In this document: positions 1-32,000 of the stretch, one piece after another
How the letters are laid out: each line of letters begins with the position of its first letter
Numbering within the stretch: position 1 is the first letter of the stretch
Origin: Candidatus Woesearchaeota archaeon
GTDB lineage: Archaea; Nanobdellota; Nanobdellia; Pacearchaeales; GW2011-AR1
NCBI GenBank assembly: GCA_964497435.1
Contig: CAZCCD010000002.1
Span: forward strand, 1-32,000
Direction of reading: 5' to 3'
DNA: 32,000 nt
Translations under genes and position numbers: made by a program
The notes under the pieces: generated by a model
What the model was told of the DNA's origin: nothing
Databases searched by the model: none
The model's input: the letters and a program-made list of their open reading frames with translations, nothing else

Positions 1-58
1 TTCCCAAAGTGCCCATTGCTTTCAGATAATCGTCACTTAATTCCACTATTGGTGCCAT
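1..58 (-). CDS. Partial CDS: N-terminal 19 codons only, gene continues past the left edge; product unknown
   Basis: ATG at 58..56 reads MAPIVELSDDYLKAMGTLG and stays open to position 1. TTTATAAA box at 80-87 is centred about 26 nt upstream, the spacing seen for many genes here. Confidence 0.35.
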   Translation of the reverse strand, partial: MAPIVELSDDYLKAMGTLG

Positions 59-79
59 GCTTTTCCATAGAAATTTAGG

Positions 80-87
80 TTTATAAA
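80..87 (-). promoter_or_regulatory. TATA-like box for the partial CDS ending at 58
   Basis: TTTATAAA centred about 26 nt upstream of the ATG at 58. Confidence 0.35.
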
Positions 88-122
88 TCTTTATTTTTAA
101 CCATTTAAGAAAAGTAACAATT

Positions 123-824
123 TTATCTCACTCTCAAAATCTTGTTTTTTCCTTCTCCTTCTCTAAAAATTAATTTCTTTTTTTCCAAATTAACAATATA
201 TCTTGTAAAACTCGCCTTAGGGATTCCAAGTTTTTCACGAACTTGTTTTTGCCTCATTGGTTCTTTCATCAACATTTCAAGAATTTTCTGTTCGTTTTCG
301 TTGATAAAGGGCATAATTGTTTTAAGGCTAATTTTTTTCCTTCTGGATTTTAGAAAATAAAAAAATAAAATACAAATAATGATTAATACAGCCATAAAAA
401 CATAAACAAAATCATAATTCTTTTTGTCACTCAATCTATAATCTACCTTAAAATAAAGTCTTTCATTTTCCCCAATTAAAGAAATAGTTTTATCTTCAAG
501 GTTAATTACACTTTCAACTCCCTGAACACTATTGATTGATTCAAGATTTTTCGGAAAATGAATATCTAATAAAATAGTCTCGTAATTTCCAAAATCCAAA
601 TTAAAAGTCCAAATATCTTTATTTTTAATAGTTAGAAAATCACTCTCTCCTCTTAATTTGTTATCAAAAAAATTTACTCCATTTAAATTTAAATCAAAAT
701 CACTATCAATATAAAAATCAGCCTTTCCTTGCTCATCAATGTAAATATCTCCTGTTATATATTGGGCTGAAATAAGCTGAATTGATGCTAAAATAACCCA
801 TATGTAAAATACTTGTTTTATCAT
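123..824 (-). CDS. Membrane-anchored winged-helix (MarR/TrmB-like) transcription regulator with extracytoplasmic N-terminal domain
   Basis: Signal peptide MIKQVFYIWVILASIQLISA|Q, about 140-aa outside domain, one TM helix (FVYVFMAVLIIICILFFYFL) followed by KSRRKK. C-terminal wHTH-like segment ENEQKILEMLMKEPMRQKQVREKLGIPKASFTRYIVNLEKKKLIFRE. Confidence 0.6.
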   Translation of the reverse strand: MIKQVFYIWVILASIQLISAQYITGDIYIDEQGKADFYIDSDFDLNLNGVNFFDNKLRGESDFLTIKNKDIWTFNLDFGNYETILLDIHFPKNLESINSVQGVESVINLEDKTISLIGENERLYFKVDYRLSDKKNYDFVYVFMAVLIIICILFFYFLKSRRKKISLKTIMPFINENEQKILEMLMKEPMRQKQVREKLGIPKASFTRYIVNLEKKKLIFREGEGKNKILRVR

Positions 825-845
825 TAATAAAAAATATTGAACATA

Positions 846-853
846 TTTATAAA
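846..853 (-). promoter_or_regulatory. TATA-like box for CDS 123..824
   Basis: TTTATAAA centred about 25 nt upstream of the ATG at 824. Confidence 0.4.
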
Positions 854-900
854 TCTTACAAAAAAAAGAAAGAATAAGGAAAAAATAAAAAAAAGTTAAA

Positions 901-1545
901 TTATAAGCAACGACCCACGATACATTCAGTTGTTATGTTTGTAGCACAGTTTATTGTACCATTATGGGCACCCGTTCCAATACAATAATATTCTGTTAGT
1001 GTAACATTATTAACACAATTATCAAAGTAGCTATAAGGAGTACCATTTTTGTATCCACTAACACTTCCATTTACATTTGCCACTATACCTCCATCAGTGT
1101 CATTGCAAGAATCTGCTGGAGTACAAACTCCCCCTTCATCAGTTTGCCCGTTACAGTTGTCGTCTACATTGTTGCATGTCTCTGTTCCTGGACTTCCTGG
1201 CGTACATGAAACTTGATCATTTATACAAGTTGAACTTCTTTGACAAGCTCCAACACCACAAGTTGTTGAACCAGCAACACAACTCTCTTCAAAATTATCA
1301 TTTAAACTTGAGCACCCACTATCTCCTTTAATAGAGCCATCAGTGCAACTCTTTTTGCTTCCTATGTAGTCACATCTTCCATCTCCATCATTATCTATCC
1401 TATCACCACATGCATTCCAATTACTTTGTCCAGGGGCCTTTCCAGTTACAGACCCTCTTACAAGGATAATTAACAAAATCACTATAGCAACAATTATAGC
1501 TATTATCCACCAAGTTTTAGATGACAATCCTCTTTTATTCATCAT
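901..1545 (-). CDS. Secreted or anchored cysteine-rich protein with DNDGDG/DDNCNG metal-binding-like motifs; pilin-like N-terminus
   Basis: N-terminus MMNKRG|LSSKTWWIIAIIVAIVILLIILV (charged, then hydrophobic). Motifs CGDRIDNDGDGRCDY and CNNVDDNCNGQTDEGGVC. About 24 Cys. GGAGGT Shine-Dalgarno sequence upstream. Confidence 0.6.
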   Translation of the reverse strand: MMNKRGLSSKTWWIIAIIVAIVILLIILVRGSVTGKAPGQSNWNACGDRIDNDGDGRCDYIGSKKSCTDGSIKGDSGCSSLNDNFEESCVAGSTTCGVGACQRSSTCINDQVSCTPGSPGTETCNNVDDNCNGQTDEGGVCTPADSCNDTDGGIVANVNGSVSGYKNGTPYSYFDNCVNNVTLTEYYCIGTGAHNGTINCATNITTECIVGRCL

Positions 1546-1549
1546 TTTT

Positions 1550-1555
1550 ACCTCC
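1550..1555 (-). promoter_or_regulatory. Shine-Dalgarno sequence (GGAGGT) for CDS 901..1545
   Basis: Minus strand reads GGAGGTAAAAATG directly at the start codon. Confidence 0.5.
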
Positions 1556-1730
1556 TTTCACTTAAATAATGTATAACTTAGATTATATCTTAAAAAAGAA
1601 AATATATATATATCTTTCGGTTAATCACTATCAACTTAAAATGATATTCATCTTTTAATTTAAAATAATCTTAAAGATTGCTTTTATTTATATGTAAAAT
1701 TTGCACTCCTCACATTTGCTAGTTGTGAAT

Positions 1731-1778
1731 TATGTTAATCAAATCTGTGAACGAAAGTGAACAGCAATTTAGAAAATC
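1731..1778 (+). repeat. Copy of dispersed ~50-nt repeat (family 1: TATGTTAA..AAATCTG[C/T]GAAC..AGTGA..CAGC..AAT)
   Basis: tatgttaatcaaatctgtgaacgaaagtgaacagcaatttagaaaatc aligns block by block with 5924-5972, 25831-25866 and 28492-28537. A partial inverted partner lies at 1697-1722 (aaatttgcactcctcac). Confidence 0.55.
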
Positions 1779-1854
1779 ACAAATTCGGGGTATGTCTTGA
1801 TAACTTGACAGTATTTGGTTAAGCTAATCTTTGCCATAAAGAAAAAACCCAAAC

Positions 1855-1862
1855 TTTATTAA
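1855..1862 (+). promoter_or_regulatory. TATA-like box for ftsY (leaderless spacing)
   Basis: TTTATTAA centred about 27 nt upstream of the ATG at 1885. The same AA[A/C]TTTATTAACC string recurs at 3311-3323. Confidence 0.4.
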
Positions 1863-1884
1863 CCATTAATTTACTAATTCTTTT

Positions 1885-3036
1885 ATGTTCTCCAAACTCA
1901 AAGAAAAATTAAAAAGTTGGACAAAAAAACTCACTGAAAAAGCAGAAAAAATAGAAGAAACTCCAGAAAAAGAACTTAAAGTACCTATGAAGTTCGAACC
2001 GGGCTTGCAAAAATATGAACCTGATTTAGAAAAACTCCAAGAAAAAATTGAAGAAATAAAAGAAGAAACCAGAGAAATAAAAAAAGAGATTAAAGAAAAA
2101 GAACTAGAAAAGAAAATAGAGATTATTGAAAAAAAGGAAGAGGAAAAACCAGGCTTCTTTAAAAAATTGGTTTCTAAAATATCTAAAGTAAAAATATCTG
2201 AAAAAGAATTTGAGGTTTATGAAGAGGAGTTAAAAATGCTTCTTTTAGAAAATAATGTTGCATTCGAAGTTGTAGAAAAAATAATAGAAAGGCTAAAAGA
2301 AGAAATAGTTGGCAAGGAGTTTTTAAAAAAAGAGATTGAAGATGAAATAAAAGACACATTAAAAATTATAATAGAAGAAGTAATAATCGAGCCTTTTAAC
2401 ATTATTGATAAAATTAAAGGAAAATCTCAAGACCAGGTTAGAGAGCCATTTGTAATTTTATTTTGCGGGATAAATGGAACTGGCAAGACAACGACAATAG
2501 CAAAAATTGCAAGCCACATGAAAAAAAATAAATTAAAGGTTATTTTAGCTGCCGCAGACACTTTTAGGGCAGCCTCAATAGAACAGTTAAAAAAACACGC
2601 TGAAAAAATAGATGTTAAAGTCGTTTCTCATGATTACGGAAGTGATCCTGCTGCTGTTGGTTTTGATGCAATAAAATATGCCAAAAAAAATTTCATGGAT
2701 GTTGTATTAATAGATACTGCAGGAAGAATGCATACTTCAAAAAATCTTTTAAAAGAGATGGAAAAAATATCAAGAGTTTGCAAGCCTGATTTAAAATTGT
2801 TTATAGGAGAAAGCATTACTGGAAATGATTCAATAGAGCAAGCTAAGAGTTTTGATTGGGCAATAGGAATTGATGGCATTGTCCTGACTAAGGCAGATGT
2901 TGATGAAAAAGGCGGGACAGCTTTATCACTTGGATATGTCACAAAAAAACCAATTTTATATCTTGGAACAGGCCAGGATTATGATGACATTGAGGTCTTT
3001 GACAAGAAGAAGTTTGTTAAGGAGCTTGGACTTTAA
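1885..3036 (+). CDS. ftsY: Signal recognition particle receptor FtsY
   Basis: SRP-GTPase motifs GINGTGKTTT, DTAGR and TKAD. E/K-rich N-terminal A domain. 383 aa. Confidence 0.95.
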   Translation: MFSKLKEKLKSWTKKLTEKAEKIEETPEKELKVPMKFEPGLQKYEPDLEKLQEKIEEIKEETREIKKEIKEKELEKKIEIIEKKEEEKPGFFKKLVSKISKVKISEKEFEVYEEELKMLLLENNVAFEVVEKIIERLKEEIVGKEFLKKEIEDEIKDTLKIIIEEVIIEPFNIIDKIKGKSQDQVREPFVILFCGINGTGKTTTIAKIASHMKKNKLKVILAAADTFRAASIEQLKKHAEKIDVKVVSHDYGSDPAAVGFDAIKYAKKNFMDVVLIDTAGRMHTSKNLLKEMEKISRVCKPDLKLFIGESITGNDSIEQAKSFDWAIGIDGIVLTKADVDEKGGTALSLGYVTKKPILYLGTGQDYDDIEVFDKKKFVKELGL

Positions 3037-3251
3037 TTATTTGGTTCTTCAAGTAATGTTCCTAATTCAGTTAAAGTCAGCCTTCTATTCCTAATGCCGG
3101 TTTCACTGTGTAAAAAATCGCCAGGAAGAGCTTCCATATTTTCTTCACAATCATAACTAACTTCTTCGTAACCCAAACTCCTGTGTGCATTAGCCATTAA
3201 ACTAAAATCCTTTCTCAATTGAGACATCTCAGAATAAACATCATTTACCAT
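3033..3251 (-). CDS. Hypothetical 72-aa protein
   Basis: Only ORF filling the ftsY-srp54 gap. TATA-like box (3269-3280) about 24 nt upstream of its ATG. Stop codon overlaps the ftsY stop by 4 nt. No family recognised. Confidence 0.4.
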   Translation of the reverse strand: MVNDVYSEMSQLRKDFSLMANAHRSLGYEEVSYDCEENMEALPGDFLHSETGIRNRRLTLTELGTLLEEPNN

Positions 3252-3313
3252 TATAATTGCCTCTTTTGATTATATATAAAATCTTTAATTTAAAAATCTT
3301 GCGAAACCCAAAA

Positions 3314-3321
3314 TTTATTAA
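3314..3321 (+). promoter_or_regulatory. Candidate TATA box driving the structured srp54 leader or an ncRNA
   Basis: aaatttattaacc closely matches the ftsY box aaactttattaacc. It predicts a start near 3345, about 145 nt before the srp54 ATG. No A/T box sits at -26 of srp54 itself. Confidence 0.35.
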
Positions 3322-3344
3322 CCTCTATTTTACTTGTTCTTCTG

Positions 3345-3490
3345 TACAGACTTTCATCGAAGGCAACGAGAGTTTACACGAGATAATCCAAAAGCGAGTG
3401 TGGGCTCTAGCAAAAAGAAAGTCGCTTGAGGGATCAAAGAGTTTCGTAAACTCACTCGTTTCCCTTCGGGAAAAACCGTAGGTTTTTAAC
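3345..3490 (+). promoter_or_regulatory. GC-enriched structured 5' leader of srp54, or an independent small RNA
   Basis: Long-range pairing gagagtttac (3368-3377) with gtaaactcactc (3446-3457). Local hairpins gagttt-cgt-aaactc, tttccc-ttc-gggaaa and aaaacc-gta-ggtttt. Contains family-2 repeat blocks shared with 6231-6383. Confidence 0.45.
3471..3489 (+). promoter_or_regulatory. Conserved 19-nt hairpin motif AAAAACCGTAGGTTTTTAA, 1 nt upstream of the srp54 ATG
   Basis: Identical 19-mer at 8148-8166 in the same position relative to the rps15 ATG. Inverted repeat AAAACC/GGTTTT encloses an AGGT (SD-like) core. Confidence 0.6.
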
Positions 3491-4852
3491 ATGTTAGAGA
3501 AACTCGGAGAAATAATAAGAAAGGCAACAAACAAGATAGCCAATGCTATATTTCTTGACAAAAATCTAGTTGATTCAATAATAAGAGATTTGCAAAGGGC
3601 TTTGATTGAGGCAGATGTAAATATACAATTAGTCAAAGACTTATCAGACAAGTTAAAAAAAATCGCCTTTGACGAGAGGATTAAAGGAATAGAAAAAAAA
3701 GAACATTTAATTAAAGTCCTCCATGACGAATTAATAAATATTCTTGGAGAGTACAAGCCTTTGACTCTTGAAAAAGGTCAAAACAGAATTTTATTTCTTG
3801 GTTTGTATGGGGCTGGAAAAACCAGCTCGATAGCAAAACTCGGAAATTATTATGCTAAAAGAGGAAACAAAGTTGCCTTAATTGGTTTAGATGTCCACAG
3901 GCCAGCAGCCTCAGAACAATTAAAGCAGTTAGCTGATAAAAATCATCTTACTTGTTTTATAGAACTTGAAGAAAAAAACCCTTTAAATATCTGGAAAAAA
4001 TATGAAAAAACTCTTAAAGAGTATGATTTAATTTTAATTGATACAGCAGGAAGGCATACACTTGATAAAGAGCTTGTTGAAGAAATAAAAACTCTTTCTA
4101 GAGAAATAAAGCCAAGTCATTCAATTTTAATTTTGCCGGCAGACATTGGACAGGCAGCAAAAAAACAATCAAAAGAATTTAAAGAAACAGTGAATATATC
4201 AGGAGTAATTATAACTAGAATGGATTCTACAGCAAAAGGAGGAGGAGCTTTAACAGCATGCAATGAGACAAAGGCTCCTGTCCATTTCATAGGAACAGGT
4301 GAAAAAATAAATGATATAGAAGAATTCAATCCAAAATCATTTTTATCAAGACTTTTAGGAATGGGTGATTTAGAAACATTAATAGAAAAAATAAGGTCAG
4401 TAACAGGGGAAAAAGAGCAAGAGGAATTAAAGGCTAAGCTTGAAGAAGGCAAGATTTCATTAGAAGATGTCATTGAGCAGGTAAAATCAATGGAAGAGAT
4501 TGGAGGCTTAGATAAAATAAAAAGCATGATACCTGGTTTTGGAAAAGCAAAAATTCCGGAAAACGCATTAGAAAGCCAGCAAGAAAAAATATCAAAATGG
4601 GAGCATATTTTAAAAAGCATGACTAAAGAAGAAAGAGAAAACCCTGAGTTATTGAAAAAGGAACATTCGAGAATAACAAGAATTGCACAAGGAGCAGGAG
4701 TCCATACTAGCGACATAAAATCCCTGCTTAAACAATATGATTTGTTAAGTGAAATGATAAACTCACAATCTGATTTTGATATGTCTAAAGGCCTTTCACA
4801 GAAACAAATGCAGAAGCTCGCTAAGAAATTCGGGAAAAAAATGAGGATTTAA
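3491..4852 (+). CDS. srp54: Signal recognition particle protein SRP54
   Basis: N-terminus MLEKLGE. Motifs GLYGAGKTSS, DTAGR and TRMD. C-terminal M domain. 453 aa. Confidence 0.95.
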   Translation: MLEKLGEIIRKATNKIANAIFLDKNLVDSIIRDLQRALIEADVNIQLVKDLSDKLKKIAFDERIKGIEKKEHLIKVLHDELINILGEYKPLTLEKGQNRILFLGLYGAGKTSSIAKLGNYYAKRGNKVALIGLDVHRPAASEQLKQLADKNHLTCFIELEEKNPLNIWKKYEKTLKEYDLILIDTAGRHTLDKELVEEIKTLSREIKPSHSILILPADIGQAAKKQSKEFKETVNISGVIITRMDSTAKGGGALTACNETKAPVHFIGTGEKINDIEEFNPKSFLSRLLGMGDLETLIEKIRSVTGEKEQEELKAKLEEGKISLEDVIEQVKSMEEIGGLDKIKSMIPGFGKAKIPENALESQQEKISKWEHILKSMTKEERENPELLKKEHSRITRIAQGAGVHTSDIKSLLKQYDLLSEMINSQSDFDMSKGLSQKQMQKLAKKFGKKMRI

Positions 4853-4965
4853 TATTAACCAATATAGAATTTCTTTAAATTAAGAGGATGGGATCTTTCA
4901 TATTCATAACACCGTCTTGCTAATTCTGAAACTAAAAATTATAAAATAAAACTATACAAAATTGA

Positions 4966-5634
4966 CTAATCTGTAGAAAACATAATTCCGGCTTCTAAAA
5001 CTCCCCCACCAATATCTAATTCCTGGCCAAAATCATTTGTAATATTCACAGATCTTCCAGAAGTCTCAATATAGAGAACTTTTTTCTTATCATCATCCAG
5101 AGCTATGTCTAACCCCAAAACAACAAGAGGTCCGACCCCGCCAAAACTTCCACTGGCTGAAGCAGTCTCACCTCCACCACTAATAGATAGTTCCTCTTTC
5201 ATATTGATATATGAAACCCCTCCACCAATTCTAAAATTCACACTCTTTCCTGGAAATACATAAAATCCGGCAAGTTCTCCTTGAAGCATTGTAATTTTTG
5301 CACTAGCATTTTCGATAATATTGTCTGGATCATAAATAAAAGGGTTTCCGTTTTTTTGTCCATAAGCTAAGGCTCCTTCTATGGTAAAGTGTTTTGAATT
5401 ATTAAAACTCACATTTCCCCTTATCCTTGGAACTGTCCCGTATATCTCTTGAAAAGCTTTGTCAGCGCCGTTATACATTCCAATTCCCCCTCCAAAATAA
5501 GTCCTTTGCTTAAATTCTTCTTGAGCCTCTTGGTTATTATTTTTATCTTGTGCATAAGCAGAATTAAAAAAAGGTGTTGTTAAAGTCCCTGCAACAGACA
5601 ATGGAATTAATAACTTTTTAACTAATCCTTTCAT
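4966..5634 (-). CDS. Secreted OMP-like protein: predicted 8-stranded beta-barrel, bacterial OmpA-TM/OmpX/OmpW-like pattern
   Basis: Start moved to the internal ATG at 5634 (MKGLVKK...), giving signal peptide ...FFNSAYA|QD. Eight amphipathic Gly/aromatic-rich strands; C-terminal ...LEAGIMFSTD. TATA-like box at 5655-5665. Confidence 0.55.
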   Translation of the reverse strand: MKGLVKKLLIPLSVAGTLTTPFFNSAYAQDKNNNQEAQEEFKQRTYFGGGIGMYNGADKAFQEIYGTVPRIRGNVSFNNSKHFTIEGALAYGQKNGNPFIYDPDNIIENASAKITMLQGELAGFYVFPGKSVNFRIGGGVSYINMKEELSISGGGETASASGSFGGVGPLVVLGLDIALDDDKKKVLYIETSGRSVNITNDFGQELDIGGGVLEAGIMFSTD

Positions 5635-5654
5635 AATAAAATTTGAAAGATAAT

Positions 5655-5665
5655 CTATATAAATA
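5655..5665 (-). promoter_or_regulatory. TATA-like box for the OMP-like gene
   Basis: ctatataaata centred about 26 nt upstream of the ATG at 5634. It supports the shorter start. Confidence 0.35.
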
Positions 5666-5699
5666 TTTGTGGTTTGCAAAATAGATATAAAAACATAAA

Positions 5700-6614
5700 A
5701 TGTCATCAAAAATCCTTGCGCAAGGCGCAGAAGCAAAAATTATTCTCTCAAATAATTTCGTAACAAAAGACAGAATAAAAAAATCCTATAGACTCCAAGA
5801 GCTTGATGAAAAGATACGAAAGCAAAGAACAAAGGCAGAAAAAAAACTTCTAGAAAAAGCATCCAAAGTGATTAATGTGCCAAAAATAATAACTGAAAAT
5901 AGCTCTGCTTCGCAGAAAATTAAGTTAACAATTAATAAAAAATCTGCGAACCCTAGTGAGCAGCTAAATAAAATTGAAATGGAGTATATTTCTGGTAAAA
6001 GATTATCCGATAATTTAGATAAGTTTTCTTTTCAAATTCAAAAACAAATCGCGAAATTGATCGGTCAAAACATATCCAAGCTCCACGATAATAACATAAT
6101 CCACGGAGATTTAACAACTAGCAATATGATTTTTGTAGAAGATTTGGATGTTAATAATTTAAGTAATACTCCAAACAGAAAAAATAACTTTAAATCAACT
6201 CATCAAAAATATACTGAGTTAACGTCTTCTCAGCGAAGAAATCTGGCAAAGCCGATTTCGAAGCAAAATCAATCAGCGAGCGACAGCGAGCCTAGTAGGG
6301 GTGGGCGAGAGTTTGCACGAGCCAAGTTTACATCAATCTTGAGTGCGGGCTCGAGTTGGTCGAGGAGTGGTGGTGGGAATAAATTTACCATATTCTTCAT
6401 AGACTTTGGCCTTGGCTTCATAAGCAACAAGCTAGAAGACAAGGCAGTTGATTTGCATTTATTAAAACAAGCTTTAGAAGCAAAACACTATAAACACTGT
6501 AAAGAATTGTGGAATTCAATTGAACAAGGATACAAAACATCTAAAGATTCTAAAGCTGTTCTCGAAAGATTAAAGGCTGTCGAAAGAAGGGGGAGATATA
6601 AGGAGAGGTATTAA
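5700..6614 (+). CDS. bud32: Bud32/PRPK (KEOPS) atypical protein kinase carrying two in-frame insertions
   Basis: Motifs ILAQGAEAKI, IEMEYISGK, HGDLTTSNM, FIDFGLG, EDKAVDLHL and ERRGRY. 304 aa against the roughly 200-220 aa usual for the family. Extra segments at about aa 68-89 and about aa 147-228. Confidence 0.85.
   Translation: MSSKILAQGAEAKIILSNNFVTKDRIKKSYRLQELDEKIRKQRTKAEKKLLEKASKVINVPKIITENSSASQKIKLTINKKSANPSEQLNKIEMEYISGKRLSDNLDKFSFQIQKQIAKLIGQNISKLHDNNIIHGDLTTSNMIFVEDLDVNNLSNTPNRKNNFKSTHQKYTELTSSQRRNLAKPISKQNQSASDSEPSRGGREFARAKFTSILSAGSSWSRSGGGNKFTIFFIDFGLGFISNKLEDKAVDLHLLKQALEAKHYKHCKELWNSIEQGYKTSKDSKAVLERLKAVERRGRYKERY
5902..5972 (+). repeat. Family-1 palindromic repeat copy inside the bud32 reading frame
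   Basis: Inverted arms ttcgcaga (5909-5916) and tctgcgaa (5943-5950). gttaacaattaa, aaatctgcgaac, agtgag and ctaaataa blocks are collinear with 28492-28537. Confidence 0.6.
6231..6383 (+). repeat. Family-2 GC-enriched repeat segment inside the bud32 reading frame
   Basis: cgagagtttgcacgag (6306-6321) vs cgagagtttacacgag (3367-3382). gagtgcgggctc (6341-6352) vs gagtgtgggctc (3396-3407). gatttcgaagcaa (6254-6266) vs catcgaaggcaa (3355-3366). Blocks occur in the same order in both loci. Confidence 0.55.
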
Positions 6615-6649
6615 CCAGAGAAAATCATAATTTATTAATTTTTATGTAA

Positions 6650-6663
6650 AAATAGCCCCTCCA
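6650..6663 (-). repeat. 14-nt direct repeat copying the 3' end of tRNA-Gln
   Basis: aaatagcccctcca at 6650-6663 equals 6775-6788, which is the last 11 nt of the tRNA plus 3 flanking nt. Confidence 0.7.
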
Positions 6664-6699
6664 ACTCCCAACCCCACTTTGTTAATAATAATTAGAAAG

Positions 6700-6765
6700 T
6701 CAAAGTGAAATTGCTCGGGATTCGAAAGTAAAATTGTTTCTGTGTTACGCGAACCAGTTATGGCT
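6700..6765 (+). repeat. Scrambled copy of the GC-enriched repeat family between the tRNA-end duplicates
   Basis: caaagtgaaattgct, gggattcgaaagtaaaa and gcgaacc resemble blocks at 1757-1772, 6254-6267 and 5946-5952. Confidence 0.4.
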
Positions 6766-6777
6766 TTCAACCATAAA

Positions 6778-6850
6778 TAGCCCCTCCAGGATTCGAACCT
6801 GGGTCGCAAGGACCAAAACCTTGCATACTTGACCGCTGTACTAAGGGGCT
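6778..6850 (-). tRNA. tRNA-Gln (anticodon UUG), 73 nt, no encoded CCA
   Basis: Folded by hand. 7-bp acceptor AGCCCCT/AGGGGCT, D stem GTAC/GTAT with GG in the loop, anticodon stem CAAGG/CCTTG with loop TTTTGGT, T arm CCAGG-TTCGAAT-CCTGG, discriminator A. Confidence 0.9.
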
Positions 6851-7203
6851 ATAAAAAGAAAACTTATAATTAATTTATAAGGGTTTTGTTGCGGTAAAAC
6901 CTGCCACAGGATTGCAATTAAGAGAATTATCCACGGAAAAGCATAATCCACAATATTGGCTACAATCTTTTTATTAATGTTAAACCCCCAGTATTCTAAT
7001 ATAAAACCATACATTGTTTCCTCCCTCTTTTTAGATCTAAATTGCTTTATAGTCAAAATACAATTACCAAATATAATCAGTTGCAAGTAATATAAAAGAA
7101 TAAAGACCAAAATAACCTTCCAACTCAACCAAAAAGGAGAACTCCAAATCAAAAGAACGATTAACAAATGTATCCCAAAATAAACCTCCCATTCACGTTT
7201 CAT
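6841..7203 (-). CDS. Small polytopic membrane protein, unknown function
   Basis: 120 aa with about 4 hydrophobic helices. The last codons (..FIAP*) overlap the 5' 10 nt of tRNA-Gln. 5-nt gap to the upstream ParA/MinD gene. Confidence 0.5.
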   Translation of the reverse strand: MKREWEVYFGIHLLIVLLIWSSPFWLSWKVILVFILLYYLQLIIFGNCILTIKQFRSKKREETMYGFILEYWGFNINKKIVANIVDYAFPWIILLIAILWQVLPQQNPYKLIISFLFIAP

Positions 7204-7208
7204 TTCTT

Positions 7209-8003
7209 TCAGCCAAAAACCTCATCTCTATAAATCTGTCTATTAATTTCTTCTTTCTTAGGATTCATCCACCCAAAAAATTTCATAAACTTTCCAGTGT
7301 TGTATTTTTCTCCAAGAATTGTTGCTGCTAATTTTTTGTATTCCTGACTGCCTTTTGACTTTGGTTTATGAGAAACTGAAGTTTTAAATTCAGACAAAGC
7401 TTTAAGAACATTTGTGTCATAAGGAATTACTGCCATTACAGGAACACCAACAACATCTTCTATTTCTTTAATACTAATCTCAAAATTCTTATTATGGACC
7501 TTATTTAATATCAAACCAATTATGGGGGTACCTCTCTGTCTTGCAGTTCTGACAGCCCTCATTGTATTGCTTAATGTTGGATGATCTGGTGTAGTAACAA
7601 TTATTATCTCATCAGAAGCCAACATAACCCCAAGAGTCTCTTCATTTAAAGCTGGAGATGAATCTAATATTATTACATCATATTTATTTTTTAAAGCAGA
7701 AATCCTATCCTTTAGCTTCAAGGGGCTGCTAATAGCCTTCTCAAACAATGATGAAGGCATGATATCAAATCTTCCAACATTGTGCACAGCATCACTTGGC
7801 TTAGCCCTCCTATCTAGGACATGATGAAGACTTACATCAGGATCAATAATGTTAAAATGCAATCCGAGATTCGGAGCAGACATATTTCCGTCTATTAAAA
7901 GAACCTTTCTTCCAAAACTCGCCAAGGCATCTCCTAAGGCAGCTGTAATAGAAGTTTTTCCAACACCTCCCTTCAATGAAACTATTCCTATGGTTTTCCC
8001 CAT
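7209..8003 (-). CDS. ParA/MinD-family P-loop ATPase
   Basis: Deviant Walker A SLKGGVGKTS, DGNMSAPN and ILDSSPA motifs. 264 aa. A/T box at 8023-8032 about 25 nt upstream. Confidence 0.85.
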   Translation of the reverse strand: MGKTIGIVSLKGGVGKTSITAALGDALASFGRKVLLIDGNMSAPNLGLHFNIIDPDVSLHHVLDRRAKPSDAVHNVGRFDIMPSSLFEKAISSPLKLKDRISALKNKYDVIILDSSPALNEETLGVMLASDEIIIVTTPDHPTLSNTMRAVRTARQRGTPIIGLILNKVHNKNFEISIKEIEDVVGVPVMAVIPYDTNVLKALSEFKTSVSHKPKSKGSQEYKKLAATILGEKYNTGKFMKFFGWMNPKKEEINRQIYRDEVFG

Positions 8004-8105
8004 AACTAATAGAGTGAATTTTAATTTAAATACCTTTTTCTAAAGAAAAAACATAAAAAACCTATAGCAAACTTTAAAAAAGCATTTTAAGTTTTAAAGT
8101 ATAAA

Positions 8106-8135
8106 GGCTTCTTTCAGAGGCAAAGAAAAGAAGCC
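8106..8135 (+). promoter_or_regulatory. 9-bp hairpin in the rps15 leader
   Basis: ggcttcttt (8106-8114) pairs with aaagaagcc (8127-8135), leaving a 12-nt loop. It lies just upstream of the conserved 19-mer. Confidence 0.35.
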
Positions 8136-8147
8136 ATTTAAGGGGTA

Positions 8148-8166
8148 AAAAACCGTAGGTTTTTAA
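8148..8166 (+). promoter_or_regulatory. Conserved 19-nt hairpin motif AAAAACCGTAGGTTTTTAA, 1 nt upstream of the rps15 ATG
   Basis: Identical to 3471-3489. Confidence 0.6.
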
Positions 8167-8167
8167 T

Positions 8168-8521
8168 ATGATGCCAAAAATTAAGAAACCAAAAAATCAA
8201 GTAAAACAAAAAATCTCCCAGGAAGAGTTTGAATCAAAAGTAGTTGAGCTGTCAAAGTCAGGTTTAACAAGTGAAAAAATAGGCGAGGTGTTAAGAAAAG
8301 ACGGAATCCATTCAAAAGAATTTCAAAAAAAAATATCCCAAATTCTTAAGGAAAAGGATTTTTATGTTAATCCTGATATAAAAAATGTAGAACTAAAACT
8401 AACAAGGATTGAGAAGCATTCCAAAATTCATAAAAAAGACAGGAGAGCTATGAGGGAAAGAGAAAGGGTTTTCGCACAATTAAGAAAACTAAGAGAATAC
8501 TTTAATATAAAAAAGGTCTAA
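8168..8521 (+). CDS. rps15: 30S ribosomal protein S15 (uS15, S13e-type), N-terminally short
   Basis: Matches the archaeal S15 pattern: ..EEFESKVVELSKSGLTSEKIGEVLRKDGI.. then ..KHSKIHKKDRRAMRERERVFAQLRKLREYF. Confidence 0.8.
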   Translation: MMPKIKKPKNQVKQKISQEEFESKVVELSKSGLTSEKIGEVLRKDGIHSKEFQKKISQILKEKDFYVNPDIKNVELKLTRIEKHSKIHKKDRRAMRERERVFAQLRKLREYFNIKKV

Positions 8522-8527
8522 TCAAAA

Positions 8528-9865
8528 ATGGGTGAAATAAAGAATTCTTTAGAAGAGCAAATAAAAGATATAGCTAAAAAATTCCTTGAAAAAAGTTTGG
8601 AAAAAGAAATCCAAGTTGTAAGCCATTTCGACACTGATGGGATAAGTTCTGCGGCAATCATGGTTCAGGCATTGAAAAAACTGGACAAAAAATTCAACCT
8701 AAAAATAGTAAAAAGCCTTGAAGAACAAACAATTTACGATCTTAAAAAAAGCAAAATAACCTTTTTTTTAGATCTGGCATCGGGCAGTTTAAAACACATT
8801 GAAGAATCTAATTTAAAAGAAGTTTTCATCATAGATCATCATGAATTAATATCCAAAGTGCCTGACAAAGTAGAGATAATAAATCCACAGCTTCATTCAA
8901 AAGAAAAGTTAAGCAGCTCCAGCCTAACTTACTTATTTTGCAAAGAGTTGGATGAAGGAAATAAAGAATTCGCAAAGCTTGCAGTATTGGGAATGGTCGG
9001 AGATATAATGGAAAAGGAAATAGACAAATTCAACAGCCATATAATAGAAGACGGAAATGTAAAAAGAAAAAGAGGGTTGTTAATCTACCCCTCAACAAGG
9101 CCATTAAATAGAACTCTAGAATTCTCTTCGAGTCCATATATTCCTGGAATAACAGGAAACACTCAAGGGGTTATAGAATTATTAAGAGAAACAGGATTGT
9201 CTCCAAAAGACAGTAAATACAAAAGCATCATTGACTTAAATAAAGAAGAAATGGAAAAATTAGTAACTTCAATAATGTTAAAGAACCCTCAATGTAGACA
9301 TGATGAATTAATAGGAGACATCTTTCTTATAAAAATGTTTAACAAACTAGAAGATGCTCGTGAAATTTCTGCAATTGTAAATGCTTGTTCAAGGTTTGGA
9401 GACACAAATACTTCTTTGCAATTTCTTATGGAAATACCTTCTTCTAAAAAAATGGCAGAAGCAATACACATAAAGTATAAACAGTTATTAATATCCGGCC
9501 TTGACTTAATTTCAAAGATAGAAAAAATAAAAGGAAATGGCTTTATAATAATAAATGCAAAAAATAAAATAAAAGACACAATGATAGGAACAATTGCGAG
9601 CATACTTCAAAATTCTGGGATATACGAACAAGGAACAATAATCATAATAATGGCCTGTTACGACGATAAAATAAAAATTTCAGCAAGAACAGTTGGAAGA
9701 ATAGGCAGAAATGTCCGTGAATTACTTTCTAACGCTATAGAAAAAGTGGGCGGTGAAGTAGGCGGCCATGAGTTTGCTGCAGGATGCATAATCAGTAAAG
9801 AAAAAGAAAACCAATTTATAGAAGTCCTTAAAAAAAATCTTGAGATTGAGTTAGTTAGGGTCTGA
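8528..9865 (+). CDS. DHH/DHHA1 phosphoesterase, archaeal RecJ/GAN-like nuclease
   Basis: Motifs HFDTDGISS, IIDHH and GGHEFAAG. 445 aa. Confidence 0.8.
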   Translation: MGEIKNSLEEQIKDIAKKFLEKSLEKEIQVVSHFDTDGISSAAIMVQALKKLDKKFNLKIVKSLEEQTIYDLKKSKITFFLDLASGSLKHIEESNLKEVFIIDHHELISKVPDKVEIINPQLHSKEKLSSSSLTYLFCKELDEGNKEFAKLAVLGMVGDIMEKEIDKFNSHIIEDGNVKRKRGLLIYPSTRPLNRTLEFSSSPYIPGITGNTQGVIELLRETGLSPKDSKYKSIIDLNKEEMEKLVTSIMLKNPQCRHDELIGDIFLIKMFNKLEDAREISAIVNACSRFGDTNTSLQFLMEIPSSKKMAEAIHIKYKQLLISGLDLISKIEKIKGNGFIIINAKNKIKDTMIGTIASILQNSGIYEQGTIIIIMACYDDKIKISARTVGRIGRNVRELLSNAIEKVGGEVGGHEFAAGCIISKEKENQFIEVLKKNLEIELVRV

Positions 9866-9874
9866 AAAGATTAT

Positions 9875-10192
9875 TTATCTAATCTTACCAAGATAAGTCA
9901 GAGTAATTAAATCAGGATCAACATAATCTACATTAAACCTTATAGTATAAAATAAAATTTCTTTCTTATCAGAGGAGTAATAGGTATTAACAGCAGTGCT
10001 GAAGACAGAAGATAAAATAAATCTTCCTTCATTTTCAGTCATCCCATTATATTTAATTACAACATAGTCCTCGGAGGCAAATGCAAAAAACTTCTTCGGT
10101 TTAGGAGTAAGATTTATCGTTCCAATTTCGCCCACCTTAATAGTAGCAGATCTTTTATCATGAGAAGCATAATTTAGAACAGCTATTAGCAA
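9875..10192 (-). CDS. Hypothetical small beta-rich protein; the N-terminal signal peptide appears to sit in a different frame
   Basis: ORF starts at TTG right after a TAG. An ATG at 10235 in a different reading frame encodes MKRTLAATLITSLLVANSC.., which looks like a signal peptide. Confidence 0.4.
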   Translation of the reverse strand: MLIAVLNYASHDKRSATIKVGEIGTINLTPKPKKFFAFASEDYVVIKYNGMTENEGRFILSSVFSTAVNTYYSSDKKEILFYTIRFNVDYVDPDLITLTYLGKIR

Positions 10193-10287
10193 CTAATAAA
10201 GAAGTTATTAAAGTAGCCGCCAATGTTCTTTTCATAACCTATCAACTATAATTTAGTTTTTAACCATTTCTACCATTCATCACAACC

Positions 10288-10294
10288 TTTAAAA
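10288..10294 (+). promoter_or_regulatory. TATA-like box for aIF2-alpha
   Basis: TTTAAAA centred 26 nt upstream of the ATG at 10317. Confidence 0.35.
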
Positions 10295-10316
10295 CCCCTT
10301 TATTTCTCTCTAAATC

Positions 10317-11024
10317 ATGACAGAATTAGAAGTCGGCGATGTTGTAATGTGTACTGTAGAAAGAATAGTCGGAACAACTGTCTTCGTGAAAATAGATGGA
10401 AATGGCGAAGGTTCAATCATATTAAGTGAAATAGCCCCTGGAAGAATTAGAAATTTAAGAGATTATGTTGTGCCAAAAAAAGTCATAATATGCAAAGTCT
10501 TAAGAATCTCAGGAGACAGAATAGACCTATCCCTAAGAAGAGTGACTCCAAAAGAACAGAAAGAAATAAGAGAGAGATATAAACTTGAAAAAAGTTACAA
10601 TAGCATTTTCAAAACAGTCCTTGGTGAAAAATCAGATGAAATTATAGATAAAATAAGAAAAGAATCGTCGTTGTATGATTTCGTAGAAGAATCAAAAGAA
10701 AACCCAATTATATTGGAAAATTTAATAGAAAAAGATAAAGCAAAAAAAATATTAGAGATATTAAAAACTCAAAAACAAAAAAGAGTCGTTATAAAAAAAG
10801 AATTCAGTATGACTAGTATAAAACCAAATGGCATTAAATTAATAAAGGAAATTTTAACAAAAGAAAAAAATGTTCAGATTAATTATGTTGGTGCAGGCAG
10901 GTATACTATTAAAACAGAGGCTATTGACCCTAAAAAAGCAGACAATTTGCTCACCGAAACTCTAAAAAGCATGGAAAAAGATGCTAAGAAACTCGGCCTG
11001 GAATTCGGTATTAAAGAAAAGTAG
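10317..11024 (+). CDS. eif2a: Translation initiation factor aIF2 alpha subunit
   Basis: S1 domain with IRNLRDYV and IDLSLRRVT. Also KPNGIKLIKEIL and YVGAGRYTIKT, as in archaeal aIF2-alpha. Confidence 0.85.
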   Translation: MTELEVGDVVMCTVERIVGTTVFVKIDGNGEGSIILSEIAPGRIRNLRDYVVPKKVIICKVLRISGDRIDLSLRRVTPKEQKEIRERYKLEKSYNSIFKTVLGEKSDEIIDKIRKESSLYDFVEESKENPIILENLIEKDKAKKILEILKTQKQKRVVIKKEFSMTSIKPNGIKLIKEILTKEKNVQINYVGAGRYTIKTEAIDPKKADNLLTETLKSMEKDAKKLGLEFGIKEK

Positions 11025-11059
11025 TTCTTAAAAATTAACAATATTTAAGAAGGGAAAAT

Positions 11060-11067
11060 TTTATAAA
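11060..11067 (+). promoter_or_regulatory. TATA-like box for CDS 11089..11970
   Basis: TTTATAAA centred about 26 nt upstream of the ATG at 11089. It favours this ATG over the GTG at 11071. Confidence 0.4.
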
Positions 11068-11088
11068 TAGGTGATTTATGGTTTTTTT

Positions 11089-11970
11089 ATGGGAGAAAGT
11101 AAAAACAACATACATACCTCAAGAGTTCCTTATTTCCATTTTAGACAAGGAATAAATTTGTGCGGTCCAACCAAATTACAAATAGTTCTTTATGGAAGAG
11201 GTGCCCTATATGATCAAGAAGAACTTGCTGCATACATGGGAGTTTATGTAAGCATAGATCATAAAAATTCATATTCTCCAGTTCTTAGACATAGAGCTCT
11301 TCCAAAAGTAGATAAAATTGATCCAAGAACCGGAGAAGTTGTAAAAGATTTAGGTGGAAATCCTGTAAAAGTTGATGATGCAAGAGTGGGCTTTAGTATT
11401 TGCAGATGGGAAAATAAAAGAGTTCAAGAGAAAATTAGATATTTAGGATTAGAGGTATCGGTACATCGTCCAAGCGATTTAGGTTTAACTAGGTTAGTAA
11501 AAGATCCTAGTGAATACACGGAAGAGGAATTAAGAATAGCTTCAGAATTCATTGGTCCGGAAAATCTAGACCGAGGAAATGATGTGGGAATGAACTATAG
11601 ATGGGACAAATTCAGAGGAACAGAAGATGGACACTATGTTTTAATTTCTTCTTTCAATGAAAAAAATTATTTAGTAACTGTTACAGATCCTTCGCCAACA
11701 AACCCCCCTAATTGGAGTGAGAATCTAAGAAAGTTTTTATTCGGCATGCAGCCAGTATTTAGAGAAGATGATAATAAGCAAAGAGAAAGAGGATTTTTGG
11801 TATTTAAAGGACCTAGAAAATTAAAAACCTATGATTTATCAGAATTATTAAATACATCTGGAGAAGCTCCAAAATATATTCCAGTAGCCTATGAGATGAA
11901 GCCAAAGGACATAGATCCTGAAAAATTTCCTAAACCAATTATGCCTGAAGAAAGGATGATTAAATCTTAA
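11089..11970 (+). CDS. Hypothetical protein with papain-like (C39-like) cysteine peptidase signature
   Basis: Q-x4-CGP (RQGINLCGPTKLQIVLYG) followed later by DGHYVLISSF and VTDP: a Cys/His/Asp arrangement typical of C39-like folds. GC content looks higher than neighbouring genes. Confidence 0.4.
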   Translation: MGESKNNIHTSRVPYFHFRQGINLCGPTKLQIVLYGRGALYDQEELAAYMGVYVSIDHKNSYSPVLRHRALPKVDKIDPRTGEVVKDLGGNPVKVDDARVGFSICRWENKRVQEKIRYLGLEVSVHRPSDLGLTRLVKDPSEYTEEELRIASEFIGPENLDRGNDVGMNYRWDKFRGTEDGHYVLISSFNEKNYLVTVTDPSPTNPPNWSENLRKFLFGMQPVFREDDNKQRERGFLVFKGPRKLKTYDLSELLNTSGEAPKYIPVAYEMKPKDIDPEKFPKPIMPEERMIKS

Positions 11971-12097
11971 TGCTTATTTTTCCTAAAAATTTCTCCATTA
12001 TCGAGAGGTAAATTTCATTTGAAAATCTTAACAATAGTTAATATAAAGATTAGGATAAAAACGCAAAACTTAAATACTATTTTTTGGATTGAATTAT

Positions 12098-12523
12098 ATG
12101 GCAAACAAGATGAGAATAAATGACGAATTCAACGTAATTCTTCTGGCTGTTATTTTTGATCCTGCAAAAAGAAAAATCCTAATAGGAAGGCAGGATGGCG
12201 ACCCGAAACTAGGTAAAAAATTCACGTGGGGTTTTCCTGGGGCTTACCTAAAACATGGTGATGATATTGACAAAGTCCTAAAAGCAGATATTAAACTCAA
12301 AACAGGATATGATATAAAAAATCTCGGGACAATCTTCTCAAAAGTCTATCCTGAAAATAAAAAGTTTTTTGCAGTATATTTCTTATGTGAAGTTTTCAGA
12401 GGGAAAATGTCTCCTGGAGGTTTCTTCAAAGAATTAGAGTGGGTCAGCCCAGAAGAACTAGAAAATTTGTTCACAACTTCCTTCCATCCAAGGTTGAGAG
12501 AGTATATATTAAATCTAAAGTAA
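12098..12523 (+). CDS. Nudix-fold protein with a degenerate Nudix box
   Basis: WGFPGAYLKHGDDIDKVLKADIKLKTGY occupies the place of GX5EX7REUXEEXGU, but the Glu residues are replaced. The start at 12098 fits an A/T box at about 12070-12085. Confidence 0.5.
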   Translation: MANKMRINDEFNVILLAVIFDPAKRKILIGRQDGDPKLGKKFTWGFPGAYLKHGDDIDKVLKADIKLKTGYDIKNLGTIFSKVYPENKKFFAVYFLCEVFRGKMSPGGFFKELEWVSPEELENLFTTSFHPRLREYILNLK

Positions 12524-12525
12524 AA

Positions 12526-12645
12526 ATGAAGCTAAGAAAATGTTCTGCTTGCAATATTTACACTCTTAAATCTCTTTGCCCTAAATGCAATAAAGAAACA
12601 AAATCAGCACATTATAAGTTTATTAAAATGAAAAAACCTATTTAA
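12526..12645 (+). CDS. nop10: H/ACA RNP protein Nop10, short 39-aa form
   Basis: MKLRKCSACNIYTLKSLCPKCNKETKSAH: zinc ribbon CxxC..CxxC and the YTL motif. The ATG lies 2 nt after the Nudix stop. Confidence 0.7.
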   Translation: MKLRKCSACNIYTLKSLCPKCNKETKSAHYKFIKMKKPI

Positions 12646-12654
12646 GAATAAAAA

Positions 12655-13848
12655 TTATCTTACATCAAATACCAATTCTTCTGGGCCTTTTTTGTATAAT
12701 GTTTCATCTATCATATCTTTGTTAGTTTCTGGATTTAAAGCTCCCTCATTTTTTATTTTTATAGAACGATTTCCTGTAACATAACCAATGTTTTTTGATT
12801 CAATACCATGAATCCTTGCAACATCAATAACTCTTTCAGGATATGGACTTACAATTACCATTCCTTGACCCATATTCCAAGTTCTGTATGCCTCTTCATC
12901 AGATACATTTCCTAATGCTTGAGTATATAACATAAAATCAGAAGGCTTAAAAGGATTATCTATCACTGCACCTAACTCAGAGGGCTTTAATATTCTTCCA
13001 AGTTTTCCAGGAATTCCCCCGCCAGTAATATGTGCAATCCCATGAATTTCTACTTTTGGCTCTCCATCAAATCCTCCAAACATATCAACAACAGCTTTAG
13101 AATAAATCCTAGAAGGAGTCAAAGCTAAACTTCCTAAAGTGTGTAGGCCCGTCTTCCAAGAAATATTGTGCCAGTTTTCTTTTTGGTGATAAGTCATTAC
13201 TCTTCTAACAAGCGATAACCCATTTGATCTAAACCCGTCTTCTTTCAGTCCAACAAGAGCATCTCCTTCTTTAATTTCTCTTCCAGTAAACATTCTATCC
13301 TTCCTAGCAAACCAAACAACTCCAGCTCCCCAATTATAATTAAATGAATCATATCCCCCTACTCTACTGCCTAATTCAGCAACCTCCCCATTAACAATTG
13401 CGACATTAGCGGCTTTGGCTGCTTCGATATATCCTTGAGCTAATTGTCTTACTTGATCAAGAAAAGGATTACCATTTTCATCTGATAAAGATCTAACATC
13501 TAAAATAGAGCCAACTAAAACAGGCTCTGCCCCTCTAACAACAGCATCATCACACACCATTGCAAATAAATCATAAGCAATTGTTCTATGATTTCCAACT
13601 CTTTCTGCTAACTCCATTTTAGTTCCAACACCATCAAATCCAATATTCATCAAAGTTCCATAAGGTAAATTCGAAACATCAATAGCTCTAACTCCAGAGA
13701 AATCGTCAAAAGGAACAATAACCTCTCCTAATCGTCCTTTTCTATTACCCCATGTTTGTTTTGCAGCATTATAAAGGATTTCAGAAACATTATCCCCTAA
13801 ATCAATATTCACTCCAGAATCTGCATAAGTTGTTTGTTTTATGGACAT
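12655..13848 (-). CDS. purM: AIR synthase (PurM)-like protein
   Basis: YADSGVNIDLGD N-terminus, GFDGVGTKMELA and DDAVVRGAEP motifs. 397 aa. Confidence 0.75.
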   Translation of the reverse strand: MSIKQTTYADSGVNIDLGDNVSEILYNAAKQTWGNRKGRLGEVIVPFDDFSGVRAIDVSNLPYGTLMNIGFDGVGTKMELAERVGNHRTIAYDLFAMVCDDAVVRGAEPVLVGSILDVRSLSDENGNPFLDQVRQLAQGYIEAAKAANVAIVNGEVAELGSRVGGYDSFNYNWGAGVVWFARKDRMFTGREIKEGDALVGLKEDGFRSNGLSLVRRVMTYHQKENWHNISWKTGLHTLGSLALTPSRIYSKAVVDMFGGFDGEPKVEIHGIAHITGGGIPGKLGRILKPSELGAVIDNPFKPSDFMLYTQALGNVSDEEAYRTWNMGQGMVIVSPYPERVIDVARIHGIESKNIGYVTGNRSIKIKNEGALNPETNKDMIDETLYKKGPEELVFDVR

Positions 13849-13869
13849 AAAGAGTTAATATAAAAAGGA

Positions 13870-13877
13870 TTTAAATA
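13870..13877 (-). promoter_or_regulatory. TATA-like box for purM
   Basis: TTTAAATA centred about 26 nt upstream of the ATG at 13848. Confidence 0.35.
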
Positions 13878-13915
13878 TTTTTATGTGAAATTTTCATCAA
13901 AGTAAAGTAGCAAGG

Positions 13916-16495
13916 TTAAAGCGTAGCTTGCTTCTCTCCTAACAAAGCCTGACCATACTTTCCATCAAAACCAGGCTTGACTCTTATTTTTCCTTCTCTA
14001 TTTTTCAAAATCAAATCTATTAATTTTGCATCAACGTTATTTTTAATAAAATCAGTTTCAGGAACATTTAATAAAATATTAAACTCATTACCAAAATTTT
14101 GGATTAAAGAATTATATCTTTTCCAAACACTGACAGAATTCATATCGACTCCAAAATGCAAGGCAATTAATTCATGCAAAGGAAGTAATTTATAAAAAGG
14201 TTTTGCATTAATTGGTTTATGTCCTAAAGGAAATTTAGCAATTTTGTCAACCCTATTATCCACACCAATTGTCAACGGTTTTTTGCAAATAGGGCAAAGT
14301 CCATTGAGTTTTTTTGTTTCTTCTGGTGAACAAGAAAAATTACAGTTTCTATGTCCATCATAATGATATTTTCCATATTCAGGAGGAGTTTCTATTGTTG
14401 CCTTTAATCCTTGTCCTGTCCTTATTGCCTTCATAATATTTTCATAACTTAATTCTTTAAGCTCAAATATAGTTGCCTCTCTTCCAATCCTCCACGGCCA
14501 AAAAGAATTATGAACAACCAATTGATTAGCAAGATAATTCTTATAACCAGGAACAGAGATATCATAAAGATAATCAACATCTGACTTAACATTATTAACA
14601 GATTTAACTTCTGCAAGGATAAAATCACCCACTCTCTTCACTTTAGACATCCTAAAAACCTTAAGATTATTAACATATTTATTTAACTTATTTCTTTTAA
14701 TATTATGGTTAAATCCAATTTTCTCCCTAAACTTTCTCAAATTCTCCCCATAGAGAATCAAATTATGACGATATTTCTGCTTTTTCTTCTCTAATAAATT
14801 TAAATAAACTGAACTAAAAATTTCAAACTTTTTTAATAAAGAATCAATTTGATATAATAACAACTTATTAGCTGAACATCCCTTAACACCATGATCATCT
14901 AAAGAACCTTCTGCATCAAAAAATCCTCTTAAAAATCCAGATATTTCATTCAAGGGTGCGGAAAAAATCGAACGAGGTATTCTCCTTATTTTGCTTCTAA
15001 AAACAGACTCTGGAAAGTTTAACTCAAAGAATTTAGCTATTGCAGAAGGAATAACTAAACCGTAAGAATGTTGTTGAGAATACTTAAACAGCCTAGAGCT
15101 ACAAGAAAATAGATTTTTAATTACATCTTGATAATATCTTAAAATATCCTTGTTCTTATCTGTTAAGATTAAACACTTCCCCCTATTTATCTTAGTCATA
15201 CAACCATCTCCAATAAAATATCCCAATAGTTCAAAAAGTTTAATAGAAGAATAATTTGGAAAACTAACCATAGGACCCATATGTTTACAATAATTACCTG
15301 TAAATAAGTTATAATCTAAACTAAGAATTTCAACTATTTTTTTTAATATTTTATCATTAATTTTTACAACTCCTTTCTCAATTTTCCAATAATGGTTTTT
15401 ATCTATTCCTAAAAAATCAGCTAATTGTTTCTGTGTTAATTTCCTTTTATTTCTTTTAGACCTTAAAAAAGAAAGTCCATCTCTGCTTAATGAAAAATAT
15501 ATATTAATATCTGGTTTCTTCATTAATATACTTCCTTCGTCATTATGGGAGATATATGCGGATCTAATTAACAGGTCTCCTTTTTTCAAATGAGAGGCAA
15601 ACTTTTCTATTATAACCCCTTTCTCCCACACATAAAATCTATGTTTATCAGAGACTTTTATCTCACCTCCAGCATATTTGATTTCTTTCAGCATATTTGG
15701 AGATAGTATCTTAGAATACTGAGCTTTAACTCCATTTTTATAAGACATATCTTTAAAATCGGCGTAAGCTACTATACCTTCATCTTTAATTTCAGAGATG
15801 GGAACAGTGTAACCATTCTCCAAGGTAATAAAAGTATCGGGATGCACACAGTGAGCGTCTGAAAAACTAACAACATTAACATTACCTTCTCCAATCTCTC
15901 CTAATCTCCAGGCCATAGAAGGATCAGCGCTCATCCCTGATTCAATTGCATAAATTTTATCTGTCTGATCTTGAAAACACTCTTTTAATGAATCAAATCC
16001 AGAATCACTCCCATATAAACCGAACCAAGGCGTGAATGCATGAGCAGGAATAATTTCAATTTTGTCTTCAATTTCTTTTAAGTCTTTAACTAAATCTCTA
16101 CATGTTATACCAAATATAGGCCTTCCATCATAATCCAATCTTCCTTTGCTTCCAAGATAGCTTGTTATTTTATCTGCGATTTCTCTGTTTGACGCAAAAA
16201 CCAAAAGATGGACAGCCCTTCTCTTTCCTCCTTGAGAAAACATCAAGCTTACTTCTGTCTGCCATAAAAAAGGAAAACCATTGACAGTTCTTAAAATTCC
16301 TTTATCATCTTCTGTCAATTTTTCATCAATTTCTTTCCTATGCAATGGATGCTGAAAATCCCCAACCCCCATCAAACCAAGACCTTTTACTCTCCCCCAT
16401 TTCTCAAGATTATCAATGCTTAAATCCTTAGAAGTTGCCCTTGCATATTTGGAATGAATCTGTAAATCAGCAATAATAAAACTCTCGTTAATCAT
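13916..16495 (-). CDS. PHP-domain endonuclease Q (EndoQ)-like protein interrupted by an intein
   Basis: N-terminus IADLQIHSKYA..GVGDFQHP and IIPAHAFTPW (PHP motifs). C-terminal zinc finger CNFSC..CPICKKPLTIGV. Extein total 411 aa. Start at the ATG at 16495 fits the A/T box at 16516-16526. Confidence 0.7.
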   Translation of the reverse strand: MINESFIIADLQIHSKYARATSKDLSIDNLEKWGRVKGLGLMGVGDFQHPLHRKEIDEKLTEDDKGILRTVNGFPFLWQTEVSLMFSQGGKRRAVHLLVFASNREIADKITSYLGSKGRLDYDGRPIFGITCRDLVKDLKEIEDKIEIIPAHAFTPWFGLYGSDSGFDSLKECFQDQTDKIYAIESGMSADPSMAWRLGEIGEGNVNVVSFSDAHCVHPDTFITLENGYTVPISEIKDEGIVAYADFKDMSYKNGVKAQYSKILSPNMLKEIKYAGGEIKVSDKHRFYVWEKGVIIEKFASHLKKGDLLIRSAYISHNDEGSILMKKPDINIYFSLSRDGLSFLRSKRNKRKLTQKQLADFLGIDKNHYWKIEKGVVKINDKILKKIVEILSLDYNLFTGNYCKHMGPMVSFPNYSSIKLFELLGYFIGDGCMTKINRGKCLILTDKNKDILRYYQDVIKNLFSCSSRLFKYSQQHSYGLVIPSAIAKFFELNFPESVFRSKIRRIPRSIFSAPLNEISGFLRGFFDAEGSLDDHGVKGCSANKLLLYQIDSLLKKFEIFSSVYLNLLEKKKQKYRHNLILYGENLRKFREKIGFNHNIKRNKLNKYVNNLKVFRMSKVKRVGDFILAEVKSVNNVKSDVDYLYDISVPGYKNYLANQLVVHNSFWPWRIGREATIFELKELSYENIMKAIRTGQGLKATIETPPEYGKYHYDGHRNCNFSCSPEETKKLNGLCPICKKPLTIGVDNRVDKIAKFPLGHKPINAKPFYKLLPLHELIALHFGVDMNSVSVWKRYNSLIQNFGNEFNILLNVPETDFIKNNVDAKLIDLILKNREGKIRVKPGFDGKYGQALLGEKQATL
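14507..15850 (-). mobile_element. Intein, 448 aa, with LAGLIDADG homing endonuclease and XRE-type HTH
   Basis: Begins at Cys (..SFSDAH|CVHPDTFITLENG) and ends ..QLVVHN|SFWPW. LAGLIDADG blocks LLGYFIGDGC and GFLRGFFDAEGS. HTH segment LTQKQLADFLGIDKNHYWKIEKG. Confidence 0.85.
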
Positions 16496-16515
16496 AATAA
16501 TCAAGAAATAAAACA

Positions 16516-16526
16516 CTATATAATTA
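16516..16526 (-). promoter_or_regulatory. TATA-like box for the EndoQ-like gene
   Basis: ctatataatta centred 26 nt upstream of the ATG at 16495. Confidence 0.35.
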
Positions 16527-16707
16527 TTTTGATAATATATAAGATGTAATTTTTATAAGATAAATCAAATTTTTATTAACTTTAATTAGATATAACTATT
16601 AAAATAGGAGTCATATTTATGTTATTCATATAATTAGTTGGAGTTAAATTAAATCGTCGTTAAAAATAGTTTTAATATACCTTTAATACAAATCATTTAT
16701 GAAACTT

Positions 16708-19700
16708 TTATTGTCTCAACCTATATAAAATCACAATGACTACTGCTGCTATTAAAACAGCAACAATAGCCCAAAGCCACCAATAGCTTTTTCCTTCTTT
16801 AGTAACTTCCTCTGTTTCACTTACAGCTGCTCCTGTGATTGGAGATCCTGCTTCCTCTTCTTGTTCACTAGAAGGTGTGCTAGCAACAGGATCTGAAGTT
16901 GCAATAATTTTTATATTTGCTTTATTCGTTCCATTTGTAGCAGCTATACTGTTAAGGGTCACAGCAACATCATAAAAGTTATCTCCTGTAACCTCAAATT
17001 TCTTTGTTTCTCCAATAGCAAAAGTAGATGTTTGAGGCGTGCTCGAAACTTTAACAGTAGCTGCTGCTACTGTTACACCAGTAAGCTCAACAAAATGATA
17101 CTCACTATTTAAAGTAAATCTAAGTTTATCATTAACATTTAAATCCCTTGAATATCCTGAATTAAATTGTGACTCACTGACATCGTGTATTGAACCTGCA
17201 GCACCTGCACCTCCATCACTTGAGGAACTAGAAGATGATGAGCTGCTTCCTGAAGAAGGCGCATTTCCAATAACATTTGGTGCAACCCCAGAGAAATGAG
17301 GCACTCTTATGTATATCATATTTGAAGTAGTATTAATATAACAATATTCTGTATTTGTAGTTCCATTGAGATTAGAATCTGTCTTACTACATGTTCTTCC
17401 AGCAGTTGTTAAAAAGTTTCTATAACCTGTTGAATTATAAGACCTATTATTTGAATTTCCTAAATACTGGTCAATATCTGATGTTATATTAGAAGTTGTA
17501 TGGCCTAAAGAAGCGTTCCAAACAACATTCCAGTTCTCGTCGTAAAGGAAAGGTATTGAGACATTCATGCTGCCTGCATCATTGATTACAGAATCAGAAT
17601 AAGGCATCCCAATTACCACATAGTCATAAACTTCTGAAGGAACAAAACTTCCAAATTGCCAGACCTGATTTGCACTACTTCCACCACTTGATGCCTGATC
17701 ATTTATGACACTCTCCATTGGGGGTTGTTTAGCCGAGAACATGTCAAAATTATAGAAAGTTATTGTTGTATTTGATGAAATAAGTTTCATCTCCATATTT
17801 ATCTTTCCGGCAACCAAGGCCTTCAAAGGATTAAATTCTGAATTATTCATAGCTGTTAAAACGCAAGAAGAGCCTGGATTTATTCCATCACAAGTTGAAG
17901 TTGATCTTATGAACCTCATGTTTATTGGAAAAGCAGAGACATTCATTTCTTCAAGCTGTCCAGAAGAATTAACTTTTCTAAATCCTAAATCACCATCTCC
18001 TTCATTCATCTGAATTATAGTTATGTTATTTACGGCTTTGCTTAGATTAATTGTTTTTTCAGTTGGGGGGGCTTGATTAGGGAACAATTTTATCTTTGCT
18101 ATAACATTTCTAGGTATTGGCCAGACAAAACTTCCTTGAGAAATCTGATTATCCTCAATTATATAGTGTAGTTCGCCAAAAGTACTATCATTTCTAAGAT
18201 ACAAATCTACATGGGGGGTATCATCTGTAATTAAACCACCAGTAGAATTCACAAAGTTAATTGTCACTTTTGTTGCATTTACGTCTCCACCAGTGGCATT
18301 ATTATAAGCTCCAGCAAGAGGACCTAAAGTAACATTTTGAGTCGTTGTTGCAGAAAGGCTAACATTTTGTAACATTCCCACGTACTCTGCAACACCATCA
18401 TGAGTTGAATTTGTTGTGTTTTTTGCATAAAACTCTAAAAGATAATTAGAATTCAGCAAGCTTATATTATACCACGCAAATTGGCCATTCATCGTACAAG
18501 GAGGATTAGATTGATTTAATTGTGAAGTCGATGATAAATTAAGCTCTCCTGTATCTTTCATTGGAGGAACAAAACCAGTCCAAGGCATCATTCTTGGGAT
18601 TATTGATGTAACATTTCTTATTGGTGTTAAATTTCCAGAAACTCCGATACATCCTGATAGATAAACTCTTGTAACAGTCAAATTAAGTTGAACATTTAAT
18701 ACCTGACCAGCCACTGTAGGAGTAACTGTTGAATTTGATCTTGGAGGTGCAGGACAGTGCGTCGCATTCATAAACTGACCATTGCATGTTGACCCATTTC
18801 CAAATGAGAATCCGCTAATTCCTGTGAATGGCTCTCTTAAAACCATAATCGTATACTGTCTATTCAATGGAACATAAACTTGCTTAACACTTACATTTGT
18901 CCTAAAATTACTTTCAATTGGAAATCCTGCTTTTTGCTCCATTACTTCATAGCCAAATAACTGCCACCCGCCTGCAGTCGTATTTATTGCACTAATATTA
19001 ATAGTTGCAGCATCTTCAACATAGAAAGTTGTTCCATTAAGTGTTGGGGGTTTCATAAATTCATTCCCTTGAAAGTCATCAAAGTCAAAACTAGGCAATG
19101 GGTAATACATCATTGCAGGGAAAGGAGGTAATATAGTCCCAACTTTAATCACAGAACCACTTGCATTTTCATGTGTTGAATTAGAACCTTGCCTATAATA
19201 CATCTTTAACAAGAACAAGTCTGCAGAGCTATTAATATTTGACAAAGTAAAAGAACCATCATTACCACTTAAAGCACTAGCTACAAAAATCTCTTTTGGC
19301 GGGCCATTTGGTTGCTCAGCAAATTGATAAATAGAAACATTGGCTCCTGTTACATTATGACCTGTTTCATTTTTTATATAACCTGAAAAAGCAAAATTAG
19401 TTGTAGTTGATGATGTTGAGGCATTCCATCCTCCATTATCCCTTGTCACATTAAGGCTTATATTTACATTTTGGCCTTCTACTGAAGTAACATTAAATGC
19501 AAAATTCTTTGTTGTTCCCCATTTGAATCCTCCTGCTGTTAGATTCCACCTTAAACTACTAGAAGTATTAATAAAAGATGACCATGTCGCATTTGTGGAA
19601 TTTGAATTAGAAACAAATGTAACGCCCATAGGCAATGAAAACTCAACTACAGTTACATTAGATGTATCGTCTGATTGCCCTGTTATTGAAAAATTAACTT

Positions 19701-20283
19701 GAGTATTTGCAGATCTATTTATAGAAGTTGGATTTTGAGAAACCGCAAAAGGGGTTATACCATTTATCCTTATACTTATTGTTGTAAAGTTTATGGGAGA
19801 GTGCGAAGAATTTGAGGTTGAAATATTTAAGGTGTATGTTCCGGGGATTGATGTTGTTGCATTAAACCAAAAGTATTGCAATCCATTAGACGCCCAAAGA
19901 TTAACAAGACTATTCATTGATGCATTAGTCCAATTCAAAACAGTGCTGGTAGTCATACTTGAGTTTGATGTGACATTAAATGTATTTGCTACAATAACAG
20001 TGCCATTAGAAGTGCCGTTAGAAGTATCAGTAAAAATAAAACCGACAGGAAGTACAATACTAACTAGCGTTACATTCATCGTACCTGCAACAGTATCTGT
20101 GTTATTTATAGAAATGTTATATGTAAATTCTACATTTTCATTCACTGAAAAAGATGTTCCGCTAACAGGTCCTATTATATGCGCCGCAAAAACAAGATAC
20201 AGAGAAAGAACTAAAATTGCACTTACAAATAAAAATAAACCTATCTTAATCCTACCTCTTTTATCCATCTTCCCTTTTAACAT
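16708..20283 (-). CDS. Large cell-surface (S-layer-like) glycoprotein candidate with a C-terminal TM anchor
   Basis: 1191 aa. N-terminal signal/anchor MDKRGRIKIGLFLFVSAILVLSLYLVFA. Dozens of N-x-S/T sequons, a poly-Ser linker, and C-terminal YWWLWAIVAVLIAAVVIVILYRLRQ. Confidence 0.7.
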   Translation of the reverse strand: MLKGKMDKRGRIKIGLFLFVSAILVLSLYLVFAAHIIGPVSGTSFSVNENVEFTYNISINNTDTVAGTMNVTLVSIVLPVGFIFTDTSNGTSNGTVIVANTFNVTSNSSMTTSTVLNWTNASMNSLVNLWASNGLQYFWFNATTSIPGTYTLNISTSNSSHSPINFTTISIRINGITPFAVSQNPTSINRSANTQVNFSITGQSDDTSNVTVVEFSLPMGVTFVSNSNSTNATWSSFINTSSSLRWNLTAGGFKWGTTKNFAFNVTSVEGQNVNISLNVTRDNGGWNASTSSTTTNFAFSGYIKNETGHNVTGANVSIYQFAEQPNGPPKEIFVASALSGNDGSFTLSNINSSADLFLLKMYYRQGSNSTHENASGSVIKVGTILPPFPAMMYYPLPSFDFDDFQGNEFMKPPTLNGTTFYVEDAATINISAINTTAGGWQLFGYEVMEQKAGFPIESNFRTNVSVKQVYVPLNRQYTIMVLREPFTGISGFSFGNGSTCNGQFMNATHCPAPPRSNSTVTPTVAGQVLNVQLNLTVTRVYLSGCIGVSGNLTPIRNVTSIIPRMMPWTGFVPPMKDTGELNLSSTSQLNQSNPPCTMNGQFAWYNISLLNSNYLLEFYAKNTTNSTHDGVAEYVGMLQNVSLSATTTQNVTLGPLAGAYNNATGGDVNATKVTINFVNSTGGLITDDTPHVDLYLRNDSTFGELHYIIEDNQISQGSFVWPIPRNVIAKIKLFPNQAPPTEKTINLSKAVNNITIIQMNEGDGDLGFRKVNSSGQLEEMNVSAFPINMRFIRSTSTCDGINPGSSCVLTAMNNSEFNPLKALVAGKINMEMKLISSNTTITFYNFDMFSAKQPPMESVINDQASSGGSSANQVWQFGSFVPSEVYDYVVIGMPYSDSVINDAGSMNVSIPFLYDENWNVVWNASLGHTTSNITSDIDQYLGNSNNRSYNSTGYRNFLTTAGRTCSKTDSNLNGTTNTEYCYINTTSNMIYIRVPHFSGVAPNVIGNAPSSGSSSSSSSSSSDGGAGAAGSIHDVSESQFNSGYSRDLNVNDKLRFTLNSEYHFVELTGVTVAAATVKVSSTPQTSTFAIGETKKFEVTGDNFYDVAVTLNSIAATNGTNKANIKIIATSDPVASTPSSEQEEEAGSPITGAAVSETEEVTKEGKSYWWLWAIVAVLIAAVVIVILYRLRQ

Positions 20284-20334
20284 TTAAAGAAGAGGTATTT
20301 ATAAATTTATTCTTCTTGGGTTCTGTTAAATTAA

Positions 20335-20351
20335 AAGGTGATAAACACCTT
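20335..20351 (-). terminator. Possible hairpin terminator after CDS 20472..21050
   Basis: On the minus strand, aaggtg-tttat-cacctt is followed by ttaattt. Confidence 0.25.
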
Positions 20352-20471
20352 CAAAACGAGGATTTACCGACGGTATTTGTGTGTTGTTAGTCATCTAAAA
20401 AAGAGGTGATTACTAAAACTCTAATTTTTAGGGTTTATAGATGCTAAAATCATGAAATTTATCATCACCCG

Positions 20472-21050
20472 TTAGCTTAACGCAACCTCTTCTTGATATT
20501 CTCTATATTCTTTAGACTGCTGAATTCTATATATAATAAAGCCAATAATTCCTATGATTATAGAAATTATACTCCCCCACAAAACAAAGCTATTTAATCT
20601 TCTAGGATTTGGGGGTTTTTCATTTATATCTAAGAATGTTTCATTAGGATTTATTTGTTCATATAAGAGAATTATTTTCACATTGGCCCCAGATGTGACA
20701 TTATTTGATAAGGTTATACCTAATAAAGTTATTTCTAAGTCATAATAACCATCATTTTCGAAATCAAATTTCTTTGATTCAGAAACATTAAAGATAAAAT
20801 TCTCGCCATTAATTCCAATAACAACAAAGCTTGAAGTCAAACCCGCAAGCTCAACAAAATATTCTTCTCCATTTAGTATAAATCTAAATCCATCATATAA
20901 GTTAAGGTCTTTAGAATATCCTAACTTAAGCTGCTCTCCACTAACATTATGTGTAGCTCCAAAAGAACCAAAAGCTAGAAAAGTCTCATTAGCGTAAACA
21001 TTTACAAAAAACAAAATCATTCCAATTATCAAAAAAATTTTATATATCAT
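20472..21050 (-). CDS. Small surface protein paralogous to the C-terminal module of the 1191-aa protein
   Basis: Signal peptide, then LGYSKDLNLYDGFRFILNGEEYFVELAGLT..FDFENDGYYDLEITL..ANVKII. This aligns with SGYSRDLNVNDKLRFTLNSEYHFVELTGVT..FEVTGDNFYDVAVTL..ANIKII. C-terminal TM helix. Confidence 0.65.
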   Translation of the reverse strand: MIYKIFLIIGMILFFVNVYANETFLAFGSFGATHNVSGEQLKLGYSKDLNLYDGFRFILNGEEYFVELAGLTSSFVVIGINGENFIFNVSESKKFDFENDGYYDLEITLLGITLSNNVTSGANVKIILLYEQINPNETFLDINEKPPNPRRLNSFVLWGSIISIIIGIIGFIIYRIQQSKEYREYQEEVALS

Positions 21051-21099
21051 CTCTTTTAAAATATTAAGAAAATAATGTTTATAATACTTACCTGGAAAA

Positions 21100-21108
21100 T
21101 TATATAAA
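21100..21108 (+). promoter_or_regulatory. TATA-like box for ndk
   Basis: ttatataaa centred 26 nt upstream of the ATG at 21130. Confidence 0.35.
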
Positions 21109-21129
21109 CAAAGTTCAACAAGTTAAAAA

Positions 21130-21576
21130 ATGGAAAGAACTCTTGTCTTGATAAAGCCTGATGCAATGGTAAAAAAACTAGCAGGGAATATTATTTCTGA
21201 ATTGTATATCACTGGATTAAAAATGATAGGTTTAAAATTAGTAAATGTAAAAAGAGAGTTGGCAGAAAAACACTACAGAGAACATAAAAACAAGCCTTTT
21301 TTTGAAAAATTAGTCAACCATATAACAGGAAAATTTCACAATAATGAGAGTGTAATTGCAATAGTATATGAAGGTAAAAATGCCGTGAAAAAGATAAGAA
21401 ATGCTGCTGGAGAAACCCATCCAGAAGAAGCTGATTTCAATTCTATTAGAGGAAAATATGGAAGAGTTCACACAAAAACAGATTGTTTTGAAAATGTGAT
21501 TCATGCATCTGACTCTCCAGCAATTGCAGAAAAAGAAATAAAATTATGGTTTAAAGAAAGTGAGATGATAAAATAA
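21130..21576 (+). CDS. ndk: Nucleoside diphosphate kinase
   Basis: ERTLVLIKPDA and NVIHASDS motifs. 148 aa. Confidence 0.9.
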   Translation: MERTLVLIKPDAMVKKLAGNIISELYITGLKMIGLKLVNVKRELAEKHYREHKNKPFFEKLVNHITGKFHNNESVIAIVYEGKNAVKKIRNAAGETHPEEADFNSIRGKYGRVHTKTDCFENVIHASDSPAIAEKEIKLWFKESEMIK

Positions 21577-21593
21577 AAATTTGAGATTGAAAT

Positions 21594-21908
21594 ATGAAAC
21601 GTTATGAGATTATGGTTGTTGGAGGACCGACTATAATTGCTCTAAACTGGGTAGCCGGTTCCTACGTCTTTGTGATGTACCATGAAGAGATAGAGATAGA
21701 ACATTTTAAAAAACTAAAAGATTCTGATTTAGTTATACTAACTGCACTAGAAAACGGAGAAATAACAGCAAAAAATCAATTAATGATGGTTAAAGAAATG
21801 TTTAGGGATTATGTTGGGAGAGATTATTTACCTCGGCCATGGAGTTTAATTAATGTCCACGAAATTAATCATCCAAAAGAGATTAACTGGAACGATATTC
21901 TTGAATAA
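21594..21908 (+). CDS. Hypothetical 104-aa protein
   Basis: ORF immediately downstream of ndk. No family recognised. Confidence 0.4.
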   Translation: MKRYEIMVVGGPTIIALNWVAGSYVFVMYHEEIEIEHFKKLKDSDLVILTALENGEITAKNQLMMVKEMFRDYVGRDYLPRPWSLINVHEINHPKEINWNDILE

Positions 21909-21909
21909 C

Positions 21910-22905
21910 TTAATCTCCCTTCCCTTCATCAACAACACCAGCATCAGTCACGAAGAAGACACATTCATTATCTGGAAGATTTGGAGAGTCAATTAATTTC
22001 GCAACTCTCGAACCTTGCTTCCCTCTCCTTAAATACATTCTATAGGTTGAATTGTGTCCGACAATATTCCCACCAATAGCAGTAGTCGGATCTCCAAACA
22101 TCTGTGCAGGGTTTGCCATTACTTGGTTAGTAACATAAACAGCAAGATTATGTGTCTCTGCTAATTTCATTAGTTCGTGCATATATCTATTTAATTTCTG
22201 CTGTCTATCTGCTAATTGTCCTCTGCCTGTAAATTCTGCCCTAAAATGAGCAGTCAAAGAATCTATGATAATTAATTTAATTGGCTCTCCATTCTTTATC
22301 ATTTCACTAACTTTCTCTAGTAATAAAATTTGGTGGTCTGAATTATAAGCACGGGCCACTAAAATATTTTTTAAGACTTTTTCAGGATTTGCTCCAAGAC
22401 TTTCTGCTATTTGTTTTATTCTTGAAGGTCTAAAAGTACCTTCTGAATCAATAAAAACAGCCTTCCCATTTGCACCTCCTTGTTCAGGAGGTAGTTGAAC
22501 GTTTACAGCCAAAGACAAACCCAGCTGTGTTTTCCCGCTACCATAAGCTCCGAATGCTTCTGTTATAGCCCTGCTTTCAATACCTCTCCCCCCAAGAAGT
22601 TCATTAAGATTTTTACTTCCTGTTGTTATATGATGGATATTTTTACGCCTCTCTGCAAATTCTGTCCCCTCTATAAAGCCCAGGTCTAACATTTCTCTTG
22701 CTGCCTGAATAGCTTTTCTTGCCACAGCAGAACTAACTCCAGCAGTATCAGCAAGAGTCGAAGGACTCATGACAGCTAAAGACATTAAATCAAAAACTCC
22801 TGCACCCTCAAGTTTAGCAGCAACAGCGGGCCCTATTCCTGGAAGATCTGTAAGGCCATGTTCTCTAGATTCTTTTTCCTTGCCTTCATCTTCTTTTTTA
22901 ACCAT
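21910..22905 (-). CDS. radA: DNA repair and recombination protein RadA
   Basis: N-terminal HhH (LTDLPGIGPAVAAKLEGAG), Walker A GAYGSGKTQ, Walker B LIIIDS. 331 aa. Confidence 0.95.
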   Translation of the reverse strand: MVKKEDEGKEKESREHGLTDLPGIGPAVAAKLEGAGVFDLMSLAVMSPSTLADTAGVSSAVARKAIQAAREMLDLGFIEGTEFAERRKNIHHITTGSKNLNELLGGRGIESRAITEAFGAYGSGKTQLGLSLAVNVQLPPEQGGANGKAVFIDSEGTFRPSRIKQIAESLGANPEKVLKNILVARAYNSDHQILLLEKVSEMIKNGEPIKLIIIDSLTAHFRAEFTGRGQLADRQQKLNRYMHELMKLAETHNLAVYVTNQVMANPAQMFGDPTTAIGGNIVGHNSTYRMYLRRGKQGSRVAKLIDSPNLPDNECVFFVTDAGVVDEGKGD

Positions 22906-22983
22906 TTTAAGTTTCTTTTTAAAATTTTACCATAAAAATTAAACATACTGAATTTAAAAGGATTTATGCAACGCTATATATAT

Positions 22984-23370
22984 TTAATCCCCTATCTCAA
23001 AAATAACAACTGCAGCAGAGTATTTTTTCTCGTGAGAAATACTAACTGACATGCTTCTAACTTTAAGTTTATCAACGATTTCCTTGCTTCTTCCATGTAG
23101 GATAAGATAAGGTTTTCCAGATTCTTCATGTCTTGTCTCTATATCAATAAACCTAACTCCTTGCTTATTTCCAGTCCCTAAAGCCTTCATTATTGCTTCT
23201 TTAGCAGCCCAATATCCTGAATATCTTTGAAATCTCGCTCTTCCATTACCATGCTCACATATTTCAATTTCATAATCTGTATAATTTCTTTTAGTAAATC
23301 TATCACCAAATTTGTTAATCAATCTTTCTATTCTTTCATTATCTACAAATTCTAACCCAGGTTTTATCAT
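22984..23370 (-). CDS. acpS: Holo-ACP synthase / 4'-phosphopantetheinyl transferase (AcpS type)
   Basis: 128 aa. YWAAKEAIMKALG and VSISHEKKYSAAVVIFE match AcpS signatures. The ATG lies 6 nt after the upstream gene's stop. Confidence 0.7.
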   Translation of the reverse strand: MIKPGLEFVDNERIERLINKFGDRFTKRNYTDYEIEICEHGNGRARFQRYSGYWAAKEAIMKALGTGNKQGVRFIDIETRHEESGKPYLILHGRSKEIVDKLKVRSMSVSISHEKKYSAAVVIFEIGD

Positions 23371-23376
23371 CTTAAA

Positions 23377-23835
23377 TTAAAATAAACCAGAAGCTCTCTC
23401 AATTAGTAAAAAAACATCAGCAATAATTAATCCTACGAAAATCCCTCTTTCTAACATGCTTCCTGTCTTAATTTTCCCTGCTGATTTCTTTTTTAAAGGA
23501 TAAAAAGGAATTATTCCTTGAATTGTAAAACTGTCTGCAAGCAAATGCAACCCATACCCAAGAAAAAATCCAAAAGCAGCAACAGGAAATATTAAAACTA
23601 AAATAACTGTCAAGGAAATCAAAAACGTAAAAGTGTGAATCATTCCTCTATGTTTTGTAAAAAAATTCAAAATCCTTACAATTGGCTTCTTGCCTATTGA
23701 AGAAAACCTTGAATCCATGTCAGGCAAAAAAGTCGCGATTAAAGCAACAGCAGAAAAAACTACCTTATTCTCCACAGCAGGGATAAACAATAAAATAAAA
23801 AATATTGTTATGGCTAGGTGTGTTTTTATGAGCAT
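23377..23835 (-). CDS. Membrane-bound metal-dependent hydrolase, YdjM/DUF457-like
   Basis: MLIKTHLAITIFF.. N-terminus, and His-containing TM helices (HRGMIHTF, GLHLLADS). Start moved to the ATG at 23835 so it no longer overlaps the hicA remnant. Confidence 0.6.
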   Translation of the reverse strand: MLIKTHLAITIFFILLFIPAVENKVVFSAVALIATFLPDMDSRFSSIGKKPIVRILNFFTKHRGMIHTFTFLISLTVILVLIFPVAAFGFFLGYGLHLLADSFTIQGIIPFYPLKKKSAGKIKTGSMLERGIFVGLIIADVFLLIERASGLF

Positions 23836-23839
23836 TTTA

Positions 23840-24033
23840 TTATAAATAATTCTCAAAATCTTCAACAGGAATTTTAGCTAATTTTAGAACACTTTTAAGA
23901 GTTCCAATTTTCAATTGTTTATGCATGGGCACAACAGTGCCAACCTTTACACCTGAAATATTTTTAGAAAGTCTAATATGACTTCCAGACCTCCCACTTA
24001 CTTATGCCCTGAGACTTTTCTCAATTTTGGCAT
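23840..24033 (-). pseudogene. hicA: Decayed hicA toxin gene (internal deletion plus frameshift)
   Basis: ATG at 24033 gives MPKLRKVSGHK*, a typical HicA N-terminus. The C-terminal part, VSGRSGSHIRLSKNISGVKVGTVVPMHKQLKIGTLKSVLKLAKIPVEDFENYL*, lies in another frame (24001..23840) with no start codon. About 15 residues between SG and GSH are missing. Confidence 0.6.
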
Positions 24034-24241
24034 GCTTTAACACCTCAAACAATGTGATAATAGGTTTTGTGTTATCTACAGAAACCGGAAATTCTTCTAA
24101 ATACAATTCAGTGGCCTCTTTTAAATTTGCAACAGCTTCTTCTACTGTCTTTCCTTGACTAACTGTTCCTATCTCAGGACACTCTGCTATAAACATATCT
24201 TCTTCCTTTCTAAGAACCGCACTAAATGTTTGTTTTTCCAT
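24002..24241 (-). CDS. hicB: HicB-family antitoxin (UPF0150 fold)
   Basis: FIAECPEIGTVSQGKTVEEAVANLKEATELYLEE. 79 aa. TATA-like box at 24263-24273. Confidence 0.75.
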   Translation of the reverse strand: MEKQTFSAVLRKEEDMFIAECPEIGTVSQGKTVEEAVANLKEATELYLEEFPVSVDNTKPIITLFEVLKHAKIEKSLRA

Positions 24242-24262
24242 GATTAAAAAATAAGAAAGAAG

Positions 24263-24273
24263 TATTTAAATAT
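24263..24273 (-). promoter_or_regulatory. TATA-like box for hicB
   Basis: tatttaaatat centred about 27 nt upstream of the ATG at 24241. Confidence 0.35.
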
Positions 24274-24331
24274 TATGTGTTACTTTTTCCTAACTAAAAA
24301 ATCTTCTTAAGCCAATTAATAAATTTTTTTA

Positions 24332-25285
24332 TTAAACTTTCTCTTTTTCAAGCCTTTCTATAACCTCATCAACATCAACTTCCTTAACTTCATCTAATAT
24401 TAATTCTAAATTGTTAAAAAATTTGTTAGTTCTCACATTTCCTATAAAAACCATTTCCTTACCAAGCAAAGAACTTCTCTGAGAAATTAGTTCATCAGGA
24501 TCGTCTAAAGCTGTTATTCCTAAACCATTAAGAGTGTTGCTAAATGCCACTGCCCTAATGCTTTCTGTCCCATCATCAATAACAAAATTTATCAAAGCTT
24601 TTTTTTCAGAAGCAACTTTTCCATGTTCAGAACATACAAACCCTTCTGCTCCAGAAACAACTTTTTTCCCGCATTCAGAACAAACATGAAAAAATCTAGG
24701 CTCAAAAGTCTGAACAATAAATGCCCTTGTCCTTGCTACGTCAGAAACTCTAAAATCAAAAATTTTTTTCTCTCTAATAACTCTTTCAGTAATGACTCTA
24801 GAAAAATCCTCGTTGCTAATTTTTAATTCTGAAAAACTTCCAAGATGTATTTCATTATCTCTTACAGAGCCATTTTTAATTTCAATAACGCTTCCTTCTT
24901 TTAAATCCTCATTTTCAAGAAGAGAAATATGATTAGTATCCCACAAAACAACCTTAATATTAGAAGTATCATCAGCAACAACAAAGTTTGCGACTTTTGA
25001 TTCTTCTCCTTTTCTATTCACATAATTTCTAACTATAGGCTTGTTTATTATTTTTCCAATAACATTAGCATTCCTCATTCCAGACAACAATTCCTCAATC
25101 TTAAGTTTTTCCTTTTCAAAAGAAATTCCTAACTCAGAGGCAACAACCTGGGCAGCTCCTTCTTTAGTTATTAATCCAGAAAGTCTTGAAATCTTAGCCT
25201 CAACTCTCCTTTCTATCTCGCTAATATCTAATCCAGAAGTTTTTGATATTCTCTCTACTATCTTATCGTAATTTTTGTCTGTCAT
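24332..25285 (-). CDS. Replication protein A (ssDNA-binding, OB folds plus zinc finger)
   Basis: N-terminus ..ISRLSGLITKEGAAQVVASELGI, OB-fold segments, and CSECGKKV..CSEHG zinc finger. 317 aa. Confidence 0.8.
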   Translation of the reverse strand: MTDKNYDKIVERISKTSGLDISEIERRVEAKISRLSGLITKEGAAQVVASELGISFEKEKLKIEELLSGMRNANVIGKIINKPIVRNYVNRKGEESKVANFVVADDTSNIKVVLWDTNHISLLENEDLKEGSVIEIKNGSVRDNEIHLGSFSELKISNEDFSRVITERVIREKKIFDFRVSDVARTRAFIVQTFEPRFFHVCSECGKKVVSGAEGFVCSEHGKVASEKKALINFVIDDGTESIRAVAFSNTLNGLGITALDDPDELISQRSSLLGKEMVFIGNVRTNKFFNNLELILDEVKEVDVDEVIERLEKEKV

Positions 25286-25380
25286 TTTATTAAATATAAA
25301 ACCAATTTTTAAAAACTTAGATGAGAAAAAACCCTTATTTATAAGTATTATTGTTAATTAAAGAATAATCCATAATGTCT

Positions 25381-25689
25381 CTAAGATTTAGGGGAAAATA
25401 CAATAATCATCGCAATAAAAGAAAAGATAAGGGCTAAAAAAGAAAATAATAAAGTCCACCAAAACCACCTTAATTTCTTATATCTGTCTTTCTTAAAAAT
25501 CACAAAATAATAAATTAACGCTCCTAAAATCCCGAGAAAAATATTTGCTAAAATCCAGACTATTTTATCACTACCATTTTTAAACTTTCTTGTTAAATTA
25601 TCGATTAACATTAGTATCCAAAAAACAATTAATAAGGCAACAACTAGTATAAGAGATATTATAAAAAAAGCTCCAAATGCTAATACCAT
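25381..25689 (-). CDS. Small membrane protein with PLD-nuclease N-terminal (PLDc_N) type domain
   Basis: WILMLIDNL..KIVWILANIFLGILGALIYYFV pattern. 102 aa with 3 TM helices. Confidence 0.55.
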   Translation of the reverse strand: MVLAFGAFFIISLILVVALLIVFWILMLIDNLTRKFKNGSDKIVWILANIFLGILGALIYYFVIFKKDRYKKLRWFWWTLLFSFLALIFSFIAMIIVFSPKS

Positions 25690-25830
25690 AAAGCCAAAAA
25701 GATAAAGTAATTTATAAATTTATTGAGGAAATTGTCTCACTAACATTCTAGATTAAAGATAGATAATATAAACTTATCTTAATAAATCATTAAAATTTAA
25801 AGGCTTTTATTTATCTCTTTCTATAAATTA

Positions 25831-25866
25831 ATAAATAAATCTACGAATCAGCAATTTGAAATAAAA
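25831..25866 (+). repeat. Short copy of the family-1 repeat
   Basis: ataaataaatctacgaatcagcaatttgaaataaaa: aaatct[ac]gaa and cagcaattt.gaaa match 1741-1778. Confidence 0.45.
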
Positions 25867-25871
25867 GTAAT

Positions 25872-25879
25872 ATTTATAA
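25872..25879 (+). promoter_or_regulatory. TATA-like box for CDS 25902..26129
   Basis: ATTTATAA centred about 26 nt upstream of the ATG. Confidence 0.35.
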
Positions 25880-25901
25880 CAAATAAAATCATTATATTAA
25901 A

Positions 25902-26129
25902 ATGAAAACTAAAGATCTCTTATTAATAAAAACATCGAAAATTGTATTATTTTTTATTTTGCCACTATCTCTTTTATTTCTCTCATTAAGCTTTCCTTCT
26001 TTAACAGGTTTCTCAATTAATTCTGAAATAAAATTAGTAAGCGGAAGTTTGCTTGCAATAGCAGTTGTATTTTTTATTTTCCTGCTTTTTCTAATACAAA
26101 TCAGACCAAAACCTTATAAATCATATTAA
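25902..26129 (+). CDS. Small membrane protein (2 TM), unknown function
   Basis: 75 aa with a promoter-like box at the correct spacing. Confidence 0.4.
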   Translation: MKTKDLLLIKTSKIVLFFILPLSLLFLSLSFPSLTGFSINSEIKLVSGSLLAIAVVFFIFLLFLIQIRPKPYKSY

Positions 26130-26141
26130 TCAAATTCATTA

Positions 26142-26417
26142 ATGAATCATGGTATAATTGGAGTTAAAATCAAGATAATGCCAGTCTCTCCGGAAGTTAA
26201 CTTAAAGGAAATAGAAAAAAAAGTCAAAGAATTAATAGAAAAAAATAACGGAATAAATAGAAAATATGAAATAGAGCCAGTTGCTTTTGGGTTAAGAGCC
26301 TTAATAGCTTTCTTTGAATGGCCAGAGGAAAAAGAACTCGAGCCTCTTGAAGAAAAAGTGAAAAAAATAAAAGATGTTTCTTCTATCCAAATAATTGACA
26401 TGAGGAAAATTGCTTAA
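26142..26417 (+). CDS. ef1b: Elongation factor 1-beta (aEF-1beta)
   Basis: KIKIMPVSPEVNL.. and EPVAFGLRAL motifs. 91 aa. Confidence 0.85.
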   Translation: MNHGIIGVKIKIMPVSPEVNLKEIEKKVKELIEKNNGINRKYEIEPVAFGLRALIAFFEWPEEKELEPLEEKVKKIKDVSSIQIIDMRKIA

Positions 26418-26444
26418 CCTTACAAAAAATTATCAAAATGTACT

Positions 26445-26924
26445 ATGGAAAGCATTGATAAGATTATTGGAAAAATAGATGAATTGCAATTATATGCAGA
26501 ACAAAAAGCAAGAAAAATGGGATTAAGGAAAGATATTAAAGTAGGTTTTAATCCAAGAATGTGGCCGGATGGAAGCATAACTTTTCCTAACACCGACGAA
26601 GGAGCTTATTTGATACTACTAAAAAAACTTAAAGAGCCGATAGTTGACCATGAATTAGGGCATGCATACGTTCATGAAAATTTTCCAAGATTAGAAAGAT
26701 TTTTTGATAAAATATCAAAACCAGGACATATTTTAAGTGCATTAACATTTAGGGGTTCTACAGAAATTTATGTGGGTCTTATGCTCACTCTTTCTTTTCT
26801 AAGTTTATTTGATGGTTATAAGAATCTAGCTCTAATCTCAATACCCGGCTCCTCTATTCTTTTACCATATCTCACAGAAGAAGCAATAGCAGAGCATATT
26901 GGCAGAAAATATAAAAATAATTGA
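26445..26924 (+). CDS. Hypothetical protein with HExxH zinc-metallopeptidase-like motif and hydrophobic C-terminal half
   Basis: IVDHELGHAYVHE. 159 aa. Confidence 0.45.
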   Translation: MESIDKIIGKIDELQLYAEQKARKMGLRKDIKVGFNPRMWPDGSITFPNTDEGAYLILLKKLKEPIVDHELGHAYVHENFPRLERFFDKISKPGHILSALTFRGSTEIYVGLMLTLSFLSLFDGYKNLALISIPGSSILLPYLTEEAIAEHIGRKYKNN

Positions 26925-26938
26925 ATACTTCTAATAAA

Positions 26939-27547
26939 ATGATTACAAAAAAACAAGCAGAACAAATAAAAAAACAGCTCCTTGAACAAATAGATAAGTC
27001 AGATATTCCAAACAAAGAAGAATTAAAATCTTCTATTGAATCAATGTCTCCTCAAGAACTTGAAGAATTTTTAAAGAAAAATAAATTAATAAAATCTCAA
27101 GGTGAATGCATTTTTTGTTCTATAATAGATAACAAAATTCCTTCATATAAGTTGGCTGAAAATAAAGAAGCCATTGCTGTGCTTGAAATAAATCCTATTT
27201 CAAAAGGACATACATTAATAATTCCAAAAACTCATTCAGATAAAGCATCAAAAAACTCTTACGATCTCGCAGAAGAGATGGCTTTAATAATATCTAAAGC
27301 ATTTACTCTTTCTAGAGTTGACATAATTCCCTCAATTTTATTTGACCATGAAATAATAAATGTCCTTCCTGTATACAAAGACGAGAGTCTTAATTCAAAA
27401 AGGAAAAAACATAGCGAAAAAGAGCTTGAAGAAATCCAAAACCAAATGCTTAAAGTTAAAGAAGAAAAACATCAAGAAAAACCAAAAGAAAAGAAAATCC
27501 ATGTTTTTACAGACAAAGATACGTGGCTACCAAAAAGAATTCCATAA
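26939..27547 (+). CDS. HIT-family protein with a degenerate histidine triad and an N-terminal coiled extension
   Basis: CIFCSIIDNKIPSYKLAENKEAIAVLEINPISKGHTLIIPKTH is a typical HIT N-terminal half. The position of HxHxHxx reads FDHEIINVLP. Confidence 0.6.
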   Translation: MITKKQAEQIKKQLLEQIDKSDIPNKEELKSSIESMSPQELEEFLKKNKLIKSQGECIFCSIIDNKIPSYKLAENKEAIAVLEINPISKGHTLIIPKTHSDKASKNSYDLAEEMALIISKAFTLSRVDIIPSILFDHEIINVLPVYKDESLNSKRKKHSEKELEEIQNQMLKVKEEKHQEKPKEKKIHVFTDKDTWLPKRIP

Positions 27548-28363
27548 TCCAGTATTCCATAAATAAAATAATATTAAAAGCGATATTAAAAAAACAGGGA
27601 CAAAGACTATACCTTGTTTAATCTTAATTTTTTTGTATTTTTTCCTTATTAGTTTTATCTCCTCACGATTAAGGCCTTCCCAGTTTGGCTTAATAATCTT
27701 TTTTCCAACCTTAACACTTTTATACAACCAATCTCCTTCTGTCAAAACATTTGTTTTTGTTTCCCTAATCATACAAATACCATCGACAGTCCTAGCATAA
27801 ATATAAAGATAAGGCATAATCAAAAGTATAAAACCAACTATGAGGAAAATGCTCTCTAAAAAACCAAACAATATTATTAACAAACTAAATATCATAACAA
27901 TGAATATTTTATTTTTTTCTTTTTTTAAATTTGTTTTAAATGCTTTATTAAATTCTTTATATTTTCTAAAACTCAAATAAATGGCAGTTATAATGCCATA
28001 AAATGATCCTATAAAAAGGAAAAGGAAAATAAAAATGACAAAGATTCTCAAATTATAAGAGAAAATATCTGTAAAAGGCAGAACACTTCCTAAAGCAATC
28101 ATTAATTTTGCATCTCCTCCTGCAAATATCCTCGAATAATAAAAAATATTTCCTATAGCAAAGAAAATTAGCAAGCCTATTAATCCCTGATAAAAAAATC
28201 CAAAATCATCATTAAAAAGACTGAAAAAAAACCTAAATCCTAATGCAAAAATCACTAAAGAAAAACTTATCCAATTCGGGATTTCCCTAGTTTTTATATC
28301 AGTAATGCTGGCAAAAACAATCCATATTAAAGCTAATAAAAAAAGTATTATCACCTCTATCAT
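27527..28363 (-). CDS. Type IV prepilin/preflagellin peptidase (A24 family, archaeal type with C-terminal domain)
   Basis: First catalytic Asp in SITDIKTREIPNW, second in the GxGD-type motif FAGGDAKLMIALG. Polytopic membrane protein, 278 aa. Confidence 0.8.
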   Translation of the reverse strand: MIEVIILFLLALIWIVFASITDIKTREIPNWISFSLVIFALGFRFFFSLFNDDFGFFYQGLIGLLIFFAIGNIFYYSRIFAGGDAKLMIALGSVLPFTDIFSYNLRIFVIFIFLFLFIGSFYGIITAIYLSFRKYKEFNKAFKTNLKKEKNKIFIVMIFSLLIILFGFLESIFLIVGFILLIMPYLYIYARTVDGICMIRETKTNVLTEGDWLYKSVKVGKKIIKPNWEGLNREEIKLIRKKYKKIKIKQGIVFVPVFLISLLILFYLWNTGLWNSFW

Positions 28364-28491
28364 GTTTTAAATAAAGAAAAAGTGTTTATAATTATTTTGC
28401 ATAAAGGTTTCTTAATAAGTTAGGAATTCTTAAGTTTATTTAGATTAGTATTAGTGATATAAAGAATTAATTATAGTGAGAAGTTTTCTAT

Positions 28492-28537
28492 GTTAACAAT
28501 TAAATAAATCTGCGAACAGAGTGAGACTAAATAATTT
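28492..28537 (+). repeat. Intergenic twin of the bud32-internal family-1 repeat
   Basis: gttaacaattaa (28492-28503), aaatctgcgaac (28506-28517), agtgag and ctaaataa blocks occur in the same order as 5924-5970. Confidence 0.6.
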
Positions 28538-28566
28538 CTTGGGTTTTTAGTAAAAAATATCTTCAA

Positions 28567-28683
28567 TCACCTTCTAAAAACATCTAGACTTCGTTTTCCG
28601 CCGCCTTTTCTATAAGGATGTTTCTTCTTTTCCCTGAACTTACTCTTTTTCTTGTTTCTTTTTTCACTAAATCCATAATCCAT
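28567..28683 (-). CDS. Possible very basic 38-aa micro-protein (below the ORF-track size cutoff)
   Basis: Hand translation: MDYGFSEKRNKKKSKFREKKKHPYRKGGGKRSLDVFRR*. It starts 21 nt after the upstream gene's stop, with an AGAGG about 14 nt upstream of the ATG. Confidence 0.3.
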   Translation of the reverse strand: MDYGFSEKRNKKKSKFREKKKHPYRKGGGKRSLDVFRR

Positions 28684-28704
28684 ATTAATCAATTAAGCCT
28701 CTTT

Positions 28705-29397
28705 TTAACTTTTAAATGCTTCTTTTAAATTATCTACAAAAGCATGCAAGACACCTCTTTCAGACCTCTCCCTCATTCTTTCAAAGTCTTCTTTTTTATT
28801 CTTAGAGAAAATCCCTAGTTGTCCAATTACCTTATACACAATAACCATAAAAATAATCACTACAAAGAAAAGAAGTAATGACCAAAACCACGCATCTGTC
28901 AAAAAAACAATCCAAACAAAAGATTCTGCTATTGCTCTTAATATTCCGATTTGAGCGAGGGCTATTGTCAAACCTAGTGATATTATAAAAGAAGTTCCTA
29001 ATGAAAAAGAAAGAAAAACTGAAAATATCTCTTTAAACTTAAACACAAAAAAAATCCATAAAATAATGACAAAAAATAATGCAAGAGATAATGAATATGG
29101 CTCTCCAAAAAGAACTAAGAAAACAGGGCTTATGGCTGTAAAAAAATAATTAAAACCATTAATAACAGGATTTTTAAGCAAAATCCTTCTTAACTCCTCC
29201 CCAATATATCCTGCATTGCTGTCAGCTATTTCTCCTTGAATATCTTCAATTTTGTCAACTCCTTCTGTTAATTGCTCGTTAGTTTTTTCAAGATCTTGAA
29301 TCTCATCTAAACCATCCTGAACTGCATTGACAAATACAAAAGAAAATGTAAATACCAATGCAAAGAATATAACAAACAAAAACCTATTTTTCCCCAT
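28705..29397 (-). CDS. Unknown polytopic membrane protein with signal peptide and acidic coiled extracellular segment
   Basis: MGKNRFLFVIFFALVFTFSFVFVNA|V, then a DE-rich segment, then about 5 TM helices. 230 aa. Confidence 0.55.
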   Translation of the reverse strand: MGKNRFLFVIFFALVFTFSFVFVNAVQDGLDEIQDLEKTNEQLTEGVDKIEDIQGEIADSNAGYIGEELRRILLKNPVINGFNYFFTAISPVFLVLFGEPYSLSLALFFVIILWIFFVFKFKEIFSVFLSFSLGTSFIISLGLTIALAQIGILRAIAESFVWIVFLTDAWFWSLLLFFVVIIFMVIVYKVIGQLGIFSKNKKEDFERMRERSERGVLHAFVDNLKEAFKS

Positions 29398-29432
29398 TAA
29401 AATAATAATTAATAGAAATTTTTAAACCTTGG

Positions 29433-30017
29433 CTATGGTCCTCTCCTTCGCCTTCCCCTAAAACTTCTCTGTATCTTTCTTAATCCAGTTATTGCGGCAG
29501 CAGCTTCATCAGCAGATTCAATTGCCTTAATCTCCTCAACCTGACCCTTCCTTTTTGCAGCCCATCTAGCAATCATATTGCTTCCAAGAGTCAATCCAAT
29601 AAATATGATCAAAGCAACTATTAGAGCTAAAAATATTCCAATAGCTCCTAAGGCTGCTGTAATAGAAAGCATGAAAATAGCAATCTTATTAACCACCCCT
29701 ATAATAGAAACAGCAATTCCAATTCCTGCGGCAATTGTATATTGTACCCATGGAGTCCGAAAAAACATCATTAATTGCAAAATGTCATACATTCCTGCAA
29801 AAATAATAGCCATAACTATTACTCCCAAAATAACTTCTTTCCATGATCCACCCAGGTTAAAAAAAGAAACAGCCCCTGAATACCATCTTCCAGACTCAAT
29901 AGAATTATCTATAAAGACATTAACCTCTGCACTTACCAATCCTACGAAAGATAAAAAAATCCCTAGCAACAATAACAAACTAAAAAATCTTCTCTTCCTA
30001 TCCTCTTTTTTATTCAT
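29433..30017 (-). CDS. Unknown polytopic membrane protein with signal peptide and Arg-rich C-terminal tail
   Basis: ..LLLLLGIFLSFVGLVSA|E, about 4 TM helices, C-terminus RSFRGRRRRGP. 194 aa. Confidence 0.55.
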   Translation of the reverse strand: MNKKEDRKRRFFSLLLLLGIFLSFVGLVSAEVNVFIDNSIESGRWYSGAVSFFNLGGSWKEVILGVIVMAIIFAGMYDILQLMMFFRTPWVQYTIAAGIGIAVSIIGVVNKIAIFMLSITAALGAIGIFLALIVALIIFIGLTLGSNMIARWAAKRKGQVEEIKAIESADEAAAAITGLRKIQRSFRGRRRRGP

Positions 30018-30273
30018 AAATAAAATAAACTCTTAATGTTTATAAACATTTCTTTAGAAAAATAGCAGCTCGCAATCTCGCTGATTGTATTATAAATAAG
30101 ACTGATTAATAAAGAGAGAGTAAGTTAGCAAATCTTAGATATGACTATCTACAAATTTATTCATTAAAGTTAAATTAAGCATAATAATCTTGGGCATCTA
30201 AATCTAAAAAATTAATGCTCAGAAAAGATCGTAGTTATTGTTAAGCTATAAACTTGATTAAATACATCTACAT

Positions 30274-30714
30274 CTAACTCTGAGTGTATAAATCAGGATT
30301 AAGAATCTTGCAAGTCTCTCCATTAACCTTATCGTCTTCTTTTAAGTTCTCATTATCACAAAGCTGTTCAGCTAAATTCCTAACAGTGTTAGCAGTATCG
30401 CTGCAAGAATCTTCAGGGAGCAGATGTGTGAATGTAGCATATTGTTCAAGATAATCACAATTTACAAACTGCTTCTTCCCAGCTATCTTGACTTCCTTAA
30501 ACTCATTGCAATAACTAGTTTTAAGATTATTACTTCCTGAAACATCACATGCCTTGGCAGCTACTTCTAAATCTCCTGGAAGAATTCCAATTTTTCCAAA
30601 TATAAAATCCCATCCTTTAATAAATCCGACAGCAACAACAACTAATACAATAATTCCCAGTATAAGCAATATTAAAGTTGAAATAGGCAGTCCTTGAGCC
30701 TTTTTATTAAACAT
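30274..30714 (-). CDS. Pilin-like protein (class III / type IV pilin-type signal peptide), Cys-containing globular domain
   Basis: MFNKKAQG|LPISTLILLILGIIVLVVVAVGF. Start taken at the ATG at 30714, preceded by GAGAGG; the ATG at 30732 is an alternative. 8 Cys in the C-terminal domain. Confidence 0.6.
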   Translation of the reverse strand: MFNKKAQGLPISTLILLILGIIVLVVVAVGFIKGWDFIFGKIGILPGDLEVAAKACDVSGSNNLKTSYCNEFKEVKIAGKKQFVNCDYLEQYATFTHLLPEDSCSDTANTVRNLAEQLCDNENLKEDDKVNGETCKILNPDLYTQS

Positions 30715-30780
30715 CTTAAGCCTCTCTTTCATATATAGGAATAACAAACAAGTGTTTATAAATATTTTTAATCTGTTTGA

Positions 30781-30799
30781 CTCACTCGTAAACTCGCTC
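30781..30799 (+). repeat. Fragment of the family-2 repeat
   Basis: ctcactcgtaaactcgctc shares tcgtaaactc and ctcactcg with 3443-3458. Its reverse complement, gagcgagtttacgagtgag, resembles 3367-3382 and 6306-6321. Confidence 0.4.
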
Positions 30800-30935
30800 A
30801 TCCATTAGTATTACTTTGAATCAGATTTCATTGTTTACTTTTATTGGATATAATCAATCATCAAATTGTTTTTTATCAACAATCATATAAATTTATGAGC
30901 GAAGCGAACTTATTCATTGATTGACGTTTGATTTC

Positions 30936-31337
30936 TTATTCTTCATTACTCTTTAATTTATACTCAACACGAAAAATACTCTTTTCTTCTTTCCAGAATA
31001 AAAAGCCAGACGAATCCTTTAATTCTTGGTACAAAATTATTTCTCCATTTTCATCCATCTTATAATCAACCCTGCTTAAATCTTTATGAAACGAATAATC
31101 TTCTATTTGTAAATTGATTTTCTCCATCCATTCAAGACTCTCAAATACCTTGCCTATCTTACTATCAGACACTATAAAACTGAATAAAGCCAAGGCACAA
31201 ACTAATACAACACCTATAACCAAAATACCTATACTTATGTCTCCTCTCTTGGTTTTTTTCAAAAACCAAGGATAAAAAAATTTCTTATTTTTTTCTTTAG
31301 ATTTTATTTTGCTTTGAAATAACTTATCCATTTTCAT
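30936..31337 (-). CDS. Pilin-like or N-terminally anchored small protein
   Basis: Basic N-terminus ..FLKKTKRG|DISIGILVIGVVLVCALALFSFIV. 133 aa. Overlaps the upstream gene by 14 nt. Confidence 0.5.
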   Translation of the reverse strand: MKMDKLFQSKIKSKEKNKKFFYPWFLKKTKRGDISIGILVIGVVLVCALALFSFIVSDSKIGKVFESLEWMEKINLQIEDYSFHKDLSRVDYKMDENGEIILYQELKDSSGFLFWKEEKSIFRVEYKLKSNEE

Positions 31338-31653
31338 TCACCCACTCCTTTATTTTATCTTTATTTTTGTCATTTAATTCAAAAGCCAGTAATGTTTTAA
31401 GATTAATAGAGCTTTCAGGAATATCTTGGGAATCTTCACCAAATGTTTTTAAAGAAACTCCAACATCTTTCAGTTTTCCAAGAAGAGATGAAGCATAAAT
31501 AAAAAGAAACAAAGTCACAATAATAACTATTGTAGCTATAATCCAGACAATTCCTTCACTCGCCTGTGCTTTTTTATCCAGGCTTGACCCTAACTTAAAG
31601 GAGATGTCATAAGAAGAACCTTGGTTCTTTTTATTACTTAGCATTTTTATCAA
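31324..31653 (-). CDS. Pilin-like or N-terminally anchored small protein
   Basis: ..LDKKAQA|SEGIVWIIATIVIIVTLFLFIYA. It shares the KKAQ[GA] motif with CDS 30274..30714. 109 aa. Confidence 0.5.
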   Translation of the reverse strand: MIKMLSNKKNQGSSYDISFKLGSSLDKKAQASEGIVWIIATIVIIVTLFLFIYASSLLGKLKDVGVSLKTFGEDSQDIPESSINLKTLLAFELNDKNKDKIKEWVNENG

Positions 31654-32000
31654 CTTTTCTCACCCCTGTCAAAATTTTAATTAAATATTGTTTATCATCT
31701 TTTAAAGAATAAAATCTTCTTTCAACGCACTTTGATAATTTCTCGTATTCTTTATCCCTTTGAATTTCACATTCAGAAGCAATATTCAAATTTCCATCTT
31801 CTATAGAAAAAACATTTTTGTTTAAATCTTCAACACCAAAAAAATCAGCCTTAATATAATACTCTTGATAATCTATTGTTTCTTCAGGTTCAAAGTTCAA
31901 ATTACATTCTTCAAGAAAATTTCTTTTAAATTCGTCATTAAAACTCTCATTCTTAAATAATTCTTGATTTAATTCTCCTTTAAAAGAAAAACAATCAGCA
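31634..32000 (-). CDS. Partial CDS, C-terminal part (the frame stays open to the right edge); unknown product
   Basis: Hand translation of 31901-31999 in the same frame has no stop (..ADCFSFKGELNQELFKNESFNDEFKRNFLEECN-LNFEPEE..). The TTG start in the ORF track is therefore probably internal. Confidence 0.45.
   Translation of the reverse strand, partial: ADCFSFKGELNQELFKNESFNDEFKRNFLEECNLNFEPEETIDYQEYYIKADFFGVEDLNKNVFSIEDGNLNIASECEIQRDKEYEKLSKCVERRFYSLKDDKQYLIKILTGVRKVDKNAK

Follow-up and report, generated by a model that had tools for sequence, protein, structure and literature searches.

An exported eight-stranded beta-barrel of the bacterial outer-membrane protein superfamily encoded between SRP54 and Bud32 in a DPANN archaeon

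Transmembrane beta-barrels count as a hallmark of diderm bacteria and of their organelle descendants, their assembly depends on Omp85/BamA, and archaea are, to our knowledge, not known to make or insert outer-membrane beta-barrels. In the 32-kb stretch of DNA analysed here (the window), a preliminary description had nonetheless recognised the hallmark of small outer-membrane barrels in the product of one gene. This raises the question of whether a protein of that class is really encoded by an archaeal genome and, if so, of how it came there and which membrane it could serve. The novelty of the case lies in a familiar fold found in an unexpected domain of life, at a conserved genomic position.

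The gene (4966..5634, minus strand) comprises 222 codons followed by a TAG stop, as defined by ORF translation together with the Pfam and AlphaFold2 results presented below, and encodes a protein of 222 aa whose translation opens MKGLVKKLLIPLSVAGTLTTPFFNSAYAQD…. Called mechanically, the ORF begins further upstream, at a TTG that falls within bud32 (5736). The start codon is better placed at the ATG at 5634, since the N-terminus of all homologues in a 21-sequence alignment reads MKxLvKK and this codon is preceded, at a distance of 29 nt, by a TATA box. The box, TTTATATA (5656..5663, minus strand, the distance being counted from its first base), is perfect and would act as a promoter element. 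Around ten other genes of the window carry a TATA-like box at −26 to −31, so that the gene does have the A/T-box spacing of its neighbours, as had been described. Given the position of its TATA box, the transcript of the barrel gene is probably leaderless or near-leaderless, of the archaeal type. The promoter region is divergent and common to bud32, also in line with the earlier description, the spacer between both genes being 65 bp long. Directly 3' of the stop codon, a T-rich stretch, TCAATTTTGTATAGTTTTATTTTATAATTTTTAG on the coding strand (4930..4965, minus strand), is likely to be an oligo-T archaeal terminator. The reading frame of the barrel gene is intact.

The gene is bordered by two core archaeal genes, in agreement with the placement first proposed for it. 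SRP54 (3491..4852, plus strand), convergent with the barrel gene and identified by the Pfam families SRP54, SRP_SPB and SRP54_N, is the conserved right border of the slot, while Bud32, the KEOPS kinase (5700..6614, plus strand; NCBIfam TIGR03724, 163.9 bits for a cut-off of 125), is divergent and forms the conserved left border. Other neighbours in the window are FtsY, S15, archaeal RecJ, aIF2-alpha and RadA; the window also encodes an intein-bearing protein and a prepilin peptidase. The genes closest to its SRP54 come from MAGs labelled Nanoarchaeota, Pacearchaeota or Woesearchaeota, with 69-77% identity. An S-layer-like glycoprotein of 1191 aa (16708-20283), rich in N-glycosylation sequons and provided with a C-terminal anchor, suggests an ordinary envelope with one membrane, in which an outer-membrane protein would have no evident place, and no Omp85/BamA-like gene was found among the 31 ORFs of the window.

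Logan contigs of two other sequencing runs, SRR12113383 and SRR12113430, are 100% identical to the window over 4464-6805 and 4464-6265, respectively, and both span the two borders of the barrel gene. The GC3 of the gene is 0.238, the mean of the window being 0.240 (z-score −0.05), and its codon use is mid-range for the window. Identical junctions in the Logan assemblies and matching GC3 and codon use thus exclude, at the level of sequence data, a mis-join or a recent import, and settle the doubt about a chimeric assembly that had been raised at the outset. The barrel gene is therefore resident in a DPANN archaeon (Nanoarchaeota sensu GTDB, Pacearchaeota/Woesearchaeota-like).

The N-terminus of the protein was read, from its sequence and from conservation in the family, as a signal peptide of 28 residues (residues 1-28; 5551..5634, minus strand), with an n-region MKGLVKK, an h-region LLIPLSVAGTLTTPFF and a c-region NSAYA, cleavage being predicted by eye between AYA and QD, which would leave a mature protein of residues 29-222 with QDKNNN… as its N-terminus. 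This three-part organisation and the small residues at −3 and −1 of the predicted cleavage site, which are kept across the family, uphold the Sec-type signal peptide originally reported with the same cleavage point. AlphaFold2 places a helix at residues 2-18, within the signal peptide. A composition check of the mature protein found no hydrophobic helix and a glycine content of 15.5%, with both Cys and Trp absent; lacking Cys, and hence a lipobox, the protein is not a lipoprotein. An N-terminal motif with the strict pattern [KR][KR]xLxP[LI] was found in 25 of 51 scanned sequences and is present in all seven members of the conserved SRP54–Bud32 slot; by eye, several members outside the strict pattern show variants of it.

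At the other end, the protein terminates in …EAGIMFSTD, with Phe219 as its fourth residue from the end. The Phe noted near the C-terminus is thus in place, but three residues follow it, so that the final residue is not the aromatic one of a canonical C-terminal beta-signal and the signal of the window protein is degenerate. Among its relatives, the last residue is aromatic in 16 of 40 archaeal-type and in 7 of 11 bacterial-type sequences. In many relatives, Phe is the last residue.

Profile searches place the protein in a known family. Pfam PF13505 (OMP_b-brl) matches it with 30.1 bits, above the gathering cut-off of 28.7 (E 6.4e-7), and also matches 12 of the 21 aligned family members at E ≤ 0.01, with 3.2e-9 as the best value, so that the profile search suggested beforehand speaks for a barrel of the outer-membrane type. 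NCBIfam, PHROGs and a sequence search of the PDB with the single protein returned no match to it, nor did PF03922 (OmpW) at E ≤ 10. When the family profile was compared with PDB sequences, a weak match to OmpW was obtained (E 0.016).

AlphaFold2 gave a pLDDT of 35 from the single sequence, and only the alignment-based model (21 sequences, alignment A1) was used. This model reached a pLDDT of 89 and a pTM of 0.76, and displays eight strands of 12-23 residues (44-56, 67-78, 83-96, 109-127, 132-153, 156-178, 185-199 and 205-220) that make up an antiparallel beta-barrel domain (residues 44-220; 4975..5505, minus strand), delimited by AlphaFold2, Foldseek and the alternation of strand faces. The eight amphipathic segments first seen by inspection coincide one to one with these strands. 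A short helix at residues 59-65, in the first loop, bears a conserved (D/E)IYG motif.

In Foldseek comparisons with the PDB, the best 50 matches were all bacterial outer-membrane proteins, led by the OmpA transmembrane domain, Ail, NspA, OmpW, OmpX, OprF-N and OprG, and included no lipocalin or beta-sandwich. The best match was OmpA (9fzd_A, E 3.6e-9, target-normalised TM 0.75), the target TM for OmpX was 0.71 and the structural TM for OmpW 0.68-0.69, the alignments extending over the entire barrel of OmpA, OmpX and OmpW at a probability of 1.00. Closure of the barrel, that is, pairing of strand 1 with strand 8, was taken from the Foldseek matches and from homology. The confident model with eight long strands, together with best PDB matches that are exclusively outer-membrane proteins, answers the call for a structure prediction made in the preliminary description; combined with the PF13505 match, it substantiates the assignment to small outer-membrane barrels.

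Hydrophobicity alternates strictly along each strand, and does so family-wide. Strand faces were named 'out' and 'in' from this alternation pattern and not from coordinates, the outward direction itself resting on the Foldseek matches and on homology. In the window protein, none of the 46 residues of the 'out' face is charged and 76% of them are large hydrophobic ones, while the 'in' face contains 27% charged residues and 23% Gly. The respective values are 2.3% charged for the 'out' face and 29% charged and 22% Gly for the 'in' face over 40 archaeal-type sequences, and 1.0%, 26% and 26% over 11 bacterial-type ones. One face of the strands is hence uncharged and hydrophobic, and the other polar, with abundant Gly and charged residues. 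Since the archaeal copies retain the uncharged 'out' face just as the bacterial-type sequences do, no drift towards a soluble protein is apparent. The in-face holds E86, E120, E147 and conserved Gly residues, all of them invariant or nearly so in the 21-sequence alignment (G139 and E147 strictly invariant), as well as E190 and E214, each the commonest residue at its position. Such a combination of Gly and charge is like the filled interiors of OmpA and OmpX, and points to an anchor rather than a channel. The product of the window gene is an eight-stranded beta-barrel that is exported by Sec and belongs to the bacterial outer-membrane protein superfamily (OMP_b-brl).

Homologues were then considered. 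An exhaustive phmmer search yielded 50 cluster representatives, with E below 1e-10 for 21 of them and below 1e-30 for 5, and with 45% identity to the window protein for the best. P0038, counted among the 50, is a repeat protein of no relation to the family and was rejected as a member. A word-index search recovered only the window protein itself, and at least seven proteins when run with the alignment, while the window protein alone found no match in the genome contigs of species representatives. All close homologues with readable contigs occupy the same position, divergent from Bud32 and near SRP54. They include P0002 (L003, 43-45% identity), P0003 (L087, 44%), P0005 (L088/L089, 44%, where the wider gene order of the window is also repeated) and P0020 (L004/L005, 29-30%), all in the SRP54–Bud32 slot. 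P0052 (41%) adjoins a GatE fragment, and is archaeal on that account. The genomic context of P0008 (L094) and P0021 (L006) is ambiguous as to domain.

Bud32 adjoins the barrel gene in L003, L004/L005 and L088, and SRP54 is likewise a neighbour in L003, L004, L087, L088, L055 and L061. The syntenic slot is thus filled by the family in six or more archaeal loci besides the window, these loci coming from different samples, and the orthologues that were to be sought in relatives do exist at the same position (L003, L004/L005, L087, L088, L055 and L061). Diverged archaeal relatives therefore carry the barrel gene in the same SRP54–Bud32 slot.

The frequency of this arrangement was evaluated by scanning 80 SRP54 loci of related species with the family HMM, 56 of which contain both SRP54 and Bud32. 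L055 and L061 have diverged members directly downstream of SRP54, with 42-51 bits to the family profile; L029 has a family member 2 kb further on from SRP54 (44.9 bits to PF13505); L026 holds a remodelled remnant of the gene, and L012 a weak match. Altogether, the gene is in the slot in 3-5 of the 56 species with SRP54 and Bud32, which argues that the family is not a core part of the envelope. In most other loci the slot contains a VKOR-like membrane protein or nothing. In L078 the slot is occupied by an L,D-transpeptidase that includes a peptidoglycan-binding domain. The slot proteins of L072 and L076, which have signal peptides and no Pfam match, were considered as family members and rejected as unrelated.

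Sequence relatives also extend to bacteria, and bear on the origin of the gene. P0025, P0026, P0028, P0037, P0041 and P0043 are direct sequence homologues of the window protein (E 1e-4 to 6e-9, 26-31% identity) and have IYG, GxP-IYDP and E147 motifs in common with it. The contig of P0025 (E 6.3e-9) encodes FecR, an ECF sigma factor, GatC and a CTP_transf_3 protein of the KdsB type, a gene set that we take to be typical of a diderm bacterium, and P0025 itself matches Pfam OmpW with 27.3 bits for a cut-off of 24. A stretch of the second loop of the window protein, KNGNPFIYDPDNIIENASAKIT, is strikingly similar to KSGEPIIYDPNNIIDEGTAELT of the bacterial-type P0026. On the contrary, the bacterial relatives do not have the archaeal-type signal-peptide motif and present an N-terminal extension of ~70 aa (…VVYLKNGDIIRG…) that is absent from every archaeal-type member; within the 11-sequence bacterial-type group, which is without [KR][KR]xLxP[LI], this extra domain occurs in five sequences. 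P0043 has the bacterial-type N-terminal domain, yet groups with an archaeal subclade and adjoins an integrase in 31%-GC DNA, which hints at mobile-element traffic. The neighbour-joining tree of the family is star-like, so that neither a single transfer event nor its direction is provable from it. Most simply, the gene would have been transferred once, long ago, from a diderm bacterium into this archaeal clade, and would then have descended vertically with frequent loss. The horizontal acquisition proposed at first consequently gains support from the homology to P0025, with the qualification that it is not recent: the gene is old and stably inherited.

On balance, an old bacterial acquisition that has been kept as a membrane anchor or adhesin, and that inserts without BAM, is moderately probable as an explanation of the whole. 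In such a scenario, an ancestor of the archaeal clade would have acquired the barrel gene from a diderm bacterium, vertical inheritance and frequent loss coming afterwards. Its product would be exported by SRP/Sec, its signal peptide cleaved, and the barrel would then fold into a lipid bilayer alone, without the BAM machine. In vitro, OmpA, OmpX and other small barrels fold into lipid vesicles without assistance. Since charged residues and Gly apparently fill the interior, just like that of OmpA and OmpX, the protein would be a non-channel membrane anchor or adhesin, displaying loop 1 with its (D/E)IYG helix, loop 2 with its GxP motif, and the long beta5-beta6 hairpin. Radial oligomers have been proposed for eight-strand barrels of the BT1926 type (PMC12228718), and it may be asked whether loop 1 could promote a similar assembly of the window protein. 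The membrane concerned would most plausibly be at the cell surface or at a contact site with a host.

Other explanations were weighed against this one. The family being bacterial in origin, and MAG bins being sometimes mislabelled (L016 and L019 carry archaeal SRP54 and are titled Omnitrophota and Bacillota), a bacterial contaminant fused to an archaeal contig might be suspected, or else a non-functional transfer of very recent date. Such an artefact is hardly credible, however, in view of the identical junctions in the contigs of SRR12113383 and SRR12113430, a gene order repeated in at least six archaeal loci from different samples, GC3 and codon use typical of the window, an archaeal TATA box at the usual spacing, and an intact frame with conserved key residues, and it is refuted by junctions, synteny and GC3 as far as such data allow. 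A soluble barrel of the lipocalin or avidin kind, either secreted or pseudo-periplasmic and with a ligand cavity lined by its hydrophobic face, is conceivable insofar as alternation alone does not fix which face is outward and the faces were assigned by pattern. Nevertheless, no such protein is among the best 50 PDB matches, soluble eight-stranded barrels have much shorter strands than the 19-23 residues seen here, the polar face, with its 23% Gly and its paired acidic and basic residues, resembles the interiors of OmpA and OmpX, and sequence homology connects the protein with OMP_b-brl and with a protein encoded in a diderm-type bacterial contig. We consider this possibility very improbable, and the lipocalin-like option entertained in the preliminary description was accordingly dropped, both for its absence from the best 50 PDB matches and for strands of up to 23 residues.

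Two further readings differ from each other in the membrane that they assign to the barrel. The archaeon, or a subset of its DPANN clade, could own a second, outer lipid layer, which would make the barrel a genuine outer-membrane protein of an archaeon. Two-membrane envelopes are on record for some archaea, among them the DPANN ARMAN cells and the SM1 euryarchaeon (PMC4243693), the literature mentions for Altiarchaeales what may be a distant porin-like relative of PopA (PMC12228718), and the uncharged barrel belt is retained in all archaeal members. Several outer-membrane proteins and an insertase would nevertheless be expected in such an envelope, while the window contains a single barrel, no Omp85/BamA-like gene among its 31 ORFs and an S-layer-like protein that carries a membrane anchor at its C-terminus, and the slot is filled in only 3-5 of 56 related species, which makes this reading quite unlikely. 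Alternatively, as the preliminary description had also envisaged, the barrel might be delivered to the membrane of a partner cell, the outer membrane if the host is diderm, to anchor the episymbiont or to mark the contact site. Small-genome Pacearchaeota and Woesearchaeota have murein-degrading surface enzymes and have been proposed as episymbionts of bacteria (PMC8204110), a lead with which the L,D-transpeptidase found in the slot of L078 is in line, and the aromatic end of 16 of the 40 archaeal-type members is like that of BAM substrates. Against it, a delivery system is neither known nor seen in the window, outer-membrane proteins normally enter from the periplasmic side and not from outside through the LPS leaflet, and the window protein is itself without a terminal aromatic residue; insertion into a partner membrane thus appears unlikely too.

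The bolder claim that the family is the first native archaeal family of transmembrane beta-barrels, exported, independent of BAM and serving either an outer layer of the archaeon's own or attachment to the membrane of a bacterial host, is made tentatively and is, in our judgement, rather less probable than the acquisition proposed above. A limited literature search returned no paper on outer-membrane barrels in Nanoarchaeota, Pacearchaeota or Woesearchaeota. The nearest remark found in the literature is that on the Altiarchaeales PopA relative. A barrel family that is conserved, syntenic and putatively expressed raises several questions: whether some tiny DPANN archaea have a second membrane, whether a barrel of the outer-membrane class can fold without BAM into an archaeal or host-derived membrane, and whether bacterial-type surface proteins are used by episymbionts to attach to bacterial hosts, as the murein-degrading enzymes had hinted. 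In any case, the locus illustrates neatly how an envelope gene from bacteria can become a lasting member of a neighbourhood of archaeal core genes.

One of the closest known systems is PF13505 (OMP_b-brl) itself, which we take to be a family of the membrane beta-barrel clan, with OprH among its solved members and comprising small barrels of the opacity and Ail type. The window protein shares with it the signal peptide, the eight amphipathic strands, the uncharged belt and, in many relatives, the final Phe. On the contrary, the gene resides in an archaeal genome and has an archaeal promoter, this particular copy is without the terminal aromatic residue, and the family of the window protein has its own (D/E)IYG helix in loop 1 and its own N-terminal [KR][KR]xLxP[LI] motif. 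In a library of viral structures, the best matches were phage-encoded outer-membrane barrels (e.g., A0A6J5T9E2, E 4.4e-11), indicating that barrels of this kind travel on mobile elements; the window protein differs from them in having no PHROG match, and no phage genes lie near its gene in the window.

By structure, the best matches are the non-channel barrels of Proteobacteria, namely the OmpA transmembrane domain, OmpX, Ail and NspA, which have a similarly polar and charge-paired interior. As in OmpX, the long hairpin of the window protein would project beyond the membrane. No sequence match to these proteins is detectable, identity in the structural alignments being 9-15%; in addition, no outer membrane is known from the host of the window protein, and the C-terminal peptidoglycan-binding domain of full-length OmpA is absent. 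In comparison with OmpW and OprG, which are channels for hydrophobic molecules, the in-face of the window protein is charged and Gly-rich rather than a hydrophobic channel lining. By profile, the protein is not assigned to the OmpW family and, judging from its sequence and its predicted model, it would work most like OmpX, Ail or the transmembrane domain of OmpA.

P0043, a member of the family of the window's 222-aa OMP_b-brl-type beta-barrel protein, is encoded on contig L097 within DNA of 31% GC, and exhibits the bacterial-type N-terminal domain, an extension of ~70 aa found in bacterial relatives. A gap of ~500 bp separates it from a tyrosine recombinase (Phage_integrase), the two genes occupying 869-2098 (− strand) and 2596-3363 (+ strand), and this setting suggests a mobile-element route for the spread of the barrel. 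A remodelled or decaying copy, of 165 aa, is located at locus L026 (8446-8976, − strand) in the same neighbourhood as the barrel gene of the window; it retains the N-terminal signal motif (MKGLVNKLLPLVAG…) and the C-terminal …GSGFRF of the family, whereas unrelated sequence has taken the place of the middle part.

Several other proteins encoded in the window display features of membrane or surface proteins. One of them, of 1191 aa (16708-20283, − strand), carries an N-terminal signal or anchor, a C-terminal transmembrane helix, dozens of N-x-S/T sequons and one poly-Ser tract, without any Pfam match, and is probably an S-layer or other surface glycoprotein. The adjoining gene (20472-21050, − strand) encodes a 192-aa protein that also ends in a transmembrane helix and shares with the C-terminal part of its larger neighbour a short stretch (…YSRDLNVNDKLRFTLNSEYHFVELTGVT… versus …YSKDLNLYDGFRFILNGEEYFVELAGLT…). 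A type IV prepilin peptidase (Peptidase_A24) and an adjoining run of small proteins occupy 27527-28363 and 28705-31653, all on the − strand; these small proteins show hydrophobic segments at their N-termini and no Pfam matches, and could represent pilin-like proteins or membrane proteins of another kind. The window also encodes a protein of 866 aa (13916-16516, − strand) whose intein combines an HTH domain with a homing-endonuclease domain of the LAGLIDADG type and whose extein matches the uncharacterised family TIGR00375.

Regarding the genes that flank the barrel, the window Bud32 (5700-6614, + strand) contains a low-complexity, Ser/Asn/Lys-rich insertion of ~80 residues, at roughly residues 148-229, that breaks its kinase match in two; relatives span 200-250 aa. 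Archaeal SRP54 genes with 74-75% identity to that of the window, each followed by a Bud32-like gene, were also detected on two contigs (L016 and L019) from MAGs that bear the titles 'Omnitrophota bacterium' and 'Bacillota bacterium', these contigs being likely mis-binned or their bins mislabelled.

Across the clade (loci L007-L086), the interval between SRP54 and Bud32 behaves as a variable slot, most commonly occupied by a VKOR-like membrane protein of 130 aa and occasionally by a peptidase C39-like gene, an alpha/beta hydrolase or toxin-antitoxin-like genes, and it seems to be a collector of envelope-related accessory genes. In one MAG of Woesearchaeota, the gene found in this slot immediately downstream of SRP54 (L078, 1426-2316, − strand) encodes an L,D-transpeptidase of the YkuD type that also contains a PG_binding_1 domain, a bacterial cell-wall enzyme on an archaeal contig.

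Follow-up and report, generated by a model that had tools for sequence, protein, structure and literature searches.

A dispersed hairpin-forming repeat family in DPANN archaea with in-frame copies in bud32 and other RNA-modification genes: support for an archaeal counterpart of Rickettsia palindromic elements

Introduction

To our knowledge, in-frame selfish repeats in essential genes are a curiosity known mainly from Rickettsia. The repeats in question, the Rickettsia palindromic elements (RPEs), have been designated RPE-1 to RPE-10 (Ogata et al. 2000; summary in PMC10969869). They are short, non-coding, palindromic repeats dispersed through a genome that is small and AT-rich, in an organism that depends on a host. 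Many copies are in frame within protein-coding genes, where they form loops compatible with the protein fold, and no transposase is known. The archaeal repeat family reported here shares these features. It differs from RPEs in that (i) it is archaeal and not expected to be related to them in sequence, (ii) its units are shorter, modular (a core, a hairpin module termed H, and a G-tract) and form mosaics, and (iii) its hosts so far are all RNA-modification enzymes, whereas those of RPEs are unrelated metabolic genes.

Other classes of small prokaryotic repeats also invite comparison. MITEs are present in archaea, with Sulfolobus, Halobacterium, and Haloquadratum among the carriers. A Woesearchaea genome was found to contain 105 MITEs per Mb (PMC11602168); that census described neither the present family nor in-frame copies in Bud32, and we found no prior description of this repeat family. 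Like prokaryotic MITEs, the archaeal repeats are small, occur several times per genome, are mostly intergenic, and have no coding capacity of their own; inverted arms are seen in full copies, but many copies are single-armed. With REP/BIME elements they share 20- to 40-nt hairpins with a selected stem and mosaic clusters with other short motifs (e.g., L007, positions 12260-12420). However, REPs are extragenic by definition and linked to RAYT, whereas copies of the archaeal repeat are found inside genes.

The locus analyzed here lies in a 32,000-nt stretch of DNA (the window) from a Candidatus Woesearchaeota archaeon (contig CAZCCD010000002.1). A first-pass annotation had proposed that a palindromic element with a twin in intergenic DNA sits in frame inside the bud32 kinase gene. 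We conclude, with a probability of roughly 75%, that positions 5902-5966 of the window are one copy of a dispersed, hairpin-forming repeat family of DPANN archaea (Pacearchaeota and Woesearchaeota), present between genes as well as in frame within genes, where it survives if the frame is open and the loop is on the surface.

Results

The features of the locus are compiled in Table 1. The host gene was accepted as bud32 on the basis of homology to solved Bud32 structures and because both the catalytic loop and the DFG motif are intact. Homologues of its product are named Kae1-associated kinase Bud32, the protein matched the structures 8unk_B (M. jannaschii Bud32; E 2.6e-25) and 2vwb and 3en9 (E ~5e-24 to 1e-24), and the catalytic HGDLTTSN and DFG (IDFGLG) motifs, which are invariant columns in the Bud32 alignment, are intact. 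The alignment with 8unk_B breaks exactly at residues 53-90 and 150-230, which correspond to two inserts, and it is only because these inserts split the kinase domain that the protein scores below the cut-offs of the Pfam kinase models. The loop between ..VINVP and KIEMEYI comprises 31 aa here versus 11 aa in most relatives, in agreement with the ~20 extra residues previously noticed between the VP and IxMEYI motifs. The second and larger insert, which has the DFG strand on one side and on the other the MIFV strand that comes after the catalytic-loop motif, is of the same family; the first-pass annotation had made no connection between the two. In the AlphaFold model, the kinase core is intact (pLDDT of at least 90), insert 1 has a pLDDT of ~50 to 75 (10-residue block means, residues 61-90), and insert 2 remains below 50 (residues 156-225). 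The model, which is a prediction and no experimental structure, places both inserts in low-confidence loops at the surface, compatible with the kinase fold. All seven sequenced Bud32 inserts have lengths that are multiples of 3 nt, lack stop codons, and are open in the host frame, whereas only 0.2 to 14% of shuffled sequences are open (0.2 to 0.3% for insert 2 of the window).

Table 1. Repeat-family features of the window and in-frame copies by host gene (L followed by a number is our handle for another locus)
Feature	Position in window	Strand	Description
bud32	5700..6614	+	KEOPS kinase/ATPase; 304 aa vs ~200 aa in insert-free relatives
Insert 1	5902..5966	+	Palindromic element copy; in-frame reading ..SSASQKIKLTINKKSANPSEQ..
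Insert 1, left arm	5904..5916	+	TCTGCTTCGCAGA; shortened reverse-complement core copy, itself a small hairpin; identical in L003 insert 1 and L005 insert 2
Insert 1, right arm (family core)	5942..5963	+	ATCTGCGAAC-CCT-AGTGAGCAG; pattern matches in other genomes; core profile match 5934-5969, E 2e-7
Block GTTAACAATTAA	5924 and 28492		Shared with twin
Block AAATCTGCGAAC	5940 and 28506		Shared with twin
Block TTCGCAGA	5909		Inverted arm
Block TCTGCGAA	5943		Inverted arm
Insert 2	6138..6386	+	249-nt composite of family modules, locally GC-rich; reads EDLDVNN...SGGGNK
Degenerate core-like copy in insert 2	6141..6175	+	ATGTTAATAATTTAAGTAATACTCCAAACAGA; 75% over ~50 nt to twin region 28470-28520, E 2e-4
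Hairpin module H in insert 2	6229..6267	+	AGCGAAG-GAAATC.GGC-AAA-GCC.GATTTC-GAAGC; reads RRNLAKPISKQ; profile E 3e-10
Core variant in insert 2	6272..6292	+	ATCAGCGAGCGACAGCGAGCC; reads SASDSEP, in the frame that gives SANPSEQ in insert 1; region 85% over 66 nt to L005 Bud32 and 77% to second insert of MnmA on L146
G-tract and GC-rich module in insert 2	6297..6359	+	GGGGTGGGCGAGAGTTTGCACGAGCC ... GTGCGGGCTCGAGTTGG; reads GGREFAR...SAGSSW; exact blocks of 19 and 17 nt shared with L007 Bud32 insert 2
Intergenic twin	28489..28537	+	Single-arm; core 28508-28527, ATCTGCGAAC-AG-AGTGAGAC; core profile match 28497-28532, E 2e-6
Weaker intergenic copy	1733..1770	+	TATGTTAATCAAATCTGTGAACGAAAGTGAACAGC; upstream of ftsY; core profile match 1734-1770, E 0.0018
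Bud32 with in-frame copies			Window, L003 (twice), L006, L167
Kae1/TsaD with in-frame copies			L137, L162, L024
TRM5/TYW2 with in-frame copies			L160, L159
TYW3 with in-frame copy			L018
MnmA with in-frame copy			L146; reverse-core, spacer, core, as in window insert 1
RsmF-like gene with in-frame copy			L126

All sequence blocks quoted for the pair by the first-pass annotation were found in place. In a gapped local alignment of positions 5902-5972 with the rest of the window, 5921-5971 matched 28489-28537 with a score of 50, compared with 30.0 ± 2.2 (maximum, 35) in 60 order-2 Markov replicas of the window and with no more than 39 for 120 random real 71-nt windows. The pair is thus 9 standard deviations above the null, and a gapless repeat finder missed it on account of the insertions and deletions that distinguish its members. 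A profile of the core, built from related genomes, recovered both copies and the one near ftsY. The bud32 copy is a palindromic hairpin (-15.3 kcal/mol; z = -3.15; equaled by none of 200 shuffles). The twin does not fold into a hairpin (z = +0.6) because its left arm is missing, so that the description as a palindrome is correct for the bud32 copy and not for its single-armed intergenic partner. The twin has stop codons in all three forward frames, and its neighbors are a 41-aa basic ORF (28567-28692, minus strand) and a prepilin peptidase gene (27527-28363, minus strand). As to the two weaker relatives proposed earlier, that at 1731-1778 was confirmed by the profile and by a compensatory stem change (CTGT...ACAG instead of CTGC...GCAG), but that at 25831-25866 was not recovered by the profile; it is an AT-rich match only (20/22 positions), with a score no better than unrelated background.

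Several other accounts of these repeats were rejected. The 22 kb between the direct repeats at 5924 and 28492 consist of housekeeping genes (RadA, NDK, eIF2alpha, and GAN) and the repeat is dispersed across genomes, neither of which fits an integrated element. A role as promoter or terminator is not supported by any consistent orientation or distance, and there is no terminator-like site at the twin. Copies are dispersed and not clustered as would befit an origin-recognition box (dyad plus G-string), and they lie kilobases apart at irregular spacing, unlike a CRISPR array.

The full repeat unit is a non-coding sequence of ~60 to 110 nt, the signature of which is a 20- to 22-nt core, ATCTGCGAAC-N1-5-AGTGAGCAG. 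Opposite this core, beyond an AT-rich spacer, there is often a second copy that is inverted and more degenerate, and the core is joined variably to module H and to a G-tract, GGGTGGGCGGGTGGG. Inverted core arms were observed in insert 1 of the window, in MnmA on L146, in Trm5 on L160, and in the intergenic copies of L024 and L055, and were not detectable in many single-core copies. The ability to form a hairpin was supported for insert 1 and for module H, many copies, the twin included, being single-armed. In 11 copies of the H hairpin, 97% of the positions were paired and 7 of 9 pairs showed compensatory changes, which was reached by none of 500 shuffles, and slid controls gave 18 to 50% pairing. 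The H stem is under selection. The stem of the short core is almost invariant and provides little covariation evidence. The core and H have in common the motif 5'-GCGAA..NGAGC-3', the two halves of which flank a loop or a covarying helix. Short imperfect palindromes form mosaic clusters with other motifs at L007 12260-12420, at L066/L077 96-200, and at 6225-6386 of the window. Intergenic mosaics related to the G-tract module of insert 2 were noted at L007 12260-12420 and at L066/L077 111-200.

A profile search of 331 kb of AT-rich DPANN contigs retrieved 66 core copies, of which 51 were intergenic and 15 were inside genes, defined as open frames of at least 120 aa. The same repeat is hence found both between and within protein-coding genes, as expected for RPE-like elements, and the strictly extragenic location that defines REPs does not apply. 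About 20% of the detected archaeal copies are in genes, versus a reported 19 of 44 for RPE-1. A genome scan gave 118 pattern matches, of which an estimated ~90 are due to chance; 18 matches (17 loci) fell in DPANN MAGs, where they were clustered as 2 to 4 exact-core copies per MAG. A metagenome scan gave 42 stretches, most of them on contigs with 29 to 37% GC and several at contig ends; several contigs end inside the repeat. Hainich groundwater was among the sites represented. Orientation and distance of the intergenic copies with respect to neighboring genes were inconsistent. Tandem arrays of TCTGCGAACGAAGTGAGCAGA on contigs of ~50% GC, apparently from rumen, are unrelated or uncertain and were left out of the covariation evidence. 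Viral contigs gave one doubtful match, and long tRNA introns in related loci are not obviously of the same family. No Rfam family matched the repeat, tRNA being the only hit above the gathering score; a mir-920 match inside insert 2 (E 0.037) is noise. At the protein level, a word-index search with the concatenated insert peptides returned 3 candidates and no match, and when 61 aa of insert 2 were run in a full HMMER search over 1.8 billion representatives, the only matches were to a fragment of this very protein and to a low-complexity repeat protein that is unrelated. These searches are silent on the host range because queries this short cannot reach significance.

Among 120 Bud32 relatives, 15 had a long insert at site 1, 69 had a long insert at site 2, and at least 29 had neither; in a neighbor-joining tree, relatives with and without inserts were interleaved. 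Insert 1 of the window shares 80% DNA identity over 80 nt with insert 1 of L003, 83% over 47 nt with the second-site insert of L006 Bud32, and 78% over 45 nt with that of L005 Bud32. The opposite orientation, read as LPAHSxSQI, is present at site 2 of many Bud32 proteins. The host genes themselves share ~70% DNA identity across conserved kinase-core columns outside the inserts and ~50% at third positions (all columns common to five Bud32 genes). The identity of the element DNA (78 to 85%) equals that of the best-conserved kinase windows and does not exceed it. Syntenic neighbors at five loci are near constant in length (SRP54, 453 to 461 aa; MinD, 263 to 267 aa; GAN, 442 to 449 aa; eIF2alpha, 232 to 239 aa). 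The closest Bud32 relative is only ~51 to 60% identical, no pair of a filled and an empty site was present among near-identical genomes, and no length polymorphism was found within Bud32 clusters at 90% identity.

Apart from Bud32, the repeat was found in five genes, namely, Kae1, TRM5/TYW2, TYW3, MnmA, and an RsmF-like gene. In the Kae1, TRM5, TYW3, and MnmA hosts, the open frame continues across the insert. Each orientation goes with one reading frame: reverse copies always give AHSxSQI and forward copies always give SANxSE. Without exception, the identified hosts, six families retrieved with one exact-match pattern, are RNA-modification enzymes, which was unexpected and is unexplained. The three relatives with a copy in Kae1 have it at a single site, which looks like vertical inheritance; a large part of the distribution may therefore reflect old insertions followed by descent.

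Discussion

The data support the view that the repeat is an archaeal counterpart of RPEs. The earlier proposal of a palindromic element that moves or recombines and persists in frame within an essential gene finds support because (i) the same DNA is present at different Bud32 sites, (ii) the opposite orientation is also found at Bud32 site 2, (iii) the repeat is present in five other genes, (iv) most copies are intergenic, with 2 to 4 per MAG, and (v) Bud32 proteins with and without inserts interleave in the tree. Mobility itself is inferred and has not been demonstrated. The proposal was to be abandoned if Bud32 orthologues of unrelated archaea proved to have a homologous segment at this position that is unlike intergenic DNA, or if the match fell within the range of shuffled sequences. 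Neither is the case: some Bud32 orthologues do carry a homologous segment at site 1, yet that segment resembles intergenic DNA, and the match is far above shuffled expectation.

As to how the copies came to lie in genes, some would have entered through insertion, or else through recombination or gene conversion involving another copy, and those that persist are the ones that keep the frame open in surface loops. They would be translated as disordered stretches rich in K/N/S/Q and G/R. Translation of the inserts, separate insertion events, and the mechanism of spread are all inferences. With no transposase known, spread would need a trans-acting factor or recombination; any partner transposase or RAYT/TnpA would be expected to have ends carrying CTGCTCACT...GTTCGCAGAT. 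No Pfam transposase family matched the 21 window ORFs scanned, which left out about half of the ORFs of at least 90 aa.

The uniformity of the hosts leaves room for the possibility, which we regard as unlikely, that the repeat is not a tolerated passenger but a recruited functional module that is selectively retained in tRNA/rRNA-modification genes. This module could be a structured nucleic-acid motif, i.e., a K-turn/K-loop-like hairpin closed by GC pairs beside tandem G.A/A.G, or else a useful peptide, whether an RNA-binding loop of the K-rich or RGG-like kind or a shared motif for docking. Dozens of neighboring housekeeping genes are without a copy, the frame is fixed for each orientation, the same motif recurs in the core and in H, and the G-tract modules encode GGR/RGG-type stretches, all of which agree with recruitment. 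In addition, the forward-strand pattern stem-GA...(N)RU-GA-stem would give tandem sheared G.A beside a GC stem, as in the K-turns and K-loops bound by archaeal L7Ae, and UCUGCGAAC-NNN-AGUGAGCAG is a candidate K-turn-like RNA hairpin. This resemblance, however, is based on inspection of the pattern alone, without L7Ae binding data, and unlike K-turns the copies occur in both orientations relative to transcription and have no Rfam match. With both orientations present in genes, the hosts also lack a common conserved RNA motif or peptide; furthermore, the copies are mostly intergenic with inconsistent orientation to their neighbors, and the host sample is small and derived from a single pattern. 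It thus remains no more than a tentative idea that a hairpin element with a K-turn-like part and a G-quadruplex-type tract was recruited repeatedly and specifically into tRNA-modification and RsmF-like genes, providing flexible RNA-binding loops or a shared regulatory handle in genomes from which accessory subunits have been lost. Its targets, equally doubtful, would be t6A37 (Kae1 and Bud32), wyosine-37 (TRM5/TYW2 and TYW3), s2U34 (MnmA), and the RsmF-like methyltransferase. If this were true, the repeat would be a mobile source of new protein segments for one functional class.

It is improbable that the hairpin behaves like an intron and is cut out of the mRNA, with the tRNA-splicing endonuclease as one possible agent, so that the extra residues are never made. 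Crenarchaeal cbf5, an RNA-modification gene like the present hosts, has an intron that is removed by this enzyme, and the insert does contain a stable hairpin; but all sequenced inserts preserve the frame to an extent rarely seen in shuffles, it is normal for Bud32 proteins to carry inserts and still be open over their full length (site 2 insert in 69 of 120), and the stops in all frames of intergenic copies indicate that the gene copies are specifically kept open. Folding predicts a plain hairpin in which no bulge-helix-bulge motif is present, and an archaeal intron of that type was rejected on this ground together with the strong frame preservation. We give very little credence to an ordinary lineage-specific Bud32 loop that resembles intergenic DNA by chance or through AT-rich low complexity. 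The loops are K/N-rich and variable in length, and some matches in the window (25826-25848) are at AT-rich background level, but such a loop would explain neither the score of the pair relative to the null, nor a 20-nt core that recurs in five other genes and at dozens of intergenic sites elsewhere, nor the same module at two Bud32 sites in both orientations. Least credible of all is a DGR in which an intergenic template rewrites the gene copy. DGRs are reportedly common in DPANN, and one gene copy and one intergenic copy do occur in the same window; these copies, however, differ by insertions and deletions and not at adenines alone, the core is conserved over many genomes and genes, the gene copy is in a kinase loop and not in a C-terminal lectin-fold domain, and no reverse-transcriptase family was detected in the 21 window ORFs scanned (about half of the ORFs of at least 90 aa having been left out).

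Under the preferred reading of a dispersed, RPE-like repeat, an independent family in DPANN would show that the emergence of new protein segments in this way recurs in reduced, AT-rich genomes of host-dependent organisms. It would help to explain why Pacearchaeota/Woesearchaeota proteins such as Bud32 are 25 to 85% longer than their orthologues, why they score under standard domain cut-offs, as seen for bud32 with the Pfam kinase models, and why there are particular sites at which MAG assemblies break. For a genome-wide census, the conserved core and the covarying H hairpin are available as probes. Should the apparent confinement of hosts to tRNA-modification enzymes hold, it would tie a repeat family to one cellular function in a way that can be tested directly.

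A Repeated Element Within and Outside bud32

The sequence blocks that a first-pass annotation had described within bud32 and in intergenic DNA were present at the positions reported. Gapped local alignment of 5902-5972 with the remaining window gave a score of 50 at 28489-28537 (the intergenic twin), compared to 30.0 ± 2.2 (maximum, 35) for 60 order-2 Markov replicas of the window and at most 39 for 120 random real 71-nt windows; since it exceeds both nulls, the similarity of this pair is genuine. The palindrome also claimed was found for the in-gene copy (fold z = -3.15; 0 of 200 shuffles as good) but not for the twin, because the left arm of the latter is missing. A profile of the core, the 20- to 22-nt signature of the family, recovered 5934-5969, 28497-28532, and 1734-1770, the last matching a weaker relative proposed near 1731-1778; another one proposed at 25831-25866 was not recovered by this profile. 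The window copies at 1733, 5921, 6141, and 28489 have the common prefix (T)ATGTTAA(C/T), which is absent from the family copies of other genomes and, being private, suggests within-genome spread or homogenization. About 30 nt from the twin ends a very basic 41-aa ORF (MINMDYGFSEKRNKKKSKFREKKKHPYRKGGGKRSLDVFRR), not annotated by the tools used, which may encode a small ribosomal-type protein.

The window is AT rich (GC content, ~31%), and the nearest relatives of its genes are from Pacearchaeota and other DPANN archaea. Among solved structures, the KEOPS kinases of Methanocaldococcus jannaschii and humans matched its Bud32 best (E = 1e-25 to 1e-18), with the alignment interrupted exactly at residues 53-90 and 150-230; the catalytic motifs are intact in the alignment of relatives. 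All Pfam kinase and RIO models nonetheless remained under their curated cutoffs for this genuine Bud32, because two inserts split the domain. An automatic pipeline would annotate it as hypothetical, the label that several relatives have in the sources.

Features of the window and related contigs
Feature	Location	Strand	Remarks
bud32 ORF	window 5700-6614	+	304-aa Bud32
Insert 1	window 5902-5966		bud32, site 1
Insert 2	window 6138-6386		bud32, site 2; 83 codons, in frame, locally GC rich
Intein-containing ORF	window 13916-16516	-	866 aa; LAGLIDADG endonuclease and HTH domain (Pfam)
Basic ORF	window 28567-28692	-	41 aa
Third Bud32 insert	L003 7147-7212		near C terminus (..WAGGERLREGWKKTGRAESGVRGMGGR..)
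Core plus G-quadruplex-form run	L066 and L077 121-141; L137, L160, L162; L003 6578-6610; L006 5940-5960
Kae1/TsaD host	L137, L162, L024		same site in all three contigs; Pfam E 6.5e-75
TRM5/TYW2 host	L160, L159		two contigs; E 7.5e-33
TYW3 host	L018 2014-2691		E 3e-41
MnmA host	L146/L152		E 1.6e-69; two inserts
RsmF-like methyltransferase host	L126		N-terminal part; E 6.8e-10
Long tRNA genes	L036 6967-7123, L063 2059-2188, L073 4726-4880		130-157 nt; related Woesearchaeota
Tandem arrays	L138 1-260, L153 1-190, L158, L129		~50% GC, apparently rumen; period, ~55-125 nt

Inserts in Bud32 Relatives

We aligned 24 relatives of Bud32 and then parsed all 120, which revealed two insertion hot spots. 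(i) Site 1, after ..KASKIIN.P, has 11 aa in most relatives and is long in 15, in agreement with the extra residues noted previously. (ii) Site 2, between TTSNMI and FIDFGLG, has 6 to 8 aa in most insert-free relatives and is long in 69. The peptides SASQ, L(L/T)INKK, SANxSEQQIKGG, LPAHSxSQIN, RRNLAEPISEQxQSASDSEP, and GGREFAR...SAGSSW recur in the inserts, and one module may occur at either site. In five syntenic loci, Bud32 varied from 253 to 369 aa, while SRP54, MinD, GAN, and eIF2alpha were nearly fixed in length and without any module. The site 2 inserts of two relatives, P0062 (399 aa) and P0078 (347 aa), comprise 150 to 160 aa with a composition like that of folded domains and not of repeat modules; in P0062, a RRNLAEPISKQYQSAS module adjoins this insert.

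The Bud32 genes of four relatives were then compared at the DNA level. Insert 1 of the window was 80% identical to insert 1 of L003 (over 80 nt), 83% to insert 2 of L006 (47 nt), and 78% to insert 2 of L005 (45 nt); insert 2 was 85% identical to L005 (66 nt) and has exact blocks of 19 and 17 nt in common with L007. The host genes were ~70% identical over conserved kinase-core columns, inserts excluded, and ~50% at third positions (all columns common to the five genes). The repeat DNA therefore equals the best kinase motifs in conservation, without exceeding them, despite its location in variable-length loops predicted to be disordered. Read in reverse complement, the core ATCTGCGAAC-NNN-AGTGAGCAG gives LPAHSxSQI, and the same DNA is thus found in Bud32 in both orientations. 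The DNA of a third insert in L003 resembles the site 2 insert of the same gene (71% over 73 nt).

Modular Architecture

In a full copy, an AT-rich spacer separates the core from a reverse-complement arm, as in insert 1, an MnmA insert (GAHSTKLRSQIN...KSANASEQ), and intergenic copies in L024 and L055, whose upstream arm is a reverse copy that has diverged. Both in genes and between genes (L066 and L077), a G-tract, GGGTGGGCGGGTGGG, frequently follows the core; in genes it is read as IKGGWVGG or PPAHP. Runs such as GGGGTGGGTGGGCGGG have the form of a G-quadruplex motif, in sequence only, which is striking in genomes of ~31 to 37% GC; in genes they read GG(W/R)xGG or, in reverse, PP(A/T)HP.

A further hairpin module, H, resembles an expanded core, with the arrangement AGCGAAG-[6+3 bp stem, RRA loop]-CNGAGC. 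Its 11 copies (3 in genes and 8 intergenic) are 97% paired, compared to 18 to 50% for slid controls, and 7 of the 9 pairs show compensatory changes, which none of 500 shuffles reached. Selection therefore acts on the H stem itself, as DNA or RNA. Insert 2 comprises H, a core variant, the G-tract, and the GGREFAR...SAGSSW module; of the five GC-rich stretches that the window has outside tRNA, two (6266-6332 and 6333-6386) fall within this insert, as do the only GGGTGGG and GCGAGCG motifs of the window. The order H, core variant, G-tract (6225-6312) recurs in intergenic L133/L050, and L007 12260-12420 is an intergenic mosaic of the same modules.

Frame Preservation and Inferred Translation

Each of the seven sequenced Bud32 inserts has a length divisible by 3 and lacks stop codons, which is true of only 0.2 to 14% of composition-matched shuffles; in the intergenic twin, every forward frame contains stops. 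AlphaFold, supplied with a 25-sequence alignment, predicted the kinase core with a pLDDT of at least 90, insert 1 with ~50 to 75 (10-residue block means), and insert 2 with <50. Most simply read, and in the absence of expression data, the inserts would be translated into disordered surface loops. Without such data, their removal from the mRNA cannot be ruled out; however, it would leave the preservation of frame unexplained, and the predicted insert fold contains no bulge-helix-bulge motif.

Distribution and Inferred Spread

Scanning one genome per species with ATCTGCGAAC-N1-5-AGTGAGCA yielded 118 stretches, ~90 of them estimated to be chance matches. Eighteen matches (17 loci) were in Woesearchaeota, Pacearchaeota, or Nanoarchaeota metagenome-assembled genomes (MAGs), at 2 to 4 per MAG and intergenic in nearly all cases. 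A stricter pattern retrieved 42 metagenomic stretches, mostly on contigs of 29 to 37% GC. Several lay no more than a few bases from the end of their contig, where an assembly-breaking repeat would be expected, and two contigs of one MAG have their first ~140 nt, core included, in common and then diverge. On 331 kb of such contigs, the core profile found 66 copies, 51 outside and 15 inside open frames (≥120 aa). Relative to neighboring genes, intergenic copies were consistent in neither orientation nor distance. The long introns implied by the length of some tRNA genes did not resemble the family by eye. Tandem arrays on apparently rumen contigs contain TCTGCGAACGAAGTGAGCAGA and the related TCGCGAACGAAGTGAGCGA, which have the same GAAC-GAA-GTGA loop and different stems; how they relate to the DPANN family is uncertain.

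Copies in several sites of one gene and in several genes, in both orientations and at nonhomologous intergenic sites, point to multiple events, as does the interleaving of Bud32 proteins with and without inserts in a neighbor-joining tree. On the other side stand the three Kae1 copies, which look inherited, and the lack of any identified pair of empty and filled alleles, target-site duplication, or transposase. The mechanism of spread is only inferred and could be recombination, gene conversion, or transposition in trans.

Among known elements, the nearest parallel is the Rickettsia palindromic element (RPE), a short palindrome found between genes and in frame within them, in fold-compatible loops, and not known to have a transposase (PMC10969869). 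The DPANN family shares these features and differs in domain of life, sequence, host genes, and its mosaic of modules, which is reminiscent of REP/BIME; it fits MITEs in size and copy number, and its full copies have inverted arms, which many single-core copies do not show. Full-text literature searches returned no account of DPANN elements of this kind, nor of Bud32 or Kae1 inserts in these archaea; a MITE census notes only one Woesearchaea genome rich in MITEs (PMC11602168). The initial observation is confirmed, and the presence of copies between genes and in frame, in several genes and sites and in both orientations, supports its interpretation as an RPE-like in-frame repeat.

Host Genes

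All six identified in-frame hosts, Bud32 included, modify RNA, and five of them act on tRNA positions 34 or 37. No in-frame copies were found in neighboring housekeeping genes; one more open frame with a copy (L155) could not be placed in a family and is perhaps not a gene. Under function-blind insertion and retention such a bias would be very unlikely, with the reservation that the sample is small and rests on a single exact pattern. We found no explanation that fits both orientations, and the bias remains unexplained. Possibilities include that constraint on RNA modification enzymes is relaxed, that K-rich or RGG-like loops aid RNA binding, or that the hairpin has been put to a common regulatory use. 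The bias toward RNA modification hosts merits a proper census.

Follow-up and report, generated by a model that had tools for sequence, protein, structure and literature searches.

The in-frame insert of an archaeal bud32 gene is a mosaic of dispersed GC-rich hairpin repeats

Rickettsia palindromic elements (RPE; Ogata et al. 2000) are about 100-150 nt long (summarised in PMC10969869). Like the archaeal repeats described here, which comprise two modules referred to below as B and X, they are short multi-copy hairpin repeats of small AT-rich genomes in host-dependent cells. Both lie in spacers and, unusually often, in frame in unrelated housekeeping genes, where translation adds (or, in the archaeal case, would add) extra peptide at sites that the fold can accommodate, and both come in several families or modules as elements without a transposase. 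The archaeal units differ from RPE in being shorter (about 60-75 nt for X and about 75 nt for B) and combined as mosaics, and in having hairpins with tandem G.A closure, one-sided G.U pairs, G-tract flanks and, in some cases, remnants of tRNA 3' ends. Further, archaeal copies are found in at least three frames and in both orientations, whereas RPE encode one conserved peptide per family. The hosts belong to different domains of life. The likeness is claimed as an analogy, and no sequence homology is expected; on that footing, the X/B repeats are probably an archaeal counterpart of RPE. Yeast mitochondrial GC clusters are GC-rich, palindromic, mostly intergenic and polymorphic between strains, with optional in-frame clusters in var1. 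They resemble the archaeal repeats as GC-rich palindromes of a very AT-rich genome that occasionally lie in frame and add residues, but they belong to a eukaryotic organelle and differ in sequence and proposed mobility, and we know of no report of them across many housekeeping genes.

The stretch of DNA analysed here (the window, 32,000 nucleotides) carries these repeats within bud32 and at further positions (Table 1). A homology search with the bud32 product returned 7516 homologues, the top ones being Bud32 proteins of Pacearchaeota/Nanoarchaeota, and Pfam gave weak Pkinase/RIO1 matches under the cut-offs because the insert splits the kinase domain. The spacing from DLTTSNM to FFIDFG is 88 residues, compared with a baseline of 7 in about 40 relatives, and the insert at this position (site 2) therefore amounts to 81 codons. 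The initial annotation had recognised the expansion but placed it at 6138-6383 with about 82 codons, and we correct its bounds to 6144-6386. It had also described the insert as free of stop codons and richer in GC than the rest of the gene, and both descriptions hold: the ORF at 5700-6614 runs through without a stop codon, and a GC island at 6229-6390 peaks at 0.58 (60-nt windows), the 32 kb as a whole having 0.31. About 50 of the related Bud32 genes compared have no insert, and the close relative L053 is empty at site 2 and also lacks the smaller insert that the window gene carries at site 1. L008 and L009 have the motifs of this insert at their own site 1, and L007 has them at site 2. If the insert is translated, the predicted peptides include SASDSEPSR, EFAR and FTSILSAGSSWSR.

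Table 1. Coordinates of the host gene, the repeat modules and neighbouring features in the window
Feature	Position	Strand	Basis
bud32 (KEOPS kinase/ATPase) CDS, host of the repeats	5700..6614	+	304-aa ORF, homologues, Pfam, AlphaFold
Site-1 insert, β4-β5 turn: UUCG hairpin TCTGCTTCGCAGA (5904-5916) and short-form module B (TTAACAATTAATAAAAAATCTGCGAACCCTAGTGAGCAG)	5892..5965	+	Shared motifs, pLDDT
Site-2 insert, 81 in-frame codons in the β7-β8 turn, between catalytic loop and DFG-like motif	6144..6386	+	Spacing versus relatives, AlphaFold
Module B: TTAAC..CTCAGCGAAG, hairpin, then CGAAGCAAAATCAATCA and GCGAGCGACAGCGAGCC	6219..6292	+	nhmmer, alignment
Module B hairpin, GC-GAA-[GAAAUC U GGC AAA GCC GAUUUC]-GAA-GC	6233..6264	+	Sequence and alignment
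Module X: long hairpin, C-G and tandem G.A/A.G closing pairs, G-rich flanks; holds the 16-mer 6306-6321 and the 12-mer 6341-6352	6298..6366	+	Covariance model
Terminal G-tract of the insert, GTGGTGGTGGGAATAAATTT, coding for SGGGNKF	6367..6386	+	G-rich flanks of X copies
Intergenic X copy, ftsY-srp54 spacer	3359..3421	+	Covariance model 28.7 bits; nhmmer 6.2e-08
X copy inside partial tRNA-Gln 3' end: ..TTCGAATCC, X, TGGAGGGGCTA, then a T run	6654..6725	-	Covariance model 40.1 bits
tRNA-Gln(UUG), intact, adjoining the partial duplicate	6777..6851	-	ARAGORN; Rfam tRNA model 61.9 bits
Candidate intergenic short-form module B, TTAACAATTAAATAAATCTGCGAACAGAGTGAGACTAAAT	28494..28536	+	Motif search and direct reading; resembles 5926-5970

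The site-2 insert is a mosaic of short GC-rich hairpin repeat modules, B and X. Module B aligns with copies at 13 other loci (nhmmer E = 8.6e-22), and its DNA is 86-94% identical to that of L007, L003 and L016. Identity at third codon positions is 0.75-0.79 in module B versus 0.47-0.48 in the Bud32 core, and within the module the third positions are conserved equally with the first and second. The stem of its hairpin covaries across genomes (GAAATC/GATTTC and GAAACT/AGTTTC; GGC/GCC versus AGC/GCT). L006, L012 and L009 have a stem of unrelated sequence, GCGCC/GGCGC. The GRA/GRA flanks remain constant while the stem varies. The bud32 copy of X scored 55.6 bits (E = 4.5e-12) with a covariance model whose training set includes that copy. 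Over 88 copies, the 12 pairs of the X stem are paired in 90.2% of cells; sliding the partners by 1-3 columns lowers this to 23-58%. Seven pairs are altered on both sides, and the observed values were reached in 0 of 500 shuffles, a significance that is overstated because the copies were chosen by a pattern in which much of the stem is already specified and are mutually related. RNAfold on individual X copies gives the same stem. The X hairpin is strand-specific, with many one-sided G.U pairs; X has CGAG at both ends and B has GCGAA at both. Single-sequence folds of the insert and of the region upstream of srp54 were weakly better than shuffles (z = -1.45 and -2.13), and it is the comparative data, not these folds, that make the structures of X and B convincing.

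G-rich flanks (GGGTGGG upstream and GGnGGG downstream) accompany about one third to half of 85 X copies. The arms of the X hairpin are inverted repeats, and outside them lie G-tracts in direct orientation, GGGTGGG on either side. As this G-rich sequence is nearly constant, it may belong to the element; constant flanks of this kind could be either a part of the element or its preferred target. Isolated copies are bracketed by other short repeats, such as AACC-X-AACC in L252. Neither a clear target-site duplication nor clear terminal inverted repeats were found at the X copies. A k-turn reading of the G.A motifs was rejected, the loops being symmetric and without a 3-nt bulge. At the gathering thresholds of Rfam 15, tRNA-Gln alone passes, and positions 3000-7000 gave nothing relevant up to E = 10.

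In the AlphaFold model, the Bud32 core of the insert-bearing kinase is retained with pLDDT >90, and the site-2 insert appears as a low-confidence loop (pLDDT 33-45; residues 155-225 all <50) between β7 (143-147) and β8 (229-233). Residues 73-81 of the site-1 insert also have pLDDT <50. The Bud32 fold is thus predicted to be intact despite the insert, which would lie at a fold-compatible position. All of the Bud32 relatives with an insert at site 2 (35 of 35) have one continuous open frame. When X was excised in silico at 2700 junctions per copy, an ORF was restored in 2 of 95 copies, which is consistent with chance, and the reading of genic X copies as gene interruptions that need splicing was rejected. 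Among genic copies, 20 are in frame, against at most two whose removal would restore a gene. From this conservation of the frame, we infer that the insert is translated, not spliced.

The opposing explanation is that the insert, or the X/B hairpins, constitute an RNA-level intron cut by the tRNA-splicing endonuclease or another activity, so that mature Bud32 has a short turn. A bulge-helix-bulge (BHB) intron in crenarchaeal cbf5 and non-canonical tRNA introns are known, and tRNA introns of Thermoproteales have been proposed to transpose from one gene to another. X and B are like BHB introns in being short structured inserts in tRNA-like contexts and in a protein gene of an archaeon; X copies lie within T-loop remnants of partial tRNA-Gln, T-loop-like flanks are seen at six metagenomic copies, and a strand-specific hairpin with many G.U pairs fits a structure read as RNA. 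Unlike such introns, however, X and B have no BHB motif. A scan of 6090-6430, covering the insert borders at which the initial annotation had suggested looking, gave one candidate, which does not span the insert, against a mean of 2.25 in shuffled sequence, and the base of X is a symmetric 2x2 tandem G.A loop rather than the 3-4-3 arrangement of two 3-nt bulges with 4 bp between them. Introns need no open frame, yet the Bud32 inserts are all open, and of the genic copies 20 are in frame and at most two disrupting. Genic copies occur in both orientations, and in the opposite one the mRNA would carry a weaker, C.A-containing complement. The tRNA-like hosts are truncated remnants: when X was deleted in silico with 117 boundary combinations per copy, ARAGORN returned spurious predictions only and no credible tRNA, and X was accordingly rejected as a T-loop intron of true tRNA genes. 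The mRNA intron listed as an option in the initial annotation is therefore very improbable.

Further copies are present elsewhere in the window. The 16-mer CGAGAGTTTRCACGAG is found at 3367-3382 and 6306-6321 only, with 0.09 chance matches expected even at three mismatches, and the 12-mer GAGTGYGGGCTC at 3396-3407 and 6341-6352 only. Their recurrence upstream of srp54 in the same order had been noticed at the outset, and they are indeed collinear in both copies. The one difference in each block (GCAC to ACAC and GTGC to GTGU) makes a compensatory pair within a single helix (G-C to A-U). A further pair of blocks reported there, gatttcgaagcaa/catcgaaggcaa, is a weaker match, yet fits the 3' flank of module B. 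The arm variant AGUUUrCAC/GUGyGGGCU is common to the spacer copy at 3359-3421, the bud32 copy and a copy at 1934-1999 of L072, and the L072 copy stands directly after ftsY with no srp54 adjoining. What had been taken for a structured srp54 leader is, to judge from L072, more aptly called an ordinary intergenic copy that follows ftsY; SRP RNA, RNase P RNA or a riboswitch in the role of such a leader were dropped, Rfam giving no match. A supposed repeat fragment at 6700-6765 proved to be partly right, the full third X copy being that at 6654-6725 on the minus strand, and the same layout, with X within a partial tRNA-Gln 3' end, is found in L038, L064 and L069. Another, at 30781-30799, was rejected as a member of the family, since it resembles one arm only and the covariance model has no match there. 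For this organism's own genome, the census covers the 32-kb window, with its three X copies.

The position of these copies raises the possibility that local templated repair or gene conversion, with the partial tRNA-Gln duplicate and the ftsY-srp54 spacer as donors, and not a transposition-like event, created the bud32 insert, and that the loop then drifted as an ordinary lineage-specific expansion. The three X copies of the window lie within 3.4 kb, and the bud32 and spacer copies of this one genome share their arm variant; L006 does likewise at a different Bud32 site, where the pair of copies has a compensatory C-G to U-A difference. A tail resembling a tRNA 3' end is attached to some bud32 copies (e.g. 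GAGTTGGTCAGGGGGCTGG in L008). Over 1.13 Mb around bud32 genes, the repeat copies cluster in or near bud32, and this clustering may mean that local copying or gene conversion contributes. Separate contigs nevertheless carry the modules in unrelated genes and spacers by the dozen, so local copying is not the whole story, and we regard this explanation as highly improbable. Local copying may still be the origin of the bud32 copy itself, which would be compatible with local hopping of a mobile element.

Beyond the window, a pattern scan of metagenomes for X gave 112 loci, about 95 of which are in contigs with 26-39% GC. The other approximately 17 are in GC-rich contigs, where a back-of-envelope estimate gives about 14 chance matches. 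The approximately 95 copies sit in AT-rich DPANN-like contigs and are mostly intergenic, and module B-like copies are scattered through the same metagenome contigs. Among 84 representative genomes, seven have X near bud32 (12 copies, 1-3 per 4-20 kb locus), and 77 have none within 20 kb of it. Repeat modules are borne by four Bud32 loops in different genomes and reading frames; between site 2 in the window and site 1 in L008, the frame of X is shifted by one base. Phage and plasmid collections gave no match to the element, nor did viral contigs to the pattern CGAGAGTTTRCACGAG..GAGTRYGGGCTC; 107 uninspected viral-contig matches to a looser X pattern were taken for chance because that pattern fixed only 17-18 bases.

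About one fifth of the X copies (20) sit within ORFs that extend 40 aa or more to either side of the repeat, and several frames are used. Of 25 X copies in ORFs of at least 180 aa, a tally that overlaps the former, 10 have the same orientation as the ORF and 15 the opposite. Hosts confirmed by Pfam are ThrRS, MnmA, an ELP3-like radical-SAM protein, PheRS-beta, Dph5, deoxyhypusine synthase (DHS), RsmB/F, a DEAD helicase and TRM5/TYW2. In ELP3 homologues, X occupies one loop in opposite orientations, and other homologues are empty at that loop. The repeats form a dispersed family with a conserved, covarying, strand-specific hairpin, and they lie in frame in many unrelated genes. Independent insertions at differing sites, orientations and frames point to mobility of the repeat.

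The strong DNA conservation over very divergent hosts could reflect a host function rather than selfish spread. The hairpins would then be host-beneficial cis-elements (sites for an RNA-binding protein specific for tandem G.A motifs, stabilisers or terminators at transcript ends, or regulators of translation speed) that are kept for bud32 mRNA. This would account for nucleotide conservation of 75-94% over hosts with saturated synonymous sites, for the covarying stems, for the same X variant just after ftsY in the window and in the distant L072, and for the T runs after several copies. It is difficult to reconcile with the 77 of 84 genomes that have no X within 20 kb of bud32, with the approximately 50 insert-free Bud32 genes, and with positions, orientations and frames that vary between genomes and even within one protein. 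Moreover, reverse-oriented genic copies cannot show the same RNA structure, and a host role leaves the spread into many unrelated ORFs unexplained. We consider such an account quite improbable, although some copies may have a secondary, exapted role.

Overall, we consider it probable that the site-2 insert is not kinase sequence but consists of the interspersed hairpin repeats B and X, accompanied by a short B/UUCG hairpin module at another loop of Bud32, and that it is RPE-like and translated. Two options offered by the initial annotation agree with this reading. The RPE-like in-frame element and the disordered loop acquired through repeat capture both fit the data, in which one DNA family is coding in bud32, non-coding between ftsY and srp54 and present in many further genes and spacers of related organisms. 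The repeat family would have expanded within some AT-rich Nanoarchaeota (Pacearchaeota/Woesearchaeota-type DPANN), the majority of copies settling between genes. For a genic copy to survive, it would have to lie in a surface loop, add a multiple of three bases and be stop-free, and the survivors would be transcribed and translated with the host gene into disordered Gly/Ser/Arg-rich loops. The copies at 3359-3421 and 6654-6725 would simply be further copies in the same genome.

As to how the repeats spread, the one-sided G.U(T) pairs, the apparent lack of terminal inverted repeats and the want of any clear target duplication suggest that a hairpin is recognised in single-stranded form, either as ssDNA by an HUH/Y1-type enzyme, as for REP and IS200/IS605, or through an RNA intermediate. 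REP/BIME sequences, REPINs with RAYT (Y1/HUH) and the haloarchaeal, IS200/IS605-derived PATEs are one-strand hairpins of this type (PMC3733652, PMC3116915, PMC3119063). X resembles them in being an imperfect palindrome apparently without classical terminal inverted repeats or target duplication, in forming mosaics of a few motifs, and in lying mostly at gene ends as a possible transcript stabiliser. REP, however, has a GTAG or CGTC tag and is essentially extragenic, whereas X has CGAG ends and is frequently intragenic. The likeness is a mechanistic lead and not a sign of membership. A bolder proposal, which we hold to be unlikely, is that the hairpin modules represent an unrecognised class of mobile element in archaea, one that would spread in the form of a single-stranded hairpin (RNA or ssDNA) and in association with tRNA genes, entering their T-loops or 3' ends, leaving arrays of truncated tRNA ends and moving from there into spacers and ORFs. 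If this were so, the tandem G.A-closed stems might be handled by RNA-processing or tRNA-binding machinery of the host, some copies might be removed or act at the RNA level, and their abundance in Bud32, a tRNA-modification enzyme, would be no coincidence.

Our literature searches turned up no account of such repeats in DPANN. A 2026 preprint that deals with insertions in the universal proteins of DPANN mentions neither repeats nor Bud32, and the archaeal cases in a 2024 review of prokaryotic MITEs are from Sulfolobus, Halobacterium, Haloquadratum and Desulfurococcus only, none of them DPANN (PMC10969869). In-frame selfish DNA in essential genes has so far counted as an oddity, seen in Rickettsia and a few bacteria, and its occurrence in archaea that are likewise tiny, AT-rich and host-dependent suggests that it recurs wherever genomes are reduced. 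For annotation, the inserts split Pfam domains, lengthen proteins, create spurious lineage-specific insertions that serve as phylogenetic markers, and can seed mis-assemblies. The covarying, G.A-closed, one-sided hairpins and the link to tRNA-end remnants provide handles for tracing the mobilising enzyme, and the repeats would readily supply conserved enzymes with new surface loops.

The DLTTSNM and FFIDFG motifs of the Bud32 protein encoded in the window are 88 residues apart, compared with 7 in most relatives, and we therefore assign it an insert of 81 codons (6144-6386) at the beta7-beta8 turn (site 2), nearly matching the interval 6138-6383 proposed in the initial annotation. The insert holds the strongest GC island outside tRNA genes (6229-6390, up to 58% GC) of a window with an overall GC content of 31%, and a 16-mer and a 12-mer within it recur upstream of srp54, each occurring exactly twice in 32 kb and in collinear order. 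The lone mismatch in each block (G>A in the 16-mer and C>U in the 12-mer) converts a G-C pair to an A-U pair of one helix. Because of the residue spacing, the GC island, the paired collinear blocks, and these compensating mismatches, the original observation is confirmed, and chance is not its cause. The order of ftsY, srp54, bud32, tRNA-Gln, and the ParA-like gene is common to Pacearchaeota/Woesearchaeota-type genomes. Divergent from bud32, positions 4966-5736 (minus strand) have, in the precomputed annotation, a signal-peptide-like start and a weak match to Pfam OMP_b-brl, which is unexpected in an archaeon.

Features of the window and of related loci (L-numbers, from related genomes or metagenome contigs)
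Feature	Locus	Position	Strand	Basis or remark
ftsY	window	1885-3036
X copy	window	3359-3421	+	covariance model; upstream of srp54
srp54	window	3491-4852
bud32	window	5700-6614
Module B	window	6219-6292
Module X (X copy)	window	6298-6366	+	covariance model
tRNA-Gln 3'-end copies	window	6640-6745	-
X copy	window	6654-6725	-	covariance model
tRNA-Gln	window	6777-6851	-
ParA-like gene	window
tRNA-Gln 3'-end copies	L038	3640-3735	-
tRNA-Gln 3'-end copies	L064	~1180-1256
tRNA-Gln 3'-end copies	L069	10615-10715	-
tRNA-Gln 3'-end copies	L044	~3025
tRNA-Gln 3'-end copies	L029	~11450

The insert is made up of two short interspersed repeats, modules B and X. Module B runs TTAAC..CTCAGCGAAG, hairpin, and then CGAAGCA..ATCAATC..GCGAGCGAnAGCGAGCC; from genome to genome its hairpin either varies by compensatory substitutions or gives way to a stem of unrelated sequence, and the GC-GRA/GRA-GC flanks are invariant. 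A short form without the hairpin constitutes most of the window's insert at the beta4-beta5 turn of Bud32 (site 1) and an intergenic copy at 28494-28536. Module X has a C-G closing pair, tandem G.A/A.G pairs, a stem of ~10 bp (5' GCGAYUUCGY/3' RCGRRGUCGC), and an AT-rich interior, where another small hairpin often forms. Across 88 copies, which were picked with a pattern fixing part of the stem and are mutually related, 90.2% of cells in the 12-pair stem were paired, compared with 23-58% with slid partners; seven pairs had changed on both sides, one column pair comprised 65 G-C and 18 A-U, and none of 500 shuffles reached the observed covariation values. G.U pairs are common, with the U invariably on the 5' arm, so that one strand forms a much better hairpin than the complementary strand does. 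G-tracts on both flanks of X (GGGGTGGG .. GGTGGTGGG, at 6296-6305 and 6356-6377 in the window, and likewise at many other copies) resemble, in sequence, G-quadruplex-forming DNA in an otherwise AT-rich genome. Some intergenic copies (L197, L215, L216, L224, L244, and L272) have X nested in a larger conserved unit, ..GCGATTTCC..GGATTG, X, TAAAGAATCGC..CACAGGAACAGGAAGGGAAATTCC, which suggests more modules of the same mosaic system.

An unfiltered covariance model search found exactly three X copies in the window, all three belonging to the training set. Of two further fragments described initially, that at 6700-6765 is explained by the minus-strand X copy, and that at 30781-30799 lies outside the family. 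The copy upstream of srp54 has the same arm variant as the bud32 copy and as L072 1934-1999, which is located 23 nt downstream of ftsY at a locus where srp54 is not adjacent; we therefore regard the copy upstream of srp54 as intergenic and as belonging to the 3' region of ftsY, not as a leader specific to srp54. We note that a Bud32 site-1 insert in L006 (10191-10290) is ~80% identical to a hairpin upstream of srp54 in the same genome (6792-6867), the two being distinguished by a C-G to U-A change that is compensatory; this pair parallels that of the window but involves another Bud32 site and another arm variant. Overall, X occurred 12 times in 7 of 84 genomes (1.13 Mb), the patchy distribution that characterizes a repeat family expanded in some lineages.

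Among 7516 homologues, many Pacearchaeota/Nanoarchaeota Bud32 proteins are 230-370 amino acids long, compared with the usual ~200, and their alignment shows inserts of variable size at sites 1 and 2 and, in single genomes, at the beta1-beta2 turn and a C-lobe loop. Peptide motifs of the inserts recur at differing sites, and the same DNA modules occupy more than one site and are read in more than one frame: GGGGTGGGCGAG..hairpin..GAGTTGGTC is read SRGGREF.. at site 2 in the window and VGVGERL.. at site 1 in L008. When the window was compared with L007, L003, and L015, third codon positions were 47-48% identical (saturated) in the Bud32 core and 75-79% identical, equal to first and second positions, in module B. 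The nucleotide sequence rather than the peptide is therefore constrained, or recent, and this fits any of three explanations: selection on the hairpin, repeated re-insertion, or gene conversion among copies. In L018 (10367-10804), the beta7-beta8 turn carries an insert of 146 residues that resembles a folded domain and not a mosaic of repeats. The 3' end of the L010 insert (4854-4892) is 100% identical over 39 nt to L013 1706-1744, which in that other MAG immediately precedes a tRNA-Val with an intron; the shared stretch may be another tRNA-linked mobile module.

Screening metagenome contigs for CGAGCGAYTTC-N(20-50)-GTCGSGAGTTG gave 112 loci, ~95 of them on contigs with 26-39% GC; the others, on GC-rich contigs, are about as many as we estimate by chance. 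Of these 95 copies, 73 are not flanked on both sides by a long ORF and thus represent spacers, gene ends, or contig ends, and 20 are embedded in ORFs that extend for 40 or more residues both before and after the copy. The contigs also contain scattered B-like copies. The host ORFs encode unrelated housekeeping proteins, Pfam-confirmed for threonyl-tRNA synthetase, MnmA, ELP3-like radical-SAM proteins (four contigs, three or four different sites), PheRS beta, diphthine synthase, deoxyhypusine synthase, RsmB/F, a DEAD helicase, and TRM5/TYW2 and recognized by eye only for a PHP-domain protein, a topoisomerase, FtsY, and Bud32. The 25 copies within ORFs of at least 180 amino acids comprise 10 in the same and 15 in the opposite orientation, with at least three frames used per orientation. 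In two of the ELP3-like homologues (L240, L251, L294, and L227), X occupies the loop preceding AIxRELHVYGQAL, with one homologue having it in the reverse orientation to the other; in the remaining two this loop is empty and copies lie elsewhere, a distribution that requires independent insertions. In X copies, ~3 of 6 frames are open, compared with 2.2 for composition-matched shuffles and ~1 for random AT-rich sequence of equal length.

We considered whether the insert is spliced, as a bulge-helix-bulge (BHB) intron, or translated. A motif scan found no BHB bracketing the bud32 insert, contrary to the intron option raised initially, and X and B fail the tested defining features of BHB introns; the symmetry of the tandem G.A loops rules out both a BHB and a k-turn. 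Both results point to translation. The bud32 regions of 80 representative genomes, together with five additional loci, included 35 with a site-2 insert of 19-146 residues, and all 35 formed a single open frame. Excision, with 2700 junction combinations per copy, created a long ORF for only 2 of the 95 metagenomic copies. The 35 of 35 frames kept and the 20 genic copies in-frame, compared with these 2, point to translation, because an intron is under no such constraint, and bear out the suggestion of an in-frame element like the Rickettsia palindromic element (RPE). The AlphaFold model of Bud32 (23 aligned homologues), with pLDDT >90 in the kinase core, 33-45 at residues 155-225, and <50 at residues 73-81 and with the insert bounded by beta7 and beta8, counts toward translation as well and agrees with the disordered loop also envisaged. 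A translated, disordered loop is thus the most economical reading.

In the window and in L038, L064, L069, L044, and L029, an intact tRNA-Gln gene is followed by one or two shortened copies of its own 3' end (GGnGGGGCTA) on the same strand, several with X inside the T-loop remnant. Some metagenomic X copies similarly have a T-loop-like 5' flank and an acceptor-like 3' flank followed by a T run. These X-bearing ends look like remnants of attachment or integration sites or a preference for tRNA-like targets; deleting X from them restores no functional tRNA. This association is the basis for reading the X and B hairpins as an archaeal mobile element that travels as a single-stranded hairpin and is tied to tRNA genes, which we consider improbable. 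L304 12620-12908 is a perfect tandem repeat (120-nt unit, 2.4 copies, one X per unit) that shares its unit with L198 and may be real or an assembly artefact. The tRNA-Gln genes of L009 (~7655-7512, minus strand) and L038 (3988-3773, minus strand) have introns of 90-150 nt after the anticodon and are missed by ARAGORN in default mode.

Four features of X and B recall REP/REPIN or IS200/IS605-type systems, whose substrates are single-stranded hairpins, more than they recall classical MITEs: a lack of terminal inverted repeats beyond the hairpin, no clear target duplication (because the G-rich flanks of X are nearly constant), a strand-specific stem, and assembly of the modules as mosaics. However, the GTAG/CGTC tag that defines REP/REPIN is missing, and membership in REP/BIME fails on the tested defining features. 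Local clustering (three copies in the window spanning no more than 3.4 kb, and same-variant pairs within a genome) fits local hopping or templated copying. Functionally, X and B are the same phenomenon as the RPE described in PMC10969869 and are likewise similar to the GC clusters of yeast mitochondria, to neither of which are they homologous as far as can be told. Full-text literature searches turned up no account of repeats like these from DPANN archaea. We conclude that the X and B repeats are a solid discovery at the level of a family, with practical consequences for the annotation of DPANN proteins.
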